A stretch of DNA of 64,000 nt from a bacterium (lineage in GTDB: Bacteria; SZUA-79; Acidulodesulfobacterales; Acidulodesulfobacteraceae): contig JAJZJX010000002.1 in NCBI GenBank assembly GCA_021850985.1, forward strand, positions 14,652 to 78,651. Direction: 5' to 3'. Below the pieces are notes generated by a model. The model was not told the DNA's origin. It did not search any database and saw only the letters and a program-made list of their open reading frames with translations. Every line of letters begins with the position of its first letter. The first letter of the stretch is position 1. Positions 1 to 64,000 of the stretch are shown here, in pieces. A program made the translations under genes and the position numbers.

Positions 1-918
1 TACTGCTTTTTTTAAAGCGCAGGATTCTATTATAATGCTTCCCATTCCTTCAAGTCCCGACGGAACTGCAATCAAATCCGACGCATATATAAACTTTTCG
101 ATATTTTCTTTAAAACCGCTTACGGCGAAATAGTCTTTAAGTCCTTTTGTTTTAATTAAATCGACGATATAATCGTGCAATTCTCCTTCGCCTATTATAA
201 CAAATTTTAAATCCTGCCTTTTTTTTATTATTAATTCTGCCGCCTTTATAAATACTTCATGGCCTTTTTCGCCGGATAATCTTCCTATAAGGGAAATCAT
301 TTTTTCGTCTGGTTTAATGCCGAATTCTTTTCTTATTTCGGTTTTTTCGGATTCATAGAAAGAAGACGTTTTATCTTCATCGGCGTAGATCCTTGGGCTG
401 TAAATAGTCTTGATTAAACTTTCGTCTATTCCTATGTCGTTAATCAATCTTTTTTTAATAAAATCCGATATAACGATAAATCTGTCGGTTAAAAATCTGT
501 ATATTAGAAATCCTTTTAAAAAATCCACTTTGTATGCAACATGCCGCGTTAAAACTTTTATTATCTTTTTTTTAAAAATAGAAACTGCTGCAATACCGCC
601 TAAAAATTGGTCTAATGACGAATGAAAATTTATAAGGTCGATATCGTACCGCTTCAAAAAGCGCCTTATTTTCAATAAAGCAAAAATATCCATAAAATTC
701 GTCATTCTTACGGAAAAATTACAAATGCCGCATTTATCCAATTCATCTCTTAACCTTTCGTTGTTATTATGGATAACGAATATATTGAATTCTTCGCTGC
801 GGTACAGTTTCATAAATTTAAGCAAAATTACTATGTCATTTTGCGCTCCGCCGAAATTTTTAAAAGCGTCTATATGAAGTATGTTAAATTTGCCTTTTTT
901 ATTTTTTTTGTTATTCAT
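1..918 (-). CDS. Glycosyltransferase, GT-B fold / family 4-like (first 306 codons; C-terminus lies beyond the window start)
   Basis: Absent from the supplied ORF track because it is open at the window edge. My reverse-strand translation from ATG 918 is stop-free to base 1: MNNKKNKKGKFNILHIDAFKNFGGAQND...LIGRLSGEKGHEVFIKAAE...KFVIIGEGEL...VPSGLEGMGSIIIESCALKKAV (E-x7-E motif typical of GT4 enzymes). Confidence 0.75.
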   Translation of the reverse strand, partial: MNNKKNKKGKFNILHIDAFKNFGGAQNDIVILLKFMKLYRSEEFNIFVIHNNNERLRDELDKCGICNFSVRMTNFMDIFALLKIRRFLKRYDIDLINFHSSLDQFLGGIAAVSIFKKKIIKVLTRHVAYKVDFLKGFLIYRFLTDRFIVISDFIKKRLINDIGIDESLIKTIYSPRIYADEDKTSSFYESEKTEIRKEFGIKPDEKMISLIGRLSGEKGHEVFIKAAELIIKKRQDLKFVIIGEGELHDYIVDLIKTKGLKDYFAVSGFKENIEKFIYASDLIAVPSGLEGMGSIIIESCALKKAV

Positions 919-988
919 AATATTGTATGTTATTATAATGCTATATTATATATATTATATTCATTTAAAACAATTTTACTTTTAATTT

Positions 989-1624
989 ATGCAGAATATT
1001 ATTTTAATTTTTTTCAAGGACATATTTCTCGCTTTAATTCCTATATTCGTCGCAATAGACGTTTTCGGAATTCTTCCGATTTATTTAGATTTTGTTAAAG
1101 ACACCGATACCGATGAAGAAAAAAATATCAGGAAAAATTCGTTGATAACCGCTTTCAGCGTTGGCATAGGTTTTCTTCTGCTTGGCAAATCTCTTTTTGC
1201 CGTTATGGGTATTTCGATATACGATTTTGAAATGGCAGGGGGCATACTTTTATTTATAATATCCATAAATAATCTTCTTGCGGAAAAACGCAAAATCTAT
1301 TCGTCGGCAGACAAAGCGGATTTGGGAGTAGTACCGATAGGCGTGCCTTTAATAGTAGGTCCGGGGGTTTTAACTACGCTGCTGATAATTACCGGAATAT
1401 ACGGATATATAATAGTCACTATTGCGTTTATCGTAAATCTTTTAATTGTTTACATAGTTTTAAAAAATACAAGGCTTTTTTTAAGATATCTCGGAAAAAA
1501 CGGTTCAAACGCCGCAGGGAAACTTGCAGCGCTGCTGCTTGCCGCATATGCAGTAATGATGATAAGGGTAGGAGTAATAAACACGATAATTACTTACATG
1601 AAGAGCCTGCATTCCCATTCGTAA
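989..1624 (+). CDS. MarC-family (UPF0056) integral membrane protein
   Basis: 211-aa polytopic ORF and the only convincing plus-strand gene. FLALIPIFVAIDVFGILPIYL and PIGVPLIVGPGVLTT resemble MarC/UPF0056 signatures. Convergent with ychF. Confidence 0.7.
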   Translation: MQNIILIFFKDIFLALIPIFVAIDVFGILPIYLDFVKDTDTDEEKNIRKNSLITAFSVGIGFLLLGKSLFAVMGISIYDFEMAGGILLFIISINNLLAEKRKIYSSADKADLGVVPIGVPLIVGPGVLTTLLIITGIYGYIIVTIAFIVNLLIVYIVLKNTRLFLRYLGKNGSNAAGKLAALLLAAYAVMMIRVGVINTIITYMKSLHSHS

Positions 1625-1653
1625 AAGGCACTGCCGCAAATTACAAGTTGTTA

Positions 1654-1680
1654 TAGGGACAGAATTTAATTCTGTCCCTA
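1654..1680. repeat. Family-A palindrome TAGGGACAGAATT-t-AATTCTGTCCCTA
   Basis: Perfect 13-bp arms. The same GGGACAGAATTnAATTCTGTCCC core recurs at 22639, 32464 and 62374. It lies between the convergent stops of the MarC-like gene and ychF. A T-rich run (TATATTTATTTTAT) follows on the + strand, so it may terminate the + gene. Confidence 0.85.
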
Positions 1681-1688
1681 TATTTATT

Positions 1689-2789
1689 TTATACGTTAAA
1701 CCTGAAATGCATTATATCGCCGTCTTTAACGACGTAATCTTTTCCTTCAAGCCTTAAAAGTCCCATTTTTGCGGCATTTGCTTCAGAACCTGCTTTTATA
1801 AAATCTTCGTAAGAAATAACTTCGGCTCTTATAAAACCTTTTTCAAAATCTGTATGAATAGTTCCGGCAGCCTGCGGCGCTTTCCATCCGTTTTTTATTT
1901 CCCACGCCCTTACTTCCTGCTTGCCTGCAGTGAAAAACGATATTAAACCCAGAAGGTTAAAACTGACGGAAGCGACGGTATCTAAGGCGGAAGATTCTAT
2001 GCCGTAATCTTTAAGAAAAACTTGCCTGTCTTCTTCGTTCAAAGAAGCAAGTTCTTCTTCTAATTTTGCGCATAATCTTATAACCGGTATATTTTTGGGA
2101 TTTGCTATATTAATAATATCTTCTATATCTTTATTTAAAAAATCATTGGCAAGCATATCCTCATCAACGTTAAGAATATATAAAGACGGTTTTGCGGATA
2201 TTATTCCGAGTGATTTAAGCAAAATTTTCCCGTCGTCTTCTAATGCAGAGATATCGATATAGCCGGTTTCGGAAAGGTTATCATTAATCTTTTTTAAAAA
2301 CTCAAGATTAGATGCCGCCGTTTTGTCTCCGCTTCTTGCTATTTTTTCAAGCTTTTGTATATGTTTGGAAAGAATTTCTATATCGCTGAGCGCAAGCTCC
2401 GTATTTATAATATCTAGGTCTCTTGCCGGATTTACTCCCCCCTCGACATGGACTACGGTGCTTTCTTTAAAAACTCTTATTACCTGAATAATTAAATCGA
2501 CGTTTCTTATGTGGGATAAAAATTTATTCCCAAGACCTTCGCCGGACGAAGCTCCTTTTACTAATCCAGCAATATCGACAAATTCGACGTATGTAGGTGT
2601 AAATTTTTCAGGATTAAATATATCGCGCAGTTTTTCTAATCTGAGGTCTTTTACCGGTTTTATCCCTACGTTAGGCTCTATTGTGCAAAACGGATAGTTG
2701 CTAGCTTCCGCGCCTCCGGCGGTAATAGCGTTAAATATAGTCGATTTACCGACATTTGGAAGCCCGACTATACCGCATTTAAGTCCCAT
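1689..2789 (-). CDS. ychF: Ribosome-binding ATPase YchF
   Basis: 366 aa. G1 P-loop GIVGLPNVGKSTIFNA; C-terminal domain ending DGDIMHFRFNV; conserved pth-ychF neighbourhood. Confidence 0.95.
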   Translation of the reverse strand: MGLKCGIVGLPNVGKSTIFNAITAGGAEASNYPFCTIEPNVGIKPVKDLRLEKLRDIFNPEKFTPTYVEFVDIAGLVKGASSGEGLGNKFLSHIRNVDLIIQVIRVFKESTVVHVEGGVNPARDLDIINTELALSDIEILSKHIQKLEKIARSGDKTAASNLEFLKKINDNLSETGYIDISALEDDGKILLKSLGIISAKPSLYILNVDEDMLANDFLNKDIEDIINIANPKNIPVIRLCAKLEEELASLNEEDRQVFLKDYGIESSALDTVASVSFNLLGLISFFTAGKQEVRAWEIKNGWKAPQAAGTIHTDFEKGFIRAEVISYEDFIKAGSEANAAKMGLLRLEGKDYVVKDGDIMHFRFNV

Positions 2790-2858
2790 TAGATTATATA
2801 CCTTATATTATATAACTTAGTTATTTTTGTTAATAGCGAATATTAAATGTTTAAATTT

Positions 2859-2912
2859 AAAACCACCCCGGCAGGCAAGCCTGCCGCCCCTCCTTTTTTA
2901 AAAGGAGGGGGG
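2859..2912. repeat. Family-C double-hairpin element (short form)
   Basis: AAAACCACCCCG-GCAGGCaaGCCTGC-CG-CCCCTCCttttttaaaaGGAGGGG. GC hairpin at 2870-2885; SD/anti-SD-like palindrome at 2887-2910. Related copies at 32358, 49135 and 51831, and in inverted, expanded form at 29151 and 38391. Confidence 0.85.
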
Positions 2913-2935
2913 CTTTTACTTCTTTTACTTAAAGT

Positions 2936-3541
2936 TTATTTACGATTGTAAAGATTCATTGTTTTAACAAGACCGTCCGTTACTAATGACATCAGGATTT
3001 CGTTTATATCTCTAAGAATTTCAGGCAATATTTTCTGCTCTTCCTTGGAAAAATTAGCCAGAACATAATCCGCCCCGCTGCCGAATTTAAATCTTTCTGG
3101 CGAATTAATGCCCAGTTTCAGCCGGACGAAATTTTTGCTTTGCAGGGAATTTATAACCGAATTAACGCCGTTATGCGACCCGCCGCTGCCGCCGAGCTTT
3201 ATTTTGTAAGTTCCGAAAGCCAGATCTAAATCGTCGTGAATCAATATTATATTTAAATCCTGAGTATCGGAATTTTCCGGCAATTTAAAAACGCCGTTTT
3301 TGTTTAAAACTTCTTTTACGGCTTTTCCGCTTAAATTCATAAAAGTAAGCGGTTTTATCAAAAAAACTTTTTTCTCGGAAATAATTTTATCTGAAATTAA
3401 ATAGTTTTTTTTATTAATAAAACCGGGGAAATTATTTTCTTCAGAAAAAAAATCTACCGCCGTAAAACCAAAATTGTGCCTTGAAAATTGATACTCGCGA
3501 CCAGGATTTCCAAGTCCAAAAATAAATATATTTCCCGGCAT
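2936..3541 (-). CDS. pth: Peptidyl-tRNA hydrolase
   Basis: 201 aa. IFGLGNPGREYQFSRHNFGF N-terminus and HDDLDLAFG are typical Pth motifs. Confidence 0.93.
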   Translation of the reverse strand: MPGNIFIFGLGNPGREYQFSRHNFGFTAVDFFSEENNFPGFINKKNYLISDKIISEKKVFLIKPLTFMNLSGKAVKEVLNKNGVFKLPENSDTQDLNIILIHDDLDLAFGTYKIKLGGSGGSHNGVNSVINSLQSKNFVRLKLGINSPERFKFGSGADYVLANFSKEEQKILPEILRDINEILMSLVTDGLVKTMNLYNRK

Positions 3542-3562
3542 ATTTTTATTATTATAAAATCT

Positions 3563-4219
3563 TTAAGACTTTTTAGAATCTTGCTGCGCCGACGCCGCAG
3601 AAGGAGCCGCCGCCTGCGCCGCAGTTTCGCCTTCAGCGCCTCCCGCAGAAGCGGAAACTTCTTCAACCGTAGGTTCTGCAACAGTAACTATGGCCGCATC
3701 TTTTTCGGTTATGATTTCAATTTTGTCGCCCAAATTTAAATCTCCGACATGGATAATATCGCCTATGTTTAATCCGGAAACATCTATATTTATCGTGTCT
3801 ATAATATCTTTCGGATAACCTTTTATGGCTATATGTCTCATTAACGGCTCAAGAATACCCCCGAGCTTAACTCCTTCCGGCTTTCCGTTAAAATGAACAA
3901 CGGCTTCTATTTCTATTTTTTCATCCATAGATATTTCATGCAAATCAATATGGATAATGCCGTCTGTTACCGGATCCTTCTGAATTTCTTTTATGACCGC
4001 CATCTTACCGTTAACGTCGGCTTCGCTGCTCAATATATTTATGAACGAAGATATCGAATGTTTTGCAAAAGCTTTAAGAAATTCTTTGTAGTTAATGAGA
4101 ATGATACGGGATCCTGTTTTTTTTCCATATAGTACCGCCGGTATCAAGCCGTTTTTTCTTAATGTTTTAAGATTGTTTTCTTTTTTCCTGTTTTCAATAT
4201 TTAAATTAATGATGTCCAA
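3563..4219 (-). CDS. rplY: 50S ribosomal protein L25, long (Ctc) form, with Ala/Ser/Gln-rich C-terminal tail
   Basis: LRKNGLIPAVLYGKK N-terminal motif; 218 aa; prs-rplY-pth synteny. The tail is encoded by a local GC-rich patch (about 3566-3664). Confidence 0.9.
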   Translation of the reverse strand: MDIINLNIENRKKENNLKTLRKNGLIPAVLYGKKTGSRIILINYKEFLKAFAKHSISSFINILSSEADVNGKMAVIKEIQKDPVTDGIIHIDLHEISMDEKIEIEAVVHFNGKPEGVKLGGILEPLMRHIAIKGYPKDIIDTINIDVSGLNIGDIIHVGDLNLGDKIEIITEKDAAIVTVAEPTVEEVSASAGGAEGETAAQAAAPSAASAQQDSKKS

Positions 4220-4259
4220 TTAAAATCTCCTTTTACATTTAGTTAATTTTATTTTTTAT

Positions 4260-5207
4260 TTATATAAACAGCGAACTCACGGAATCTTCTTCGTGAATCC
4301 TCTTAACGGCTTCTGCGAGAATATTAGCCGTACTTAATATTTTAAATTTGCCCGATAAATCGTTTCTATTTTTTTGATCTATAGTATCGGTTATTATAAG
4401 TTCTTTTATGGGAGAATTATTTATCTTTTCTACGGCATTGCCTGATAAAACGCCATGGGTAGCCATCGCAATTATTTCTTTTGCGCCGTTGTCTGCTAAA
4501 GCCGAGGCGCCTTGCGCAATAGTGCCTGCCGTATCTATCATATCGTCGAGCATAATTGCGGTTTTATTTTTTACGTCTCCTATTACGTTCATTATTTCGG
4601 CGACGTTTGCCTTTATTCTTCTTTTGTCGATTATGGCAAGATTTGCTCCCAAGTGTTTAGCAAAAGATCTTGCCCTTTCGACGGCTCCGGCATCAGGAGA
4701 AACTACTACTATATCCGAAGAATCGTAATTCTTAGTCTTTATATAGTCCAGAAGAACCGGCGCCGCATATAAATGGTCCACGGGGATATTAAAAAATCCC
4801 TGTATCTGTCCTGCATGCAGATCCATGGATAAAACTCTGTCCGCCCCGGCGGTCGTTATAATATCGGCTACTAATTTTGCAGTAATCGGAACCCTTGAAG
4901 CAGTTTTCCTATCCTGCCTTGCATAACCGTAATATGGAACCACGGCTGTTATCCTATACGCCGAAGCCCTTTTCATTGCGTCGATCATAATCAGCAGTTC
5001 CATCAAATTTCGGTCAACCGGATTAGACGTGGGCTGGACAAGAAAAATATCGCATCCCCTAACGTTTTCGTTGATATTTATAAACGTTTCGCCGTCGCTG
5101 AATTTATAAACTTCCGCATCCCCAAGAGATATACCCAGATAACCCGCCATTTTTTCGGCAAGCTCCTTGTTTGAATTTCCTGAAAACAATCTTAATTTAT
5201 TTGTCAT
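4260..5207 (-). CDS. prs: Ribose-phosphate pyrophosphokinase
   Basis: 315 aa. [25 protein letters not shown], and PRPP-binding loop [13 protein letters not shown]. Confidence 0.95.
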
Positions 5208-5223
5208 TTTTTATTTAACTTTG

Positions 5224-5454
5224 AATTTTTAACTTTTCTTTCATCATTCTGCTGGCTGGGGCGGGAGGATGACTCCCTTCGGTCGTGATCGCCTGCTCAG
5301 CTTTATTGTTAATTTAATTTTTAACTTTTCTTTCATCATTCTGCTGGCTGGGGCGGGAGGATGACTCCCTTCGGTCGTGATCGCCTGCTCAGCTTTATTG
5401 TTAATTTAATTTTTAACTTTTCTTTCATCATTCTGCTGGCTGGGGCGGGAGGAT
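5224..5454. repeat. Tandem 92-bp repeat (2 full identical units plus a 29-bp partial unit), each carrying the last 18 nt of tRNA-Gln
   Basis: TGGCTGGGGCGGGAGGAT starts at 5253, 5345 and 5437 (period 92). Units 5253-5344 and 5345-5436 are identical base for base. 5224-5252 repeats the last 29 nt of the unit. The third copy runs into the genuine tRNA. Confidence 0.95.
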
Positions 5455-5511
5455 TCGAACCTCCGAATGCAGGAATCAAAATCCTGTGACTTGCCGCTTG
5501 TCGACACCCCA
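5437..5511 (-). tRNA. tRNA-Gln (anticodon UUG), CCA encoded
   Basis: Reverse complement: TGGGGTG TC GACAAGCGGCAAGTC A CAGGA TTTTGAT TCCTG CATTC GGAGG TTCGAAT CCTCC CGCCCCA G CCA. Full cloverleaf of 75 nt with a 7-bp acceptor stem and a T-loop TTCGAAT. Closely resembles canonical bacterial tRNA-Gln. Confidence 0.93.
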
Positions 5512-5565
5512 ATTTAAAATATAAAATACGCAAAAAATTATATAATCATTAATAGCAATTATAAT

Positions 5566-5829
5566 CTATTCCTGATTGCTTACCGCAGTTTCATACGATG
5601 CAAGCACTGCAGATTCTATCATGTCTCTCGTTTCGTTATTGAGCGGATGGGCGGTGTCCTTAAAAGTGCCGTCCTTTCTTTTTTTACTAGGCATAGCGAC
5701 AAATAAGCCGTCCTTTCCGTTAATAATTTTGAGGTCCCTTACTACGAAACAATTATCAAACGTAATCGTAACATAGGCTTTTAATTTTTCTTCATTAACA
5801 GGAAAAACATTAACTTCTGTAACTTGCAT
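5566..5829 (-). CDS. spoVG: SpoVG-family nucleic-acid-binding protein
   Basis: 87 aa. MQVTEVNVFPVNEEKLKAYVTITFDNCFVVRDLKIING...FVAMPSKK matches the SpoVG fold signature. Confidence 0.9.
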   Translation of the reverse strand: MQVTEVNVFPVNEEKLKAYVTITFDNCFVVRDLKIINGKDGLFVAMPSKKRKDGTFKDTAHPLNNETRDMIESAVLASYETAVSNQE

Positions 5830-5866
5830 AAAAATCCCTCCAAAATGAAATCGGTTGAGTAATAGT

Positions 5867-6760
5867 TTATAAAGTTTCCGTCAAAAAAATCAAATGCACT
5901 ATGTTGTTAAAATTAAACGATTTTATTTTACTTATGTATTCTTTAGCACTATGCTCCGAAGTAAAAGCCCCAAACACGGCAGAGCCGCTGCCTGACAAAA
6001 GAGAAATTTCCGCTCCGTTTAAAATCATAGATTCTTTAATTTCTTTTATAACCTTATAATTTGCAAATATAACGTTTTCAAAATCGTTTTTTAATTTTAA
6101 TTCTTTAAAGCCTAAGTATTGAATATTATAATAATTTGACTTATTTGTCAACAAAAAATCGTCGTAATCGTCATATGCTTTTTTTGTGCTTATTCCGAAA
6201 TCCGGTATTACTAAAACTATATAGTAGCGGGAAAGAACGCCGGATTCAATTTCTTCTACTTGCTCGCCGAATCCTGATACAACTGCATCTTTCACTGTCA
6301 AAAAAAAGGGGACGTCAGATCCGATTTTCAAGGCTATTTCCGTCAATTCCGATTTATCTAAGGGATTGCCGTAAATTTCGTTTAATTTTAACAAAAGTCC
6401 GGCTCCGTCGCTTGAACCGCCGCCTAAGCCGGCGTTAAAAGGAATATTTTTTTCTATTAATATATCTACGCCTTTATTTTTTATATTCAACGTATTAAAA
6501 AAAAGCTTCGCAGTTTTTATCGTTATATTATCTTCGTTGGAAAGCGATTGAAGTTCTAGTTCCGATATTTTTTTTTTAAAATTTGCGCCTGCAACAGTTT
6601 TAATTTTATATTGTCCGTCGGTTAAATTAAACGTTATCTTATCCTTAACGTTAATTTTTCTCATAAGGGAAACGATTCGATGCAGTCCACAAGATTCTTT
6701 TTTGCCGATATTTAAAGAAAAGTTAACTTTGGCGGGAGCATAATAAACTATATCTTGCAT
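5867..6760 (-). CDS. ispE: 4-diphosphocytidyl-2-C-methyl-D-erythritol kinase
   Basis: APAKVNFSLNIG N-terminus; GHMP-kinase loop PFNAGLGGGSSDGA. The ATG overlaps the nuoN stop by 13 nt (ttATGCAAGATATAGtt). Confidence 0.9.
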   Translation of the reverse strand: MQDIVYYAPAKVNFSLNIGKKESCGLHRIVSLMRKINVKDKITFNLTDGQYKIKTVAGANFKKKISELELQSLSNEDNITIKTAKLFFNTLNIKNKGVDILIEKNIPFNAGLGGGSSDGAGLLLKLNEIYGNPLDKSELTEIALKIGSDVPFFLTVKDAVVSGFGEQVEEIESGVLSRYYIVLVIPDFGISTKKAYDDYDDFLLTNKSNYYNIQYLGFKELKLKNDFENVIFANYKVIKEIKESMILNGAEISLLSGSGSAVFGAFTSEHSAKEYISKIKSFNFNNIVHLIFLTETL

Positions 6761-8301
6761 AAAGAAGCTGCGGAATAATTGGCGAAATTAATAAATAATT
6801 GAGGATAAACGCCCATTATAAGGGTAAAAAAGAGGCATATTATTACGGCCAGCATTATTCCTTCGCTTATGTTTCCGTTAACTATGCCGAAATCCTTACC
6901 TTCTGGCGCTATGTATGAAACGGAAGAATCTTCCTTATCCGGCATATACATTTTAACTATTATCTTAATATAATAATATGCCGCAAATGCGCTGTTAAGC
7001 AAAGCTATAAAAACTAACCAGTAATAGCCGGATTTTACGGCAGCAGAAAATACGTAAAATTTTCCCATAAATCCTCCGGTTACCGGTATTCCGGCAAGAG
7101 AAAGCATAAAGAAAGCCATAGCCGCAGAAATAAAGGGATACTTATATCCTACGCCTGAATATTTTTTTATGTCTAAAGAAATTATATCTGAATTTTCAAA
7201 TATTATAACTACGGCAAAAGCTCCCGCGGTCATAAAAATATATGCAAAAAGATAAAAAAGCGTCCCGGAATAACCGTAAAAACCGCCGCCTATTATTCCT
7301 ACAAGTATGTAACCCGCCTGAGCTATCGAAGAATAGGCTAAAAGCCTTTTAATGTTCGAAGATAAAATAGCCGCTATATTTCCGAAAGTCATCGACAAAA
7401 CGGCAAGTACCCAGAGAATATCGTTGAAATTAATAACGTTGAAATTATAAATAAGAATATAAATTCTTAAAAATATTGCAAAAGCGGCAACTTTTATTCC
7501 GGTCGCCATAAAAGAAGTTATCGGGGTAGGCGCTCCGTCGTAAGCGTCCGGAGTCCATGCGTGAAAAGGAAATAAAGACATTTTAAAGGCTAATCCGACC
7601 GTAAACAGTAAAAGTCCGATAGATAGATATTCGCCCATACCGCTTATAACAGGCGCACTCCCGTGTTTAACGTAGGAAATGCTTTCTAAATATGAATGTA
7701 TTGAATTTAAGTTCAGGTGTCCGACTGCGGCATAAATAAAAACAGACCCGAAAATTAAAAAAGCAGATGCAAAAGTTCCCAGTATAAGATATTTAAGCGC
7801 CGCTTCCGTACTCCTCGTATTTCCTCTTATATATCCTGTAAGTATATATGCGCAAATAGACATAAATTCTAACGATATAAAGACCATTATCAAATTATTC
7901 GAGGACACTAAAAACATCATCGCCGATATTCCGAAAAGAATAATACTGTAATATTCCGGATAAGGCACGTCGAAATTTTCTATATAATCTTTAGAAACGA
8001 GCACGGTTAAAAAACCGGACAACAAAATGGCAATAAATAAAAATACGTCATAACCGTTAAACACCACCGATCCGTAAAATCCGGTAAGATTTCTTCCGGA
8101 CAGCATTACGACGTATAAAATTGAAAACGCTATACCGATTAAAGACAGATAATACGAATTTTTGCCTTTTGCTATTTTTTCAAAAAACGTTAGAAACAGC
8201 ACGATAAAAGCAAATAGTATTATTACCGCTTCCGGTATAATGCTTACCATGCTTTTTTCCAAAGAATTTAATCCGTATATTACAGGCATTATATTATGCA
8301 T
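6748..8301 (-). CDS. nuoN: NADH-quinone oxidoreductase subunit N
   Basis: 517-aa antiporter-like polytopic ORF, last in the nuo array. Overlaps the nuoM stop by 8 nt. Confidence 0.85.
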   Translation of the reverse strand: MHNIMPVIYGLNSLEKSMVSIIPEAVIILFAFIVLFLTFFEKIAKGKNSYYLSLIGIAFSILYVVMLSGRNLTGFYGSVVFNGYDVFLFIAILLSGFLTVLVSKDYIENFDVPYPEYYSIILFGISAMMFLVSSNNLIMVFISLEFMSICAYILTGYIRGNTRSTEAALKYLILGTFASAFLIFGSVFIYAAVGHLNLNSIHSYLESISYVKHGSAPVISGMGEYLSIGLLLFTVGLAFKMSLFPFHAWTPDAYDGAPTPITSFMATGIKVAAFAIFLRIYILIYNFNVINFNDILWVLAVLSMTFGNIAAILSSNIKRLLAYSSIAQAGYILVGIIGGGFYGYSGTLFYLFAYIFMTAGAFAVVIIFENSDIISLDIKKYSGVGYKYPFISAAMAFFMLSLAGIPVTGGFMGKFYVFSAAVKSGYYWLVFIALLNSAFAAYYYIKIIVKMYMPDKEDSSVSYIAPEGKDFGIVNGNISEGIMLAVIICLFFTLIMGVYPQLFINFANYSAASLCKI

Positions 8302-9853
8302 TGGATAACCCCGTCTTTATTTTTATAGCATTATATAAAATCTTATGATGATTCAGCATAGTTAAAAAATGTAAAACCGAAGGACCTATTCTGTCTAAAA
8401 AAGGAGCAGGATAAAATCCCATTAAAAACATTAATATAATTAAAGGCAATACGGTTATAATTTCCCTAAGGTTCATATCGTCGAAAAACTCTAGATGATG
8501 GTCGTACGGCGCGATTTGGTCGTGCGGGTCCTGAAACATAACCCTCTGAAACATCCATAATAAGTAAACTGCCGCAAAAATAATACCGCTTGTTGCAATA
8601 ATAGTCAAAACCGGATAAGAACGGAACGAACCTATTAAAATTAAAAATTCTCCGATAAAACCGTTTAAACCGGGAAGTCCGACCGAAGCTAGGACGGAAG
8701 TTAAAAATAAAACTGTTAAAATAGGAGCTTTTTTAGCTATACCGCCTAAATCTTTAATCTGACGCGTATGCATCCTTTCATAAATCATACCTACAAAAAG
8801 AAATAACGCTCCCGTATCTATTCCGTGGTTTAAAAGCTGATATACGGCTCCGTTTATACTTACGGCTGTCAACGCAAATAATCCTACCATTATAAAACCC
8901 ATATGCGAAACGCTTGAAAATGCAACTAATCTTTTAAGGTCTTTCTGAACGATAGAAACAAATGCTCCGTATAAAATACCTATTACGCCTATTACTACGA
9001 TATATGGAGCTAAAATTAGCGCCGCATTCGGCAGCAAAGGTATGGCAAACCTAAAAAAACCGTAAATTCCAAACTTCAATAAAACACCCGCAAGTATAAC
9101 GCTTCCAGCCGTAGGCGCTTCGGTATGCGCATCGGGCAGCCAAGTATGGAAAGGAAAAATAGGGACTTTAATTGCAAACCCCAAAAATAACGCTATAAAC
9201 AGCAATATCTGTAAGCCTACCGGAATATTGGTATTATACAGTCTCATTAAATTGAACGTAAAATTGCCAGTCTGTTCATAATGTATTATAAATATGTAAA
9301 TTATGCCGAACAGCATAATCAAAGAGCCTGCAAGGGTGTAAAGAAAAAACTTTACCGCAGAATATATTCTTTTTCCGGTGCCCCACATTCCGATAATAAA
9401 ATACATTGGTATCAGCATAAATTCCCAGAAAACGTAAAACAGCAAAACGTCTAATGCCGCAAAAGTACCTATCATGAACGTTTCTAACAGAAGCATTAAG
9501 ATAACGAATTCTTTAATATGATCTTTTATATATCTGTAACTTGACAACAAGGATACGAACGTCAATAAAGTAGTTAAAAGGATTAAAAAAAGGCTTACCC
9601 CGTCAATGCCTAAAAAATAAGATGCGCCGAACGACGGAATCCAGTTGAATTTTTCTATAAATTGAAACTTATACGTATCCGGCTTAAAATAAATAAATAG
9701 ATAATAAGAAGCGATAAACTCGGCAAGCGATAAGAAAGTCGCGAGATTCCTTAAAAGCCCTTCGTTTTTCTTATTTATCGGCAGCAATATCAATACGGCG
9801 ACGGCTGGGAAAAAAATCAGTATAGTTAAAATGTATTTCATGAAAAATGCCAT
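8294..9853 (-). CDS. nuoM: NADH-quinone oxidoreductase subunit M
   Basis: 519 aa, antiporter-like. HTWLPDAHTEAPTAGSVILAGVLLK motif. Confidence 0.9.
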   Translation of the reverse strand: MAFFMKYILTILIFFPAVAVLILLPINKKNEGLLRNLATFLSLAEFIASYYLFIYFKPDTYKFQFIEKFNWIPSFGASYFLGIDGVSLFLILLTTLLTFVSLLSSYRYIKDHIKEFVILMLLLETFMIGTFAALDVLLFYVFWEFMLIPMYFIIGMWGTGKRIYSAVKFFLYTLAGSLIMLFGIIYIFIIHYEQTGNFTFNLMRLYNTNIPVGLQILLFIALFLGFAIKVPIFPFHTWLPDAHTEAPTAGSVILAGVLLKFGIYGFFRFAIPLLPNAALILAPYIVVIGVIGILYGAFVSIVQKDLKRLVAFSSVSHMGFIMVGLFALTAVSINGAVYQLLNHGIDTGALFLFVGMIYERMHTRQIKDLGGIAKKAPILTVLFLTSVLASVGLPGLNGFIGEFLILIGSFRSYPVLTIIATSGIIFAAVYLLWMFQRVMFQDPHDQIAPYDHHLEFFDDMNLREIITVLPLIILMFLMGFYPAPFLDRIGPSVLHFLTMLNHHKILYNAIKIKTGLSNA

Positions 9854-9908
9854 TTTTATATCCTTTATAATTTATATGTTATCCTTACCGCGTTAATTTT
9901 TATAGCTA

Positions 9909-11792
9909 TTACCTGACGAAATAATAAAAAAGTACTGCGGCTACGCCTATAGAAAGCGTTAAAATATAGCTCATTAGCATACCGTTTTGAATTTTTCTCG
10001 CTTTTACAGAAAAATTTCCGAATGCTCCCGCTATACCGTTAACAGCTCCGTCTATTATCTTAATATCCACCACTTTCCATAGAAAATCGAAAAAAACAAG
10101 CATTGGTTTAACGATTAAAAAATCATATATTTCGTCTATATAAACTTTGTTGTATGAAAGCGCATACACAGGCTTGAATATAGTTTTTATTTTTTCGGGA
10201 TCTACAGCCTTTTTAATATATAATAAATATGCTATATATATTCCGATTAAGCCGGCAGCTACGGAAATAGAGCTAAGAACATACCAAGGCATGCCGTTAA
10301 CTATAGGAGCAAAATTTTTCGCATTTTGAAAATCGACGTTTAAAAAATTGTAAAATACTGAATGATTAAACGGCGGTATTCCAAGAAATCCTATTGTTAA
10401 CGCAAAAAAAGCCATTATAATCATAGGCACCGTCATAATCTTAGGAGATTCATGAACATGCAAGTTTTTGTCCACTTTGGACTCTGCAAAAAAAGCCAAA
10501 AATATCAGCCTGAAAATATAAAAAGCAGTCATTAACGCGGTTATCTCTCCGATAACCCATGCGAAGTAAAAACCCTTATTGTAAACATCCGCTAATATCG
10601 CATCCTTTGAGAAAAAACCTGAGAAAGGCGGTATTCCAGATAATGCAAGACCGCCTACAATAAACGTTATTGCAGTAGTTTTCATTTTTGAATATAATCC
10701 GCCCATTTTCCTTAAATCCAATTCTCCGGAAAGTCCGTGCATCACGCTGCCTGCCGTTAAAAAAAGCAATCCTTTAAAAATAGCGTGTGATATAAGGTGA
10801 AACATGCCTGCGGTATATGAACCTATACCTACCGCCATAAACATATAGCCTAACTGACTGACAGTGGAATATGCTACTATCCTTTTTATATCGTACTGGG
10901 TAAGAGCGATAAATGCCGCAAAAAAAGCTGTGAACGTACCTACTATAAGAACGACCTCCGAAGCTGCAGGCGAATATGAAAACAACACGTGAAATCTTGC
11001 TATCATATATACGCCGGCAGTGACCATAGTAGCGGCATGTATTAATGCGCTGACCGGAGTAGGGCCCTCCATTGCGTCCGGCAGCCATACATGCAGAGGA
11101 AATTGCGCCGATTTTCCAACAGCACCGGCAAATAACAGCAGCGCTATGACAGTTACCGTCAATGTAGGCATTGTTGGAACCATTGCGAATATTTTTTCGT
11201 AATTAAGAGTTTTAGTCGTCATAAATAAAAGGAATATTCCCGTAGCAAAACCAAAATCGCCGACTCTGTTTACTATAAAAGCTTTTTTTCCGGCGTCGGA
11301 AGCAGATTTTTTTTCATACCAGAAACCTATAAGTATGTAAGAGCAAAATCCGACAGCTTCCCAAAATACGTATAGCAAAAGCACATTATTAGACATAACG
11401 AGCATTATCATTGAAAACACGAAAAGGTTTAAAAAAGAAAAATATCTTGAAAACCCCTTATCGTCCTGCATATATCCAATAGAGTATATGTGCACCAGAG
11501 TACTTACGCCGGTTACCATGACGAGCATAATTACTGAAAGCCTGTCGATAACGGCAGAAACTCCGACTTTTAAAGTTCCTGCATGCACCCACGGATAAAG
11601 AGTATCGGTAAAGCCGTGTGAATATGCGACTATAAAAAACAGAATAACGGACAGAATAAATGATATTCCTATAAAAGAGCTGGCTAAATATCCGGATAAC
11701 CCCTTAAAATATCTTCCGAATAAACCCCATAACAGCCATCCGGCAAGCGGAAATAACGGAATGAGCCAAGTAATAGATGTTTTGAAATCCAT
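9909..11792 (-). CDS. nuoL: NADH-quinone oxidoreductase subunit L
   Basis: 627 aa. HVWLPDAMEGPTPVSALIHAATMVTAG; long C-terminal extension consistent with the lateral helix. Confidence 0.9.
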   Translation of the reverse strand: MDFKTSITWLIPLFPLAGWLLWGLFGRYFKGLSGYLASSFIGISFILSVILFFIVAYSHGFTDTLYPWVHAGTLKVGVSAVIDRLSVIMLVMVTGVSTLVHIYSIGYMQDDKGFSRYFSFLNLFVFSMIMLVMSNNVLLLYVFWEAVGFCSYILIGFWYEKKSASDAGKKAFIVNRVGDFGFATGIFLLFMTTKTLNYEKIFAMVPTMPTLTVTVIALLLFAGAVGKSAQFPLHVWLPDAMEGPTPVSALIHAATMVTAGVYMIARFHVLFSYSPAASEVVLIVGTFTAFFAAFIALTQYDIKRIVAYSTVSQLGYMFMAVGIGSYTAGMFHLISHAIFKGLLFLTAGSVMHGLSGELDLRKMGGLYSKMKTTAITFIVGGLALSGIPPFSGFFSKDAILADVYNKGFYFAWVIGEITALMTAFYIFRLIFLAFFAESKVDKNLHVHESPKIMTVPMIIMAFFALTIGFLGIPPFNHSVFYNFLNVDFQNAKNFAPIVNGMPWYVLSSISVAAGLIGIYIAYLLYIKKAVDPEKIKTIFKPVYALSYNKVYIDEIYDFLIVKPMLVFFDFLWKVVDIKIIDGAVNGIAGAFGNFSVKARKIQNGMLMSYILTLSIGVAAVLFYYFVR

Positions 11793-11812
11793 TTTATTTA
11801 CTACCTTTTAAA

Positions 11813-12106
11813 TTAATTTTTTAACTCGTTTGCTTTGTCCATATCCACGGTTCCCTTTTCTCTGTAAAAAGCAACTATAATACCAAGAGCTACCGCGGCT
11901 TCTGCAGCCGCTACTACCATTACGAAAATAACGAATACGTCGCCTGAAATAAGATTTAAACGGTTAGATACCGCCACGAAACCGAGATTTGCAGCATTAA
12001 ACATCAACTCTAAACTCATAAAAACAATTATTAAATTTTTCCGCATAAGAACGCCCAATGCGCCTATACAAAAAATAATTCCGGCCACTATCAAATAATT
12101 ATTCAT
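11813..12106 (-). CDS. nuoK: NADH-quinone oxidoreductase subunit K
   Basis: 97 aa with three TM helices (…FMSLELMFNAANL…AAAEAAVALGI…). Position between nuoJ and nuoL. Confidence 0.87.
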   Translation of the reverse strand: MNNYLIVAGIIFCIGALGVLMRKNLIIVFMSLELMFNAANLGFVAVSNRLNLISGDVFVIFVMVVAAAEAAVALGIIVAFYREKGTVDMDKANELKN

Positions 12107-12135
12107 ATATTTATCACCCGGCTTGCTGCCGTTGC

Positions 12136-12639
12136 TTAAAGTTTTTTCTTAGCAAATAAATATGCCCCTATAATTGCAACAAAAAGAAGTATAGAAGCAA
12201 TTTCAAAAGACAGAGTATATTTAGTAAATAAAAATTTTCCTATGACCTGCGTATTGCCTATTTTATTTATTACTTCGTGAGTAAATATGCCGGTAGGCTT
12301 TTTAGTCTTTCCGCCTATCGTGTATACAACTATTTCCGCAAACAAAACTGCGGCAATTACTATTCCGATAATTTTCTGATGAAAATCCGTCTTTACCGCA
12401 TTCAGCTTTGAAATATTTAATAACATTATAACCAATACTACAAGAACCATTATCGCTCCTGCATAAACTAATATCTGCATAACGGCAAGAAACTGCATAT
12501 CTAAAAGCACATAGAAACCTGCAAGCGCAAAAAAACAAAGGACTAAATAAAGCGCCGAGGTCAATGGATTTTTCATAGATATAACCATCAGCGCAGAAAA
12601 AATGGCTATAAACGCAAAAATGTAGAAAAGTGCTTCCAC
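12136..12639 (-). CDS. nuoJ: NADH-quinone oxidoreductase subunit J
   Basis: 167-aa membrane ORF between nuoI and nuoK. FLAVMQILVYAGAIMVL is a typical ND6/NuoJ segment. Confidence 0.82.
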   Translation of the reverse strand: MEALFYIFAFIAIFSALMVISMKNPLTSALYLVLCFFALAGFYVLLDMQFLAVMQILVYAGAIMVLVVLVIMLLNISKLNAVKTDFHQKIIGIVIAAVLFAEIVVYTIGGKTKKPTGIFTHEVINKIGNTQVIGKFLFTKYTLSFEIASILLFVAIIGAYLFAKKKL

Positions 12640-12657
12640 TATTAATCACCTCAAAGT

Positions 12658-13173
12658 TTATCTAGATTTAATTAATTTATCTATACCGTAAATGCCTTCA
12701 TCTCTCGTATAAAAAGCAACCTCATAATCCGTTCCTAAACTGATAGCTTCCTCCGGACATATTTCTTCACAGTAGCCGCAGCAGATGCATCTTAATAAAT
12801 CGATTTCAAATGAAGACGGATGCCGTCTTCCGTCGTTATAAATTCCTTTTTTTAAATTATCTAAACTTTTATTATGTTTCTGTCTTTCGGTAAGTTCGTG
12901 TTCCATTCCGTAGTCTACGTAACCTGTTTTTATTTTTATCGCTTCGGACGGGCAGACAGTTTCGCATAAAATACACGCCACGCATCTTAATGAGCCGTCT
13001 CCGTTAACGTTGAGGTGAGGAAAAGCTCTGAATCTTTCGGCTATCCTGAGGCGCTCTTTTGGATACTGAAAAGTTACAGGTTTTTGAAAAAAAGTTCTAA
13101 TGGTCGTTTTAAGACCTATTAAAAAATTTTTAGAAATCTCTAAAATCGACTTTTCTTGTTTATGGGTATTCAT
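12658..13173 (-). CDS. nuoI: NADH-quinone oxidoreductase subunit I (2x[4Fe-4S])
   Basis: Two ferredoxin motifs, CVACILCETVCP and CICCGYCEEICP. The linker between them (about 45 aa) is longer than usual. Confidence 0.9.
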   Translation of the reverse strand: MNTHKQEKSILEISKNFLIGLKTTIRTFFQKPVTFQYPKERLRIAERFRAFPHLNVNGDGSLRCVACILCETVCPSEAIKIKTGYVDYGMEHELTERQKHNKSLDNLKKGIYNDGRRHPSSFEIDLLRCICCGYCEEICPEEAISLGTDYEVAFYTRDEGIYGIDKLIKSR

Positions 13174-13176
13174 TTA

Positions 13177-14163
13177 TTATCCTTTAAGCAAAACCATTAC
13201 AAATCCTGTTACTATTATATTTGCAAGAGCTATCGGAAGCAGAAACTTCCATCCGAAATCCATAAGTTCGTCGTATCTAAGCCTTGGATACGTCCATCTG
13301 AGCCATAAATAAATAAGTATTATAAAAAACACTTTTATCAAAAACCATATGACAGGCGGTAAAAAAGGACCTTGCCAGCCGCCAAGAAACAAAGTCACAA
13401 TTACTGCGCTGTTAACCACCATCTGAGCATATTCGCCGATAAAGTAGAAAGCAAATTCCATACTGGAGTATTCCGTGTGAAAACCTGCAACTATTTCTCC
13501 TTCCGCCTCGCCTATATCAAAAGGAACCCTGTTCATTTCCGCCGTCGAAGCTATTAAATAAAGCAGAAATCCGACAGGTTGATAAACTACAAACCAGATA
13601 TGAGACTGTTCGGAAACTATTTTGGACAAGCTTAGGTCTCCGGCAATCATTATTATGCCTACTATAGAAAGTACGAGGGCAATTTCGTAGCTTATCATTT
13701 GAGCGGCAGTCCTTATTCCGCCTAGAAGGGAATATTTGCTGTTAGACGCCCAACCTCCTATAACTACACCGTAAACGCCGAGCGAAGTCAGCGCAAGAAT
13801 AAAAAGTATCCCGACATTTACGTCCGTTATTTGAAGAGGAACGATATGCCCCATAATTTTTATAGGAGCGCCGAACGGTATTACGGCAAAAGTAGTTAAA
13901 GCCGGTATAACTACTAATATTGGAGCCAAAATAAATAAAAACTTATTAGCCTCGCTCGGTATAATATCTTCTTTAAAAAATAGTTTAATGCCGTCGGCTA
14001 TCGGCTGAAGCAAGCCGTGAAATCCGGCTTCCATCGGTCCCATTCTGTTCTGTATCCTGGCTGCGATTTTGCGTTCCAATAGAGTCAGATAAGCGGCGGA
14101 TAACAGCAGTCCGACAAATACTATTAATATTTTAATAACTTCAGCGATAAGCCAAAAGAGCAT
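13177..14163 (-). CDS. nuoH: NADH-quinone oxidoreductase subunit H
   Basis: 328 aa. LLERKIAARIQNRMGP and AEGEIVAGFHTEYS are hallmark ND1/NuoH motifs. Confidence 0.92.
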   Translation of the reverse strand: MLFWLIAEVIKILIVFVGLLLSAAYLTLLERKIAARIQNRMGPMEAGFHGLLQPIADGIKLFFKEDIIPSEANKFLFILAPILVVIPALTTFAVIPFGAPIKIMGHIVPLQITDVNVGILFILALTSLGVYGVVIGGWASNSKYSLLGGIRTAAQMISYEIALVLSIVGIIMIAGDLSLSKIVSEQSHIWFVVYQPVGFLLYLIASTAEMNRVPFDIGEAEGEIVAGFHTEYSSMEFAFYFIGEYAQMVVNSAVIVTLFLGGWQGPFLPPVIWFLIKVFFIILIYLWLRWTYPRLRYDELMDFGWKFLLPIALANIIVTGFVMVLLKG

Positions 14164-14177
14164 TTTAATAATACCTT

Positions 14178-16301
14178 TTAATAATATAATTTCGTTCTAT
14201 CGTTATAGTAAAATTTGCTTCTGCCTTTAATTTTATTGTAATATATCACGTTTCCGCTTATAATGGAATTTAAAAAATCTTCGGTTTCGTTTAAGTTATA
14301 CGCATTATTCATTTTTGCCGAAATTTCGGCAAATACGTCCGTTAAATTATATCTGTAAATTCCAAAATTAAATTCGTTATTTACGTTTATGATTTTACCT
14401 TCGAAATTTTCATAATATGTATTTTTTTCCTCCAAAAAATCTTTAATAGGTATAATCACGTCTGCCATAGCAGACAATATACTTGTTTTTGAGGAAAAAA
14501 CCGTTAAGAATTCTAAATTGGAAATATTGCGTATTATTTCTTTTCCGTAATCGTCGTCCTGCAAATCTCCGATATATATAAGATTTTTAATTCTGCCGGT
14601 ATCGAGACCGGTAATTATTTCTTTAAAACTATATGCATTGCCGGAAGGATAAACGCCGGCATGCATCAATCCTCTATAATTCGACGGTTTCAAGAGCGGA
14701 AACAAATACACCGACTTTTCCTGCTTACGCAAAAATTGAATAACTTCTTGCAATATCGCTAATTCATCGTTAATATCTATAGAAGACATGACGGAATCGC
14801 CTATTATAAAAGAAATACAGCCTGCATCCGCAATTACTTCTATAATTGATTTGCATACATCGTCTAAATCGGTTTGTTCTTTATGCAGACTTTTCAGCAT
14901 TTTATTTAAATATGTTTTAAAAAATGATGCATCGATATCTTTCTTTGAACAAGCTATATCTTCAAATCTTGAAAACGATCTAATCCTCTCTGCTTTTCCC
15001 GTTTTTGGATTTACTATAAAAAGCCTTCCTCCGTGTTCCCTGCGCGTCTTTAAAATGTCGTATGCCGCAAACGGTATCTCGTCTTCTATACTGCCGAAAT
15101 ACAGCATAACTTCAGAATTTTTAATATCGTTTATATCGAAATATTCTTCGGAAGTGAATAATTTTTTAAAATTTAATAAATTTTTCCTGTAAAGTTCGGA
15201 AACGGCAATATCAAAATGCGTAAGCTTCAAAGTATTCTTAACAAATTCTAAAGAGGCCTTGCCGCCGTTAATTGAAATATTTGGAGAAATTAAAACCGCC
15301 GTATCGCCTTCAGCATTATTTTCCTGAATACCCTTCATTCTTAAACAAAATTCTTCTACGGCTTTTTCTAAGGTGACTTCTTCGGCAGCCGACTTTTTTT
15401 TAATATAGGGACTATCAATATAATAGCTTTTGCAGTCACCGTTAATTGCCGGATAGAAAAAACCGGACTTGCATAGATATCCTCCGAAAGGAGCAGCCGT
15501 CTTAACCAAAGATTCATCGTGTCCGTATCTGTAATATTCTATTCTGCATGCGGCGGAACATTTATCGCAAATTGACGAAAACGGCATTTCCTGCCAGTAT
15601 CTTTCTTTAAATTTTGAAGGTTTTGAAACTAAAGCGCCCACGGGACATACTTCAATGCAGTTGCCGCAATAATAGCAGTCTAAACGATCCGGTTCGACTG
15701 AAATTTCCTCAAATGAACATCCCTCGGCAGGCTGAGAGCCAAGCTGAGTTTTAGTATCGGTTTTAAGTCCTATATAGCCGTTATTGCCTTTATCTTTCAT
15801 CTGAAGAAAAGGATTTCCGTACATATCGCCGCAAACCCTTATACACCTTGAACACAAAACACATCTTGTAGCAGTATATTCTATTAAATCGCTTTTAAAA
15901 ATTTTTGTCCTATCCGGATAAATTTTTTTGTCCTTTTGAATAGTTATGCCAAATTCAAACGTTAAATCCTGCAAAAGACAGTCTCCGGATTTGTCGCAGA
16001 CGGGACAGTCAAGCGGATGATCCAATAAAAGCTGCGAAATAACCTCTTTTCTTATTTCCCATAATTTTTCGGTTTCGGTATATATTTCATAACCTTCTTT
16101 TATTTTTGCCACACAAGACGCAACAATTTTATTAACGTTTCTGATCTCTACGACACACACTCTGCAGGAACCTATAGGTTTTATTCTTTTAAGATAACAT
16201 AAAACCGGTATCTTAATTCCCGCTTGAGAAGCGGCTTCCAAGATGGTCAACCCGGACTGCGTTATAATTTTTTTTCCGTTAATTGTAATTTCTATATCCA
16301 T
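14178..16301 (-). CDS. nuoG: NADH-quinone oxidoreductase subunit G-like (2Fe-2S plus several 4Fe-4S, diverged molybdopterin-like C-terminal half)
   Basis: N-terminal 2Fe-2S (CYLKRIKPIGSCRVCVVEI); HPLDCPVCDKSGDCLLQD; RCVLCSRCIRVC; CYYCGNCIEVCP; N7-like CDKCSAACRIE...LCKSGFF. The C-terminal roughly 400 aa is recognisable only by position and length. Confidence 0.85.
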   Translation of the reverse strand: MDIEITINGKKIITQSGLTILEAASQAGIKIPVLCYLKRIKPIGSCRVCVVEIRNVNKIVASCVAKIKEGYEIYTETEKLWEIRKEVISQLLLDHPLDCPVCDKSGDCLLQDLTFEFGITIQKDKKIYPDRTKIFKSDLIEYTATRCVLCSRCIRVCGDMYGNPFLQMKDKGNNGYIGLKTDTKTQLGSQPAEGCSFEEISVEPDRLDCYYCGNCIEVCPVGALVSKPSKFKERYWQEMPFSSICDKCSAACRIEYYRYGHDESLVKTAAPFGGYLCKSGFFYPAINGDCKSYYIDSPYIKKKSAAEEVTLEKAVEEFCLRMKGIQENNAEGDTAVLISPNISINGGKASLEFVKNTLKLTHFDIAVSELYRKNLLNFKKLFTSEEYFDINDIKNSEVMLYFGSIEDEIPFAAYDILKTRREHGGRLFIVNPKTGKAERIRSFSRFEDIACSKKDIDASFFKTYLNKMLKSLHKEQTDLDDVCKSIIEVIADAGCISFIIGDSVMSSIDINDELAILQEVIQFLRKQEKSVYLFPLLKPSNYRGLMHAGVYPSGNAYSFKEIITGLDTGRIKNLIYIGDLQDDDYGKEIIRNISNLEFLTVFSSKTSILSAMADVIIPIKDFLEEKNTYYENFEGKIINVNNEFNFGIYRYNLTDVFAEISAKMNNAYNLNETEDFLNSIISGNVIYYNKIKGRSKFYYNDRTKLYY

Positions 16302-16317
16302 AATTATGTCCTAATCC

Positions 16318-18249
16318 TTAATCCTCAAACTTGACAAGCATAAGATAATAACATCTCATACATCTTGTAGCTTCGTAAACCGCATCGTCGTTAGTAAAAC
16401 CCTTATCGGCTTCTTCGAAGCTTTTTATGCGTTCTTTAACAGGCTTAATTATCTGTTTGGGCGCAAAATTCCCCGGCGGCATATCTGTATCTTTAATAAC
16501 TTCATTCTTATCATATACGCCGATGGTTTCAAACAGATTTTCAAACATGCAGTCGTCCGTCGGAGTAAAAGTGCCGGTTCTTATATATTGATCTATTCTT
16601 CTAGCAGCATTTTTTCCGTCTCTGTTCGAATCTACTATGCTTATGGGACCAGTTAAAGCATCGCCTCCTGCGAAAACGCCCGGCATATCCGTCATAAAAG
16701 TAAATTTGTCGGCGGATATAGTCTTTCCTTTAATGATTTTTATTTCCGGTACGTCTTTAAGACACTCAAAATCAGGTACCTGTCCTATAGCCATAATAAA
16801 ATCATCGGTTTTTATATCGAAATCCGAATCGGGTATTTCTATAGGACTTCTCCTTCCGCTTGCGTCCTTTTCTCCAAGCTTCATTTTTCTGCATCTTACG
16901 CCTGTAACTCTGCCGTTTTCATAAAGGATAGCAACCGGATTCGTCAAAAATTCGAACTTAACTCCTTCTTCTATTGCCGTTTCAAGTTCGTCGTATGCCG
17001 CCGGCATTTCTTCTTTGCTTCTCCTGTAAACAACGGTAACATCATTATATCCTATCCTCACAGCCGTTCTGCAGCAGTCTATCGCGACATTCCCTCCGCC
17101 TTCTATAATTACTTTTTTGCCTATATCAATTTTTTGTCCGAGATTTACTTTTCTTAAAAATTCGACTCCGTCAAAAAAACCTTTTAAATTATCGTTTTCG
17201 CCGGGCAAATTAATATTCTGCCCTAAATGAGCTCCTATTCCGAGAAATACGGCCTTAAATCCCTGTTCGAAAAGGTCTTTTACAGTAAAATCTTTTCCAA
17301 GCTTACTGTTTAATTTATATTCTATTCCGGTGGAAAGTACATAGCCTATTTCCGCGTCTAAAAAGTGTTTTGGCAGCCTGAATTTAGGAATTCCGACGTT
17401 CATCATTCCGCCCAAAACCGGAAGAGCCTCAAAAATAATAGGCTTATAGCCCATTAATCTTAAATAATATGCACAGCTTAAACCGGCAGGACCGGAACCT
17501 ACTATAGCAACTTTTATATTATTATCTTTTATTTTAAATTCAGGCTTATGATTGGAGTAAAATACTTCGTCTGCGGCAAATCTTCTTAACAGGCATATCT
17601 GAATAGATTCGTCGATATTTGCCCTGCGGCAGTTGTCTTGGCACGGATGAAAACATGTTCTGCCGAGAATTCCGGCAAGCGGGGTATTTCTTCTTGCAGA
17701 CTGCAAAGCGTCTTCGTATCTGCCGTCCCTGACTCTTTCTATCCAGTTAGGTATGTCTAACTTTGAAGGGCATCCGTTAATGCATGGCGCAGTAACGTGG
17801 GCTATGTAATCCCCTCTTTTTATTATTTCTTTATTTTTTATTGCTTTTTCAAAGTCTTCCCTGTAATTATCGATAAGTTCTACTACCGAAGAAGGTCCTA
17901 TAGTTCCCACTGTGCACTTAGACGAAGACATAATCCAGTCGCACAGATTTCTTAACCTGTCTAAATCTTCTATTATGGCTTTTCCGTTACAAATATTCTC
18001 TAAAATTTCCGATGCTACATCGGTTCCATGCGTGCATGGAGTGCACACTCCGCAAGATATTTTCTGTAATTCCTGCATGTAGCATCTTGCCAGGTCAACC
18101 TTATTATCGTTTTCGTCCAATAAGGCAACGCCCGTCCAGTTTAATACAGACGATATTTTTTTATGGCCTGAACGTTCAAAGAAATTAAGGTCTAATCTGT
18201 CAGTTAATTTATCGATGAGTTTCATAATTAATTTATTTTTACCTGTCAA
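16318..18249 (-). CDS. Fusion protein: NuoF C-terminal [4Fe-4S] (N3-type) domain plus GltD/NfnB-like FAD/NAD(P)H oxidoreductase; occupies the nuoE/nuoF slot
   Basis: SCGVCTPCTHG...x39...KCTVG (aa 66-112) matches the NuoF cluster-binding tail. It is followed by APCINGCP and CFHPCQDNC cluster motifs, VAIVGSGPAGLSCAYYL (FAD), VIIEGGGNVAIDC (NAD(P)H) and GVFAGGD. The start is either TTG 18249 (11-nt overlap with nuoD) or ATG 18225. Confidence 0.8.
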   Translation of the reverse strand: MTGKNKLIMKLIDKLTDRLDLNFFERSGHKKISSVLNWTGVALLDENDNKVDLARCYMQELQKISCGVCTPCTHGTDVASEILENICNGKAIIEDLDRLRNLCDWIMSSSKCTVGTIGPSSVVELIDNYREDFEKAIKNKEIIKRGDYIAHVTAPCINGCPSKLDIPNWIERVRDGRYEDALQSARRNTPLAGILGRTCFHPCQDNCRRANIDESIQICLLRRFAADEVFYSNHKPEFKIKDNNIKVAIVGSGPAGLSCAYYLRLMGYKPIIFEALPVLGGMMNVGIPKFRLPKHFLDAEIGYVLSTGIEYKLNSKLGKDFTVKDLFEQGFKAVFLGIGAHLGQNINLPGENDNLKGFFDGVEFLRKVNLGQKIDIGKKVIIEGGGNVAIDCCRTAVRIGYNDVTVVYRRSKEEMPAAYDELETAIEEGVKFEFLTNPVAILYENGRVTGVRCRKMKLGEKDASGRRSPIEIPDSDFDIKTDDFIMAIGQVPDFECLKDVPEIKIIKGKTISADKFTFMTDMPGVFAGGDALTGPISIVDSNRDGKNAARRIDQYIRTGTFTPTDDCMFENLFETIGVYDKNEVIKDTDMPPGNFAPKQIIKPVKERIKSFEEADKGFTNDDAVYEATRCMRCYYLMLVKFED

Positions 18250-19438
18250 CTTCTCCCAATAATATATCGACGCTTCCCATTATCGCAATTAAATCAGCTA
18301 TCATATGTCCTTTAGTCATTTCGTTTAGAGCGCTTATATTGCAAAACGACGGCGGTCTTACTCTCATCCTGTATGGAAAGCCGGAACCGTCGGAAACTAA
18401 ATAAAAACCTAATTCTCCTCTGGGATTTTCTATAGAAACGTACGCTTCGCCTTTTGGAGGTTTAATGCCTTCCATTCCGTATTTAAAATTAAAAATCATC
18501 CCCTCCATAGTAGTTAAAGCTCTTTTCTTAGTCGGCTTAACGTATGCAGGATATTCGTCATGGTTTAAATATTCGCCTTCCGGAATATTTTCTATCGCCT
18601 GCGATATTATCTTTAGGCTCTGACGCATCTCTTCTATCCTTATTACGTACCTGTCGTATGTATCACCGTTGTCGCCTATCGGCACTTCAAAATCGAAATC
18701 TTCGTAACCGGAATAAGGATTTACTTTGCGTACGTCGTATTTAACTCCGCTGCCTCTTAAAGACGGTCCGGTCAGAGCAAAATTTATAGCGCTTTCGGCT
18801 GAAATTATTCCTAAATTTTTTGTTCTTTCGAGCCATATTTTATTTTTAGTTAGAAGCGCTTCGTATTCATTAATCTTTTCGGGAAAAATCTTTATAAAAC
18901 TCCTCGTTTTATCGACAAAATCGTTATGTATATCCATCGCAAGACCGCCTACGCGGAAAAAAGAAGGCGTCATCCTTTGACCTGTAACTGTTTCTATTAT
19001 ATCTAATATTAATTCTCTTTCGCGGAAACAGTATAAAAACTCGGTTAATGCGCCTAAATCTACGGCATGCGTAGCAAGCCAGACAAGATGCGAACTTATT
19101 CTGGTAAATTCGGCTAAAATTACGCGAACGTATTCAGCCCTCTTAGGAGCTTTTACTCCGCAAAGCTTTTCTACAGCCAATATATAGCCGAGGTTGTTTG
19201 ATGCTCCGGCTACGTAATCCATTCTGTCCGTAATAGTTTCAGCCTGATGATAAGTTTTATATTCCGCAAATTTTTCCATACTTGTATGCAGATAGCCGAT
19301 TATAGGCTCTGCATGAACTATAGTTTCTCCGTCTAATTGCACTAAAACCCTGAGAACTCCGTGTGTAGCCGGATGAGAAGGTCCTATGTTCAATACGAAC
19401 TTATCATTTTCTATAAGATAATCTTTCTGAGCAATCAT
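18239..19438 (-). CDS. nuoD: NADH-quinone oxidoreductase subunit D
   Basis: 399 aa. NIGPSHPATHGVLR, GGLAMD, and C-terminal RVRPPSF...LGEVDR are typical of the 49-kDa subunit. Confidence 0.94.
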   Translation of the reverse strand: MIAQKDYLIENDKFVLNIGPSHPATHGVLRVLVQLDGETIVHAEPIIGYLHTSMEKFAEYKTYHQAETITDRMDYVAGASNNLGYILAVEKLCGVKAPKRAEYVRVILAEFTRISSHLVWLATHAVDLGALTEFLYCFRERELILDIIETVTGQRMTPSFFRVGGLAMDIHNDFVDKTRSFIKIFPEKINEYEALLTKNKIWLERTKNLGIISAESAINFALTGPSLRGSGVKYDVRKVNPYSGYEDFDFEVPIGDNGDTYDRYVIRIEEMRQSLKIISQAIENIPEGEYLNHDEYPAYVKPTKKRALTTMEGMIFNFKYGMEGIKPPKGEAYVSIENPRGELGFYLVSDGSGFPYRMRVRPPSFCNISALNEMTKGHMIADLIAIMGSVDILLGEVDR

Positions 19439-19458
19439 AGTTTAATTTTTTATGGTAA

Positions 19459-19977
19459 TTATTTAATTTGGTCCAAATCTACGTAACCGGGTGCATCCAT
19501 TTTAATTTCGTGAGGCTCAGGTCTCTGCCTTAATGGATAATCTTTAAGAAGCGGATGACCGACCCAGTCGTCCGGATTTAAAATTCTTTTTAAATCCGGA
19601 TGGCCTTTAAATTTTAGCCCGAACATATCGTAAACTTCTCTTTCAAACCAGTCTGCGGAATTATAAACGGACGTCAAACTCGGATACTCGGTTTCATCTA
19701 TTTTACTCCATATTTTTACAAAAACTCTGAAATTATTTTTTATAGAATAAAAATTGTATATTACTTCTATCCTTTCCGCTCTTTTAGGGTAATCCACAGC
19801 GAATAAATCCGAAAGCATATCAAACTCTAATCTTGCATCATTTTTTAAAAACAAAGCAAATCTTAGCAAATCTTCTTTTTTAATTCTTATATGAACGTCG
19901 CCGTTAATAACGTCTGAAGCTATGATAGATTGCGGCATAGACTCTTTAATAACGGTTAATGCAAACATTATATCCAT
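19459..19977 (-). CDS. nuoC: NADH-quinone oxidoreductase subunit C
   Basis: 172 aa. [22 protein letters not shown] is the conserved 30-kDa subunit motif. Confidence 0.9.
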
Positions 19978-20030
19978 ATCGCCATAATTAATTAATATGT
20001 TTTGTTTATATTTAAGTCTTACGCTTTATG

Positions 20031-20525
20031 CTATCTGAAAAGTTTAGGCGGCTCTTCATGTTTCAAAGTGCCTTTTTCTATTTTTTCTTGAAGTTTTACT
20101 ATGCCGTAAATAAGAGCTTCCGGACGCGGAGGACATCCGGGTATATAAACATCGACAGGAATGATAGTATCGACTCCCTGAACAATGCTGTAAACATTAA
20201 AAAGCCCTCCCGAACATGCGCAGTCGCCCATAGCAATAACCCATTTCGGATTAGGCATCTGGTCGTAAACTCTTTTAACCATGGGCGCCATTTTATATGA
20301 AACTCTGCCGGATACTATTATAAGGTCGGACTGGCGCGGACTAGACCTGAATATAAGACCGAGTCTGTCGAAGTCGTATCTTGAAGATGCCACCGTCATC
20401 ATCTCGATAGCGCAGCATGCCAACCCGAAAGTTGCCGGCCATATAGACCACTTTCTGCCCCACGAAACAATTTTATCCAATGAAGCGGTAATTATATTAT
20501 CGCCTAGATGCTCTTCTATTCCCAT
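20031..20525 (-). CDS. nuoB: NADH-quinone oxidoreductase subunit B
   Basis: 164 aa. N2 cluster ligands in [18 protein letters not shown] and [10 protein letters not shown]. Confidence 0.95.
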
Positions 20526-20896
20526 TTAAGCGCTCCTTTCAGCCATACGTAAAGCAGACCGATTACCAATATCACTATAAATAAAAACATTTCGACAAAT
20601 CCGAGTATTCCAAGATGCGAAAATATAACCGCCCAAGGAAAAAGAAAAAGAGCTTCGATATCGAAAAGAAGAAAAAATATAGCTATTAGATAAAACTTTA
20701 CGTCAAATTTAACGTGGGGTTCGCCGGTCGGCTCGACGCCGCATTCATATGCCTTTAGCTTGCCTGACTCGTATGTTTTTTTTCCGATAAAATTAGATAT
20801 TAAAATGGTAAAGACCGCAAATATAATCGCTATAACAAGCATTATAAATATGGGCAGAAAAGAAATTAAACCGTTGTTGTTTATACTATTATTCAT
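20516..20896 (-). CDS. nuoA: NADH-quinone oxidoreductase subunit A
   Basis: 126 aa. [40 protein letters not shown] is the ND3/NuoA signature. First gene of the array. Confidence 0.9.
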
Positions 20897-20948
20897 TTAA
20901 TTAATAGTTAAGGTCATATAGTTTAATGTTATTAATCTAAACTTTTTG

Positions 20949-20977
20949 ATTATATCATACGATATAATCAAAATCAA
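20949..20977 (-). promoter_or_regulatory. Candidate sigma70 promoter of the nuo operon
   Basis: Minus strand reads TTGATT (20977-20972), a 17-nt spacer, then TGaTATAAT (-10 at 20954-20949, TG at 20957-20956). It lies about 50 nt upstream of the nuoA ATG and overlaps a perfect 11-bp inverted repeat (20946-20971). Sequence-only prediction in AT-rich DNA. Confidence 0.4.
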
Positions 20978-21011
20978 GCTATAAAATTCTAATTTATAAA
21001 AAAATTTAAAT

Positions 21012-21047
21012 AAATATAAATATATGCATATTCATATATTTATATTT
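21012..21047 (-). terminator. Weak AT-rich hairpin plus T-run downstream of pepA
   Basis: AAATATAAATATATG / CATATATTTATATTT form 15-bp arms with a 6-nt loop, starting 5 nt after the pepA stop. It is followed on the minus strand by ATTTAAATTTTTTTAT. The stem is almost entirely A/T, so its strength is doubtful. Confidence 0.3.
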
Positions 21048-21051
21048 ATAA

Positions 21052-22617
21052 TTATAATTTATGCTGATTTAAATAATAAAGTAAAGTCCTGACGCCGACG
21101 CCTGTACCGCCTTTTGGGTTATAATTAAAACCCGTTTTGGTAAAAGCAGGTCCGGCTATATCTATATGGCACCATTTAGCTTTATCCGGAACAAATTCTT
21201 CCAGAAACATTCCTGCCGTAATCGCACCGCCGTATCTGTTGCCTACGTTTTTTAAATCGGCAATCGGACTTGAAAGTTTTTCCTTCATATTATCGTCGAA
21301 AGGAAGTTCCCACATTCTCTCTCCCGTAATTTGACTTACCGATATTATATTGGATATAAGGTCTTTATCGTTTCCCATAACTCCGGAAGTGTATTCCCCA
21401 AGCGCAATTACGCAAGCGCCGGTTAAAGTCGCAAGGTCTATAATTTCGTCAACTCCTAATTCTGACGTGAAGCTTAAAGCGTCAGCCAAAGTCAGTCTGC
21501 CTTCCGCATCGGTATTTTCTATCTCTATAGTCTTTCCGTTTAAAGCTTTAACTATGTCGTCGGGTCTCTGAGCTCCGCCGTCCGGCATATTCTCGCATGC
21601 CGCAATAATGCCATGAACTTCTAAGTCTATATCGAAATCTTTAATATATTTCATAACACCTAACACGGTGCAAGCCCCTGATTTGTCGCTTTTCATAGTT
21701 GTCATAAAATCCGCCGGTTTCAACGAAAGTCCGCCGCTGTCAAAAGTGATGCCTTTCCCGATTAATGCGATTTTTTTGATATTTTTACTCTTCTGCTTAT
21801 TTTTCGGTTTATATGTTAAATGAATAAACCTAGGCGGGTTTTTCGATCCGCGTGCTACGCCGTAAAATGCGTTCATTCCTTTTTTTATTATCTCTTTTTC
21901 GTTAAATATTTCACAGCTTATACCGCTTTCTTCAGATATTTTAGCTGCTAAATCGGCTAAATATTCAGGGGTTACGACGTTACCCGGTTCGTTTACTATA
22001 TCGCGCGCAAAGTTAGCAGCGGAAGCCGTTTGTTTTCCAAAATCAAAACCTTCATCTATCGCTTTTGCATTTTCCTTAGTAACCTTTAAGCCGTTAAAAT
22101 GAATATTAATAACTTCGGGGTATTTTTCGTCTTTGCCTTTTTTTGTCATTGCTTTATTTCCTGAGGCGGCAGACATATATTTTTTAAACTCGTATAATCC
22201 TAATTCTGCTCCCTCCGATATTGCCGCAGCGGAATAAAACATTCCTTTCTTTATATAATATTCGCCGCTTAATTCGGGAATTACGACCGTTATTTCATTA
22301 GATTTGTTTGCCTTGGCGGTTTTAGCCGCCGCCGCGATAAAACTTCTCAAGGAATCGTAATTAAACTTATCTTTTTTGTCTAATCCGTAAACTAATGAAT
22401 ATGCGGGTGATTCTATAAGAACGCTCTTTCCTTTTTTTGCTTTAAAATCTAAACGTTTCAGCCTTTTATAAATAAATTCTAATTTTTTAAAATTTCCCGA
22501 TTTTAAAAAACGGTTTTCTTCTCCTTGAAAAACCCCGAAAACAAAAATATGGTTTAATTCATTTGTTTTATTTTCGGATAAGTTTATTTCTATAGAATCT
22601 ACTAATTTAAATTTCAA
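21052..22617 (-). CDS. pepA: Leucyl (M17) aminopeptidase
   Basis: 521 aa. GKGITFDSGGLSLKP and NTDAEGRLTLADAL are M17 catalytic-site motifs. Confidence 0.94.
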   Translation of the reverse strand: MKFKLVDSIEINLSENKTNELNHIFVFGVFQGEENRFLKSGNFKKLEFIYKRLKRLDFKAKKGKSVLIESPAYSLVYGLDKKDKFNYDSLRSFIAAAAKTAKANKSNEITVVIPELSGEYYIKKGMFYSAAAISEGAELGLYEFKKYMSAASGNKAMTKKGKDEKYPEVINIHFNGLKVTKENAKAIDEGFDFGKQTASAANFARDIVNEPGNVVTPEYLADLAAKISEESGISCEIFNEKEIIKKGMNAFYGVARGSKNPPRFIHLTYKPKNKQKSKNIKKIALIGKGITFDSGGLSLKPADFMTTMKSDKSGACTVLGVMKYIKDFDIDLEVHGIIAACENMPDGGAQRPDDIVKALNGKTIEIENTDAEGRLTLADALSFTSELGVDEIIDLATLTGACVIALGEYTSGVMGNDKDLISNIISVSQITGERMWELPFDDNMKEKLSSPIADLKNVGNRYGGAITAGMFLEEFVPDKAKWCHIDIAGPAFTKTGFNYNPKGGTGVGVRTLLYYLNQHKL

Positions 22618-22638
22618 ATTTTAACCCTCCTGATTTTA

Positions 22639-22681
22639 TTTTATTACGGGGACAGAATTCAATTCTGTCCCCGTAATAAAA
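22639..22681. repeat. Family-A palindrome, long form (21-bp arms)
   Basis: TTTTATTACGGGGACAGAATT-c-AATTCTGTCCCCGTAATAAAA, lying between the acs stop and the pepA RBS (AGGAGGG). Confidence 0.9.
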
Positions 22682-22685
22682 TTGA

Positions 22686-24593
22686 TTAATCATCTTCTAT
22701 CGTAGATAAATCTCCTTCGCTTATACCCATTTCCCTCGCTTTCAAAACTCTCCTCATAATTTTTCCGCTTCTCGTCTTAGGAAGAGAATCGACAAACTCA
22801 ATTTCGTCCGGTTTCGCTATAGGACCAAGCGTTTTACCGACGTTAGCTTTAATATCGTCCATAAGGGCATCGGTTTTATCTATGCCGGGCTTTAACACTA
22901 CGAAAGCCTTTATCGAATTGCCTTTAACGTCGTGGGGTTTGCCTATTACCGCAGACTCGGCAACTGCTTCGTGGGTAATTAAAGCGCTTTCTATCTCGGC
23001 AGTTCCCAGCCTGTATCCCGAAACTTTAATTACGTCGTCTATCCTGCCCATAACGTAAAAATAACCGTCTTCGTCTCTTTTCGCGGTATCTCCCGCAAGA
23101 TATACGCCTTTAAATTTAGAAAAATAAGTTTCTTTATATCTGTTTTCGTCTTTATAAACAGTCCTCATCATGGAAGGCCATGGCTTTTTAATTACAAGAT
23201 AACCGCCTTTGTTAGGCTCTTCCACGCTTTTACCGTTTTCGTCGAAAATATCGGCGTCTATTCCAAGAAACGGTTTTCCGCATGAACCGGGTTTTAACGG
23301 CAGAGAAGGTACGGGCGTTATCAGAAACATACCGGATTCCGTCTGCCACCACGTATCCATAATAGGGCATCTTTCTTTGCCTATATGCTTATAATACCAA
23401 CGCCAGACTTCGGGATTTATGGGTTCGCCGACGCTTCCGATAATTTTAAGGGAGCTTAGATTATGCCTGTTAGGCCAGTTTTCACCGAATCTCATTACGC
23501 CTCTTATAGCCGTAGGGGAAGTATAAAATATATTTACGGCATGTTTTTCGACTATTCTCCACCATCTGTCCGGATAAGGATAATAAGGCGAACCTTCAAC
23601 CATAAGCGTCGTAGCCCCGTTAATCAAAGGTCCATAAATTATATAGGAATGTCCCGTTATCCAGCCCGGGTCTGCGGCGCACCAGTAAGTATCGGTATCG
23701 TTTATGTTAAAAACGTATTTTGAAGTTATATACGTTCCTACGGAATATCCGCCGTGAACATGCAATATGCCTTTAGGTTTTCCTGTAGTTCCCGATGTAT
23801 AAAGTATAAAAAGAGGGTCTTCGGCATCAAGCTCTTCGGTTTTAAGATAAGGGTTAGCTATGGGCAGTTTCATAAGTTCGTCGTAATAAAAATCCCTCGA
23901 AGTATCTATAGAAACTTCTTTACACGTTCTTTTTACTACGATAACGGTTTGAACGACCGGAGCTTTAGTTACCGCTTCGTCGGCTATTTTTTTAAGCTCT
24001 ATAACCTTGCCTCCTCTTAAAGCTCCGTCGGCGGTAATAAGCAGTTTGCTTTGTGCGTCTATTATTCTGTCCTTAAGCGCTAAAGCCGAAAAGCCTGCGT
24101 AAACTACGCTATGGATTGCTCCTATTTTTGCGCATGCAAGCATGCTGATAGCTATTTCCGGTATGTTTGGAAGATAAATAGTAACGGTATCGCCTTTTTT
24201 TATTCCAAAACTTTTTAAGACGTTTGCAAACTTATTTACCTCTTTATATAAAGAGAAATAAGTATAAACCCTTTCAGTACCGTCTTCGCCTTCCCATATT
24301 ATCGCCAGCTTATTTTTCCTAAATGTCGCTATATGTCTGTCTAATGCATTATGAACTATATTAGTCTTGCCTCCCGTAAACCATTTATAAAATGGAGGAT
24401 TTGATTGGTCCAACACTTTATCCCAGTGCCTGAACCACGACAGCTGTTTTGCCGTTTCATCCCAGAATTTTTCGTTTTCTTTTATGGAATATTCGTGTAA
24501 TTTATCGTAATCCTCGACATAACAGTTTTTCAAAATTTCTTTAGACGGCAGAAAGATATCCTTCTCCTGAGACAGACTGTCAAAAGTACTCAT
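22686..24593 (-). CDS. acs: Acetyl-CoA synthetase (AMP-forming)
   Basis: 635 aa. YTSGTTGKPKG AMP-binding motif, YWCAADPGWITGHSY, and C-terminal TRSGKIMRR. Confidence 0.95.
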   Translation of the reverse strand: MSTFDSLSQEKDIFLPSKEILKNCYVEDYDKLHEYSIKENEKFWDETAKQLSWFRHWDKVLDQSNPPFYKWFTGGKTNIVHNALDRHIATFRKNKLAIIWEGEDGTERVYTYFSLYKEVNKFANVLKSFGIKKGDTVTIYLPNIPEIAISMLACAKIGAIHSVVYAGFSALALKDRIIDAQSKLLITADGALRGGKVIELKKIADEAVTKAPVVQTVIVVKRTCKEVSIDTSRDFYYDELMKLPIANPYLKTEELDAEDPLFILYTSGTTGKPKGILHVHGGYSVGTYITSKYVFNINDTDTYWCAADPGWITGHSYIIYGPLINGATTLMVEGSPYYPYPDRWWRIVEKHAVNIFYTSPTAIRGVMRFGENWPNRHNLSSLKIIGSVGEPINPEVWRWYYKHIGKERCPIMDTWWQTESGMFLITPVPSLPLKPGSCGKPFLGIDADIFDENGKSVEEPNKGGYLVIKKPWPSMMRTVYKDENRYKETYFSKFKGVYLAGDTAKRDEDGYFYVMGRIDDVIKVSGYRLGTAEIESALITHEAVAESAVIGKPHDVKGNSIKAFVVLKPGIDKTDALMDDIKANVGKTLGPIAKPDEIEFVDSLPKTRSGKIMRRVLKAREMGISEGDLSTIEDD

Positions 24594-24635
24594 AAAGTAA
24601 ATCCCCCATAAAGTAAATTGATTTTTATTAAATTA

Positions 24636-26423
24636 TTAATATTTAAATTTCTTCAATATGCCGATTAATTTTTCGAGTTCTCCGTAAATAGATTCAGCCT
24701 CCTTTGCCGTATTGGAAGATTTTTCGGAATTAGACACGGAGAGCGTTGAGACCGTCTCGATATTCAGGGAAATCTCGTTGGTAGCCGCAGTCTGCTCTTC
24801 AGAAGCGGCAGCTATAGAACTTATCTGGTCGGTTAAAACAACTATATTTTTTTCAATACTGTCTAAGGATTCTCCGGCTTTTGAAGCATAACCGACGGAT
24901 AAATCTACTTCGCTCAAAGTCTTATCCATAGAAGTTTTTGTATTTTGAGTACTTTGCTGCATCGTCTGAACTTTAGCCGCTATTTCTTTTGTAGCTTTTA
25001 CGGTTCTTTCGGCTAATTTTCTTACCTCGTCGGCGACGACGGCAAATCCTCTTCCCGATTCTCCGGCGCGGGCAGCTTCTATGGCGGCATTAAGGGCAAG
25101 CAGGTTAGTCTGATCGGCTATATCGTTAATAACGGATATTATTTCCCCTATTTCAAACGAACTTTGCTCTAACCCGTTTATTAATCCTCCAAGCTGCTGA
25201 GTAAGCACTGCTACGTTTTTAATGCCGGATATCGACTTTTCCACTATGTCGAAACCGCTTTTTGCGCTGTCCGATGCTTCTTTGGCGATAGAACTTACGT
25301 TCTGCGTATTTTTAGCAATTTCTTTAATTGTCTGCGACATCTCTTCGGAAGCGGCGGCTACATGCGTCGCAAGTTCAGCCTGCTCCTGCGCTTTACCGCT
25401 AATTTCATCGACGTGCCCTTCTATTGTGGTGCTTACGTCGACTATAGTCATAGCTTCTTCCGTAATAGACTTTACTATCTCTCTAATATCTATAATAAAT
25501 TTATTAAATTCGTTAACAACGGCAGTAATTTCGTCATAAACCGAATTTTTGTAAACTTTACATTTTTTACAAATGTGCTCTCCTTTCTCGCCGAATTTTT
25601 CTATCTGTTTATCCCAGCATCTCGGCTCAAGTTCTGATTCGTCCAGCATGCAATGCCTGTGGCGATTTGATATAATTTTCGGTTTATCAAAACAATCCAT
25701 CGGAATCAATTTGCTTAAATCGCCTTCTCCTTTAGATATATCTCTAACCCTGTTATAAAAATTAGTAATCGGTTTTATAAATGTCTGCTTAAGCATTAAA
25801 TACATTAACAATATTGCTATAATTATTAATATAATAGAAAATATAACAACGTTACGCATAAAAATATTTGACGCTTTTACCGCATTTTTAAGAGAATATA
25901 CAAGTTCCACTCCGCCGAGAACCGTTCCTGATTTGACGGTATGGCACATTAGGCAGTCTATGCCCCTTGACATCTTTTTTGCAATAAAAGGAACACCCAC
26001 TTTCAAATATTTCTGTCCGTTTTTTTCATAAACGCTTATTATCTCTTTCTTTGACGAAAGTATTTCTTTATCGAAATTAGTAACAGCCTCCTCCTGCTTT
26101 AAACCTTTTCCGAATTCTTTGTTTACGGAGTTGCCCCTCACTAACTTAAAAGACTTAATCCCCTTGATTTTTCTGTATATGCCGAATAACTGGCGCCTGT
26201 CGGATTTATTAGCAATAGTGCCGTTAAGCATCATGGCGTTTAAACTGGAAAGCATTGTTTTTGCCGTAACCACTGCGTCAAAAGACGTAGTTTTTACCGA
26301 CATCTTATTTTGAAAATATAATGCATAATAAGTAAGCGCAAAAAGCACCACTATTGCAGCAATTATAATCATTGAAATAAGTTTGGTTTTAATAGAAGTC
26401 TTATTAATTATTGATAAATTCAT
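24636..26423 (-). CDS. Methyl-accepting chemotaxis protein with periplasmic CxxCH (heme-c type) sensor domain and Cys-rich insert in the HAMP linker
   Basis: TM1, a periplasmic region of about 155 aa containing DCLMCHT, TM2, HAMP, then the signalling domain ([34 protein letters not shown]). I moved the start to ATG 26423 (MNLSIINK) because AAGGAGGAG lies 9 nt upstream; the track start at 26453 lacks an RBS. Confidence 0.9.
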
Positions 26424-26547
26424 ACAGACACGCTCCTCCTTAGGATATAACAAATTATTTTCAATAAAACCGATATTTTATTATTTTAATCTAATAAAAA
26501 AAAATATGTTACAATTATTTTTTAAAACAATAAATAAACTTAATTAG

Positions 26548-27894
26548 TTAAATTTTTATACCTGCAAGCTTTCTGTAAACCGACCTTTCGCTTTCACCTA
26601 TAATATCTGCTATTTCGGCTCTCGTATGCCCTTTGGAAAGGAGATAGCTTATGTATTTTTCTTCTATTTCTTTAATAGGTATTTTTTTTTCGAACATTCC
26701 AAACTCGTCTCCGCAGTTCAAATTTTTGCCGCCGGCAATCTCAAGCTGAATAGCGTCGTCCGTAATTTCTTCTTTATCTTCGGATAAAATTATAGACCTT
26801 TCTATTACGTTTTTCAACTCCCTGACGTTTCCGGGCCAAGCATAATCCATTAGCTTATTTAATGCCGACTGCGCAATAGGTTTAGAATATTGAACTTTAT
26901 TTTCTTTGGTCATAAAATAGTGCGCTAAATAAGGGATGTCTTCTTTTCGTTCCCTTAAAGGCGGAAGTTCTATAGTGAAACCGCTTATCCTGTAAAACAG
27001 ATCTCCCCTGAATTTACCGTCTTCTACCATTTTTTTTAAATTTTTATTCGTTGCCGTTATAATCCTTGCATCTATAAAAATATTTTTAGACGAACCTACT
27101 CTCCTAAAACTTTTAGTGTCTATTATCCTTAAAAGTTTTGCCTGTATTATACTGCTTACTTCGCCAATCTCGTCGATAAAAAGAGTTCCTTTGTCCGCAT
27201 ATTCGAGAAGTCCTTTTTTAAGGGCATCCGCACCGGTAAACGAACCTCTTTCATGCCCGAAGAGTTCGGATTCGAAAAGATTTTCCGATAAATTACATGA
27301 ATCGACTATTATAAACGGTTTATCTCTCCTTGAAGAAAGCCTGTGCAGAAGGTTTGCGCTAAGTTCCTTGCCGGTTCCCGATTCTCCCGATATTAAGACG
27401 TTTAAATTAGATTTTGCCGCTACTGTAATATCGTCGATAACCTTAGCGGCGGCTTTCGATTTTCCTATAAAAAATTTTTTAAATATTTCTCTCTTAAAAT
27501 AAGAGGCATAATTTTTAAGCTGTAATTTTTCTATCAGCTTTTTTAAAGTTATGCTGAGTTCCTCCAAGCTTAAAGGTTTAACTAAATAGTCGCATGCTCC
27601 GATTTTTAAAGCCGATACCGCCGAATCGACGCTGCCGAATGCCGTAAGAATGATTATCTCTATATCTTCCGATCTTGATTTTACGGTTTTTAACAGTTCT
27701 ATGCCTGTTTTGCCGGGAAGTTTTAAATCCGATATTATAATATTAAAAAAATCTTTTTCTAATCTGTCTATAGCTTCTTCGGCCGAATTTGCCGAATCTA
27801 CGTCGTAACCTTCGTTTTTTAAAAAGTCGGAGAGAATTTTTCTGTAATTGATATCGTCATCGACTATAAGTATAGAGACCGAATGATTGTCCAT
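26548..27894 (-). CDS. Sigma54-dependent response regulator (NtrC/AtoC family)
   Basis: REC domain (ILIVDDD...SDLKLPG); AAA+ activator domain (GESGTGKE, ELFGHERGSFTGA as a GAFTGA-type loop); C-terminal HTH (RAEIADIIGESERSVYRKL). Confidence 0.92.
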   Translation of the reverse strand: MDNHSVSILIVDDDINYRKILSDFLKNEGYDVDSANSAEEAIDRLEKDFFNIIISDLKLPGKTGIELLKTVKSRSEDIEIIILTAFGSVDSAVSALKIGACDYLVKPLSLEELSITLKKLIEKLQLKNYASYFKREIFKKFFIGKSKAAAKVIDDITVAAKSNLNVLISGESGTGKELSANLLHRLSSRRDKPFIIVDSCNLSENLFESELFGHERGSFTGADALKKGLLEYADKGTLFIDEIGEVSSIIQAKLLRIIDTKSFRRVGSSKNIFIDARIITATNKNLKKMVEDGKFRGDLFYRISGFTIELPPLRERKEDIPYLAHYFMTKENKVQYSKPIAQSALNKLMDYAWPGNVRELKNVIERSIILSEDKEEITDDAIQLEIAGGKNLNCGDEFGMFEKKIPIKEIEEKYISYLLSKGHTRAEIADIIGESERSVYRKLAGIKI

Positions 27895-27958
27895 CTTTAT
27901 ATGATTTAAAGTACAAATATAAAATTAATTTATTTACTCGGAAAAGGTGAAATTAATA

Positions 27959-29113
27959 TTAAATTTCTCTATCTTCCGAAAAACTTTTATTAACCGGAAC
28001 TTTTATGGTAAATTTGGTTCCGTAATCAAGTTTCGACCTGACCTCTATAGATCCGCCCAGCGATTTAATAATGCTCATAGATATCGATAATCCAAGGCCG
28101 GTGCTTGCAGAGTTTTTTCTTTTAGAAAAAAAGGGGTCGAATATTTTTTTAATATCTTCCTGTGCTATACCGCATCCGTTATCGACTATTATTATATAAA
28201 TATAATCTTTTATTTTTTTTGTTATAAAATAGACTATTCCGGTTTCCTCTCTGACCGCCTGAACAGCGTTTAAACCTATATTTAATAAAACCTGCCTGAG
28301 ACCTGCTTCGGAAAAACTTATAAGCGGAATATTACTTGCAAGGTTCTTTTTTATCATAAGATTCTTTTTTCCGGCGGTGAAAGAAATAAGCGCAAGGGTT
28401 TCTTCTATTGAATTGTTTACGTTAACTATATCCGTTGCATTGGAAACCGGACGCGATAAAGTTAAGAGTTTTTTTGTGATATCTTTACACCTTTCAATTT
28501 CATCCTTCATTAATTCAAAATATTTCTTAATATCGCATCCGCCTTCTTTCATTATATTTGCTATATCTTTATTTTGAATAAGTTCGGAATTGCCGGCGCA
28601 TATTTTTATCATGTCTATAGATGCAAGGATATTATTGAGCGGATTGTTTATTTCGTGGGCGACTCCTTCCGCAAGAAGTCCGACTTCTGACAAACGCTGG
28701 GAAAGATTGAATTTTAAGTGGGCGTTGGAACCGTTTCCGAGGCATCTCAAAACCTCTACGGCATATCTTTTTCCGGTTTTTTCGTTCGTATAAGGCGCAG
28801 AATTTATCTCTACGGCAATTTCCTTGCCGTGCTTTCCGTAATGACCGTGTATAACTTTTACGGTCTTGCCTTTTTTAATAACCTCTTCGATGGAACAGGA
28901 TTCAAGCAGAGGATCGCAAGGTTCGTCTCTAAAATGGCTAATCTTATAACAGTATCCTCCTATTATTTCAGAAGATGACATACCGGAATCGTCTATAAAA
29001 CGCTTATTTGCATAAATTATTTTATAACTTTCGTCTATAACGATAATGCCGTCGCTTATATTATCTAAAATATCGGCGGCATTTATCGGCATATCGCCAT
29101 ATTTATTCTGCAT
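27959..29113 (-). CDS. PAS-domain sensor histidine kinase (cytoplasmic)
   Basis: H-box VAHEINNPLN, N-box LLNIGLNAVQA, G1 VDNGCGI, G2 GLGLSIS. The track ORF extends to 29398, but that extension overlaps rho and crosses a repeat element, so the start is set at ATG 29113 (MQNKYGDMPINAADIL). Confidence 0.88.
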   Translation of the reverse strand: MQNKYGDMPINAADILDNISDGIIVIDESYKIIYANKRFIDDSGMSSSEIIGGYCYKISHFRDEPCDPLLESCSIEEVIKKGKTVKVIHGHYGKHGKEIAVEINSAPYTNEKTGKRYAVEVLRCLGNGSNAHLKFNLSQRLSEVGLLAEGVAHEINNPLNNILASIDMIKICAGNSELIQNKDIANIMKEGGCDIKKYFELMKDEIERCKDITKKLLTLSRPVSNATDIVNVNNSIEETLALISFTAGKKNLMIKKNLASNIPLISFSEAGLRQVLLNIGLNAVQAVREETGIVYFITKKIKDYIYIIIVDNGCGIAQEDIKKIFDPFFSKRKNSASTGLGLSISMSIIKSLGGSIEVRSKLDYGTKFTIKVPVNKSFSEDREI

Positions 29114-29150
29114 ATCTATAATATACCATACTTTCACCTTTAAAACATAA

Positions 29151-29256
29151 CTCCCCTCCTTTTTAAAATATATTTTTCTGCGTGTCTTGAAAAAGCATGC
29201 CTTTTTCTGCAGAAAAATATGGGGAGGCAGGCGAAGCCTGCTGGGGTGGTTTGCCC
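29151..29256. repeat. Family-C element, expanded 105-nt form (inverted relative to the short copies)
   Basis: CTCCCCTCCTTTTTAAAATATATTTTTCTGC...GAAAAAGcatgcCTTTTTC..GCAGAAAAATAT-GGGGAGG-CAGGCgaaGCCTG-CTGGGGTGGTTTGCCC. About 80 percent identical over its full length to 38391-38496. Confidence 0.88.
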
Positions 29257-29280
29257 GCACAAACGCAGTCGGAACTGCAT

Positions 29281-30546
29281 TTACTGATTCATTAAGTTTA
29301 AAAAGTCGGCGTTGGATTTCGTATTTTTTATTTTGTCGAGCAAAAACTCCATTGCTTCGGGAGTGTCCATCGTGGACAAAAGTTTTCTTAATATCCATAC
29401 CTTTTTTAAATGGTCTTTATCGACAAGAAGCTCTTCTTTTCTCGTGCCGGATTTATTTATATCTATTGCTGGGAAAATCCTTTTTTCCGACAGCTTTCTG
29501 TCCAAATTAACTTCAAGATTTCCGGTTCCTTTGAATTCTTCAAAAATTACTTCGTCCATTCTCGAACCGGTGTCTATTAAAGCCGTTGCAATAATAGTCA
29601 AACTGCCCCCTTCTTCTATATTTCTTGCCGCTCCGAAAAATCTTTTGGGTTTATGCAGTGCATTCGAATCGACGCCTCCGGATAAAACTTTTCCGGAAGA
29701 CGGTATAGTAACGTTATATGCTCTTGCAAGTCTTGTAATCGAATCAAGTAAAATAACTACGTCTTTTCCGGTTTCTACCAATCTTTTTGCTTTTTCTATA
29801 ACTATTTCCGCAATTTGAATATGTCTCTGAGGCGGTTCGTCGAAAGTGGAGCTGATAACCTCTCCGTTAACGGATCTCTGCATATCCGTAACCTCTTCCG
29901 GTCTTTCGTCTATTAAAAGCACCATAAGGAAAATCTCCTTGTGGTTCGTATTTATAGCATGTGCAATATCTTTAAGCAGCATGGTCTTACCCGTTCTAGG
30001 AGGAGCGACTATCAGTCCCCTCTGCCCCTTTCCTATAGGGATTAATAAATCCATAAGCCTCGTGGACATATTCTTAGGGTCGAATTCAAGATTTATTTTT
30101 TCTTCGGGATATAAAGGCGTCAAATTATCGAATAATATCTTTTCTTTTGCAATTTCCGGATCCTCAAAGTTTATGCTTTCTACTTTTAAAAGCGCATAAA
30201 ATCTCTCGCTGTCTTTTGGCGGCCTGATAATTCCTCGTATAGTATCTCCGGTTCTTAAGCCGAATTTTCTTATCTGAGACGGAGATACGTAAATATCGTC
30301 CGGTCCGTGAAGATAATTTGCCTCAAGCGATCTTAAAAATCCGTATTGATCCGGCAGAATTTCTAGAACTCCTTCGCCCGAAATCAATCCGTTTTTTTCG
30401 GCCTGCTGATTTTTTTCCGTTTCTGCTTGAAGCAGGGCATATATAAGATCCTGCTTACGCATGCCGGATGCGCCTTCTATATTGTAATCCTTCGCTATTA
30501 CCAGCAGCTCGTTAATTTTTTTTACCGATAACTCTTTAATGTTCAT
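29281..30546 (-). CDS. rho: Transcription termination factor Rho
   Basis: 421 aa. N-terminal [15 protein letters not shown]...; Walker [18 protein letters not shown]; R-loop/Q-loop region conserved. Confidence 0.96.
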
Positions 30547-30570
30547 AAAGAACTCCTTTAAAAATTATTT

Positions 30571-31575
30571 TTATATAACAGCCCATCTTTTTTCTCTTTT
30601 TGCATCTATTCTGTGGCCTTCCGCAATGTCTAAAATAGTTCTTTCGTTGCTGCCGTCGCCCGGAAATTCCGAAACTCCGGCGTTTAACGATAATATCTCC
30701 TGCCCGTCTTTTTTAAAAGAATCTTCGGTTTCGTCAAATATTTTTTTAATTACCGTTTTTGCTTCTTCTTTTCCTGCGTTAGGAAATAATATTATGAACT
30801 TATTGCCGTATCTCGATGCGGTATCGAATGCCCTTATATTTTTTTTGATTATATTTGCTATTATTGAAATATTTTTATCTCCGGCGGTGTGTCCGTTGAC
30901 AGAATTTAACTTGTTTAACTGGTTTATAGAAATCAATCCGACCGATAACTTACTGCCGTCTTTTGCCGCTTTCTGCATTTCCTGAAAAAGCTTTTCATGG
31001 AAATATTTAAAATTATTCAGCCCTGATACATAATCTACTTGGGAACAATCCCTCATTACCTGAATAGACCTCTCCGAATTTAAAATATAAGCCAGTATGG
31101 AAAAAAAAGTATCAAAAACCTTAGCTTTATGGAAACAGCAATTTTTAAAACCTTTAACGGAATATGTTATTACAAAATACGAGTCCGAATAAGGCGTTTT
31201 AAGTTCATAAGCATAAAGTTCCGAAACGTTTTCATGCTCGAATAAACCGCCGTATTCATCGTATTTTTCCTTTTCTTTTTTGAAATCTATAAACAGTCCG
31301 CCTTTCAAGCGGCTTAACGTTTCGATAATTTTAAAAGGCGGATTCTCGTTTATTTTTTTTATAAAAAAATTGGAATAGCCTCTGGATATTTTAACGCTTT
31401 CGCCCAAATCGTATTGTTTGTGCAAAAACATAATGGCGGTTGCCCCGAAAGAATATTCGAATGAGATATTTACAAAATGCATAATCTCCTCTTTCGTTTT
31501 TTTTTGCGAAGCAAACTCCATAAGTTCTTCTATTAACTTATATCCTATATCTTCGCAATTTTTATTCTCTTCCAT
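30571..31575 (-). CDS. GAF-like N-terminal domain plus degenerate GGDEF domain (RYG-NKF in place of RxGGDEF, RxxD I-site retained)
   Basis: GLNNFKYFHEKL, NGHTAGDK, and RAFDTASRYGNKFIILFP align to the GGDEF fold. The GG(D/E)EF active-site turn reads GNKF and is one residue short. Confidence 0.85.
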   Translation of the reverse strand: MEENKNCEDIGYKLIEELMEFASQKKTKEEIMHFVNISFEYSFGATAIMFLHKQYDLGESVKISRGYSNFFIKKINENPPFKIIETLSRLKGGLFIDFKKEKEKYDEYGGLFEHENVSELYAYELKTPYSDSYFVITYSVKGFKNCCFHKAKVFDTFFSILAYILNSERSIQVMRDCSQVDYVSGLNNFKYFHEKLFQEMQKAAKDGSKLSVGLISINQLNKLNSVNGHTAGDKNISIIANIIKKNIRAFDTASRYGNKFIILFPNAGKEEAKTVIKKIFDETEDSFKKDGQEILSLNAGVSEFPGDGSNERTILDIAEGHRIDAKREKRWAVI

Positions 31576-31679
31576 GCAATAATGCCTCCTTTTCTCCTTT
31601 AATTATATTCAAAACTAATATGCCGACTATCTATATTATTTTTATGCGTTTTGTTTATTTATTATTTAAATATAGCCGC

Positions 31680-32309
31680 TTATTGCGAAATTGGTATATT
31701 CATCGGGATAGATTTCAGTTTTTCTCCGTATATAGTTTTTAAAAATTGGACAAAAGATTCGATTTGCGGAATTAAAAATTTAAATCCGAAATTATTGTTT
31801 ATTATAAAATCAGATTTTTTAATTTTTTCTTTCTGGCTCAATTGATTTTTATCTCTTTTAGCAAAATCTTCTATATCAAATTTTTTGTAAGACCGAATAA
31901 TCCTTCTTGAAAAATCGCAGGTTACCAAGGCGGTTTTATCTAAATTAAGATAATATCCCGATTCTATAATAACGGCACCTTCTATGACGGCGACGCTCTC
32001 ACTGCTTTCGGCGAGAAATACATCTATCTTTTGCCGCAAAGCAGGATAAACTATATCTTCTAAAACTTTTTTCTTTGAAATATCCGAAAAAATTATGCCG
32101 GCAAGAATCCCGCGGTCTATATCATAATCTTTATTTAAGATTTTATTTCCAAAAAAATCAACAATTTTTTTATATTCCAAGCTGTTTTTTTTATAAATTT
32201 TTTTTGCCTCTTCGTCGAGGTTTACCGTTAAAAAGCCCAAATTTTTAAATAAATTAAGCACCGTGGTCTTGCCTGAACCTATAGAGCCTGTCAATCCTAT
32301 TTTTATCAT
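31680..32309 (-). CDS. coaE: Dephospho-CoA kinase
   Basis: MIKIGLTGSIGSGKTTV P-loop at the N-terminus. The start is set at ATG 32309 (GGAG 7 nt upstream) rather than the track start at 32327. Confidence 0.88.
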   Translation of the reverse strand: MIKIGLTGSIGSGKTTVLNLFKNLGFLTVNLDEEAKKIYKKNSLEYKKIVDFFGNKILNKDYDIDRGILAGIIFSDISKKKVLEDIVYPALRQKIDVFLAESSESVAVIEGAVIIESGYYLNLDKTALVTCDFSRRIIRSYKKFDIEDFAKRDKNQLSQKEKIKKSDFIINNNFGFKFLIPQIESFVQFLKTIYGEKLKSIPMNIPISQ

Positions 32310-32335
32310 TATAAAACTCCGCAGCATGCTTCGTT

Positions 32336-32443
32336 GGAGGTGTCAGATTAATTCTCCATAAACCGCCCCGTCGTCCTTTGGCCGACTCCACTCCTTAAAA
32401 AGGAGGGGAGCTAAGGCGGAAAATAAATCTGACACTTTTTCCT
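32336..32443. repeat. Composite element: family-B arms enclosing a family-C core
   Basis: GGTGTCAGATTAATT (32339-32353) and AAATAAATCTGACAC (32421-32435) are inverted arms. The 'loop' is AACCGCCCCGTCGTCCTTTGGCCGACTCCACTCCTTAAAAAGGAGGGGAG, a family-C module. Confidence 0.85.
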
Positions 32444-32463
32444 CTTATATGCTGCCTTAAATA

Positions 32464-32490
32464 CAGGGACAGAATTCAATTCTGTCCCTG
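32464..32490. repeat. Family-A palindrome CAGGGACAGAATT-c-AATTCTGTCCCTG
   Basis: Perfect 13-bp arms. Directly abuts the pgeF stop codon (32491-32493). Confidence 0.9.
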
Positions 32491-33261
32491 TCACAAATTC
32501 GACATTGTTATAGAGATAAAAGAAACCTGCCTTTTGTCGGTCTTATTGCGCCTGTAGCTGAAAAAATCTTCATTCTCCATAGTACACTTATTTATATCGA
32601 AAACGTTTCTGCAGTTTAAGCCGTTTAAAACCAATTCGTTTTTGATATATGATTTTAAATCGAAAAAGATTTTGTTCTTTCCGGCTTCAATTTTTTTTTG
32701 AAAAAAATTTATATTTAAACTATTTTGATTTAAAAACAAATTTAAAAAATCTTCTTTAACTTCGTAACATTTTTTGCATATAGAAGGGCCTATAACCGCC
32801 AAAATTGCATCGGCGTCTATAGCGAACTTGTTTGCAAGCATATATACGGCGTTTTTGATTATTCCTCCGTATGCCCCTTTCCAGCCGCAATGCACGGCTC
32901 CTACGACGGCAGCGGTTTTGCCTTGAAAACCTGCGAAAAGCACGGGAACACAGTCGGCCGTTCTTATACACAATGCGATGCCTTTACATGCGGTAAAAAC
33001 TCCATCCGCATCGGCGTTATCAAAAAAACTGCGGCGATTTTTTGCGTTTTCTTTAAATTTTTCGTCCAAAACGTTAATATTTATACCGTGGCTCTGTTTT
33101 ACTTCATACGAATAATCTTCGGAAAGGATATCCAAAAATTCTTTTCTTGCGAATTTACCTTCGGGACTCGTAGGATTAAAATCGATAGAACCGTCAATAA
33201 AACCATATTTTATACCAGACTCGTCAAGATTTAACTCGTTTTTATCTAATCTATAAATCAT
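32491..33261 (-). CDS. pgeF: PgeF/YfiH family (DUF152) purine-nucleoside phosphorylase / laccase-domain protein
   Basis: 256 aa. RTADCVPVLFAG and AVHCGWKGAYGGI are the conserved Cys/His motifs of the family. Confidence 0.88.
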   Translation of the reverse strand: MIYRLDKNELNLDESGIKYGFIDGSIDFNPTSPEGKFARKEFLDILSEDYSYEVKQSHGININVLDEKFKENAKNRRSFFDNADADGVFTACKGIALCIRTADCVPVLFAGFQGKTAAVVGAVHCGWKGAYGGIIKNAVYMLANKFAIDADAILAVIGPSICKKCYEVKEDFLNLFLNQNSLNINFFQKKIEAGKNKIFFDLKSYIKNELVLNGLNCRNVFDINKCTMENEDFFSYRRNKTDKRQVSFISITMSNL

Positions 33262-34205
33262 AATAGCGCATCTTTATCATCGTGATCATCTAAAAGCCAT
33301 AACATATCGTCGGGAAATTCCGCTTTCAATACAATTTTTTCTTTATTGGCAGGGTGGGGAAATTCCAGCATATACGCGTGAAGCATCTGCCTTTTGACGA
33401 AATTTAAACTTTTGTATCTGCTTTCTATATCTTTTCTTTTATACAGCTTATCTCCTACAATCGGATAGCCCGTCTCAAAAAGGGAAACTCTTATCTGATG
33501 CGTTCTTCCCGTTTCAGGCAAAACTTTAAGCAGGGTTGCCGCACCCCTTATTTGTTTTATATTTTCAAAGCGGGTAAGGCAATATTTTCCCGTTTCCTTT
33601 TTATCCATTGCCATCTTAACCCTGCTTTTGGCATCCCTTTTTATAAATCCTTCTATGCATCCGCTTTTTTGAGTTATAATACCGTAAACTGCCGCAAAAT
33701 AAGTTTTTTTAATTTCCCTATTTTTAAAACTTTCCGCAAGGGCGTTATGCGCAAAATCGTTTTTGGCTATAAGCATAATGCCCGAAGTATCTTTGTCTAA
33801 CCGGTGAACTATTCCCGGTCTTTCTACTCCGCCGATACCCGACAGATCGGAAATCTTGCCCATTAAAATATTAACAAGAGTATTGTCGTAATTACCTTTT
33901 CCAGGGTGGGACGAAATACCGGCGGGTTTATTTACCGCAGCAATATATTCGTCTTCATAAATTATATCGATATCTCTTTCAAATATTTTTATGCCCGGCT
34001 TAACAGGATCCGGTTCGTTAAAAACCACGGAACTCCCGTTTTTTAATAAATATGCGGGCTTTTTGACCGCCTCTCCGTTAACTTCTACGGCGCCGTTTAA
34101 AATCAGTTTTTTAATGAAAGTCCTTGTTTTATCGGAAAATTTTGCGGATAAAAAAACATCCAATCTTACTGCCTGACCGTAATGAATAAATGAAACTACT
34201 CCCAT
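33258..34205 (-). CDS. rluD: 23S rRNA pseudouridine synthase, RluD family
   Basis: N-terminal S4 domain (RLDVFLS...), catalytic HRLDKDTSGIMLIAKN, and GRTHQIRV. Confidence 0.92.
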   Translation of the reverse strand: MGVVSFIHYGQAVRLDVFLSAKFSDKTRTFIKKLILNGAVEVNGEAVKKPAYLLKNGSSVVFNEPDPVKPGIKIFERDIDIIYEDEYIAAVNKPAGISSHPGKGNYDNTLVNILMGKISDLSGIGGVERPGIVHRLDKDTSGIMLIAKNDFAHNALAESFKNREIKKTYFAAVYGIITQKSGCIEGFIKRDAKSRVKMAMDKKETGKYCLTRFENIKQIRGAATLLKVLPETGRTHQIRVSLFETGYPIVGDKLYKRKDIESRYKSLNFVKRQMLHAYMLEFPHPANKEKIVLKAEFPDDMLWLLDDHDDKDALL

Positions 34206-35743
34206 AAAACGCGTCCGGTCATTTCTGCCGGCACTTCCAATCCCATCAGTTTCAAAAGGGTCGGCGCGATATCCGCAAGCCTTCCGGGTTTTAACGGCGG
34301 AATTTCCTTGTAATCGTTAGAAACTATAACGAACGGTACGGGATTAAGGGTGTGGTTGGTCATAGGTTTGCCGTTATCGTCTATCATAGTTTCCGCATTG
34401 CCGTGATCGGCAGTTATAGCGCATATGCCGTCGCCGAGGTTTAAAATTACGGGTATTATCTCGCTAATTACCGAGTTTACCGTCTGCACGGCTTTTACGG
34501 CCGCTTCGTAATTGCCCGTATGTCCCACCATATCGCAATTTGCAAAATTGCATACTATTAATTCATATTTGCCTGATTTAATTTTTTCTATAAGAGCGTC
34601 TTTAATTTTAAAAGCGCTCATTTCGGGTATCAAATCGTATGTCCTAAACTCTCTTGGAGAAGGTATAAGAAGTCTTTCTTCGTTTTTAAAGGGTTCTTCC
34701 CTTCCGCAGTTGAAAAAATAGGTTACGTGCGCGTATTTTTCGGTTTCCGCTATCCTGAACTGGCTAAAACCGAGATTAGATACAACCTCTCCAAGAATAT
34801 TTATATAATTTTGAGGTTCTATCATATATTTATTTTTAAAAGAATCGTCGTAATTAGTCATAGAAACGAAATTTTTTACCGGCTTAAACTCCCCTCTTGA
34901 AAAATATTTAAAATCAGGGAAGGTTAGCGACATAGTAATCTCTTTTGCCCTGTCCGCCCTGAAATTATAGAAAAGAACTCCGTCGTCTTCTTTGATTATG
35001 CCGTCATTTAGTTCTCCGTTATCGATTACTATCGCCGGCATAAATTCATCGGTAATGCCTTCGGCGTAAAATTTCTTAACCGCTTCCGCCGGATTGCCGA
35101 ATTTTTTTCCTTTTGCCTGAGTCAGCAAATTAAACGCAACTTCAACCCTGTCCCAGCGCGTATCCCTGTCCATAGCGTAAAACCTTCCGCAAAGCGTCGA
35201 AATAAATACTTTACCTGCATAAGGCTTTATATGTTCAGTTAATTTATTAAGAAAAACCGGCGAACTTTGAGGCGGAGAATCTCTGCCGTCCAAAAAAGGA
35301 TGTATATAAATTTTTTTTATTCCGTTTTTATAGAAAACATCTATTAAATATAATAAATGCGTCAGCTCCGAATGGACTCCGCTTTCGGAAAGAAGTCCCA
35401 TAAGATGAACGGCGGAATTATCCGATTTTATTTTTCCGATAAATTCCGATAAAACAGCGTTATCTTTAAGTTTATCCTCTTTTATAAGCAGGTCTATTTT
35501 CGTTAAATCCTGCATTATTATACGCCCTGCTCCTATATTGGAATGTCCCACCTCCGAGTTGCCCATAGTATTTTCCGGCAATCCTACGTCGAGTCCGTGC
35601 GCCTTTAGAGTAGTGTATGGATAGTCTTTGAAAAGTTTTTCGATAAATCGGGGGTTAGCGTTTATTATCGCATTCCCTTTAACCTTTTCGGATATACCGA
35701 AACCGTCCATTATTATCAAAACGGCTTTTTTTAATGTTTGCAT
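34196..35743 (-). CDS. gpmI: 2,3-bisphosphoglycerate-independent phosphoglycerate mutase
   Basis: 515 aa. IIMDGFG, MGNSEVGHSNIGAGR, and ADHGNAE motifs. Confidence 0.95.
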   Translation of the reverse strand: MQTLKKAVLIIMDGFGISEKVKGNAIINANPRFIEKLFKDYPYTTLKAHGLDVGLPENTMGNSEVGHSNIGAGRIIMQDLTKIDLLIKEDKLKDNAVLSEFIGKIKSDNSAVHLMGLLSESGVHSELTHLLYLIDVFYKNGIKKIYIHPFLDGRDSPPQSSPVFLNKLTEHIKPYAGKVFISTLCGRFYAMDRDTRWDRVEVAFNLLTQAKGKKFGNPAEAVKKFYAEGITDEFMPAIVIDNGELNDGIIKEDDGVLFYNFRADRAKEITMSLTFPDFKYFSRGEFKPVKNFVSMTNYDDSFKNKYMIEPQNYINILGEVVSNLGFSQFRIAETEKYAHVTYFFNCGREEPFKNEERLLIPSPREFRTYDLIPEMSAFKIKDALIEKIKSGKYELIVCNFANCDMVGHTGNYEAAVKAVQTVNSVISEIIPVILNLGDGICAITADHGNAETMIDDNGKPMTNHTLNPVPFVIVSNDYKEIPPLKPGRLADIAPTLLKLMGLEVPAEMTGRVLWE

Positions 35744-35810
35744 AGTTTTTATATTTTATTTTATATATTTATTATATATTGATGCGCTGCCGGTAAATTT
35801 AACTTAAGAT

Positions 35811-37181
35811 TTATCTAAGCAGAGAGGTAATATTTTTTTCATCGTCTTTAGCGGCTACTTCATATAGCGTGCCGGCAGTTTTAATATTATAAGTGTTCCA
35901 TTTATTGCAGGAAGGGCATATAGACGAATAATTATAAGAGGTATAGCCGCAGTTGGAACATACAAAAGGCAGTTTAACTGGATAGCTGCCTTTAAGGGCT
36001 TTTCTAAAGTTTACCGAAGCATCGTTATATTTTCCTCTTTTAAAATAACATTCCGCAAGCAGTAAATTTAAGGCGTTATCCTTAAAAATATTAGCCGGGA
36101 TTAAAGATAAAGTTTCTATAGCATCGTCTATCATCTCTAACCTTATATATAATTTTCCTAGAAAAAGCCTGTATTCCCATCTTTCCGGATTGTCGTAAAT
36201 AAGTTCCTGATAAAATCTTATTATATTTTCCGGATGATTGGTTTTTATTGAAACATCCTCTATTTTTATAGCAAGAGCTAAATTAGACGTTTTAAGAAAA
36301 GCTTTCTCCCACAATTCGAAAGCTTCGTTTATTTTTCCTTTCTTTATTAAAGCGTCGCCTAAAGACAAATAAGCCGGCACGAAATTTTTGTCCTGGCTGA
36401 GCACCTGATTGAAACGTTTCATCGATCTTACCGTATCGTTTTCGGATTCAAAAAGATATTTGCCGAATTCATATTTCAACCCCAGCATAACCTGTTCTTC
36501 TTTTTTGTTTATATCTTTATCTTTAGACTGTGAAAGAAAAAGTTTGGACATTCTGTAAGCGTTTTTCCATTCCTCTTTTTTTATAAAAATATCTTTTAAC
36601 TGGGATATGGCGTAAAGGTCGTCGGACGAATATTCGAGCGCTTTATTGAAATAAAAAACGGCTTTATCGTAATCTTTATTTATCTTATAAAGATTACCGG
36701 CTTCATTTAGTGCGGTGACGTTTTCTTTTTCTATTTCTAAAGCTTTATTTAAAGCATTTTCCGCTTCTTTCATTTTTCCTTTATGTTTGTATATTTTTAC
36801 AAGCAGAAGATATGCCCCTATATTATTCGGATAATTAATTAAATACTTTTTGATTAAATCTATTCCTTTATCGTACTGCCCTTTAATATATGCTTCAAAG
36901 GCTTTATTTACGGAATTGTCGAGTTCGGTTTTTATATACTGCTTTCTTTTGTAAAATATATTTTTAATCTGAACTATGGAATCTTTTAAAACGTTTAAAA
37001 TTAAAATAATAGCTATGCCTATAAGGAATGCGGCGAATATATAAATTATAAGATAATTATGTATAACGTAAAGTTTTCCTGGGGCATAATGCAGAGGAAC
37101 CCTCTGGGGGTTAAGGGCATAAAGGTATTCAAAAAATGCGACTAAAATAAGTATCGCGACTATGACGGTTATTATATACAT
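35811..37181 (-). CDS. lapB: LPS assembly protein LapB (YciM)-like TPR protein with LapA-like two-TM N-terminal module and C-terminal rubredoxin-type zinc finger
   Basis: N-terminal 85 aa has 2 TM helices and NPQRVPLHY (LapA/DUF1049-like). It is followed by multiple TPRs and a C-terminal CSNCGYTSYNYSSICPSCNKW. Confidence 0.8.
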   Translation of the reverse strand: MYIITVIVAILILVAFFEYLYALNPQRVPLHYAPGKLYVIHNYLIIYIFAAFLIGIAIILILNVLKDSIVQIKNIFYKRKQYIKTELDNSVNKAFEAYIKGQYDKGIDLIKKYLINYPNNIGAYLLLVKIYKHKGKMKEAENALNKALEIEKENVTALNEAGNLYKINKDYDKAVFYFNKALEYSSDDLYAISQLKDIFIKKEEWKNAYRMSKLFLSQSKDKDINKKEEQVMLGLKYEFGKYLFESENDTVRSMKRFNQVLSQDKNFVPAYLSLGDALIKKGKINEAFELWEKAFLKTSNLALAIKIEDVSIKTNHPENIIRFYQELIYDNPERWEYRLFLGKLYIRLEMIDDAIETLSLIPANIFKDNALNLLLAECYFKRGKYNDASVNFRKALKGSYPVKLPFVCSNCGYTSYNYSSICPSCNKWNTYNIKTAGTLYEVAAKDDEKNITSLLR

Positions 37182-37308
37182 ATTTGACGTCTGCCTTTTA
37201 TTCTATATATTTATATATACTATTTTATTTTGATGTATTTTCCGCATATATACTTCCAGTTTTATTTATTAGTTCACGTTTAAAAATAGCTTTATAGTTT
37301 TAATATTT

Positions 37309-37701
37309 TTAATTAACGCCGGAGGCTTCGCCGAACGAAGATTCCACTACTAATTCTTTAGCTTCAGGCCACAATCCTTCTATATTGTAATAATGCCTGA
37401 GGTCGTCGCTTATTAAATGCACCATAATGCCGCCGTAATCAATGACTATCCATCTTGCGCCCGGCGTAGAAATTCCTTCCTGTCCGAGAGGTTTTTGTTT
37501 GAAAGAAGACAGCAGGTTATCGGCTATAGTGTTAAGATGCCTGTCCGAAGAACCGCTTGCCACGAATATAAAATCGGTAATGCTCGAAATTTTTCTGACG
37601 TCTAAAACGATTATATCGCGGGCTTTTTTTTCCAAAAGCAAATTTATTATATATCTTATATCTTTATTTGTCCTTTTTAAAGGCTTCCTAATTTTATTCA
37701 T
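37309..37701 (-). CDS. rsfS: Ribosomal silencing factor RsfS (Iojap)
   Basis: 130 aa. DIIVLDVRKISSITDFIFVASGSSDRHL...MVHL; nadD-rsfS synteny and 8-nt overlap with nadD. Confidence 0.88.
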   Translation of the reverse strand: MNKIRKPLKRTNKDIRYIINLLLEKKARDIIVLDVRKISSITDFIFVASGSSDRHLNTIADNLLSSFKQKPLGQEGISTPGARWIVIDYGGIMVHLISDDLRHYYNIEGLWPEAKELVVESSFGEASGVN

Positions 37702-38347
37702 ATAATTTATTATTTATTATATAATTAATAACATCGTTTGGCAACAAAAAGAGATTTGAAATATTATTTTTAAAATTATTTCTTATAACGGTAGAAGAAA
37801 TATCAAGCTTAGTCGTATTAAAAAAATAAACTGCTCTTTTTTCGTCTATAACTATTTTCCCCTCTTTTAAATCGGCTTCAGCATTCTTCTTTAAATTATC
37901 GGGTAAAAAATCGATTAGCTTTACTAAATTTTTAAAACCGTATTTCGGCCTGCCTGCTACTATAAAATCTATCGTCTTCAATATCGCTTCGGCGTTTTTC
38001 CAGTTTTTTAAACCGGCAAAAGCATCGGCTCCGACTATGAAATATAAATCGTCGTTTTTGTATTTTTTTTTAAACTCGACTATCGTATCGTAAGAATATG
38101 AAAATCCTCCTCTTTTAATCTCTATGTCGGACGTTTTAAATTTTTGCTCGTCTTTTATCGCAATTTTTATCATTTCGAGCCTTTTTTGCGGATGCGCTTC
38201 GGCTTCGGCGTCTATACTTTTGTTGGAAGTTATATTGGTAGGAACGAATATAACCTCGTCTAAAAATTTTTCAGCGATTTCTTCTGCCGCCCTCAAGTGG
38301 CCGTAATGTATAGGATTAAAAGTACCTCCGAAAATTCCTATTTTCAT
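37694..38347 (-). CDS. nadD: Nicotinate-nucleotide adenylyltransferase
   Basis: MKIGIFGGTFNPIHYGHL (the (H/T)xGH motif) and ISSTVIR near the C-terminus. Confidence 0.93.
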   Translation of the reverse strand: MKIGIFGGTFNPIHYGHLRAAEEIAEKFLDEVIFVPTNITSNKSIDAEAEAHPQKRLEMIKIAIKDEQKFKTSDIEIKRGGFSYSYDTIVEFKKKYKNDDLYFIVGADAFAGLKNWKNAEAILKTIDFIVAGRPKYGFKNLVKLIDFLPDNLKKNAEADLKEGKIVIDEKRAVYFFNTTKLDISSTVIRNNFKNNISNLFLLPNDVINYIINNKLYE

Positions 38348-38390
38348 AATTATAATCTAAATTCCCCTTTTCCTCTTAATAGCTCGATAG

Positions 38391-38496
38391 CTCCCCTCCT
38401 TTTTAAGATATATTTTTCTGCATGTTTATGAAAAGCACGCCTTTTCATGCAGAAAAATATGGTGTCAGGCGTCAGCCTGACGGGGCGGTTAGCCCG
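38391..38496. repeat. Family-C element, expanded 105-nt form (second copy)
   Basis: CTCCCCTCCTTTTTAAGATATATTTTTCTGCATG...GAAAAGcacgcCTTTTC ATGCAGAAAAATAT-GGTGTCAGGCgtcaGCCTGAC-GGGGCGGTTAGCCC. The outer stem is a perfect 15 bp (38410-38424 / 38446-38460). Confidence 0.88.
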
Positions 38497-38508
38497 ATAA
38501 AAAAGTTA

Positions 38509-39819
38509 CTAAGTCCTTTTCTGATAATTCCCGAATACTACGAATTTAGTAGTCGTAAGCTCTTTTGCCCCCATAGGTCCGTATGCGTGAATCTTTGAAG
38601 TGGATATGCCTATTTCAGCGCCCAGTCCAAGTTCGAAACCGTCGTTAAACCTGGTGGAAGCGTTTACGAGTGCGCAGGATGAATTCACTTTTTTTATAAA
38701 CTCGAGAGCGCGCGTATAGTTTTCCGTCAGTATAGATTCGGTATGGTCTGAGCCGTGAAGTCTTATGTGTTCTATGGCTTCGCCGATATTTTTTACGGTC
38801 TTGACGGACAGCGTAAGGTTGAGATATTCGGCATCCCAGTCCGCATCGGCAGCCGGAGTTATAAAGTTAAACCTGCTTTTAAAAATATTCATTATCTCGC
38901 CGTCAACCCTCGTTTCGACCCCGTTCTTTTTAAGTTCGTCAAGCATTGCGGGCATAAAATCGCCCATAATATCGGAATGGACTAAAAGCGTTTCTAAAGC
39001 GTTGCATACCGAAGGTCTCTGGACTTTAGCGTTAATTATAACGTCTATCGATTTTTTTATGTCTGCGTATTTATCGACGTATATATGGCAGACTCCTTTG
39101 TCGTGTTTTATAACCGGAATTTTAGAATTTTCGGTTACGAACGAAATAAGCCCTTCGCCGCCCCTAGGTATAATAAGGTCTATGTATTTTTTGAGCGATA
39201 TCATTTCCGTTATTGCAGACCTGTCTGTATAAGGAATTATGGACACGGCTTCAGGAGGAAGTCCGTTAATTTTAAGGCTCTCAGAAACTATCGACGCAAG
39301 CATTTTATTTGAATTGATAGCCTCGGAACCTCCCCTTAATATTACCGCGTTGCCGGACAATAGGCAAAGAATGGAAGCATCTACGGTAACGTTAGGCCTG
39401 GATTCGTAAATTATTCCTATTACGCCGAGCGGTATTCTCATCCTGCCTACCATGAGTCCGTTAGGCCTTACCGTCATATTTTCTATTTCGCCTACCGGGT
39501 CTTTAATCTTCATTACGTCGTCGATAGAATTAAGCATCGACGAAAAAACTTTGTCGCTGATAAAGAGCCGGTCTATCATAGGCTTGCTTAATCCGGCGGC
39601 CTTTGCGTTTTCTACGTCCTTCGCGTTTTCAGCTTCTATTTTTTTTCTATCTTTTATCAAAAGTTCTTTTAGCGTCGATAAAACGTTAAGTTTTACGGCA
39701 GAACCCGCTTCCGCTATTTTGCAGGCGGCATCGCTGGCTTTTTTTGCGATTTCTTCGATAGAAACGGTACTGCTGTCATCGCTATTAATATTAATATCTG
39801 TATTAATATCCATAACCAT
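38509..39819 (-). CDS. proA: Gamma-glutamyl phosphate reductase
   Basis: 436 aa. ALDH-type catalytic region VCNALETLLVH; proB-proA synteny. Confidence 0.93.
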   Translation of the reverse strand: MVMDINTDININSDDSSTVSIEEIAKKASDAACKIAEAGSAVKLNVLSTLKELLIKDRKKIEAENAKDVENAKAAGLSKPMIDRLFISDKVFSSMLNSIDDVMKIKDPVGEIENMTVRPNGLMVGRMRIPLGVIGIIYESRPNVTVDASILCLLSGNAVILRGGSEAINSNKMLASIVSESLKINGLPPEAVSIIPYTDRSAITEMISLKKYIDLIIPRGGEGLISFVTENSKIPVIKHDKGVCHIYVDKYADIKKSIDVIINAKVQRPSVCNALETLLVHSDIMGDFMPAMLDELKKNGVETRVDGEIMNIFKSRFNFITPAADADWDAEYLNLTLSVKTVKNIGEAIEHIRLHGSDHTESILTENYTRALEFIKKVNSSCALVNASTRFNDGFELGLGAEIGISTSKIHAYGPMGAKELTTTKFVVFGNYQKRT

Positions 39820-39919
39820 ATTTACCTCTTTTTTTCATGTTCGTTTATTCCGAGATTAGTTAGCTTCGCTGGACTTCGTCCGCTTCGCTCGCAATGACGC
39901 AAATAATTGGTTTATTTTT

Positions 39920-41071
39920 TTATATATTTACGACCATCTTGTCCTTATGCACGACAAGGGAAGAAATATTATCTTTTCCGAATTTCGCTTCTATTTCTTC
40001 CGAGCTTAATCCTTTTATTTTTTTAATATCGTCCGAATCTAAATTGGCAATGCCTTTGGATAAAACCGTTCCTTTTTCGTCCAATACGTAAACTCCGTCG
40101 CCTTTTTTGAAATCGCCTTTTATTTTAATTATTCCGCCGGCAAGAAGACTTTTATTTTGATGAGTAATTGCTTCTACGGCTCCTTTATCTACGATTATCT
40201 CCCCCGCCTTTTCCATACCGAATAAAAGCCAGTGCTTTTTTTTGCTGATTTTATTGCCGCGCGAAGAAACTACAAGCGTCCCGCACAATCTGCCTTTTGC
40301 TAAAGAATCCAAGCTTTTTTTATCTTTGCCGGAAGCTATAACGGTATCTATGCCCGCGCTTGCTGCGATAAAAGATGCATAAAGCTTAGACTTCATACCG
40401 CCGGTTCCGTGCGCGCTTTTAGACCCGTCTTTAAAATTTTTAATATAATTTTCTATATCGTCTATAACTTTAACAGGTTTTGCGTCCGGATAAACGGCCG
40501 GATTCTTATCGAAAACCCCGTTGACGTTTGAAAGAACTATAAACAGGTCGGCGCATACCAAGTTCAGAACAAGCGACGACAAATAGTCGTTGTCCGAAAA
40601 TTTTATCTCTTCGTAAGAAACGGTGTCGTTTTCGTTTATTATCGGGATAACGCCGTTACTAATTAATTCGTTTATAGTATTCCGCGCATTAGTAAATCTT
40701 TTTCTGACGGAAACATCCTCTTTAGTCAAAAGAATCTGAGCCGTTTTAATGCCGTATTTTTTAAAAACAGAATCGTAATTTTTCATCAAAACCGGCTGTC
40801 CGCAAGCGGCAAAGGCCTGTTTTTGAGGAATGGAAAAACCGTACATTGCCGGTTTTATGCCGAGTATATCTTTTCCGGCGGCTATAGCGCCGGAAGAAAC
40901 AAGTATTATTTCCTTTTTCTGTAATACGAGCGAATTAACGAAACCGCATATCTTTTTAAAAGAATAAGGCGACAGTTTTCCTTCTTCGTCCAAAAGAACC
41001 TGAGTGCCTATTTTTACGACTATTCTTCTTTTAGAATCGAGATATTTTTTAAAACTATTCTGTTCTTTCAT
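39920..41071 (-). CDS. proB: Glutamate 5-kinase with C-terminal PUA domain
   Basis: 383 aa. RIVVKIGTQVL, VSSGAIAAG, ENDTVS, and PUA-like tail (GEIIVDKGAVEAI...). Confidence 0.93.
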   Translation of the reverse strand: MKEQNSFKKYLDSKRRIVVKIGTQVLLDEEGKLSPYSFKKICGFVNSLVLQKKEIILVSSGAIAAGKDILGIKPAMYGFSIPQKQAFAACGQPVLMKNYDSVFKKYGIKTAQILLTKEDVSVRKRFTNARNTINELISNGVIPIINENDTVSYEEIKFSDNDYLSSLVLNLVCADLFIVLSNVNGVFDKNPAVYPDAKPVKVIDDIENYIKNFKDGSKSAHGTGGMKSKLYASFIAASAGIDTVIASGKDKKSLDSLAKGRLCGTLVVSSRGNKISKKKHWLLFGMEKAGEIIVDKGAVEAITHQNKSLLAGGIIKIKGDFKKGDGVYVLDEKGTVLSKGIANLDSDDIKKIKGLSSEEIEAKFGKDNISSLVVHKDKMVVNI

Positions 41072-41098
41072 TTATATATCTTATAATAATTTTATTAT

Positions 41099-41202
41099 GA
41101 AAAGGTGTCAGATTAATTTTTTTTGCAAATAACTTTCTATGTTAATTGATTTGTTTCGTATGCAAAAAAATAAATCTGACACCTTTTCTTTGACACCTTT
41201 TC
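41099..41202. repeat. Family-B long inverted repeat (28-bp arms, 33-nt loop) plus a 12-nt half-arm duplication
   Basis: GAAAAGGTGTCAGATTAATTTTTTTTGCA (41099-41127) pairs with TGCAAAAAAATAAATCTGACACCTTTTC (41161-41188). An extra TGACACCTTTTC lies at 41191-41202. Located in the obg-proB spacer. Confidence 0.9.
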
Positions 41203-41247
41203 TTCTTAATTCCTTGCTGTCGTCGTCACAAATTTTGATTAAGATAA

Positions 41248-42279
41248 TTATACCGCAATATTCTTTTTATTTAAAATTAAATTTAATTCGTTTTTAAGCT
41301 CGTCTATTCCGGTGCCTTGAACCGCCGATATAAAATAAACGGGAATATTTCGTTCGGAAAAGAACTCGGCTGTTTCTTTAATGATTTTATTTAATTTTCT
41401 CTTGTCCGTTATCAAGTCTATCTTATTGACGGCCGCTATCCTTTCTTTTTTAAGTATATTTTCGTCGTATTCGGTTATTTCTTTAACTACCGCTTCATAT
41501 GAAGCCTTAATTTCTTTAAACGTTCCTATTTCTATAAGATGAAGCAGTATATTGGATCTTTCTATATGGCTTAAAAATTTAAGCCCTAAGCCTGCGCCTT
41601 CGGAAGCGCCTTCTATAATACCCGGAATATCGACTATGGTTAGCGTTTTAGCGGACTCGTCAGGATTATCTCCCGTATAAACGCCAAGATTGGGAGTTTT
41701 AGTCGTAAAAGGGTATGACGCTATTTTTGCATGGGAACCGGTAAGCTTAGATATTAGCGTTGACTTGCCTGCATTGGGAAAACCCACCAAACCTATATCG
41801 CCCAAGCTTTTCAGTACAAGGCGGACTTTTCTGGTTACGCCGGATATGCCCGGCTGAGCAAAACGTGGCCTTCTCTGCGTCGACGACTTAAAGAAAGTAT
41901 TTCCTTTCCCGCCGATACCGCCCCTTAGCAGAACAGTTTCTTCGCCGTCTTTAGCAAGGTCGGCCATTATTTCGCCGGAATCAAAATCTATAACGGTAGT
42001 GCCTATCGGCACGGTTATTACTACGTCCTTTCCGTCCCTGCCTTTTTTGTTGTTTCCCTGCCCGTTGCCGCCCTTTTCCGCAATATACCTCGGTTTATAC
42101 CTGAAATCAAGAAGACTCGTTATGTTATGCGAAGCCTTAAATATAACGTCGCCGCCTTTTCCTCCGTCGCCGCCGTCAGGTCCGCCCTTTGGAATAAACT
42201 TCTCCCTTCTAAAGCTGACAGCGCCCCTGCCGCCGTTTCCGGAAGCAATAGTTATTATTGCGTTATCGACGAATTTCAT
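41248..42279 (-). CDS. obg: GTPase Obg/CgtA
   Basis: MKFVDNAIITIASGNGGRGAVSFRREKF (Obg fold, Gly-rich); G1 GFPNAGKST; G3 DIPGII. Confidence 0.95.
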   Translation of the reverse strand: MKFVDNAIITIASGNGGRGAVSFRREKFIPKGGPDGGDGGKGGDVIFKASHNITSLLDFRYKPRYIAEKGGNGQGNNKKGRDGKDVVITVPIGTTVIDFDSGEIMADLAKDGEETVLLRGGIGGKGNTFFKSSTQRRPRFAQPGISGVTRKVRLVLKSLGDIGLVGFPNAGKSTLISKLTGSHAKIASYPFTTKTPNLGVYTGDNPDESAKTLTIVDIPGIIEGASEGAGLGLKFLSHIERSNILLHLIEIGTFKEIKASYEAVVKEITEYDENILKKERIAAVNKIDLITDKRKLNKIIKETAEFFSERNIPVYFISAVQGTGIDELKNELNLILNKKNIAV

Positions 42280-42359
42280 AGCTAATTTTTTATGCCGTTT
42301 TTAAACGGCTGCGCTTAAATTATTATCTTAGTGATTGAATTATTAAAAATAGTTATAAC

Positions 42360-42448
42360 GGAAAAGGTGTCAGATTAATTTTTTGCAGATATTTTTTTAT
42401 TATTCGAACTATTCCGCATGCAAAAAAATAAAACCTGACACCTTTTCC
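42360..42448. repeat. Family-B long inverted repeat (28-30-bp arms, 31-nt loop)
   Basis: GGAAAAGGTGTCAGATTAATTTTTTGCA (42360-42387) pairs with TGCAAAAAAATAAAACCTGACACCTTTTCC (42419-42448). The loop is unrelated to that of the 41099 copy. It lies 80 nt upstream of obg. Confidence 0.9.
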
Positions 42449-42713
42449 TCTCATACTTTGCTTAACCTGATAAAGAAATTAATAAATATTTTCTATTGCT
42501 GATTAAGGTTTTTATATTGCATTGATTTCTGCATAGAACATGGAATTTCGATAACGATATCGATATAAAATATCTTGCTTATATTAAGTATTTAGAAAAA
42601 TGAGGTTTAGATATATGTTTGGGTTAATAATTAAAGAAAGGAATCGGCAATAGCCGGTATAGTTATTGCTGCGGAATATTTAAGGAAGTAAGTTTATTAA
42701 AACAAATTTTATT

Positions 42714-42743
42714 ATATTGCCTTATAAATTTATAAGGCAATAT
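42714..42743 (-). terminator. Putative intrinsic terminator after rpmA
   Basis: ATATTGCCTTATA-aatt-TATAAGGCAATAT is a perfect 13-bp stem, 22 nt after the rpmA stop. It is followed on the minus strand by AATAAAATTTGTTTTAAT. Confidence 0.5.
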
Positions 42744-42765
42744 ATATATAATTTATAATTTAAAC

Positions 42766-43023
42766 TTATTCCGCAGGTATAATACTGACGAACTTTCTGT
42801 TATTTTTTCCTATATGAAACTTTACAAAACCTTTCATTATAGAATAAAGAGTATAGTCTTTCCCCTCTTTAACGAATTTTCCCGGATGAAAAGACGACCC
42901 TACCTGACGGACTATAATCTCTCCCGGTTTGACCAACTGTCCTCCGAATCTTTTTACTCCCCTTCTTTGCCCCTGACTGTCCCTGCCGTTTCTAGAACTT
43001 CCGCCGGCTTTTTTATGCGCCAT
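42766..43023 (-). CDS. rpmA: 50S ribosomal protein L27
   Basis: [24 protein letters not shown] is the universal L27 N-terminus. 85 aa. Confidence 0.97.
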
Positions 43024-43066
43024 AATATCACCTTTTACTTAATAATATATAATATAAGTTTATAAT

Positions 43067-43381
43067 TTATGCTATGCCCGTTATCTTGACTTCGGTAAAA
43101 TTCTGCCTGTGGCCTCTTTTTTTTCTTTCGTCTTTGCGGCGTTTCATTTTAAACACGACTATTTTTTTTGCCCTGCCGTTTCTTACCACCGTTCCTTTCA
43201 CGCTTTTATCTTTCAAGGCTTCTTTGTCGGTAACCAATACGTCGCCGTTTTTAACTGCTATCGGCGTAAAAGTCACCTCTTCGCCTTTTTCTTTTCCTAC
43301 CGTTTCTATTCTTAAAATATCTCCCTGAGAAACGACGTATTGCTTTGAGCCGGTATTAATAACGGCGTACTCTTTACTCAT
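43067..43381 (-). CDS. rplU: 50S ribosomal protein L21
   Basis: 104 aa. YAVINTGSKQYVVSQGDILRIE and KRRKDERKKRGHRQNFTEVKI. Confidence 0.96.
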   Translation of the reverse strand: MSKEYAVINTGSKQYVVSQGDILRIETVGKEKGEEVTFTPIAVKNGDVLVTDKEALKDKSVKGTVVRNGRAKKIVVFKMKRRKDERKKRGHRQNFTEVKITGIA

Positions 43382-43445
43382 AACAAATCCTCTTTAGCTT
43401 AAAAATTTAAGGAAAATTAAAAACACATATTAACTTGAATTATTA

Positions 43446-43474
43446 ATTTTAATCGGTTTTAATTATTTTGTCAA
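43446..43474 (-). promoter_or_regulatory. Candidate sigma70 promoter of rplU-rpmA
   Basis: Minus strand reads TTGACA (43474-43469), a 17-nt spacer, then TAAAAT (43451-43446), about 65 nt upstream of the rplU ATG and just after the waaA stop. Sequence-only prediction. Confidence 0.5.
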
Positions 43475-43482
43475 CCGTTTTT

Positions 43483-45057
43483 TTATCCGTGTTTATCAGC
43501 GCTTTTTGCCGGTCGCAAATATCCTTTATAATGCAAATACTCAAGGTTTCTAAGGGACACGCCTTTATTGAGGACTATAAGGTTTAAACCGTTTTTTCCG
43601 GCCGATCCGCCCGATTTATCGTTAAACAGGTAATCGTCTAACGCCTCGTATAATTCCAAAGGGGAATCTATCTGCCTTCCTGCGGAATTATTTATAATCT
43701 CTTCCGCCGCTTCGGAAAAATTTTGAACGTATCTGCCGAAAATTACCGGCTTCCCGAAAATTAAAGGCTCCAGCAGATTATGCCCGCCCGACGGAACCAT
43801 GCTTCCCCCGACGAAAGCGGCGCCGCATAAGGCGTAAACGGTTAAAAGCTGGCCTATGATATCTACTAATACCACGACAACTGTAGAAATATCGGCAGCG
43901 GAAGAAATACTGTTTCTATAATTTGATATGAATGGGGGCGCATCGTTTCGGATTAAACCATGCGGGGATTCATAATGCTGGGAATCATAAATCGAAGAAA
44001 GTTTGTAAATTTCGATTTCCGGCGCATAGCCGTTAAGCAGTCTATAAACCTCGTCGAACCTTTCAGGATGGCGCGGAGCAAGAAAGAGAAAAATTCTATT
44101 ATTTTTGGCATTAATTTTATTTAATTTTATTACGGTATCGACGACGGTCTCTTCTTCGCCTTTATGGGTGCTTCCGGCTGCTATTATTATTGCGGTTTTT
44201 GCGGCGGCGGCTTTGCTGTTTGCGGCGTCAATGCAGGCCGTTTCGCCATTTTCGTTATTTACATTACCGCAATTTGTATAAGCGGTTTCGCCGTTTAACG
44301 TTTTTGCCTTTTCCGTGCTGTTATCGGTTTTAAATTCTATAAATCTTTTAAGAATTTCGCTTTTTTCTTTTATGTCTCCCGCAATCAGCGAAGCGTCCAT
44401 ATCGAATTTCATATTGCCGGTTCGGCTCATATTTTCTTTTTTAACGCCGAGCGAAGCAAATCTTTCACAATAAATATCGGATATGCACAGAACCGCATCT
44501 ATCTTTTTAAATATATATCCGAAAAAGAATTTAAAACGGATATAATTTTTATAAGACTTTTCCGAAATTCTTGCGTTTATTAACGCTACTGGGATATTTT
44601 TTTTCTTTAAAACATTAAAAAGATTCGGCCATATTTCCGTTTCTACGGAGATAAAAAGCGAAGGCTTAATAAGCTTTAAAAGGCTTCGCAAAGAAAATAA
44701 GAAATCGTAAGGAAAATAAAATATTAAAACGTTATCGTCTTTTTTATAGAGATTATCCGCAAAATCGAAACCGGTTTTCGTCGTAGCCGAAAGATAGATT
44801 TTTTTGCCGTATTCCGACTTAATTAAATCGATAAACTTTACGGCCGCCCTCATTTCCCCCAAAGATACGGCATGAATCCAGACGCCTTCTTCAAAAACAT
44901 TTTCTTTTAAAGGCTTAAAGGCGAAAGGGAAAAACTTATATAAGTAGCCTTCGCTTTTTTTATTTTTAGTAATGTTAAAAAAAGTTAAAGTTATAAAAAA
45001 AAACGGAAATAAAAACATTAAAATAATATTATAAACGGTGAATAAAACTTTTTCCAT
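43483..45057 (-). CDS. waaA: 3-deoxy-D-manno-octulosonic acid (Kdo) transferase, with internal low-complexity inserts
   Basis: VWIHAVSLGEMRAAVKFI, AAGSTHKGEE, and FVGGSMVPSGGHNLLEP are WaaA/KdtA motifs. At 524 aa it is about 100 aa longer than usual. Confidence 0.9.
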   Translation of the reverse strand: MEKVLFTVYNIILMFLFPFFFITLTFFNITKNKKSEGYLYKFFPFAFKPLKENVFEEGVWIHAVSLGEMRAAVKFIDLIKSEYGKKIYLSATTKTGFDFADNLYKKDDNVLIFYFPYDFLFSLRSLLKLIKPSLFISVETEIWPNLFNVLKKKNIPVALINARISEKSYKNYIRFKFFFGYIFKKIDAVLCISDIYCERFASLGVKKENMSRTGNMKFDMDASLIAGDIKEKSEILKRFIEFKTDNSTEKAKTLNGETAYTNCGNVNNENGETACIDAANSKAAAAKTAIIIAAGSTHKGEEETVVDTVIKLNKINAKNNRIFLFLAPRHPERFDEVYRLLNGYAPEIEIYKLSSIYDSQHYESPHGLIRNDAPPFISNYRNSISSAADISTVVVVLVDIIGQLLTVYALCGAAFVGGSMVPSGGHNLLEPLIFGKPVIFGRYVQNFSEAAEEIINNSAGRQIDSPLELYEALDDYLFNDKSGGSAGKNGLNLIVLNKGVSLRNLEYLHYKGYLRPAKSADKHG

Positions 45058-45073
45058 ATATATAAAAGACGGC

Positions 45074-47056
45074 TTATTCCATCTGCTTCAACAGTAAATT
45101 TTTATAAATTCCGTCCATTTTTATTAAATCATCGTGGCTTCCGCTTTCGACTATTTCGCCTTTTTCGAGGACGTAAATTATATTTGCCTGTTTTACGGTT
45201 GAAAGCCTGTGGGCGATTATAAGGACTATTTTATTTCTGCACAAGCCGCCGGATAATCCGCTCTGCGAATCTGTTTTACCCGCATCACCGCCGCCGCTAA
45301 TTCCTGCAGTCACGCCGAAAAGAGCCTGCTGGATTTTCTTTTCCGATTCTCCGTCCAAAGAAGAAGTAGCTTCGTCGAGTATAAGTATCGGGGCGTTCTT
45401 TAGAAATGCTCTCGCTATTAAAATTCTCTGCTTTTCTCCGCCGGAAAGCCTTAGTCCTGCTTCATCGACTATAGTATCGTAACCCTGAGGAAGATTTTTA
45501 ATAAATTCGTCCGCAAATGCGAATTTTGCAGCGCTCACTATTTCTTCCATGCTCTTGCCGCTCGTTCCGTATTCTATGTTAAACCTGACCGTTTCGTTAA
45601 ACAGTACGACGTTCTGGGAAACGTAAGATATTGAATCTCTTAATTCTTTTAAATTAAACTCTTTTATATTTATCCCGTTAATGTCTATCTCGCCTACGGA
45701 CGGTTCGTAAAAACGGGGAATAAGCATAGATATAGTGCTTTTGCCTGCTCCGGAAAAACCGACTACGGCAGCTATCTCGCCTTTATTGATTTTTATGTTT
45801 ATATTTTTAAGGTCGAAATGCTCACTGCCTTCCTTATTATCTTTATTATCCTTATTGATATCTTTCTTGTTTTCTTTTTCTTCGTTTATGCCGCCTGAAA
45901 TACCGTCTTTTTTATCGTCTTCCGCATTATCTTTGCAGTTATTTGCATTATCGCCATGTCCGTTGCCGTAACTTTCAGCATCGTAGGCAAAATAAAGATT
46001 CTTTATTTCCAGAACGCTTATATCTTTTGGAACAGGCTTAGTTCCTCCCGTTTCTTCCTGCTTTTCGTCTAATATGCCGAATATTCTGGTTCCTGCGGCT
46101 ATGCCTTCCTGAAGGCTGTTGTTAAGGCGCGACAGGCTCTTTACAGGCTCGTAAAGAAGAAGAATTGCCGTCAAAAATGAAAAGAACTCGCCCGGAGTAT
46201 ATCCAAATTTTATAACCTGAAGCCCGCCTATAAATATTATAACTGCAACCGAAATTCCGCCTATGAGTTCGACGAACGGCACGGTAAGCCCTCTTATCTT
46301 CGTCATTCTCATAAAAAATCTGTAAAGATTGTCGGAGAGCTTTTTAAACCTTTTTATTTCAAACTCTTCCATATTATAGGCTTTTACCATACGCAGACCG
46401 GAAATGGTTTCGTCTAAAAACTTCGTTATATTGCCCATTTCGTTCTGCGTATCGGTACTGGTCCTGCGGGCTTTTTTGCCAAGAAGCGTTACGGGAAAAA
46501 TGACCAAAGGAAACAGGACAAGTACGGCTAACGCAAGATAAAAATCCATATAAAGCACGACAGCCAAAAGAACTATCATAGTAAGAACATCTTTCATAAC
46601 GGCGCTTACGGTATCCGAAACAGTTCTTTGAATGATATTTATATCGTATGTTATTCTGGCTATAAGAACGCCGGTCGGTATTTTGTTAAGCTTTGAAACC
46701 GGCAGTTTGACTATTACAGAATAAACCTCGTCTCTGAGCGACCTTATAATATTCTGCCCTACAGACCCCGTATAGTAAAACTCTGCATAGTAAAAAACGT
46801 TTTTTACTAAAAAGATTAATATGACGAGCAGCGGAATAAATATAAGCTCGGTATAGCTTTTAGTAATAAATATGTTATTTATCAGTGGTTTAACGATATA
46901 GGCGAGCGCGCCTGTCAGGGCTGAAACTATTGCCATGCTTATTACAGCCATAATAAGCTTTTTCTTATACGGCAGGATATACGGAAGCAGTCTTTTTAAA
47001 ACCGAAAAATCTTTTTTTATATTTTTCTTATTAATCATTTTAGTTTTATCCGGCAT
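45074..47056 (-). CDS. msbA: Lipid A export ABC transporter MsbA (TMD-NBD half transporter) with two inserts in the NBD
   Basis: Six-TM N-terminal half; Walker A GFSGAGKST; signature LSGGEKQR; Walker B ILILDEATSSLD; H-loop IAHRLST. 660 aa. Lies in the lpxB-msbA-waaA neighbourhood. Confidence 0.9.
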   Translation of the reverse strand: MPDKTKMINKKNIKKDFSVLKRLLPYILPYKKKLIMAVISMAIVSALTGALAYIVKPLINNIFITKSYTELIFIPLLVILIFLVKNVFYYAEFYYTGSVGQNIIRSLRDEVYSVIVKLPVSKLNKIPTGVLIARITYDINIIQRTVSDTVSAVMKDVLTMIVLLAVVLYMDFYLALAVLVLFPLVIFPVTLLGKKARRTSTDTQNEMGNITKFLDETISGLRMVKAYNMEEFEIKRFKKLSDNLYRFFMRMTKIRGLTVPFVELIGGISVAVIIFIGGLQVIKFGYTPGEFFSFLTAILLLYEPVKSLSRLNNSLQEGIAAGTRIFGILDEKQEETGGTKPVPKDISVLEIKNLYFAYDAESYGNGHGDNANNCKDNAEDDKKDGISGGINEEKENKKDINKDNKDNKEGSEHFDLKNINIKINKGEIAAVVGFSGAGKSTISMLIPRFYEPSVGEIDINGINIKEFNLKELRDSISYVSQNVVLFNETVRFNIEYGTSGKSMEEIVSAAKFAFADEFIKNLPQGYDTIVDEAGLRLSGGEKQRILIARAFLKNAPILILDEATSSLDGESEKKIQQALFGVTAGISGGGDAGKTDSQSGLSGGLCRNKIVLIIAHRLSTVKQANIIYVLEKGEIVESGSHDDLIKMDGIYKNLLLKQME

Positions 47057-48248
47057 ATTTTATTATTTTATCATAAATTATGCCTGCTGCGGCATCAAAA
47101 GGATCGACGCCGGCATCTAAAGTAGAAACTACGTAGGATATTTTTTTTAGCACATTTTCCCTGTATTTTTCGTCTTTTAAAAATTTATCGGCTTCCTTAA
47201 AAACGTTTTCCGCGTTAAACTTAGATTCTATAAGTTCGGGGGCGGTTTCTTCTCCCGCAAGTATATTTATAAGACCGGCATATTTTATTCTTACCAATAT
47301 TTTAGCAAGAATATAGGTCAAATAGTTCAAATAATAAAATATTATTACAGGTTTGCCGTAAAAACAGGCTTCCAAAGAAGCAGTGCCGCTTGCCGTTATT
47401 ATTAAATCGCTCGACGACAGGGCAAAACCTATGGAATCGGTAAACATATACATATCTTTTTTTAAGGCCGGGTTAGAGGCTGATATCATATTCTTAAAAT
47501 AGGAAAAATCTATCTCTTTTCTGAACGGAAAGATAAAAAAAGCATCTTTGTAAGCCGATTTTATCCTTAAAATAGAATCTATTATCCGTTGCGAATGATA
47601 TTTAAGTTCGGTTTTTCTGGAGCCTGGCAAAAAAGATATAATCGGATATTTTCCTTTTAAGAGTTTCTTTGTTTCGCTATCTCCCGATAAATCAACTGAA
47701 GCGGATGAAAGGTCTTTTTTCTTTAAAACGTACAGAGGGTTGCCGAAATAGTAAGACTCTACGCCTTCCTTTTTATAAATATCCTGCTCGAACGGAAAAA
47801 TAGTTATAACTAATTTTATATATTTTTTAATAAATTTTATTCTGCCGTAGCGGGATGCCCAGATTTTAGGCGGGATGAAATAAACTACCGGAATTTTAAG
47901 CTTATTTGACAATTTTGCGATTTTAAAATTAAAAGACGGAAAATCGACGAGAATAACTGCATCAGGTTTGTTTGACTCTATCCATAAAGATATATTTTTT
48001 AATACTTTTTTTATCGTTTTTAATTTTAAAAGCACTTCGGTAAAACCCATAACCGATAGTTCTTTAATATCGGATATCAGCTCGGCGCCGGCTTCGGCAC
48101 AGTTTTTGCCGCCCATTGCGTAAATATTTAAAGATATTGCTTCGCCGGCAAGTTTCTTAATATTTTCAATCTTTTTAAGGGACGATATTAGTCCGCCGGC
48201 AAAAACGTCGCCGGATGGTTCGCCGCAAACTACCAGTATTTTATGCAT
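47046..48248 (-). CDS. lpxB: Lipid-A-disaccharide synthase
   Basis: MHKILVVCGEPSGDVFAGGLI N-terminus. The start is set at ATG 48248 (1 nt after the lpxI stop) instead of the track's TTG at 48269. Confidence 0.9.
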   Translation of the reverse strand: MHKILVVCGEPSGDVFAGGLISSLKKIENIKKLAGEAISLNIYAMGGKNCAEAGAELISDIKELSVMGFTEVLLKLKTIKKVLKNISLWIESNKPDAVILVDFPSFNFKIAKLSNKLKIPVVYFIPPKIWASRYGRIKFIKKYIKLVITIFPFEQDIYKKEGVESYYFGNPLYVLKKKDLSSASVDLSGDSETKKLLKGKYPIISFLPGSRKTELKYHSQRIIDSILRIKSAYKDAFFIFPFRKEIDFSYFKNMISASNPALKKDMYMFTDSIGFALSSSDLIITASGTASLEACFYGKPVIIFYYLNYLTYILAKILVRIKYAGLINILAGEETAPELIESKFNAENVFKEADKFLKDEKYRENVLKKISYVVSTLDAGVDPFDAAAGIIYDKIIKYAG

Positions 48249-48249
48249 T

Positions 48250-49053
48250 TTAAAAAACATAAACGGCAATATCTTCGGAATCGGCTTTCTTGATAAATTC
48301 GTCTTTCCTGATGACTATAGTATTGTGCTCAAAAGCAAGACACGTGGCTTTTACCGAAATTATCGCTTCTAAAGTATCGAGTCCGACAGCAGGTATATCG
48401 AATCTTAAATCCTGATTGGGCTTATTAACTTTTACGATTACAGCGCCCCCGTCTGCAAGTTTACCGCCCCTTATTATAGCCTCGTCAGTGCCTTCTATGG
48501 CTTCGAGGGCCATTACCGATTTATCTTTTACTACGGCAGTCTGCCCTATATCTGCCCCTGCGATAAGCATTGCCGCACTTTTTCCGAATTCTATGTCTTC
48601 TTTTTCTTTTTTGTTTGGCGACCTTTTAGATACTACTCCCGACGGCAAAAATACGGAAGAGATATATTTAGTCTGAGGGACAATGGTTATTCCTTCCTTT
48701 TCCAAAAATTTACAAATAGCATTGAGTATAGTGTCGTCTTTTTTATCTTTTAGGGATAAAAAAAGCGTTATGGCTTTAATATCCGGTTTGACTTTTTTAA
48801 ACATAAGGGTTTTTCTTACCTTACCCGCCATTATTACTTCGCTAATGTCTTCGGATTTAAAAAAATTAACTAATTTACCGAGTTGCCCCACACTGATGTA
48901 AATAATCTTGTCTGCGCGATCTGCAAGAGTTTTGTCTGCTTCTTCTTCGATTGCGCAGACCTTAACCGAATAACCGGCTGATTTTAATTCTTCGATGTAT
49001 ATTATCGGGAATTCGCCGTAACCGGCTATTATGCCTATATTTTTATTTTCCAT
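48250..49053 (-). CDS. lpxI: UDP-2,3-diacylglucosamine hydrolase LpxI (DUF1009 family)
   Basis: 267 aa. IGIIAGYGEFPI N-terminus and LRFDIPAVGLDTLE resemble LpxI. Its position between lpxA and lpxB is as in LpxI-using bacteria. No lpxH is present in the cluster. Confidence 0.78.
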   Translation of the reverse strand: MENKNIGIIAGYGEFPIIYIEELKSAGYSVKVCAIEEEADKTLADRADKIIYISVGQLGKLVNFFKSEDISEVIMAGKVRKTLMFKKVKPDIKAITLFLSLKDKKDDTILNAICKFLEKEGITIVPQTKYISSVFLPSGVVSKRSPNKKEKEDIEFGKSAAMLIAGADIGQTAVVKDKSVMALEAIEGTDEAIIRGGKLADGGAVIVKVNKPNQDLRFDIPAVGLDTLEAIISVKATCLAFEHNTIVIRKDEFIKKADSEDIAVYVF

Positions 49054-49082
49054 ATTTAAATTATACCTTAATCCTGCAATAC

Positions 49083-49184
49083 GGAAAAGGTGTCATATTT
49101 ATTTATTTGCATACTCCTGACTGTATTTGCCGTTAAACCACCCCGTCAGGCTTCGCCTGCCACCACTCCTTTTTAAAGGAGGGG
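49083..49184. repeat. Hybrid element: single family-B arm followed by a family-C module
   Basis: GGAAAAGGTGTCATATTTATTTATTTGCA (49083-49111) has no matching right arm. It is followed by AAACCACCCCGTCAGGCttcGCCTGCCACCACTCCTTTTTAAAGGAGGGG (49135-49184). Confidence 0.85.
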
Positions 49185-49279
49185 AATGAAAACAAGAAAA
49201 AAAGGATGGGCGTTTTATTAAAAAAATTAAAGGTACCGGCCGCGTCGCAATAACTGCCTATTGCCTGTATTGTTTAACT

Positions 49280-50056
49280 TTACCTTGTAATACCCCTTTT
49301 AGAATCGGCTATAAAAGATGTGAATTTTTCGATTTTTTCGGTATTTCCTATTTCCTGTTTTATTTTTTCTATGGCAATTTTAACTGTAGCTTTCGACCTG
49401 TAAACGATTTTGTAGGCATTTTTTATCTGTTCTATCTCTTCTTTGGTAAAACCTCTTCTTTCCAATCCTATTCTGTTAATACCGTAAATCTTAGCCCTGT
49501 CGCCGGAAGCAACGAGATAAGGAGGAATATCCTGCACGACCATCGAACCGCCCGCTATAAGAACCGATTCGCCTATGCGGACAAACTGATGAATTGCACA
49601 AAGACCGCCGAGTATCGCAAAATCCTGAACTTCGATATGCCCTGCAAGCGTGGCGTTATTTGCAAAAATATTCCTGCTGCCGATTGTACAGTCATGAGCA
49701 ATATGAACATGCATCATAAAAAGATTCCCGTCGCCTACTACTGTAACTCCGTTACCGGTAACAGTCCCTGGATTCATAGTTACGTACTCTCTTATTATAT
49801 TGTTATTTCCTATAATAAGTTTTGTGTCCTCGCCTTTATACTTAAGGTCCTGCGGAACCGAACCGATAGAGGCGAATTGAAATATCTTATTTCCGTCGCC
49901 AATGGTCGTGTTCCCCTCTATTACTACGTGCGACGCAATTTGATTGTTTTTGCCTATTTTCACGCCGCCTTTTATAATAGTATATGGTCCGATTTCCGTA
50001 GAATCGTCTATTACGGCTCCGGGATAAATTATTGCAGTTTTATCTATCATAGTCAA
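49280..50056 (-). CDS. lpxA: Acyl-ACP:UDP-GlcNAc O-acyltransferase
   Basis: 258 aa. Left-handed beta-helix hexapeptide repeats; HIAHDCTIG; C-terminal helical domain. Confidence 0.93.
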   Translation of the reverse strand: MTMIDKTAIIYPGAVIDDSTEIGPYTIIKGGVKIGKNNQIASHVVIEGNTTIGDGNKIFQFASIGSVPQDLKYKGEDTKLIIGNNNIIREYVTMNPGTVTGNGVTVVGDGNLFMMHVHIAHDCTIGSRNIFANNATLAGHIEVQDFAILGGLCAIHQFVRIGESVLIAGGSMVVQDIPPYLVASGDRAKIYGINRIGLERRGFTKEEIEQIKNAYKIVYRSKATVKIAIEKIKQEIGNTEKIEKFTSFIADSKRGITR

Positions 50057-50254
50057 TTTTATGTCTATATTATGTTAAATTCGGAATAACCGGCCGCACA
50101 TTCCGTTTAGAATAAAGCAAAATTTTATACTTAGATTAGACCTCTATTGCCGCTAACCGCTCCGCCTTATCGGCTACGTTATTCTTCAGCTAAAAAGCAA
50201 TGCTTTTAAAAACACTGAAGATTATAACTTAAAAGAATAAGGAGTTAAAACGGA

Positions 50255-50737
50255 TTATTTAGGTATAAAAGTTGCCATAAGTTCGGCTTCGGCACAGATA
50301 TTTCCTTCTACTTCCGCTTTGCCGGAAAAAACCCATACGAACTGTTTTCTTTTAATAAGCTCTACTTTTAAATAAATTGTATAACCCGGCAATATAGGTT
50401 TTCTGAACCTTGCTTTATCTATCCCCATAAAGTAAGTTAATTTATCGCGCAAATCATCATTTTCTTCCGTTTTGTATGCTAAAATGCCTCCGGCCTGCGC
50501 AAGAGCCTCTAATATTAAAACTCCCGGCATAACAGGATAACCCGGGAAATGCCCCTGAAAGAAAGGTTCGTTTATAGTTGTATTTTTAACGGCGGTAATA
50601 GATTTGCCTTTTTCCAAAGACACTACTTTATCTATCATAAGAAAAGGATATCTATGAGGCAAAAGATTTAAAATTTCTCCTATGCCGATAACTTCGCCCT
50701 CTTTTAAAACGCTTTTCTTTTCTTCTGTTTTTTCCAT
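50255..50737 (-). CDS. fabZ: 3-hydroxyacyl-ACP dehydratase FabZ
   Basis: LPHRYPFLMIDKV and FFQGHFPGYPVMPGVLILEALAQ are hot-dog fold active-site motifs. Confidence 0.95.
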   Translation of the reverse strand: MEKTEEKKSVLKEGEVIGIGEILNLLPHRYPFLMIDKVVSLEKGKSITAVKNTTINEPFFQGHFPGYPVMPGVLILEALAQAGGILAYKTEENDDLRDKLTYFMGIDKARFRKPILPGYTIYLKVELIKRKQFVWVFSGKAEVEGNICAEAELMATFIPK

Positions 50738-50740
50738 TTT

Positions 50741-51778
50741 TCAACCCTTAGTTTTTGAAATTTCCTTTAATTTCTTATATAATTCCGGAAGTTTCTTGAA
50801 AAGCACTACCGAGTTACGCCATTCTTTTATAGAAAAAGCGGGCGAGCCGGATATTATCTCGCCGTCGTTTATATTGCCCGATACTCCCGACTGAGCCGCA
50901 ATCATAACGTTGTTTCCCACTTCTATATGACCTGCTATGCCCACCTGTCCGCCCATAGTAACGTTATCGCCTATTTCCGTACTGCCGGCTATTCCGGTCT
51001 GAGCCGCAATAACGCAGTTTTTGCCTATTATAACGTTGTGTGCGATCTGAACTAAATTATCTATTTTTGTTCCCGCTCCTATTCTCGTAAAATCTACGGC
51101 TCCTCTGTCTATGGTAGTATTAGCGCCTATTTCTACGTTATCTTCGAGCTCCGCATATCCCGTATGAATTATCTTAACGTAACCGGATTTACTCCTTGCA
51201 AAACCGAAACCGTCGCTTCCTATAACGGCGCCGGCATGAATTATACAGTTATTTCCTATTTTGGAATTATCGTAAATCGTAACATTGGGATATATCAGCA
51301 CGTTATTTCCTATAATAACGTTATCGCCGATATGAACGTTGGGCATTATCCTGCAATCTGCCCCGATAGAACTGTCTTCCCCTATAAAAACTCCTGGATA
51401 AATTAAGGTATTTTCACCTTTTTTTGAAGTTTTACCGATAAAATACTTTCCTTCAAAATTATCTGAAGGAATTTTATTTTTTTCGTCGGAGACGCTTTTA
51501 AAAATCTGCGTTGCCTCCGCAAAAGAAAGGTATGGATTTTTAGAATCTAGTATAGCAAATTTAACGTCGGAAGGCAATTCGGACTTTAAAGATTCATAGT
51601 CCATTATAACCGCGCATGCCTTAGTTTCAAGCAGTTGTTTTATGTATTTATGTCCGGCGGCAAAAGATATTTCATTCTCTTTTGCCGCTTTAAGCGAACC
51701 TATTCCGGAAACGTCTAAACCGCCTATTTCCCCTATAGGGTTAATAGATAACTTAGAAACTATATCTTTTAAGAGCAT
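50741..51778 (-). CDS. lpxD: UDP-3-O-acylglucosamine N-acyltransferase
   Basis: 345 aa. Extended hexapeptide-repeat helix; IAHNVIIG; lpxD-fabZ-lpxA order. Confidence 0.93.
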
Positions 51779-51830
51779 AAAAATAAAGAAAAATTATAAA
51801 ATTATTTCATTTAACACTACTGCATTTATA

Positions 51831-51884
51831 GGCAAACCACCCGTCAGGCTTTCCTGCCCCTCCCCTCCTTTTAAAGGAGGGGAG
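51831..51884. repeat. Family-C double-hairpin element (short form)
   Basis: GGCAAACCACCCGTCAGGctttCCTGCCC-CTCCCCTCCttttaaaGGAGGGGAG. The second stem is a perfect 9 bp (51860-51868 / 51876-51884). Located in the skp-lpxD spacer. Confidence 0.88.
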
Positions 51885-51907
51885 TTATTTTTTTAAAGGT
51901 TTTAGAT

Positions 51908-52435
51908 TTATTTTCCGTTCATCTGCTGTAAAACTTGATTGGTTATATCTATAGAATTTGCCCTATAAACTACGCTTGGTCTGTCTATAACCAGAATATA
52001 TCCGTCTTTTTTCGCGATAGAATTGATAATTGCGGTAGCTTTATTGACTATTCCTTTTAGCAATTCAAATCTTTTTTCCGACATAACGCCCTGTATATGT
52101 TTTTCTTGAGCGGAATAGTTAGATATATCCGTTTCAAATTCTTTAGTTTTTTTTGTTTTTTCTGCGGCAGACATTATGGAACCGTTATTTTTTAAATCAG
52201 CCTGAATTGCCGCAATTTTTTTTCTCATAGCAAGAAGCCTTCCGCTATATTTAGAAACTAAAGCTTTTAATTCGCTGTTTGCAGCTTTTCCTTGGTTAGA
52301 CATTGAAATTACTTTCTGCATATTTACGACCGCAATATTTGAACCTGCGGCATTTGCTTTTGCGGAACCGAACATAATAGTTGCCGCCAGCATTAAAAAA
52401 ACTCCTAAACTTAAACTAAGAATAATCCTTTTCAT
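51908..52435 (-). CDS. skp: Periplasmic chaperone Skp (OmpH)
   Basis: 175 aa. Signal peptide followed by a long coiled-coil, K/Q/E-rich body. Sits between bamA and lpxD. Confidence 0.85.
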   Translation of the reverse strand: MKRIILSLSLGVFLMLAATIMFGSAKANAAGSNIAVVNMQKVISMSNQGKAANSELKALVSKYSGRLLAMRKKIAAIQADLKNNGSIMSAAEKTKKTKEFETDISNYSAQEKHIQGVMSEKRFELLKGIVNKATAIINSIAKKDGYILVIDRPSVVYRANSIDITNQVLQQMNGK

Positions 52436-52515
52436 AAAATAAATCTCCTTGTTAATATTTAATTTTATATACTGCTTTTTATATTTTTACTTCCGATTTT
52501 TAAAGGTTAAATGCC

Positions 52516-55260
52516 TTAAATACTCGGAAGACCCTCTCCCAGACTAAACTGTATTCTGGTATCGTTGTTGCCGTTAATAGGCGACCCGAGTATCTTTCCG
52601 TAGGTAATGGTAATAGGTCCGAACGGCGAATACCAGTTGAACCCTATACCTGCCGCCTGAACCAAATTTATCGGGAATACCGGTTCGCTCTGCAGCCAAG
52701 CATTACCGGCATTCCACCACAAAAATCCGTAAAATTTCATCTGTTTTAAAATAGGTATAAAATATTTCGCCTGAACCGTAAACATTTTAGTGCCGCCTAC
52801 TAAATTTCCGTCTTCGGACGGACCGACAGAATCGTACATAAAACCCAAAAGAGGATAATTGTTCATTATACCGCCGACGAAAAACCGTTGGTATATAGGA
52901 AGAGGATAAGAAGAGTTAGTCCCCGTTATATAACCCAACTGAGCCCCCTGCATAAAGGAAGTCCCCCACCACAACGGAATGTAATGATTAGCCTGAACTA
53001 CGTATTTAACGAAATCGTCGTTTCCGCCTATAGGAGGTCCGGCATAACTTACTCTAAAACTGTCCATATCGCCTGCAGTGGGTACTATAGGATTGTTTAA
53101 CGTATTATAAACCGTCGTCAAAGAAACTTCGCTGGTCGTAACCTTACCCTCAGGCAATATATTTGTAAGACCCTGTATTATCACCGAATTATCCTGCTCT
53201 AACAAGTATCTAAAATATTCCGTCAATACGTTGCCGTATAAAGGATAACCGAAAGTTACCGAACCGCCGACCGAACGGTAGGCGAATTCGTAATAAAGGG
53301 AGTTAAACGTATCGTATAACGACAGGCTTGCCGATAACGGCCTTGCGAAAATATAAGTAAGATACGGCTGAAGCACATTAAAACTGTACGACTGGTAAGG
53401 TCCGCCGGCCTGAACGTTAATAGACGCCGAAATTCCCGTTCCGAAAAGATTGGATTCCGATATAGACGATATAGCCATAAAAGACGTAGCCGAACTGTAG
53501 CCGCCGCCTATGGTAAATTTACCGGTACTCTGTTCTTTTACATGCACTTTAACGTTTAATATATTCTTACCGGGCACTTTTTCCGTGGTTATAGTAACAT
53601 GCTTGAAATACATCAAGTTTTTTAAATTCTGCCTCGATATTTTTATAAGCTTAGGATTGTATTTTTCGCCGGGATAAAGCACGAGCGCCCTTAAGATAAC
53701 ATAGCTGTATGTAATATCGTTTCCGGTAATAGTAATTTTACCGAATTTCGCAATTTTACCTTTATGGACTATTAAAGACACCAATACGGAACTGGTCTTG
53801 CGTTTTATTTTAATAGACGGCTGGACGTTTGCAAAAGCATAACCCTTATCGGTATAATATTTAGTTATACTTAAAATTTCTTTTTCTATATTTTTTCTGT
53901 TAAATATAGAACCGGGTTTCGTAATGATAAGCCTCTCTACTGCAGGATATTCCTTAGAATTTTGTTTAACGCCTTTAATAATCAGCTTTACTGCCGAAAC
54001 CCTGAATTGCGGTCCTTGAATGATTCTAATAATAATAGTTACGTATTTTTTGTCTTTCGAAAATATAAAGATAGGTTTTTTTACACTGACTTGAATATAT
54101 CCGTGATTATAATAAAAGCTAAGAAGCTTAATAATCTGGGTATTTAATCTTGCTTTTTTAAATTTTCCCGCTCCGGTTATCCAAGTAAGAAGATTTACCG
54201 TTTTAATGCCCATTACCGAAGTAAGCTTTGCCGAAGAAAACGACGTATTTCCTCTGAATTCTACTTTATTAACCATTACAGGCTGATTCTGATTTATTAC
54301 AAAATTGACGGATACGTAGTTTCCAGGAAGAATTCTCTTCTTTACTTTTACTTTCGCGTTATAATAGCCCTCCGCAGAATATATGAATTTTAATATTTTT
54401 ACAGCTTTATCTATTTCATATGAACTGTATGGTTTTTCAGGCTTTACGTTTATAATTTTCTTGATCTTTTTAACGCTTACCGAACCGTTTCCTGTATATT
54501 TTATAGACTTTATGAGGGGTCTTTCTGAAACTATAAATGTAATTAAAAGCTGATTTCCATAAGGCTTAACATTAACTAAAATATTTTTAAAGTATCCTGT
54601 CTTGTATAGCTTTTTTACGCTGTCGTTAATTTTTTTAATAGAATATTCGCCGCCTTTATTAACTTCAATACGGTTCATTATAAAACCTTTACCAACCCTA
54701 ACGTTTCCTTTGACTCTTACGGCATATATAGTTTTGTTAAAAACGCTTCTTTTCGGAATAATATTTTTTTTTATATTATCATATATAAAATTAGATACTT
54801 TTAAAGACAATAAATCGGTTTCCTTATTAAACTGCTTTTTACCGCTGCCGGATAAATTAACGGTTTTAGACTTATAAACGTTCGATACGTCTACAAACAT
54901 AGCGTGGACTGTAAAATTAGAACCGAGCCTCGTAATGCTTCCGGTGATAACGTAATTCGAACGATAAACTATACCGAGTTTTTTTATTCGGACTAAGTTT
55001 ATTTTTTTGTCGTAGTTAAAATAAGGTTTGGTTTTTAATTTAGTATAGGCAAAAACAAAATAAGGCTTTCCAGAATTTAAATATTTTTTAAAACTTTCGG
55101 AAAAAGATTTTTTTATGGATGTTAAAGCAGGTGAGCCTTTCTGATAAAAAAAACCCGTCCAGACGTTCTTATTGTTCAGCGCCGCATATGCGTTAATCGA
55201 ATTTAAAATAAAAACGCCGGCTATAATAATTCCTAAAAATATCTGCTTAAAAAATTTCAT
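52516..55260 (-). CDS. bamA: Outer membrane protein assembly factor BamA with extra N-terminal domain of about 150 aa
   Basis: 914 aa. Signal peptide; POTRA repeats start near aa 178 (TIYAVRVKGNVRV); C-terminal Omp85 barrel ending ...DTRIQFSLGEGLPSI. Confidence 0.92.
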   Translation of the reverse strand: MKFFKQIFLGIIIAGVFILNSINAYAALNNKNVWTGFFYQKGSPALTSIKKSFSESFKKYLNSGKPYFVFAYTKLKTKPYFNYDKKINLVRIKKLGIVYRSNYVITGSITRLGSNFTVHAMFVDVSNVYKSKTVNLSGSGKKQFNKETDLLSLKVSNFIYDNIKKNIIPKRSVFNKTIYAVRVKGNVRVGKGFIMNRIEVNKGGEYSIKKINDSVKKLYKTGYFKNILVNVKPYGNQLLITFIVSERPLIKSIKYTGNGSVSVKKIKKIINVKPEKPYSSYEIDKAVKILKFIYSAEGYYNAKVKVKKRILPGNYVSVNFVINQNQPVMVNKVEFRGNTSFSSAKLTSVMGIKTVNLLTWITGAGKFKKARLNTQIIKLLSFYYNHGYIQVSVKKPIFIFSKDKKYVTIIIRIIQGPQFRVSAVKLIIKGVKQNSKEYPAVERLIITKPGSIFNRKNIEKEILSITKYYTDKGYAFANVQPSIKIKRKTSSVLVSLIVHKGKIAKFGKITITGNDITYSYVILRALVLYPGEKYNPKLIKISRQNLKNLMYFKHVTITTEKVPGKNILNVKVHVKEQSTGKFTIGGGYSSATSFMAISSISESNLFGTGISASINVQAGGPYQSYSFNVLQPYLTYIFARPLSASLSLYDTFNSLYYEFAYRSVGGSVTFGYPLYGNVLTEYFRYLLEQDNSVIIQGLTNILPEGKVTTSEVSLTTVYNTLNNPIVPTAGDMDSFRVSYAGPPIGGNDDFVKYVVQANHYIPLWWGTSFMQGAQLGYITGTNSSYPLPIYQRFFVGGIMNNYPLLGFMYDSVGPSEDGNLVGGTKMFTVQAKYFIPILKQMKFYGFLWWNAGNAWLQSEPVFPINLVQAAGIGFNWYSPFGPITITYGKILGSPINGNNDTRIQFSLGEGLPSI

Positions 55261-55311
55261 TTTAATAAACTATCAAATATTAGTGAATAAGTCAATTCAT
55301 ATTATACAAAT

Positions 55312-55992
55312 TTACTCTTCTATTAACCCGCCGGAAATTTTTATTTTACGGCTCATCATGGCGGAAAAATTAGCATCGTGAGTAACTACGGCAAGGGTTT
55401 TTCCGTATTTCTTGTTAAGCCCGATAATTATCTCATGAAGTTTTTCGGCGTGGCGCGGGTCGAGATTGCCTGTAGGTTCGTCCATTAATATAACCTCGGG
55501 AGAGCATACGAGCGCCCTTGCAATAGCCGCTCTCTGCTGTTCCCCGCCTGAAAGCATATACGGTTTAAAATTAAGCCTGTTTTCGAGACCCATTTCGCAA
55601 AGATAATCCTTTGCAATTTTAAACGCCGCATTTTTATTTTCTTTTCTTATGAGTAAAGGCATAGCCGCATTTTCTAAACAGCTGAACTCGTTTAAAAGAT
55701 AGTGAAATTGAAAAACAAAACCTATATTTTTATTTCTGAAACGTGCAAGATTTTCGTCGGAAAGGGAATAAACGTCTGATAGGCCGAAATATTCGATGTT
55801 TCCCGAATCCGGTTTAAGCAGGGTTCCCATTATATGCAGAAGCGTGCTTTTTCCCGTGCCGGATTCTCCGGTAATTGCAACCGCATCGCCTTTTTTTATT
55901 TCAAAATCGGCTTCGTTTAAAATATTTACGGTTTCATTTCCCGCCTTAAAAATCTTGACTATTTTTTTTAATGAAACGGCTGCATTACTCAT
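55312..55992 (-). CDS. lolD: Lipoprotein-releasing ABC transporter ATP-binding protein
   Basis: Walker A GESGTGKST, signature LSGGEQQR, Walker B ILMDEPTGNLD. 8-nt overlap with the upstream permease gene. Confidence 0.9.
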   Translation of the reverse strand: MSNAAVSLKKIVKIFKAGNETVNILNEADFEIKKGDAVAITGESGTGKSTLLHIMGTLLKPDSGNIEYFGLSDVYSLSDENLARFRNKNIGFVFQFHYLLNEFSCLENAAMPLLIRKENKNAAFKIAKDYLCEMGLENRLNFKPYMLSGGEQQRAAIARALVCSPEVILMDEPTGNLDPRHAEKLHEIIIGLNKKYGKTLAVVTHDANFSAMMSRKIKISGGLIEE

Positions 55993-57220
55993 ATCTTACT
56001 CCCTCGGCAGGGTCTATTTTACCGGCTTTATAAGAAGGGTACAGGGTAGCTATAAAACTTAAAAATATTGAGCAAAAACCTATAATTATAAATTCTCCGA
56101 CTGTCATCCTTACCGGCAGGGCGGTTATATAGTAAACCGAGGAGGGCAGGCTTATTATATGATAAGTTTCTTCCAAATATCCTATTAAAAATCCGGATAT
56201 GAGTCCGAGGGCGGTTCCTATGCATCCTATTATAAGACCCTGGGCGATAAAAATAATCATTATATCTTTAGACGAAGCTCCTATTGATTTTAACACCGCT
56301 ATATCTTTTCTTTTTTCCATAACGACCATTATAAGCGTCGAGATAATATTGAACGCCGCCACTAAAACTATCAGGAACAGTATTACGAACATCGTAAGTT
56401 TTTCTAATTTTATTGCGGAAAATAAATTTTTATTCAATTCTTCCCAGCTTAAAGCGTAATAAGAAGATTCCGCCGTGCCTGCGTTTAATTTATTTGCAAT
56501 TTTTTTCGCAAGGGCATTTGCCGAACCCAATCTGTTTAATTTTACCTCGAGTCCGGTAACGGTGCGCGAAGACAGCCCTATAAAATTCTGGGCGTTTTTG
56601 ACGGATATAAAAGAAAAGGTGGAATCGTAATTATACATTCCGCTGTTTATTATGCCGCAAACGGTAAACCGTTCCGTCTTAGGCATAACGCCGAAAGGAG
56701 TTATGCGCCCTTCGGGCGAAATTATCGTAACCCTGTCTCCGACGGAAACTCCGAGATTTTGCGCTAAAACTTTTCCGAGAACTATTTCATTTTCGTTTTC
56801 GGCGTTTAAACCGGACAGACTGCCTTTTATCAAATATTTTTTTAAATCGGTAACTTTTTCTTCGGAATTGACGTCTATACCCCTCAACACGCTTCCCGTA
56901 GAGGTGCTTGAAGAAGTTATCATGACGTCCGTGTATATAAAAGGAGATACGTCTTTTACACCTTTAACGGATTTTATTTTTTTTATTGCGCTTTTATAGT
57001 TATTTACAAAGCCGTTATAATTTAAAACTATAACCTGCGACTCTATGCCTATGACTTTTTTTTCCAAAGCATGGTCGAAACCGCTCATTACGGATATAAC
57101 TACGATAAGAGCCATTACTCCTATAGTTATTCCCATTACCGATATTAAACTAAGAAGCGATATAAAAGAATTATTCTTCGGCTTTAAATAATGCAGGGCT
57201 ATTTTAGTATGAAAGCTCAT
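55985..57220 (-). CDS. lolC: Lipoprotein-releasing system permease LolC/LolE (FtsX/MacB type)
   Basis: 411 aa. TM1, a large periplasmic domain, then three C-terminal TMs (FtsX domain). IAVLKSIGAS motif. Confidence 0.88.
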   Translation of the reverse strand: MSFHTKIALHYLKPKNNSFISLLSLISVMGITIGVMALIVVISVMSGFDHALEKKVIGIESQVIVLNYNGFVNNYKSAIKKIKSVKGVKDVSPFIYTDVMITSSSTSTGSVLRGIDVNSEEKVTDLKKYLIKGSLSGLNAENENEIVLGKVLAQNLGVSVGDRVTIISPEGRITPFGVMPKTERFTVCGIINSGMYNYDSTFSFISVKNAQNFIGLSSRTVTGLEVKLNRLGSANALAKKIANKLNAGTAESSYYALSWEELNKNLFSAIKLEKLTMFVILFLIVLVAAFNIISTLIMVVMEKRKDIAVLKSIGASSKDIMIIFIAQGLIIGCIGTALGLISGFLIGYLEETYHIISLPSSVYYITALPVRMTVGEFIIIGFCSIFLSFIATLYPSYKAGKIDPAEGVRYE

Positions 57221-57258
57221 TATTATGCAGTTAATTTAATTGATTTTGTAAATTTAAT

Positions 57259-58746
57259 TTATTTAACGGGCTTTAGCAGCGGAAATAATATAACGTCCCT
57301 TATAGAGTGAGAATTCGTCAAGAGCATAACCACTCTGTCTATGCCTATTCCGCATCCCGCAGTAGGAGGAAGCCCCTGCTTTAAAGCTTCGATATAATCG
57401 TCATCCATTTCTGCCGGCAAACCTTCTTTAATTTTTGTTTCTACCTGCATTTTAAAACGTTCTTCCTGATCGAGCGGGTCGTTCAGCTCCGAAAACCCGT
57501 TTCCTATCTCCCTTCCTGCTATAAAAAGCTCGAACCTTTCGGTCACCGAAACGTCTTTATCGTTTCGCCTCGCAAGCGGGGAGCTTTCTACCGGATAATC
57601 GGTAATAAAAGTGGGATTTATAAGTTTAGGCTCCACAGTTTCGTCGAATAAAATAGTTAATAGCTCTCCGAGACTGTCCGTTTTGCTTATACCGGGAGTG
57701 TTTCTTTTCGTCAAAATATCGAAAACTTTTTCTGCGTCGTCTATTTCTTCCGTTTTAAATCCGCCGATTTCTATTAAGCTGTCTTTAAGTTTAATTTTTT
57801 TAAAAGGCGGCTTAAAATTCAATTTTTCCGTTCCGTACTCTATCTCGTAATTGCCGCAAATTTTTAACGCAAGTTCGGACATCATTTTTTCGACGAATTC
57901 CATAAGCGAAGTGTTTTCGGAGTATGCCGTGTAAAATTCAAGCATCGTAAACTCGGGATTATGACGTACGGATATTCCTTCGTTCCTGAAATTCCTTCCT
58001 ATTTCGTAAACGCGGTCGAATCCTCCAACTACGAGCCTTTTTAAATATAATTCCGGGGCTATTCTCATATAAAGTTCTAAATTAAGAGCATTATGATGGG
58101 TTTTAAAAGGCCTTGCGGTAGCTCCGCCGGGATTAGCCTGCATCATAGGAGTTTCTACTTCTAGAAAATCGTTTGCGTCTAAAAAAGATCTGAAAAATCT
58201 TATGGTTTCGGCTCTTTTCTTAAAAATTTCCCTGACTTCCTGATTCGCTATTAAATCGACGTACCTTTTTCTAAAACGGGCTTCGATATCTTTAAGTCCG
58301 TGCCATTTTTCCGGAAGAGAGAGCAAAGACTTCGTTAAAATATGAATGCTTTCTACTTTGATAGTCAGTTCGTCGGTTTTCGTCCTGAAAAGATGCCCTT
58401 TTACGCCGCAAATATCGCCTGCGTCCATATACTCTTTAAACAGTTCGAAATCTTGTTCCGGTATTCCGTCTTTCTGGATATAGCACTGGATTTCTCCGAA
58501 ACCGTCCCTGATCCTGAAAAAAGCCGCCTTGCCGAAACTTCTTATGATGATTATTCTTCCTGCGGTTTCCGCTTCTACCCTGTTGTTTTCAAAAAAGTCT
58601 TTATCTTTTCCGCCGAATTTTTCTATTATATTCTTTATATTTTCCTTTTTTTCAAAATCGTTTGAAAAAGGGTTGATTCCTTTTTCTTTCAATTTATTTA
58701 ATTTGTCTAAACGATTATTCTCCAAAACGTTTAATTCCTGTTCCAA
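57259..58746 (-). CDS. lysS: Lysyl-tRNA synthetase, class II
   Basis: 495 aa. N-terminal OB anticodon-binding domain; motif 2 FRNEGISVRHNPEFT; motif 3 GCGIGIDRVVMLL. Confidence 0.96.
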   Translation of the reverse strand: MEQELNVLENNRLDKLNKLKEKGINPFSNDFEKKENIKNIIEKFGGKDKDFFENNRVEAETAGRIIIIRSFGKAAFFRIRDGFGEIQCYIQKDGIPEQDFELFKEYMDAGDICGVKGHLFRTKTDELTIKVESIHILTKSLLSLPEKWHGLKDIEARFRKRYVDLIANQEVREIFKKRAETIRFFRSFLDANDFLEVETPMMQANPGGATARPFKTHHNALNLELYMRIAPELYLKRLVVGGFDRVYEIGRNFRNEGISVRHNPEFTMLEFYTAYSENTSLMEFVEKMMSELALKICGNYEIEYGTEKLNFKPPFKKIKLKDSLIEIGGFKTEEIDDAEKVFDILTKRNTPGISKTDSLGELLTILFDETVEPKLINPTFITDYPVESSPLARRNDKDVSVTERFELFIAGREIGNGFSELNDPLDQEERFKMQVETKIKEGLPAEMDDDYIEALKQGLPPTAGCGIGIDRVVMLLTNSHSIRDVILFPLLKPVK

Positions 58747-58757
58747 TGTTTTCCTCC

Positions 58758-59898
58758 TTATTCCTTTGCTCTTACGCCCAGCAGATAAGCGCTTATAAAT
58801 TCGTCGATGTCGCCGTCGAAAACACTTTTGTCGTCGTATATTGTAACCCCCGTCCTGTGGTCTTTAATGACGCGGTTTGGATTGAGGGTATAAGACCTTA
58901 TCTGCGAACCCCAAGATATCTCTTTTTTTGTTTTGTTTACTTTATCCTCTTCCTCTTCCTGCTTTTTTTTGTAATAATCGTAAAGCCTTGCTCTTAAAAG
59001 TTTATATGCGGAATCTTTGTTTTTATGCTGAGACCTTTCGTTCTGGCAGGCGACAACTATGCCGGTCGGAATATGCGTCAGCCTGACGGCTGAATCGGTA
59101 GTATTGACATGCTGTCCGCCTGCTCCGCTGGAACGGTAAGTATCTATTTTAACGTCTTTTTCGTCTATAACGACGTCGATAGAATCGTCTATTTCGGGAT
59201 AAACAAATACCGAAGCAAAAGAAGTGTGCCTTCTTTTATTTGCGTCGAAAGGTGAAATCCTTACTAACCTGTGAACGCCGCTTTCCGCCTTAAGATAACC
59301 GTAGGCATATTTACCGTGGACGGTAAAAGTAACGCTTTTGACTCCAGCTTCTTCGCCTGCGTTAAACTCCATTATAGCCGTTTTAAATTTTCTGCGCTCC
59401 GCCCACCTGAGATACATTCTCAAAAGCATATTTGCAAAATCCATTGATTCCGTTCCGCCGGATCCCGCATGAATTTCTACTATAGCATCAAGTTTATCGT
59501 CTTTTCCCGAAAGCGTAGTATCCAATTCCAAAACTGATACGCTTTTTTCTAAAGTTTTTACGCCGACGAAAATATCTTCAAGCATTTTTTCGTCGTTTTC
59601 TTCTATAGAAATATCATATAGATCTTTTATGTTTTTAAACTCTTCGTAAACCGAATAAAAAGGTTTAAGCTTATTTTCTATTGCCGATTTTTCTATTAAT
59701 ATTTCTTTTGAATAATTTATATCTTTATAAAAATCTTCTTTTGAAGAAATTTCTTCTATTTCTTTAAGTCTTTTTTCCGATAAATCTACTTCAAAGCACC
59801 CTCCGCAGTTTTTCCAATTTTTCTTCGAGGGTTTTAAGGCTTCTTTCCAAAAAACTTATATTAAAAAGCGAATCGCCCTGCGCTGAAGTTATAGCCAT
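58758..59898 (-). CDS. prfB: Peptide chain release factor 2, requiring a programmed +1 frameshift at codon 36
   Basis: The track shows only the 3' ORF (58758-59585, with SPF and GGQ: RSSGAGGQHVNTTDSAVR). My translation from ATG 59898 (GGAGG 9 nt upstream) gives MAITSAQGDSLFNISFLERSLKTLEEKLEKLRRVL followed by TGA. Shifting +1 at CTT TGA continues in frame as EVDLSEKRLKEIEE...MLEDIF... Confidence 0.92.
59791..59804 (-). promoter_or_regulatory. RF2 autoregulatory +1 frameshift cassette
   Basis: Minus strand reads GGAGGG TG CTT TGA A. There is an internal SD-like GGAGGG (59804-59799) 2 nt before the slippery CTT (59796-59794) and an in-frame UGA (59793-59791), the same architecture as the E. coli prfB site. 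Confidence 0.9.
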
Positions 59899-59938
59899 TT
59901 AAAAACCTCCGGATAAGTATATCTTTTAAAATTTAACT

Positions 59939-61516
59939 TTAGTTTTTTCTATAAATATTTAATGCGGGAAAAAGTTTTAATATCAAAACGTATAACATTG
60001 AAATTATAAAAACAATATCTGATATATAAGCAAATATATTACCATATAATGCAAAAAAAGTCTTTCTATTAATTAATTTAACGTAACCTATCATATAAGT
60101 CCGCTTAAATATCTGCGTATCACTTAAAATTTTCCCGACCGGCGATATTATTCCGCTTACACCTGAATTTCCGGCTCTGGCGATAAATCTTTCGTTTTCA
60201 ACAGCCGGAAAAACGGTCATAGACATATCCTGATAAGGAGCGGAGGTTTTTCCGTACCATGCATCGTCCGTAATACTTACGAAAAGATTTGCGCCTTTTT
60301 TGGGAAAATGTCTTACGAGCCCGTCAAAATAAGCTTCATAGCATATCATAGAACCTATTTTTAACTTGCCGTTTTTTAAAATCCTGAATTTTTTGCCCGC
60401 AGTAAAGTTTCCTATTCCCGCTCCTCTTAAAATATGCGCCAGAAAAGGCAGCTGTTTCTTTAAAGGTATATATTCCCCGAAAGGGACTAAATGATGTTTG
60501 TCGTAATAGTAATAATTTCCTTTATCGGTAAACATATAGTCCCTGTTATAATAATGAAATTTTCCGTTAAAAAATTTAAACCCTATAGCGCCGAAAACCA
60601 TATCTATTTTATGCTTTTCGGCGAATCCCATAACCTTGTTCCAGTAAAAAGGATAAACCGAGATAATATATGGTAACGCTGTTTCAGGCCATATAACCAG
60701 CTGAGGTTTATATTTTAAAGACTGCTTAGTCAATTGAAGATATATATGCGTCGTTCTTTTTTTCGTTATTTTCCATTTTTGGAACATCCCTATATTTCCT
60801 TGAATCAGGGCGACTCTCAACGGCTTTTTATGTTTAACGAGTTTATCGACCGAATATATATTATAATAACCGTATAGTATTACGAAAATAAAAACCGATA
60901 TAACGGAAAAAAGTTCAAATAACGCCCGTTTTTTTGAAAGTCCGCTTTTTAAAAAAATAAAGCTGAATATTGCATAATTAACAAGCACTATTATAAAAGA
61001 TAACCCGAAGACGCCGATAATATTTGAAATTTGTATAAAAGGTATGTTTAAATACTGCGAACAGCCTAAGTTTTCCCATGGAAAACCGGTCAACAGTTTA
61101 GATTTCAAAAACTCGAAAAAAACCCAGTTTGAAGGGATTAGAATAAAGCTTAATTTTTTATAACGGTTTAATATAATTTTAGAAAAACCGGCAAACAATG
61201 CTATGTAAAGAGCCAGATAAGAAGCAAGCAGAAGAAGAGCAAAAACCGCTATATAGTAAGGAAGACCGCCGAATTTGCTTACGGTATAAACTATCCAGTA
61301 AAGTATAATTACGTATGAAACTATACCGGCAATAAAACCGTATAAAAAAGATTCTTTAAAGCCCTTAGATTTACGGACGGCGTATAAAAGAGGGACTAAC
61401 GCAATCCAAGCGAGAAATTCAAAGTTGAAAAGAGGAAACAAAAGGGCTATTATAACTCCAGACGATATTGCCAAGGATATATTCTTTATTTTATAGTTCC
61501 GCAAAATATCTTTCAC
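59939..61516 (-). CDS. lnt: Apolipoprotein N-acyltransferase
   Basis: 525 aa. Multi-TM N-terminus and a CN-hydrolase domain with VIWPETALP, YDKHHLVPFGEYIP and SMICYEA (E-K-C triad). Confidence 0.92.
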   Translation of the reverse strand: MKDILRNYKIKNISLAISSGVIIALLFPLFNFEFLAWIALVPLLYAVRKSKGFKESFLYGFIAGIVSYVIILYWIVYTVSKFGGLPYYIAVFALLLLASYLALYIALFAGFSKIILNRYKKLSFILIPSNWVFFEFLKSKLLTGFPWENLGCSQYLNIPFIQISNIIGVFGLSFIIVLVNYAIFSFIFLKSGLSKKRALFELFSVISVFIFVILYGYYNIYSVDKLVKHKKPLRVALIQGNIGMFQKWKITKKRTTHIYLQLTKQSLKYKPQLVIWPETALPYIISVYPFYWNKVMGFAEKHKIDMVFGAIGFKFFNGKFHYYNRDYMFTDKGNYYYYDKHHLVPFGEYIPLKKQLPFLAHILRGAGIGNFTAGKKFRILKNGKLKIGSMICYEAYFDGLVRHFPKKGANLFVSITDDAWYGKTSAPYQDMSMTVFPAVENERFIARAGNSGVSGIISPVGKILSDTQIFKRTYMIGYVKLINRKTFFALYGNIFAYISDIVFIISMLYVLILKLFPALNIYRKN

Positions 61517-61518
61517 TA

Positions 61519-62361
61519 TTAAACACCCTTTTTAGCAGATTCCCATAATTCGTCCAAGCTTTCGGCATCTAATTGCGAAAGCGGCTTTTCAGCTTTTTCC
61601 TCCATATATCCGAATCTTTTTATAAATTTATCCGTGGATTTATTTAAAGCCGGGCAGGGATGAATATCTAAAAGCCTTCCCAGATTTACGAGCGAAAATA
61701 AGATATCGCCGTATTCCTCGGTTATTTTATTTTTATTTTCGTCTTTACCTGCATTGCCGCTTTTACGCAGTTCTTCTTTAAATTCCTCTATCTCTTCATA
61801 TACTTTTTTGAAAGCCCCTTCGGCGTCCGCAAAGTCTAAACCCTGTCTTTTAGCTTTTTCCTGAACCATATATGCCCTATGCAGAGACGGCATAGATTCC
61901 GAAATATATACGGACGGTTTTTTAGGAACGACAGGTTTATTTTTTGATTTTTCCTTCTTTTCTTCCCCTTTAATCCTTTCCCAGTTTCTAAGTATAACGT
62001 CTTCAAGGCATTCGCCTTCTTTTAAAGAAAAATTTTCGTCAAAAACATGAGGGTGTCTTCTTATAAGTTTTTTGTTTACAGTCTCTATAACGTCGTCTAT
62101 AGAAAACTCTTTTTTATCGGCATAAATATCCGATAAAAAAACGACCTGGAGAAGAAGGTCGCCGAGTTCTTCCATTATTTCGATTTTATCGCCGGAACCT
62201 ATAGCTTCGACGACTTCGTAAGCTTCTTCTATGATATAGGGTTTTAAAGTTTCTTCGGTCTGTTTCCTGTCCCATGGACAGCCGCTTTCAGACCTTAGTT
62301 TTTTAACTATTTCTATAAGTCCGTCAAGTTTATCGGTTTTTTGTTTTTCTTTTTCAGCCAT
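61519..62361 (-). CDS. mazG: Nucleoside triphosphate pyrophosphohydrolase MazG (tandem MazG domains)
   Basis: GCPWDRKQTEETLKPYIIEEAYEVVEAI plus a second EExGDxLF-type domain (EEYGDILFSLVNLGR). The Lys-rich linker is longer than usual. Confidence 0.9.
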   Translation of the reverse strand: MAEKEKQKTDKLDGLIEIVKKLRSESGCPWDRKQTEETLKPYIIEEAYEVVEAIGSGDKIEIMEELGDLLLQVVFLSDIYADKKEFSIDDVIETVNKKLIRRHPHVFDENFSLKEGECLEDVILRNWERIKGEEKKEKSKNKPVVPKKPSVYISESMPSLHRAYMVQEKAKRQGLDFADAEGAFKKVYEEIEEFKEELRKSGNAGKDENKNKITEEYGDILFSLVNLGRLLDIHPCPALNKSTDKFIKRFGYMEEKAEKPLSQLDAESLDELWESAKKGV

Positions 62362-62373
62362 TATTTCTCCTCT

Positions 62374-62446
62374 TTTGTGACGGGGACAGAATTGAATTCT
62401 ATCCTTTCCAATTTGTGACGGTGCCAGAATTGAATTATGGCACCGT
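62374..62446. repeat. Two tandem diverged family-A units
   Basis: TTTGTGACGGGGACAGAATTgAATTCTATCC... followed by TTTGTGACGGTGCCAGAATTgAATTATGGCACCGT. The second unit keeps the hairpin through paired substitutions. Located in the mazG / dgkA-PAP2 spacer. Confidence 0.85.
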
Positions 62447-62448
62447 AT

Positions 62449-63156
62449 CTAAAAATAAAACAGCTTGAATATAAGCGCGGTAATTAAAATTCCTATAACG
62501 CTTCCCGTTAAAACCTCTATTTTTGTGTGAATACCGCTGCTAATTCTGGAAAGAGCTATCGTTAACGCAAGAATAAACGTAAGCAAAGAGACTACGGGAT
62601 TTAAAGTCAAAAAAGATACTATAAGCCATATCGAAAAGGCTATGGCGGCATGACCGCTCGGAAAACCTCCCCTTAAGGGAGTGCCTTTATTAAACATAGC
62701 TTTTATTATTATAATTCCGACGAAAACAATCGATATAATTATTACGGATATATCCGAACCTTCGGTTTTAATCATATTTATCATATAGTATATCAAATAA
62801 TAAAGGTATTTGGAAAAAATTATGTATCCAACCACGAATGAACCGAAAGCCGATAAAAGAACCGCGCCGGCGGCTAAATTTTTAACGGCGGCAATTTCTT
62901 CGGAATGCTCTTTTGATATAAAATCGGCAAGATACTCTATGGAAGTATTAAGGGTTTCCGCAAATAAAACAAAAAAAACGGAAACAAGGACGAATAAAAT
63001 ATCTATTTTCGATACTTTTAAAAAAAGAGCAAGTATTATAGCGGCAAGAGCTGCGGAAAAATGTATTTTCATATTTTTCTCGGTCTTGGTAGCTAAAATA
63101 ATGCCCTCTATAGCGGCGTTAAAAGATTCCAAGCGGCTCAGCGTCGTTTTTTTCAT
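62449..63156 (-). CDS. Fusion of DgkA-type lipid kinase (diacylglycerol/undecaprenol kinase) and PAP2-type lipid phosphatase
   Basis: The N-terminal half has FAETLNTSIEYLADFIS and KNLAAGAVLL (DAGK_prokar motifs). The C-terminal half has K-x6-R..PSGH...SR-x5-H-x3-(E) (KGTPLRGGFPSGHAA...SRISSGIHTKIEVLTG), the PAP2 signature. Confidence 0.82.
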   Translation of the reverse strand: MKKTTLSRLESFNAAIEGIILATKTEKNMKIHFSAALAAIILALFLKVSKIDILFVLVSVFFVLFAETLNTSIEYLADFISKEHSEEIAAVKNLAAGAVLLSAFGSFVVGYIIFSKYLYYLIYYMINMIKTEGSDISVIIISIVFVGIIIIKAMFNKGTPLRGGFPSGHAAIAFSIWLIVSFLTLNPVVSLLTFILALTIALSRISSGIHTKIEVLTGSVIGILITALIFKLFYF

Positions 63157-63160
63157 ATAA

Positions 63161-63709
63161 TTACAGTTTCCCGTTTAACTCTTTATATAAAAAATTCTGC
63201 ATATTTTTCATGTCTTCGTCGTAATCTTCGTCGTCTAAATTCAGCTTGTGTTCCTCGTCGTGAACGTATCCGAAAAGATGAAGTATGCCGTGTATTATAA
63301 GCAGAGCGATTTCTCTGCGAAAACCTTTTCGATGATGATATAGCGGCCGGCTTTCTTTATCTTCGTCTTTATATACGTAATTATCGCCGTTCCGTGATAT
63401 CCACTCGGATTTTTCCCAAAACTCGCGGTTTTTGAGGTAATTTTTTTGCGCAACGGAAGGCGATATATATATTTCGCCGATATGATAAACGCCGTTTACC
63501 CATTCTTTAATTTCAAACGAAAGTACATCGGTAGCTTTATTCTGATTTCTATAGGTTAAATTCAATCTTTTAATATAATTTTCGGAACAAAAAATTATAT
63601 TTATTTCATAAGAACCGCAATAAAGTTTGTTTACGGAATTTTTAACGATATAGCGGACTAACCTTTGGTTTATTTTCGATTTTCTCTGGATATCCGTTAT
63701 ATTTATCAT
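63161..63709 (-). CDS. ybeY: Endoribonuclease YbeY (with insert of about 35 aa before the zinc motif)
   Basis: ATDVLSFE and HGILHLFGYVHDEE (H-x3-H-x5-H zinc site). The track start at 63727 is a GTG; the first ATG is 63709 (MINITD). Either start overlaps the tail of the upstream HD-protein gene. Confidence 0.88.
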   Translation of the reverse strand: MINITDIQRKSKINQRLVRYIVKNSVNKLYCGSYEINIIFCSENYIKRLNLTYRNQNKATDVLSFEIKEWVNGVYHIGEIYISPSVAQKNYLKNREFWEKSEWISRNGDNYVYKDEDKESRPLYHHRKGFRREIALLIIHGILHLFGYVHDEEHKLNLDDEDYDEDMKNMQNFLYKELNGKL

Positions 63710-64000
63710 CGTTTTTGCCTGCTTCACTTTTATCGGCGCCTCCGGTCTGCCTGTCTATATATGGAATTCTTTGATGAAAAACAGAATTTAAAACTTTTAC
63801 GAAAGCATCGCCTATAACATGAAGATCTTTCAGCGTCAATTCGCATTCGTCAAGCTGTCCGTCGGTATAAATTCTATTTATGGTTTTTCTGACCATCTGT
63901 TCAAGCCGTGACGGCGATATATTCGGCATAGACCTCGATATCGCCTCGACGGAATCTGCAAGCATAATTATTCCGGCTTCTTTAGTCTGCGGTTTTCTAC
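63642..64000 (-). CDS. C-terminal end of a PgpH/YqfF-like HD-domain (7TM receptor-HD) phosphohydrolase; N-terminus beyond the window
   Basis: The reading frame is open to the window edge: ...RKPQTKEAGIIMLADSVEAISRSMPNISPSRLEQMVRKTINRIYTDGQLDECELTLKDLHVI, typical of the end of the HD domain. phoH/pgpH-ybeY-dgkA synteny. Confidence 0.75.
   Translation of the reverse strand, partial: RKPQTKEAGIIMLADSVEAISRSMPNISPSRLEQMVRKTINRIYTDGQLDECELTLKDLHVIGDAFVKVLNSVFHQRIPYIDRQTGGADKSEAGKNDDKYNGYPEKIENKPKVSPLYR

Follow-up and report, generated by a model that had tools for sequence, protein, structure and literature searches.

An SfrB-type flavoprotein encoded between nuoD and nuoG as the probable electron-input subunit of a non-canonical complex I

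Complex I is, in its textbook form, specific for NADH, the exceptions being enzymes fed by F420H2, ferredoxin, or flavodoxin. A nuo operon that has a flavoprotein gene in the place of nuoE and nuoF raises the question of what delivers electrons to the encoded complex, and from which donor. We addressed this question for an operon of an uncultured acid-mine bacterium, located in a 64-kb window, i.e., the whole stretch of DNA that was analyzed.

The operon comprises 13 genes in the order nuoA-B-C-D-[flavoprotein]-G-H-I-J-K-L-M-N, all on the minus strand and separated by −13 to 55 nt. The eleven core subunits NuoA–D and NuoH–N are present, together with the ligands of clusters N2 and N6a/b: nuoA (20516–20896), nuoB (20031–20525, with N2 cysteines Cys37, Cys38, Cys102, and Cys131), nuoC (19459–19977), nuoD (18239–19438, ending in GEVDR and lacking the NiFe cysteines), nuoH (13177–14163), nuoI (12658–13173, with two CxxCxxCxxxC motifs), nuoJ (12136–12639), nuoK (11813–12106), nuoL (9909–11792), nuoM (8294–9853), and nuoN (6748–8301). 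The sole large gap of the array (155 nt) lies upstream of nuoA and contains a promoter-like site, TTGATT-17-TATAAT with an extended −10 TG (20949–20977, minus strand), recognized by consensus match only. The tight spacing on both sides of the flavoprotein gene (13 nt from nuoD and 16 nt to nuoG) indicates its putative co-transcription with the nuo genes.

The sequence-only reading of this locus had claimed that the operon lacks NuoE and an FMN/NADH-binding NuoF, and this holds both for the operon, where NuoG is kept, and for the 64-kb window. A domain search of all large ORFs of the window yielded no NuoE, NuoF-FMN, or NfnA/PyrK-type domains, and no NuoF FMN or NADH motif (GGAGFPTGxKW-type) was found in its six reading frames. 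Both nuoE and nuoF have been reported absent from four MAGs of this order (Tan et al., 2019), a result based on KEGG annotation by the same pipeline that missed the plainly present nuoG; the ORM2a paper, on the other hand, implies that nuoE and nuoF were called somewhere in the ORM2a genome.

The ORF between nuoD and nuoG (16318–18249, minus strand) encodes 643 amino acids if translation starts from TTG 18249, giving an overlap of 11 nt with the end of nuoD, or 635 amino acids if it starts from ATG 18225, located 13 nt past the nuoD stop. As all homologues begin where ATG 18225 falls (MKLI.., 100% coverage, 634–638 amino acids), the real product is likely the 635-aa form and the TTG start is unlikely; we therefore consider the gene to span positions 16318–18225. 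Every motif that had been quoted for this ORF was found in the translation, and the proposed fusion of a NuoF C-terminal module to a GltD-like unit was borne out by Pfam profiles (643-aa numbering): NADH_4Fe-4S (PF10589) at positions 52–135 (E-value 1.2e-18, 67 bits against a cutoff of 23.5), Fer4_20 (PF14691) at positions 153–230 (E-value 3e-20), and Pyr_redox_2 (PF07992) at positions 246–537 (E-value 6e-25). According to the Pfam and NCBIfam profiles, the FMN/NADH domain (PF01512) is absent from the protein; only the last ~110 positions of the NuoF models (302–410 of 410) align with it, and the NuoF model TIGR01959 scores 56 bits against a cutoff of 559.

The first of these domains (17845–18096, minus strand) is the C-terminal four-helix domain of NuoF that carries the [4Fe-4S] cluster N3; it matches the NuoF and HydB C-termini in PDB, and its ligands Cys58, Cys61, Cys64, and Cys104 (635-aa numbering) are invariant in 55 sequences. 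The Fer4_20 domain (17560–17793, minus strand), of the type that carries two [4Fe-4S] clusters in GltD, NfnB, and DPD, has Cys148, Cys152, Cys191, Cys195, and Cys199 invariant in the same set. It is followed by the Pyr_redox_2 unit (16639–17514, minus strand), composed of the FAD fold (GSGPAG, position 243) and the NAD(P)H fold (GGGNVA, position 376). The AF2 model of the flavoprotein is a single rigid body (pLDDT 92.5, pTM 0.90), and Foldseek matches of its GltD part are the NADPH-binding modules of solved enzymes, namely NfnB, NfnI, GltD, DPD, StnC, and NfnABC. Overall, all 11 cluster cysteines as well as the FAD and NADPH motifs are invariant in 55 homologues, down to 39% identity.

The remaining two of these cysteines belong to the C-terminal segment (positions 597–625, ..FEEADKGFT..EATRCMRC; 16351–16437, minus strand), where Arg621, Cys622, Arg624, and Cys625 are invariant in 55 sequences. 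It had been described as an 80-aa tail ending in CMRC; the sequence is as described, but it is not an extra appendage, as it aligns as a displaced piece of the GltD fold. The segment aligns with residues 14–42 of NfnB (4ylf_B) and 15–46 of 5jca_L, N-terminal in both, and with residues 534–565 of 8oh5_C and 537–567 of 9bov_A, C-terminal in both. Hence, by alignment, it is the circularly permuted counterpart of NfnB residues 14–42, with Cys622 and Cys625 as predicted cluster ligands. A new docking element, considered as another role for the tail, is ruled out by the same alignment to the RCxxC segments of NfnB/NfnI and Stn/NfnABC.

The fusion had not been recognized as a characterized complex I subunit. 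Judging by its domain architecture, the flavoprotein belongs to the widespread and already named SfrB/FdhB family, “formate dehydrogenase (NADP+) beta” (KEGG K15022). A homology search produced thousands of matches with the PF10589, PF14691, and PF07992 architecture, which is shared by all 120 of the 120 best homologues, and many homologues are named “formate dehydrogenase (NADP+) beta subunit” in databases. The top-scoring NCBIfam model is PRK12771 (461.8 bits over positions 129–633), and since this score is below the cutoff of 516 bits, the protein belongs to a divergent subgroup. In nearly all relatives examined, the family gene is directly followed by a gene with NuoG-type N-terminal 2Fe-2S/4Fe-4S domains.

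Other assignments were considered and rejected. GltD proper would require higher scores (TIGR01317 gives 189 bits with a cutoff of 448, and TIGR01318 gives 273 bits with a cutoff of 483), and no GltB-type gene is present in the window. For NfnB, the defining partner NfnA, a PyrK-like FAD/[2Fe-2S] subunit, is encoded neither in the operon nor in the 64-kb window. The protein has only the RCxRC tail and not the C-terminal CxxCxxCxxxC two-cluster ferredoxin domain of DsrL, and its context is nuo, not dsr; moreover, DsrL of this order is a different gene, since it has YNK instead of YRR (PMC7596348). The DPD/PreT and AegA/YgfK types were dismissed because of scores under the curated cutoffs or because the partner or context that defines them is missing.

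Characterized stand-alone members of the family are the NADPH-oxidizing beta subunits of Moorella thermoacetica NADP-FDH (SfrB2) and Geobacter sulfurreducens SfrAB (SfrB), and Pelobacter Pcar_2503 is a family member proposed to be a partner of hydrogenase; each is paired with a NuoG-like alpha subunit. The flavoprotein described here shares with them the three-domain architecture and the NuoG-like gene directly after it. The differences concern the partner and the location of the gene. In those systems, the alpha subunit that serves as the partner (FDH, SfrA, or hydrogenase) is soluble and catalytic, whereas in this one the partner is NuoG, which is non-catalytic and belongs to a membrane complex I; the gene is here embedded in a nuo operon (the Geobacter and Moorella proteins are compared by family and description).

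Properties of the partner are thus important. NuoG (707 aa; 14178–16301, minus strand), whose gene starts 16 nt past the flavoprotein stop, retains the ligands of N1b (Cys35, Cys46, Cys49, Cys63) and N5 (His95, Cys99, Cys102, Cys108) and an N7-type motif (Cys245, Cys248, Cys252). Its N-terminal domains score highest against genuine complex I NuoG, and the epsilonproteobacterial NuoG model PRK08493 matches the protein as well. By its score (PF00384, 20.4 bits against a cutoff of 24), the molybdopterin domain is degenerate, and the Molydop_binding domain is missing. As NuoG lacks the catalytic Mo/W-bis-PGD site, the name formate dehydrogenase subunit is unsuitable for the flavoprotein. NuoG also has two CxxCxxCxxxC motifs (147–157 and 209–219), which are not conclusive as a mark of formate dehydrogenase origin, since Aquifex NuoG has such a motif too.

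The genomic context of relatives was collected from scans of GTDB and metagenomes, so that the counts describe a sample among the matches listed rather than a census. The closest relatives are linked to nuo genes in 17 of the 25 contexts examined (among the matches listed), in three gene arrangements, and hence are not found mostly outside nuo operons; the linkage predicted from the tree held in three out of three main-clade members tested. Within the order, flavoprotein genes at 66–75% identity reside in an identical gene order, nuoABCD-[gene]-G-H..N; flavoprotein identity within the order is 65–78%, compared with 83–89% for NuoD and 54–61% for NuoG. The same slot between nuoD and nuoG is occupied at 39–46% identity in eleven loci of other Desulfobacterota-type lineages. 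In the second arrangement, [gene]-G-nuoABCDH, seen in three loci, the pair precedes nuoA. In the third, [gene]-nuoABCDIHJKL, found in one Clostridia MAG, NuoG is absent, and therefore NuoG is not a universal docking partner. As to whether the fusion always resides between nuoD and nuoG, this slot is used in at least 12 other lineages, but there are also the other arrangements and the stand-alone pairs. The latter are characteristic of more distant relatives, with eight loci encoding the pair without nearby nuo genes. Judging from gene content, the same replacement of nuoEF recurs in many other anaerobes.

Some loci (L049, L060, and others) appeared to encode the stub, the NuoG N-terminus, and GltD as single Rosetta-stone proteins; the stub, however, is in another reading frame, and by their gene structure these are Stn/NfnABC-type operons, in which a NuoF-like gene is followed by a 2Fe-2S::GltD gene. 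A probable homologue pair of ORM2a has been detected by proteomics. This pair (OS130_12465/12470) probably belongs with the nuo cluster, as it is the sole K15022 match among those listed, has an adjacent NuoG-like gene, and matches in genome position. In the literature searched, we found no account of an SfrB- or GltD-like gene that lies between nuoD and nuoG.

Taking these data together, we consider it fairly probable that the flavoprotein is the electron-input subunit of a non-canonical complex I and, with NuoG, stands in for the NuoE-NuoF-NuoG N-module. The earlier proposal that the input module had been swapped for a GltD-like flavoprotein agrees with the absence of nuoEF from the operon and with an intact, constrained flavoprotein in their slot. 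The protein is not, however, a new fusion produced by truncation of the operon's own NuoF. The NuoF C-terminal domain is indeed there, but “recruited cassette” describes it better than “retained stub,” as the flavoprotein and NuoG travel as a two-gene unit that is also found upstream of nuoA in other genomes.

Compared with the canonical NuoE-NuoF-NuoG module, the N3-type domain, the NuoG Fe-S chain, and the nuoD-nuoG slot are the same, whereas the PF01512 FMN/NADH domain and NuoE with N1a are replaced by FAD and two extra [4Fe-4S] clusters, and the NADH signature by an NADPH one. In Campylobacter and Helicobacter, NuoE and NuoF are reportedly replaced by two unrelated small proteins, with flavodoxin as the donor. 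There, as here, NuoE and NuoF are gone, NuoG is kept, and another gene occupies the nuoD-nuoG slot, but those replacements have no flavin or nucleotide site, whereas the one described here is a complete NAD(P)H flavoprotein. The principle of combining conserved membrane and Q modules with a modular input/output flavoprotein is also known for Fpo (FpoF, oxidizing F420H2) and for mbx-like operons, in which NuoI gives way to a flavoprotein related to GltD (Degli Esposti, 2015, PMC4758237), a case that we also met in two loci. The mbx-like operons share the GltD-type chemistry; however, attachment in these systems is via the NuoI slot or FpoF, with neither the N3 stub nor NuoG.

The same gene pair could instead be a soluble SfrAB-like NADPH oxidoreductase that is merely co-transcribed with an 11-subunit complex I fed otherwise, e.g., by ferredoxin. 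Such complexes without an N-module are common, and stand-alone family pairs occur in many genomes without nuo genes nearby. We nevertheless regard this as unlikely for three reasons. Given the degenerate molybdopterin domain of NuoG, a soluble pair would be left without any terminal catalytic site. At least 14 loci from various lineages have the flavoprotein gene within the operon, with nuoD on one side and nuoG or nuoH on the other. Finally, the canonical role of NuoG in complex I is to provide the bridge to NuoI.

The donor of the presumed input subunit had been left as “FAD/NAD(P)H or ferredoxin-coupled,” and can be narrowed to NADPH by a predicted motif, while a ferredoxin or bifurcating-branch partner is encoded neither in the operon nor in the window. 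Residues Tyr400-Arg401-Arg402 (17020–17028, minus strand), invariant in 55 sequences, align without gaps to Tyr310-Arg311-Arg312 of T. maritima NfnB, i.e., to its phosphate site, and form a predicted YRR motif binding the 2′-phosphate of NADPH. This motif binds the NADPH phosphate and tracks the measured NADP(H) specificity in DsrL enzymes (PMC7596348), although the rule comes from the relatives NfnB and DsrL and not from the nuo-linked clade itself. It is conceivable, but improbable, that a flavoprotein of the same architecture and position physiologically uses NADH or both nucleotides: the specificity is predicted from a mere three residues, and certain GltD-type enzymes do take NADH, DsrL-1 being an example (PMC7596348). 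However, YRR is missing from every NADH-type DsrL (PMC7596348), its invariance here is accompanied by an exact match to the phosphate-binding residues of NADPH-bound relatives, and the characterized stand-alone family members are NADPH enzymes.

The best structure and sequence matches to the GltD part, the bifurcating transhydrogenases StnABC/NfnABC (PDB 8oh5, 9bov, 9n5u), share with it the circular permutation and the C-terminal RCxxC segment, and demonstrate that electrons from a GltD-type NADPH module can enter a NuoG-like Fe-S chain adjoining a NuoF-type N3 cluster. Those enzymes, in turn, are soluble, have GltD fused to the NuoG-like subunit, and contain a full FMN-bearing NuoF-like subunit that performs bifurcation. 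The GltD-type FAD might accordingly bifurcate or confurcate as in NfnB, tying NADPH oxidation both to quinone (via N3 and NuoG) and to ferredoxin; the nearest solved folds are the bifurcating Nfn, Stn, and NfnABC, and both the rTCA cycle and the nitrogenase of the organism depend on reduced ferredoxin. We deem this very unlikely, since the operon and the 64-kb window encode neither an NfnA/PyrK-type partner nor one of the NuoF/HydB type with FMN, a single Fe-S wire leads out of the FAD, and the non-bifurcating GltD, DPD, and SfrB have the same fold. Finally, the view that the gene has no function, being either a decaying remnant or an artefact of annotation, for which only its weak ribosome-binding site speaks, is effectively refuted already by conservation of its cluster ligands, nucleotide motifs, and sequence within the order, along with the intact frame and the high-confidence fold prediction.

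For the favored reading of the flavoprotein as the input subunit of complex I, we infer the following path. NADPH would bind to the second Rossmann fold, with YRR holding its 2′-phosphate, and reduce the FAD. Electrons would then pass one by one to the two GltD-type [4Fe-4S] clusters, one of them completed by the permuted C-terminal RCxRC, and further to the N3-type cluster. The four-helix domain that houses this cluster, derived from NuoF and located at the N-terminus, would dock on the N-terminal Fe-S domains of NuoG, by analogy with the NuoF C-terminal domain of canonical complex I. From the NuoG clusters, electrons would proceed to N6a/N6b of NuoI, N2 of NuoB, and quinone, with proton pumping via NuoH and NuoJ–N; this downstream part appears complete, as NuoG, NuoI, NuoB, and NuoD keep the cluster and quinone-module signatures. 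The net enzyme would be an NADPH:quinone oxidoreductase, possibly also running in reverse as a pmf-driven quinol:NADP+ reductase in this autotroph, which uses the rTCA cycle and grows on sulfur or iron compounds.

A broader generalization, to which we give even chances, is a widespread, unrecognized class of NADPH-specific proton-pumping complex I, with a cassette N-module shared with soluble FDH, hydrogenase, and Sfr enzymes and at least three arrangements in two phyla. If so, complex I would gain NADPH as a further type of input, taken up through a borrowed FAD/Fe-S flavoprotein, and the N-module would be an exchangeable cassette. Anaerobes would have ~90 mV more driving force for menaquinone reduction, or autotrophs could use the pmf to make NADPH directly at the expense of quinol. 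Current annotation pipelines describe operons of this kind as “nuo lacking E, F, G” (Tan et al., 2019) or “missing nuoG” (the ORM2a paper). Annotation of the flavoprotein and NuoG as the NADP-formate dehydrogenase FdhAB (K15022/K05299) inflates Wood–Ljungdahl pathway calls, and would conceal that Desulfobacterota-type anaerobes, syntrophs, and acid-mine autotrophs have a sink or source of NADPH in respiration. Several of the source organisms, e.g., ORM2a, are available as stable enrichments.

The open reading frame between nuoD and nuoG (16318..18249, minus strand) may start at TTG 18249 (643 aa) or at ATG 18225 (635 aa); since 29 out of 29 close homologues (65–98% identity, 634–650 aa) align from the ATG-encoded MKLI, the 635-aa numbering is adopted for its residues. 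The sequence-only reading, which took this frame for a NuoF remnant fused to a GltD-like flavoprotein, holds at this level: the frame is real, all motifs quoted for it are found in its translation, and the three Pfam domains expected are all significant, namely, NADH_4Fe-4S, the C-terminal N3-cluster domain of NuoF (aa 52–135, E = 1.2e-18), Fer4_20 (aa 153–230, E = 3e-20), and Pyr_redox_2 (aa 246–537, E = 6e-25; all in the 643-aa frame). The NCBIfam NuoF models match the fusion solely by their last ~110 positions (302–410 of 410; 56 bits vs. the cutoff of 559), and its best whole-protein NCBIfam model is PRK12771, “NAD(P)-binding protein” (462 bits, just under the cutoff of 516).

More than 7,900 database proteins match the fusion at E ≤ 1e-10, a threshold that the GltD-type unit alone would reach; all 120 of the 120 best matches share the three-domain architecture, many under the source name “formate dehydrogenase (NADP+) beta subunit” (KEGG K15022). 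Judged by these sequences, the architecture is not unique to the window locus. From Moorella thermoacetica, the family includes sfrB2, the beta subunit (76 kDa) of its NADPH-dependent formate dehydrogenase (PMC13040438); the literature also ties to the family the SfrB subunit of SfrAB, an NADPH oxidoreductase of Geobacter, and an SfrB-like NADPH-oxidising partner has been proposed for a Pelobacter [FeFe]-hydrogenase (PMC3543383). In all three cases the partner subunit starts with NuoG-like 2Fe-2S/4Fe-4S domains; hence, the NuoF-stub::GltD fusion belongs to a known type of module, which normally serves to pass electrons from NADPH to a NuoG-like chain of Fe-S clusters. The names in use in databases include “FAD-dependent oxidoreductase,” “formate dehydrogenase beta subunit,” and “dihydropyrimidine dehydrogenase subunit A.” Relatives of ~1,010–1,080 aa carry a complete NuoF, including the FMN motif GGAGFPTGxK, fused to the GltD unit and adjoin FdhA/NuoG-like genes (loci L015, L022, L024, L025, L032, L052, L069, L082; match at ~10001–11800 in most); they come from Chloroflexi, Bacteroidota, Firmicutes, and other MAGs, form a separate clade, and may be ancestral to, or derived relative to, the stub form.

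Genomic contexts were collected by exact-protein look-ups, a scan of GTDB species genomes, and a metagenome scan, and classed by tblastn with the window Nuo proteins; the counts, a sample among the matches listed and not a census, cover stub-type proteins (~635–660 aa, ≥39% identity to the window protein) at L-numbered loci of other genomes and metagenomes, the window itself being left out. The position between nuoD and nuoG recurs in at least 13 loci (L001, L003, L005, L006, L008, L010, L086, L087, L088, L092, L095, L123, L136), among them L006 from the Thermodesulfobacteriota ORM2a, L008 from Syntrophobacterales, and L088 from Syntrophaceae; the gene lies upstream of nuoA in at least four loci and stands alone beside an FDH/SfrA-like alpha gene, with no nuo genes, in at least eight (L007, L009, L011, L090, L091, L096, L097, L173). 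At least three of the upstream cases are organized as [gene]-nuoG-nuoA-B-C-D-H.. (L089, L171, L172), which suggests that the input module moves like a cassette, and at least one as [gene]-nuoA-B-C-D-I-H-J-K-L (L174). A location mostly outside nuo operons is seen only for the wider paralogous family, not for the closest relatives; among the matches listed, all relatives at 33–38% identity are outside nuo operons, and many of these are the proteins of ~1,010–1,080 aa with a complete NuoF. In almost every context a NuoG-like or alpha gene follows the stub::GltD gene by 0–100 nt, and the two behave as a cassette. On a neighbor-joining tree, the Acidulodesulfobacterales proteins occupy a single long branch and the other loci with the nuoD–nuoG position gather in one large clade, for whose unexamined members the tree correctly predicted nuo linkage in three out of three cases.

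In L174 (6001–13908; Clostridia MAG GCA_030445865.1), the stub::GltD gene, whose product shares 42% identity with the window protein, directly precedes nuoA, and no nuoG is found within the locus; two explanations offer themselves, a nuoG gene at another site or direct electron transfer from the module to NuoI, so NuoG may not be the sole possible docking partner.

In the window, the fusion is preceded by nuoA, B, C, D and followed by nuoG, H, I, J, K, L, M, N, all on the minus strand, with intergenic gaps of −13 to 55 nt (nuoD and the fusion ATG are 13 nt apart, the fusion stop and nuoG 16 nt); the sole sizeable gap, 155 nt upstream of nuoA, contains a site that resembles a promoter and includes an extended −10. 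In NuoG, the ligands of N1b, N5, and N4 are all in place, along with a second, also complete, CxxCxxCxxxC and an N7-type motif; NuoI carries two CxxCxxCxxxC motifs, NuoB carries the N2 cysteines, and NuoD shows the complex I signatures HGVLR and GEVDR without the hydrogenase NiFe cysteines. By these motifs, the electron path downstream of the fusion is intact. The molybdopterin-like domain of NuoG is degenerate (20 bits, under the Pfam cutoff). A soluble SfrAB-like pair, merely co-transcribed with nuo, is disfavored by a non-catalytic NuoG and by the position of the gene inside the operon in many lineages.

In a 55-sequence alignment, the putative ligands of N3 (C58, C61, C64, C104) and of Fer4_20 (C148, C152, C191, C195, C199), the FAD glycines (G243/G245/G248), G376–G378 and A381 of the second dinucleotide fold, Y400, R401, R402, and the C-terminal RCxRC (R621, C622, R624, C625) are invariant. 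In Thermotoga maritima NfnB, the NADPH phosphate is held by Y310, R311, and R312, and, among DsrL proteins, possession of this YRR motif goes with NADP(H) specificity and its absence with the use of NAD(H) (Loffler et al., 2020; PMC7596348). Residues Y400-R401-R402 coincide with NfnB 310–312 in a gap-free alignment, and YRR stands at the same place in NfnI, StnC, and NfnABC. At the sequence level, the evidence for NADPH as the nucleotide is thus good, and YRR disfavors NADH as the donor. A bifurcating Nfn-like role would need a second branch, for which the 64-kb window encodes no partner, and a decaying gene is excluded by the conservation.

The absence of NuoE and NuoF from the operon was confirmed: none of the large ORFs in the 64-kb window contains a NuoE, NuoF-FMN, or NfnA/PyrK-type domain, and no frame of the window contains a NuoF FMN or NADH motif; the remaining genes are housekeeping ones (lipid A synthesis, BamA, Rho, ribosomal proteins, etc.). 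The best database match of the fusion (98% identity) belongs to a Candidatus Acidulodesulfobacterium MAG, and the GC content of the window is ~0.36. The order comprises facultatively anaerobic rTCA autotrophs of acid mine drainage with sulfate-reducing and sulfur-oxidising potential (Tan et al., 2019; PMC6776010). Canonical nuoEF were not seen in four MAGs of the order by KEGG-based annotation (PMC6776010), which is only soft evidence, because the same annotation missed nuoG, plainly present.

The AlphaFold2 model built with the 55-sequence alignment (pLDDT 92.5, pTM 0.90) predicts the stub and the GltD unit as one rigid body. The top Foldseek matches are the NADPH modules of NfnABC (9n5u_A), Nfn-ABC (9bov_A), and StnABC (8oh5_C), NfnI, NfnB, GltD, and DPD; no solved chain found by Foldseek spans the stub and GltD together (best TMq 0.69), and no SfrB-type protein is represented among solved structures. 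By sequence comparison, the counterparts of the stub are the C-termini of NuoF, HydB, HoxF, and FdsB.

The Fer4_20 match begins at profile position 29; hence, the RCxxC segment that is N-terminal in the usual GltD fold does not stand where it would be expected. At the other end of the fusion, its last 50 residues align with NfnB residues 14–42 (FEEV.LGYT.EEA.EAQRCLQC), including C39 and C42, the distal-cluster ligands (PMC7596348), with NfnI residues 15–46, and with StnC 534–565 and Nfn-ABC 537–567, where the segment is also C-terminal to the GltD module. Each alignment is weak (E = 0.05–1.6) because the segment is short, but the register agrees across the four matches and the RCxRC is invariant; the tail is therefore a circular permutation freeing the N-terminus for the N3 domain. 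The tail as a new docking device was rejected given this alignment to a permuted GltD-fold segment.

Taken together, comparative genomics supports the core of the proposed N-module swap in complex I, with one correction: the inserted part is probably not a truncated resident NuoF but a recruited SfrB-type NADPH module. Electrons would pass from NADPH via FAD, two [4Fe-4S] clusters, and the N3-type cluster to the NuoG chain, and then to NuoI, NuoB N2, and quinone, the part from NuoG on following established complex I structure; docking, path, substrate, and direction are what we infer from sequence. In canonical complex I (Sazanov-type structures), the NuoF C-terminal domain abuts the NuoG N-terminal domain, and thus keeping exactly this domain makes sense. 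In the StnABC and NfnABC structures, a GltD-type module is wired into a NuoG-like chain next to an N3-type cluster. Cellular NADPH is kept more reduced than NADH (PMC7596348). The forward direction would offer a greater driving force for reduction of low-potential menaquinone; the reverse one, in an rTCA autotroph oxidising sulfur compounds, would yield NADPH directly.

No description of the stub::GltD gene as a complex I component was found in the literature searched in full text, and published genome papers overlook it; e.g., nuoE, F, and G were given as missing (Tan et al., 2019; PMC6776010). For ORM2a, KEGG-based annotation (PMC13101534, Table S5) lists OS130_12465 as K15022 (32 spectra) and the adjacent OS130_12470 as K05299 (59 spectra), assigns both to the Wood–Ljungdahl formate dehydrogenase step, and calls nuoG “missing.” These are very probably the L006 pair (CP113000.1), since OS130_12465 is the sole K15022 among the matches listed, lies beside a NuoG-like gene, and fits by genome position. 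If so, the homologous module is expressed, both proteins having been detected by proteomics, and the K15022/K05299 labeling looks like systematic mis-annotation. A complex I with an alternative input module is of interest to both bioenergetics and genome annotation.

GltD-related flavoproteins in place of NuoI have been described in mbx-like operons (Degli Esposti, 2015; PMC4758237), where the attachment point, the NuoI slot, differs from that of the window fusion. The same is seen at two further loci, L115 (3300–6314) and L117 (2652–5672), where, within nuoA-B-C-D-[..]-J-L-M-N, one frame of ~1,004 aa joins NuoH, a GltD-like flavoprotein with YRR and without the N3 stub, and NuoI (two CxxCxxCxxxC); by its domain content, this is a second and independent way in which a complex-I-like enzyme is joined to an NADPH module of the GltD type.

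The second complete CxxCxxCxxxC of NuoG (aa 209–219; 15645–15677, minus strand), which implies a putative extra [4Fe-4S] cluster, is also present in Aquifex NuoG (7q5y_A) and in FDH/hydrogenase alpha subunits, and mitochondrial and mycobacterial NuoG keep just its last Cys. In NuoI (12658–13173, minus strand; 171 aa), the starts of the two 4Fe-4S motifs (aa 64–74 and 129–139) lie 65 residues apart, and the profile matches of NuoI fall in two stretches, indicating an insertion relative to typical NuoI. A GHMP-kinase gene (5867–6760, minus strand) overlaps nuoN by 13 nt. The block upstream of nuo (21052–29398, minus strand) encodes peptidase M17, acetyl-CoA synthetase, an MCP, a sigma-54 response regulator, and a PAS histidine kinase, and its synteny with the nuo operon is largely kept elsewhere in the order (L001 and L003, the latter without the MCP gene); the sigma-54 two-component pair might regulate the region. 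Finally, prfB (RF-2; 58758–59900, minus strand) is split at a frameshift site near 59796, where the upstream frame stops at GGAGGGTG CTT TGA A and the protein resumes in the +1 frame, a classic programmed +1 frameshift with the SD-like GGAGGG and a known phenomenon.
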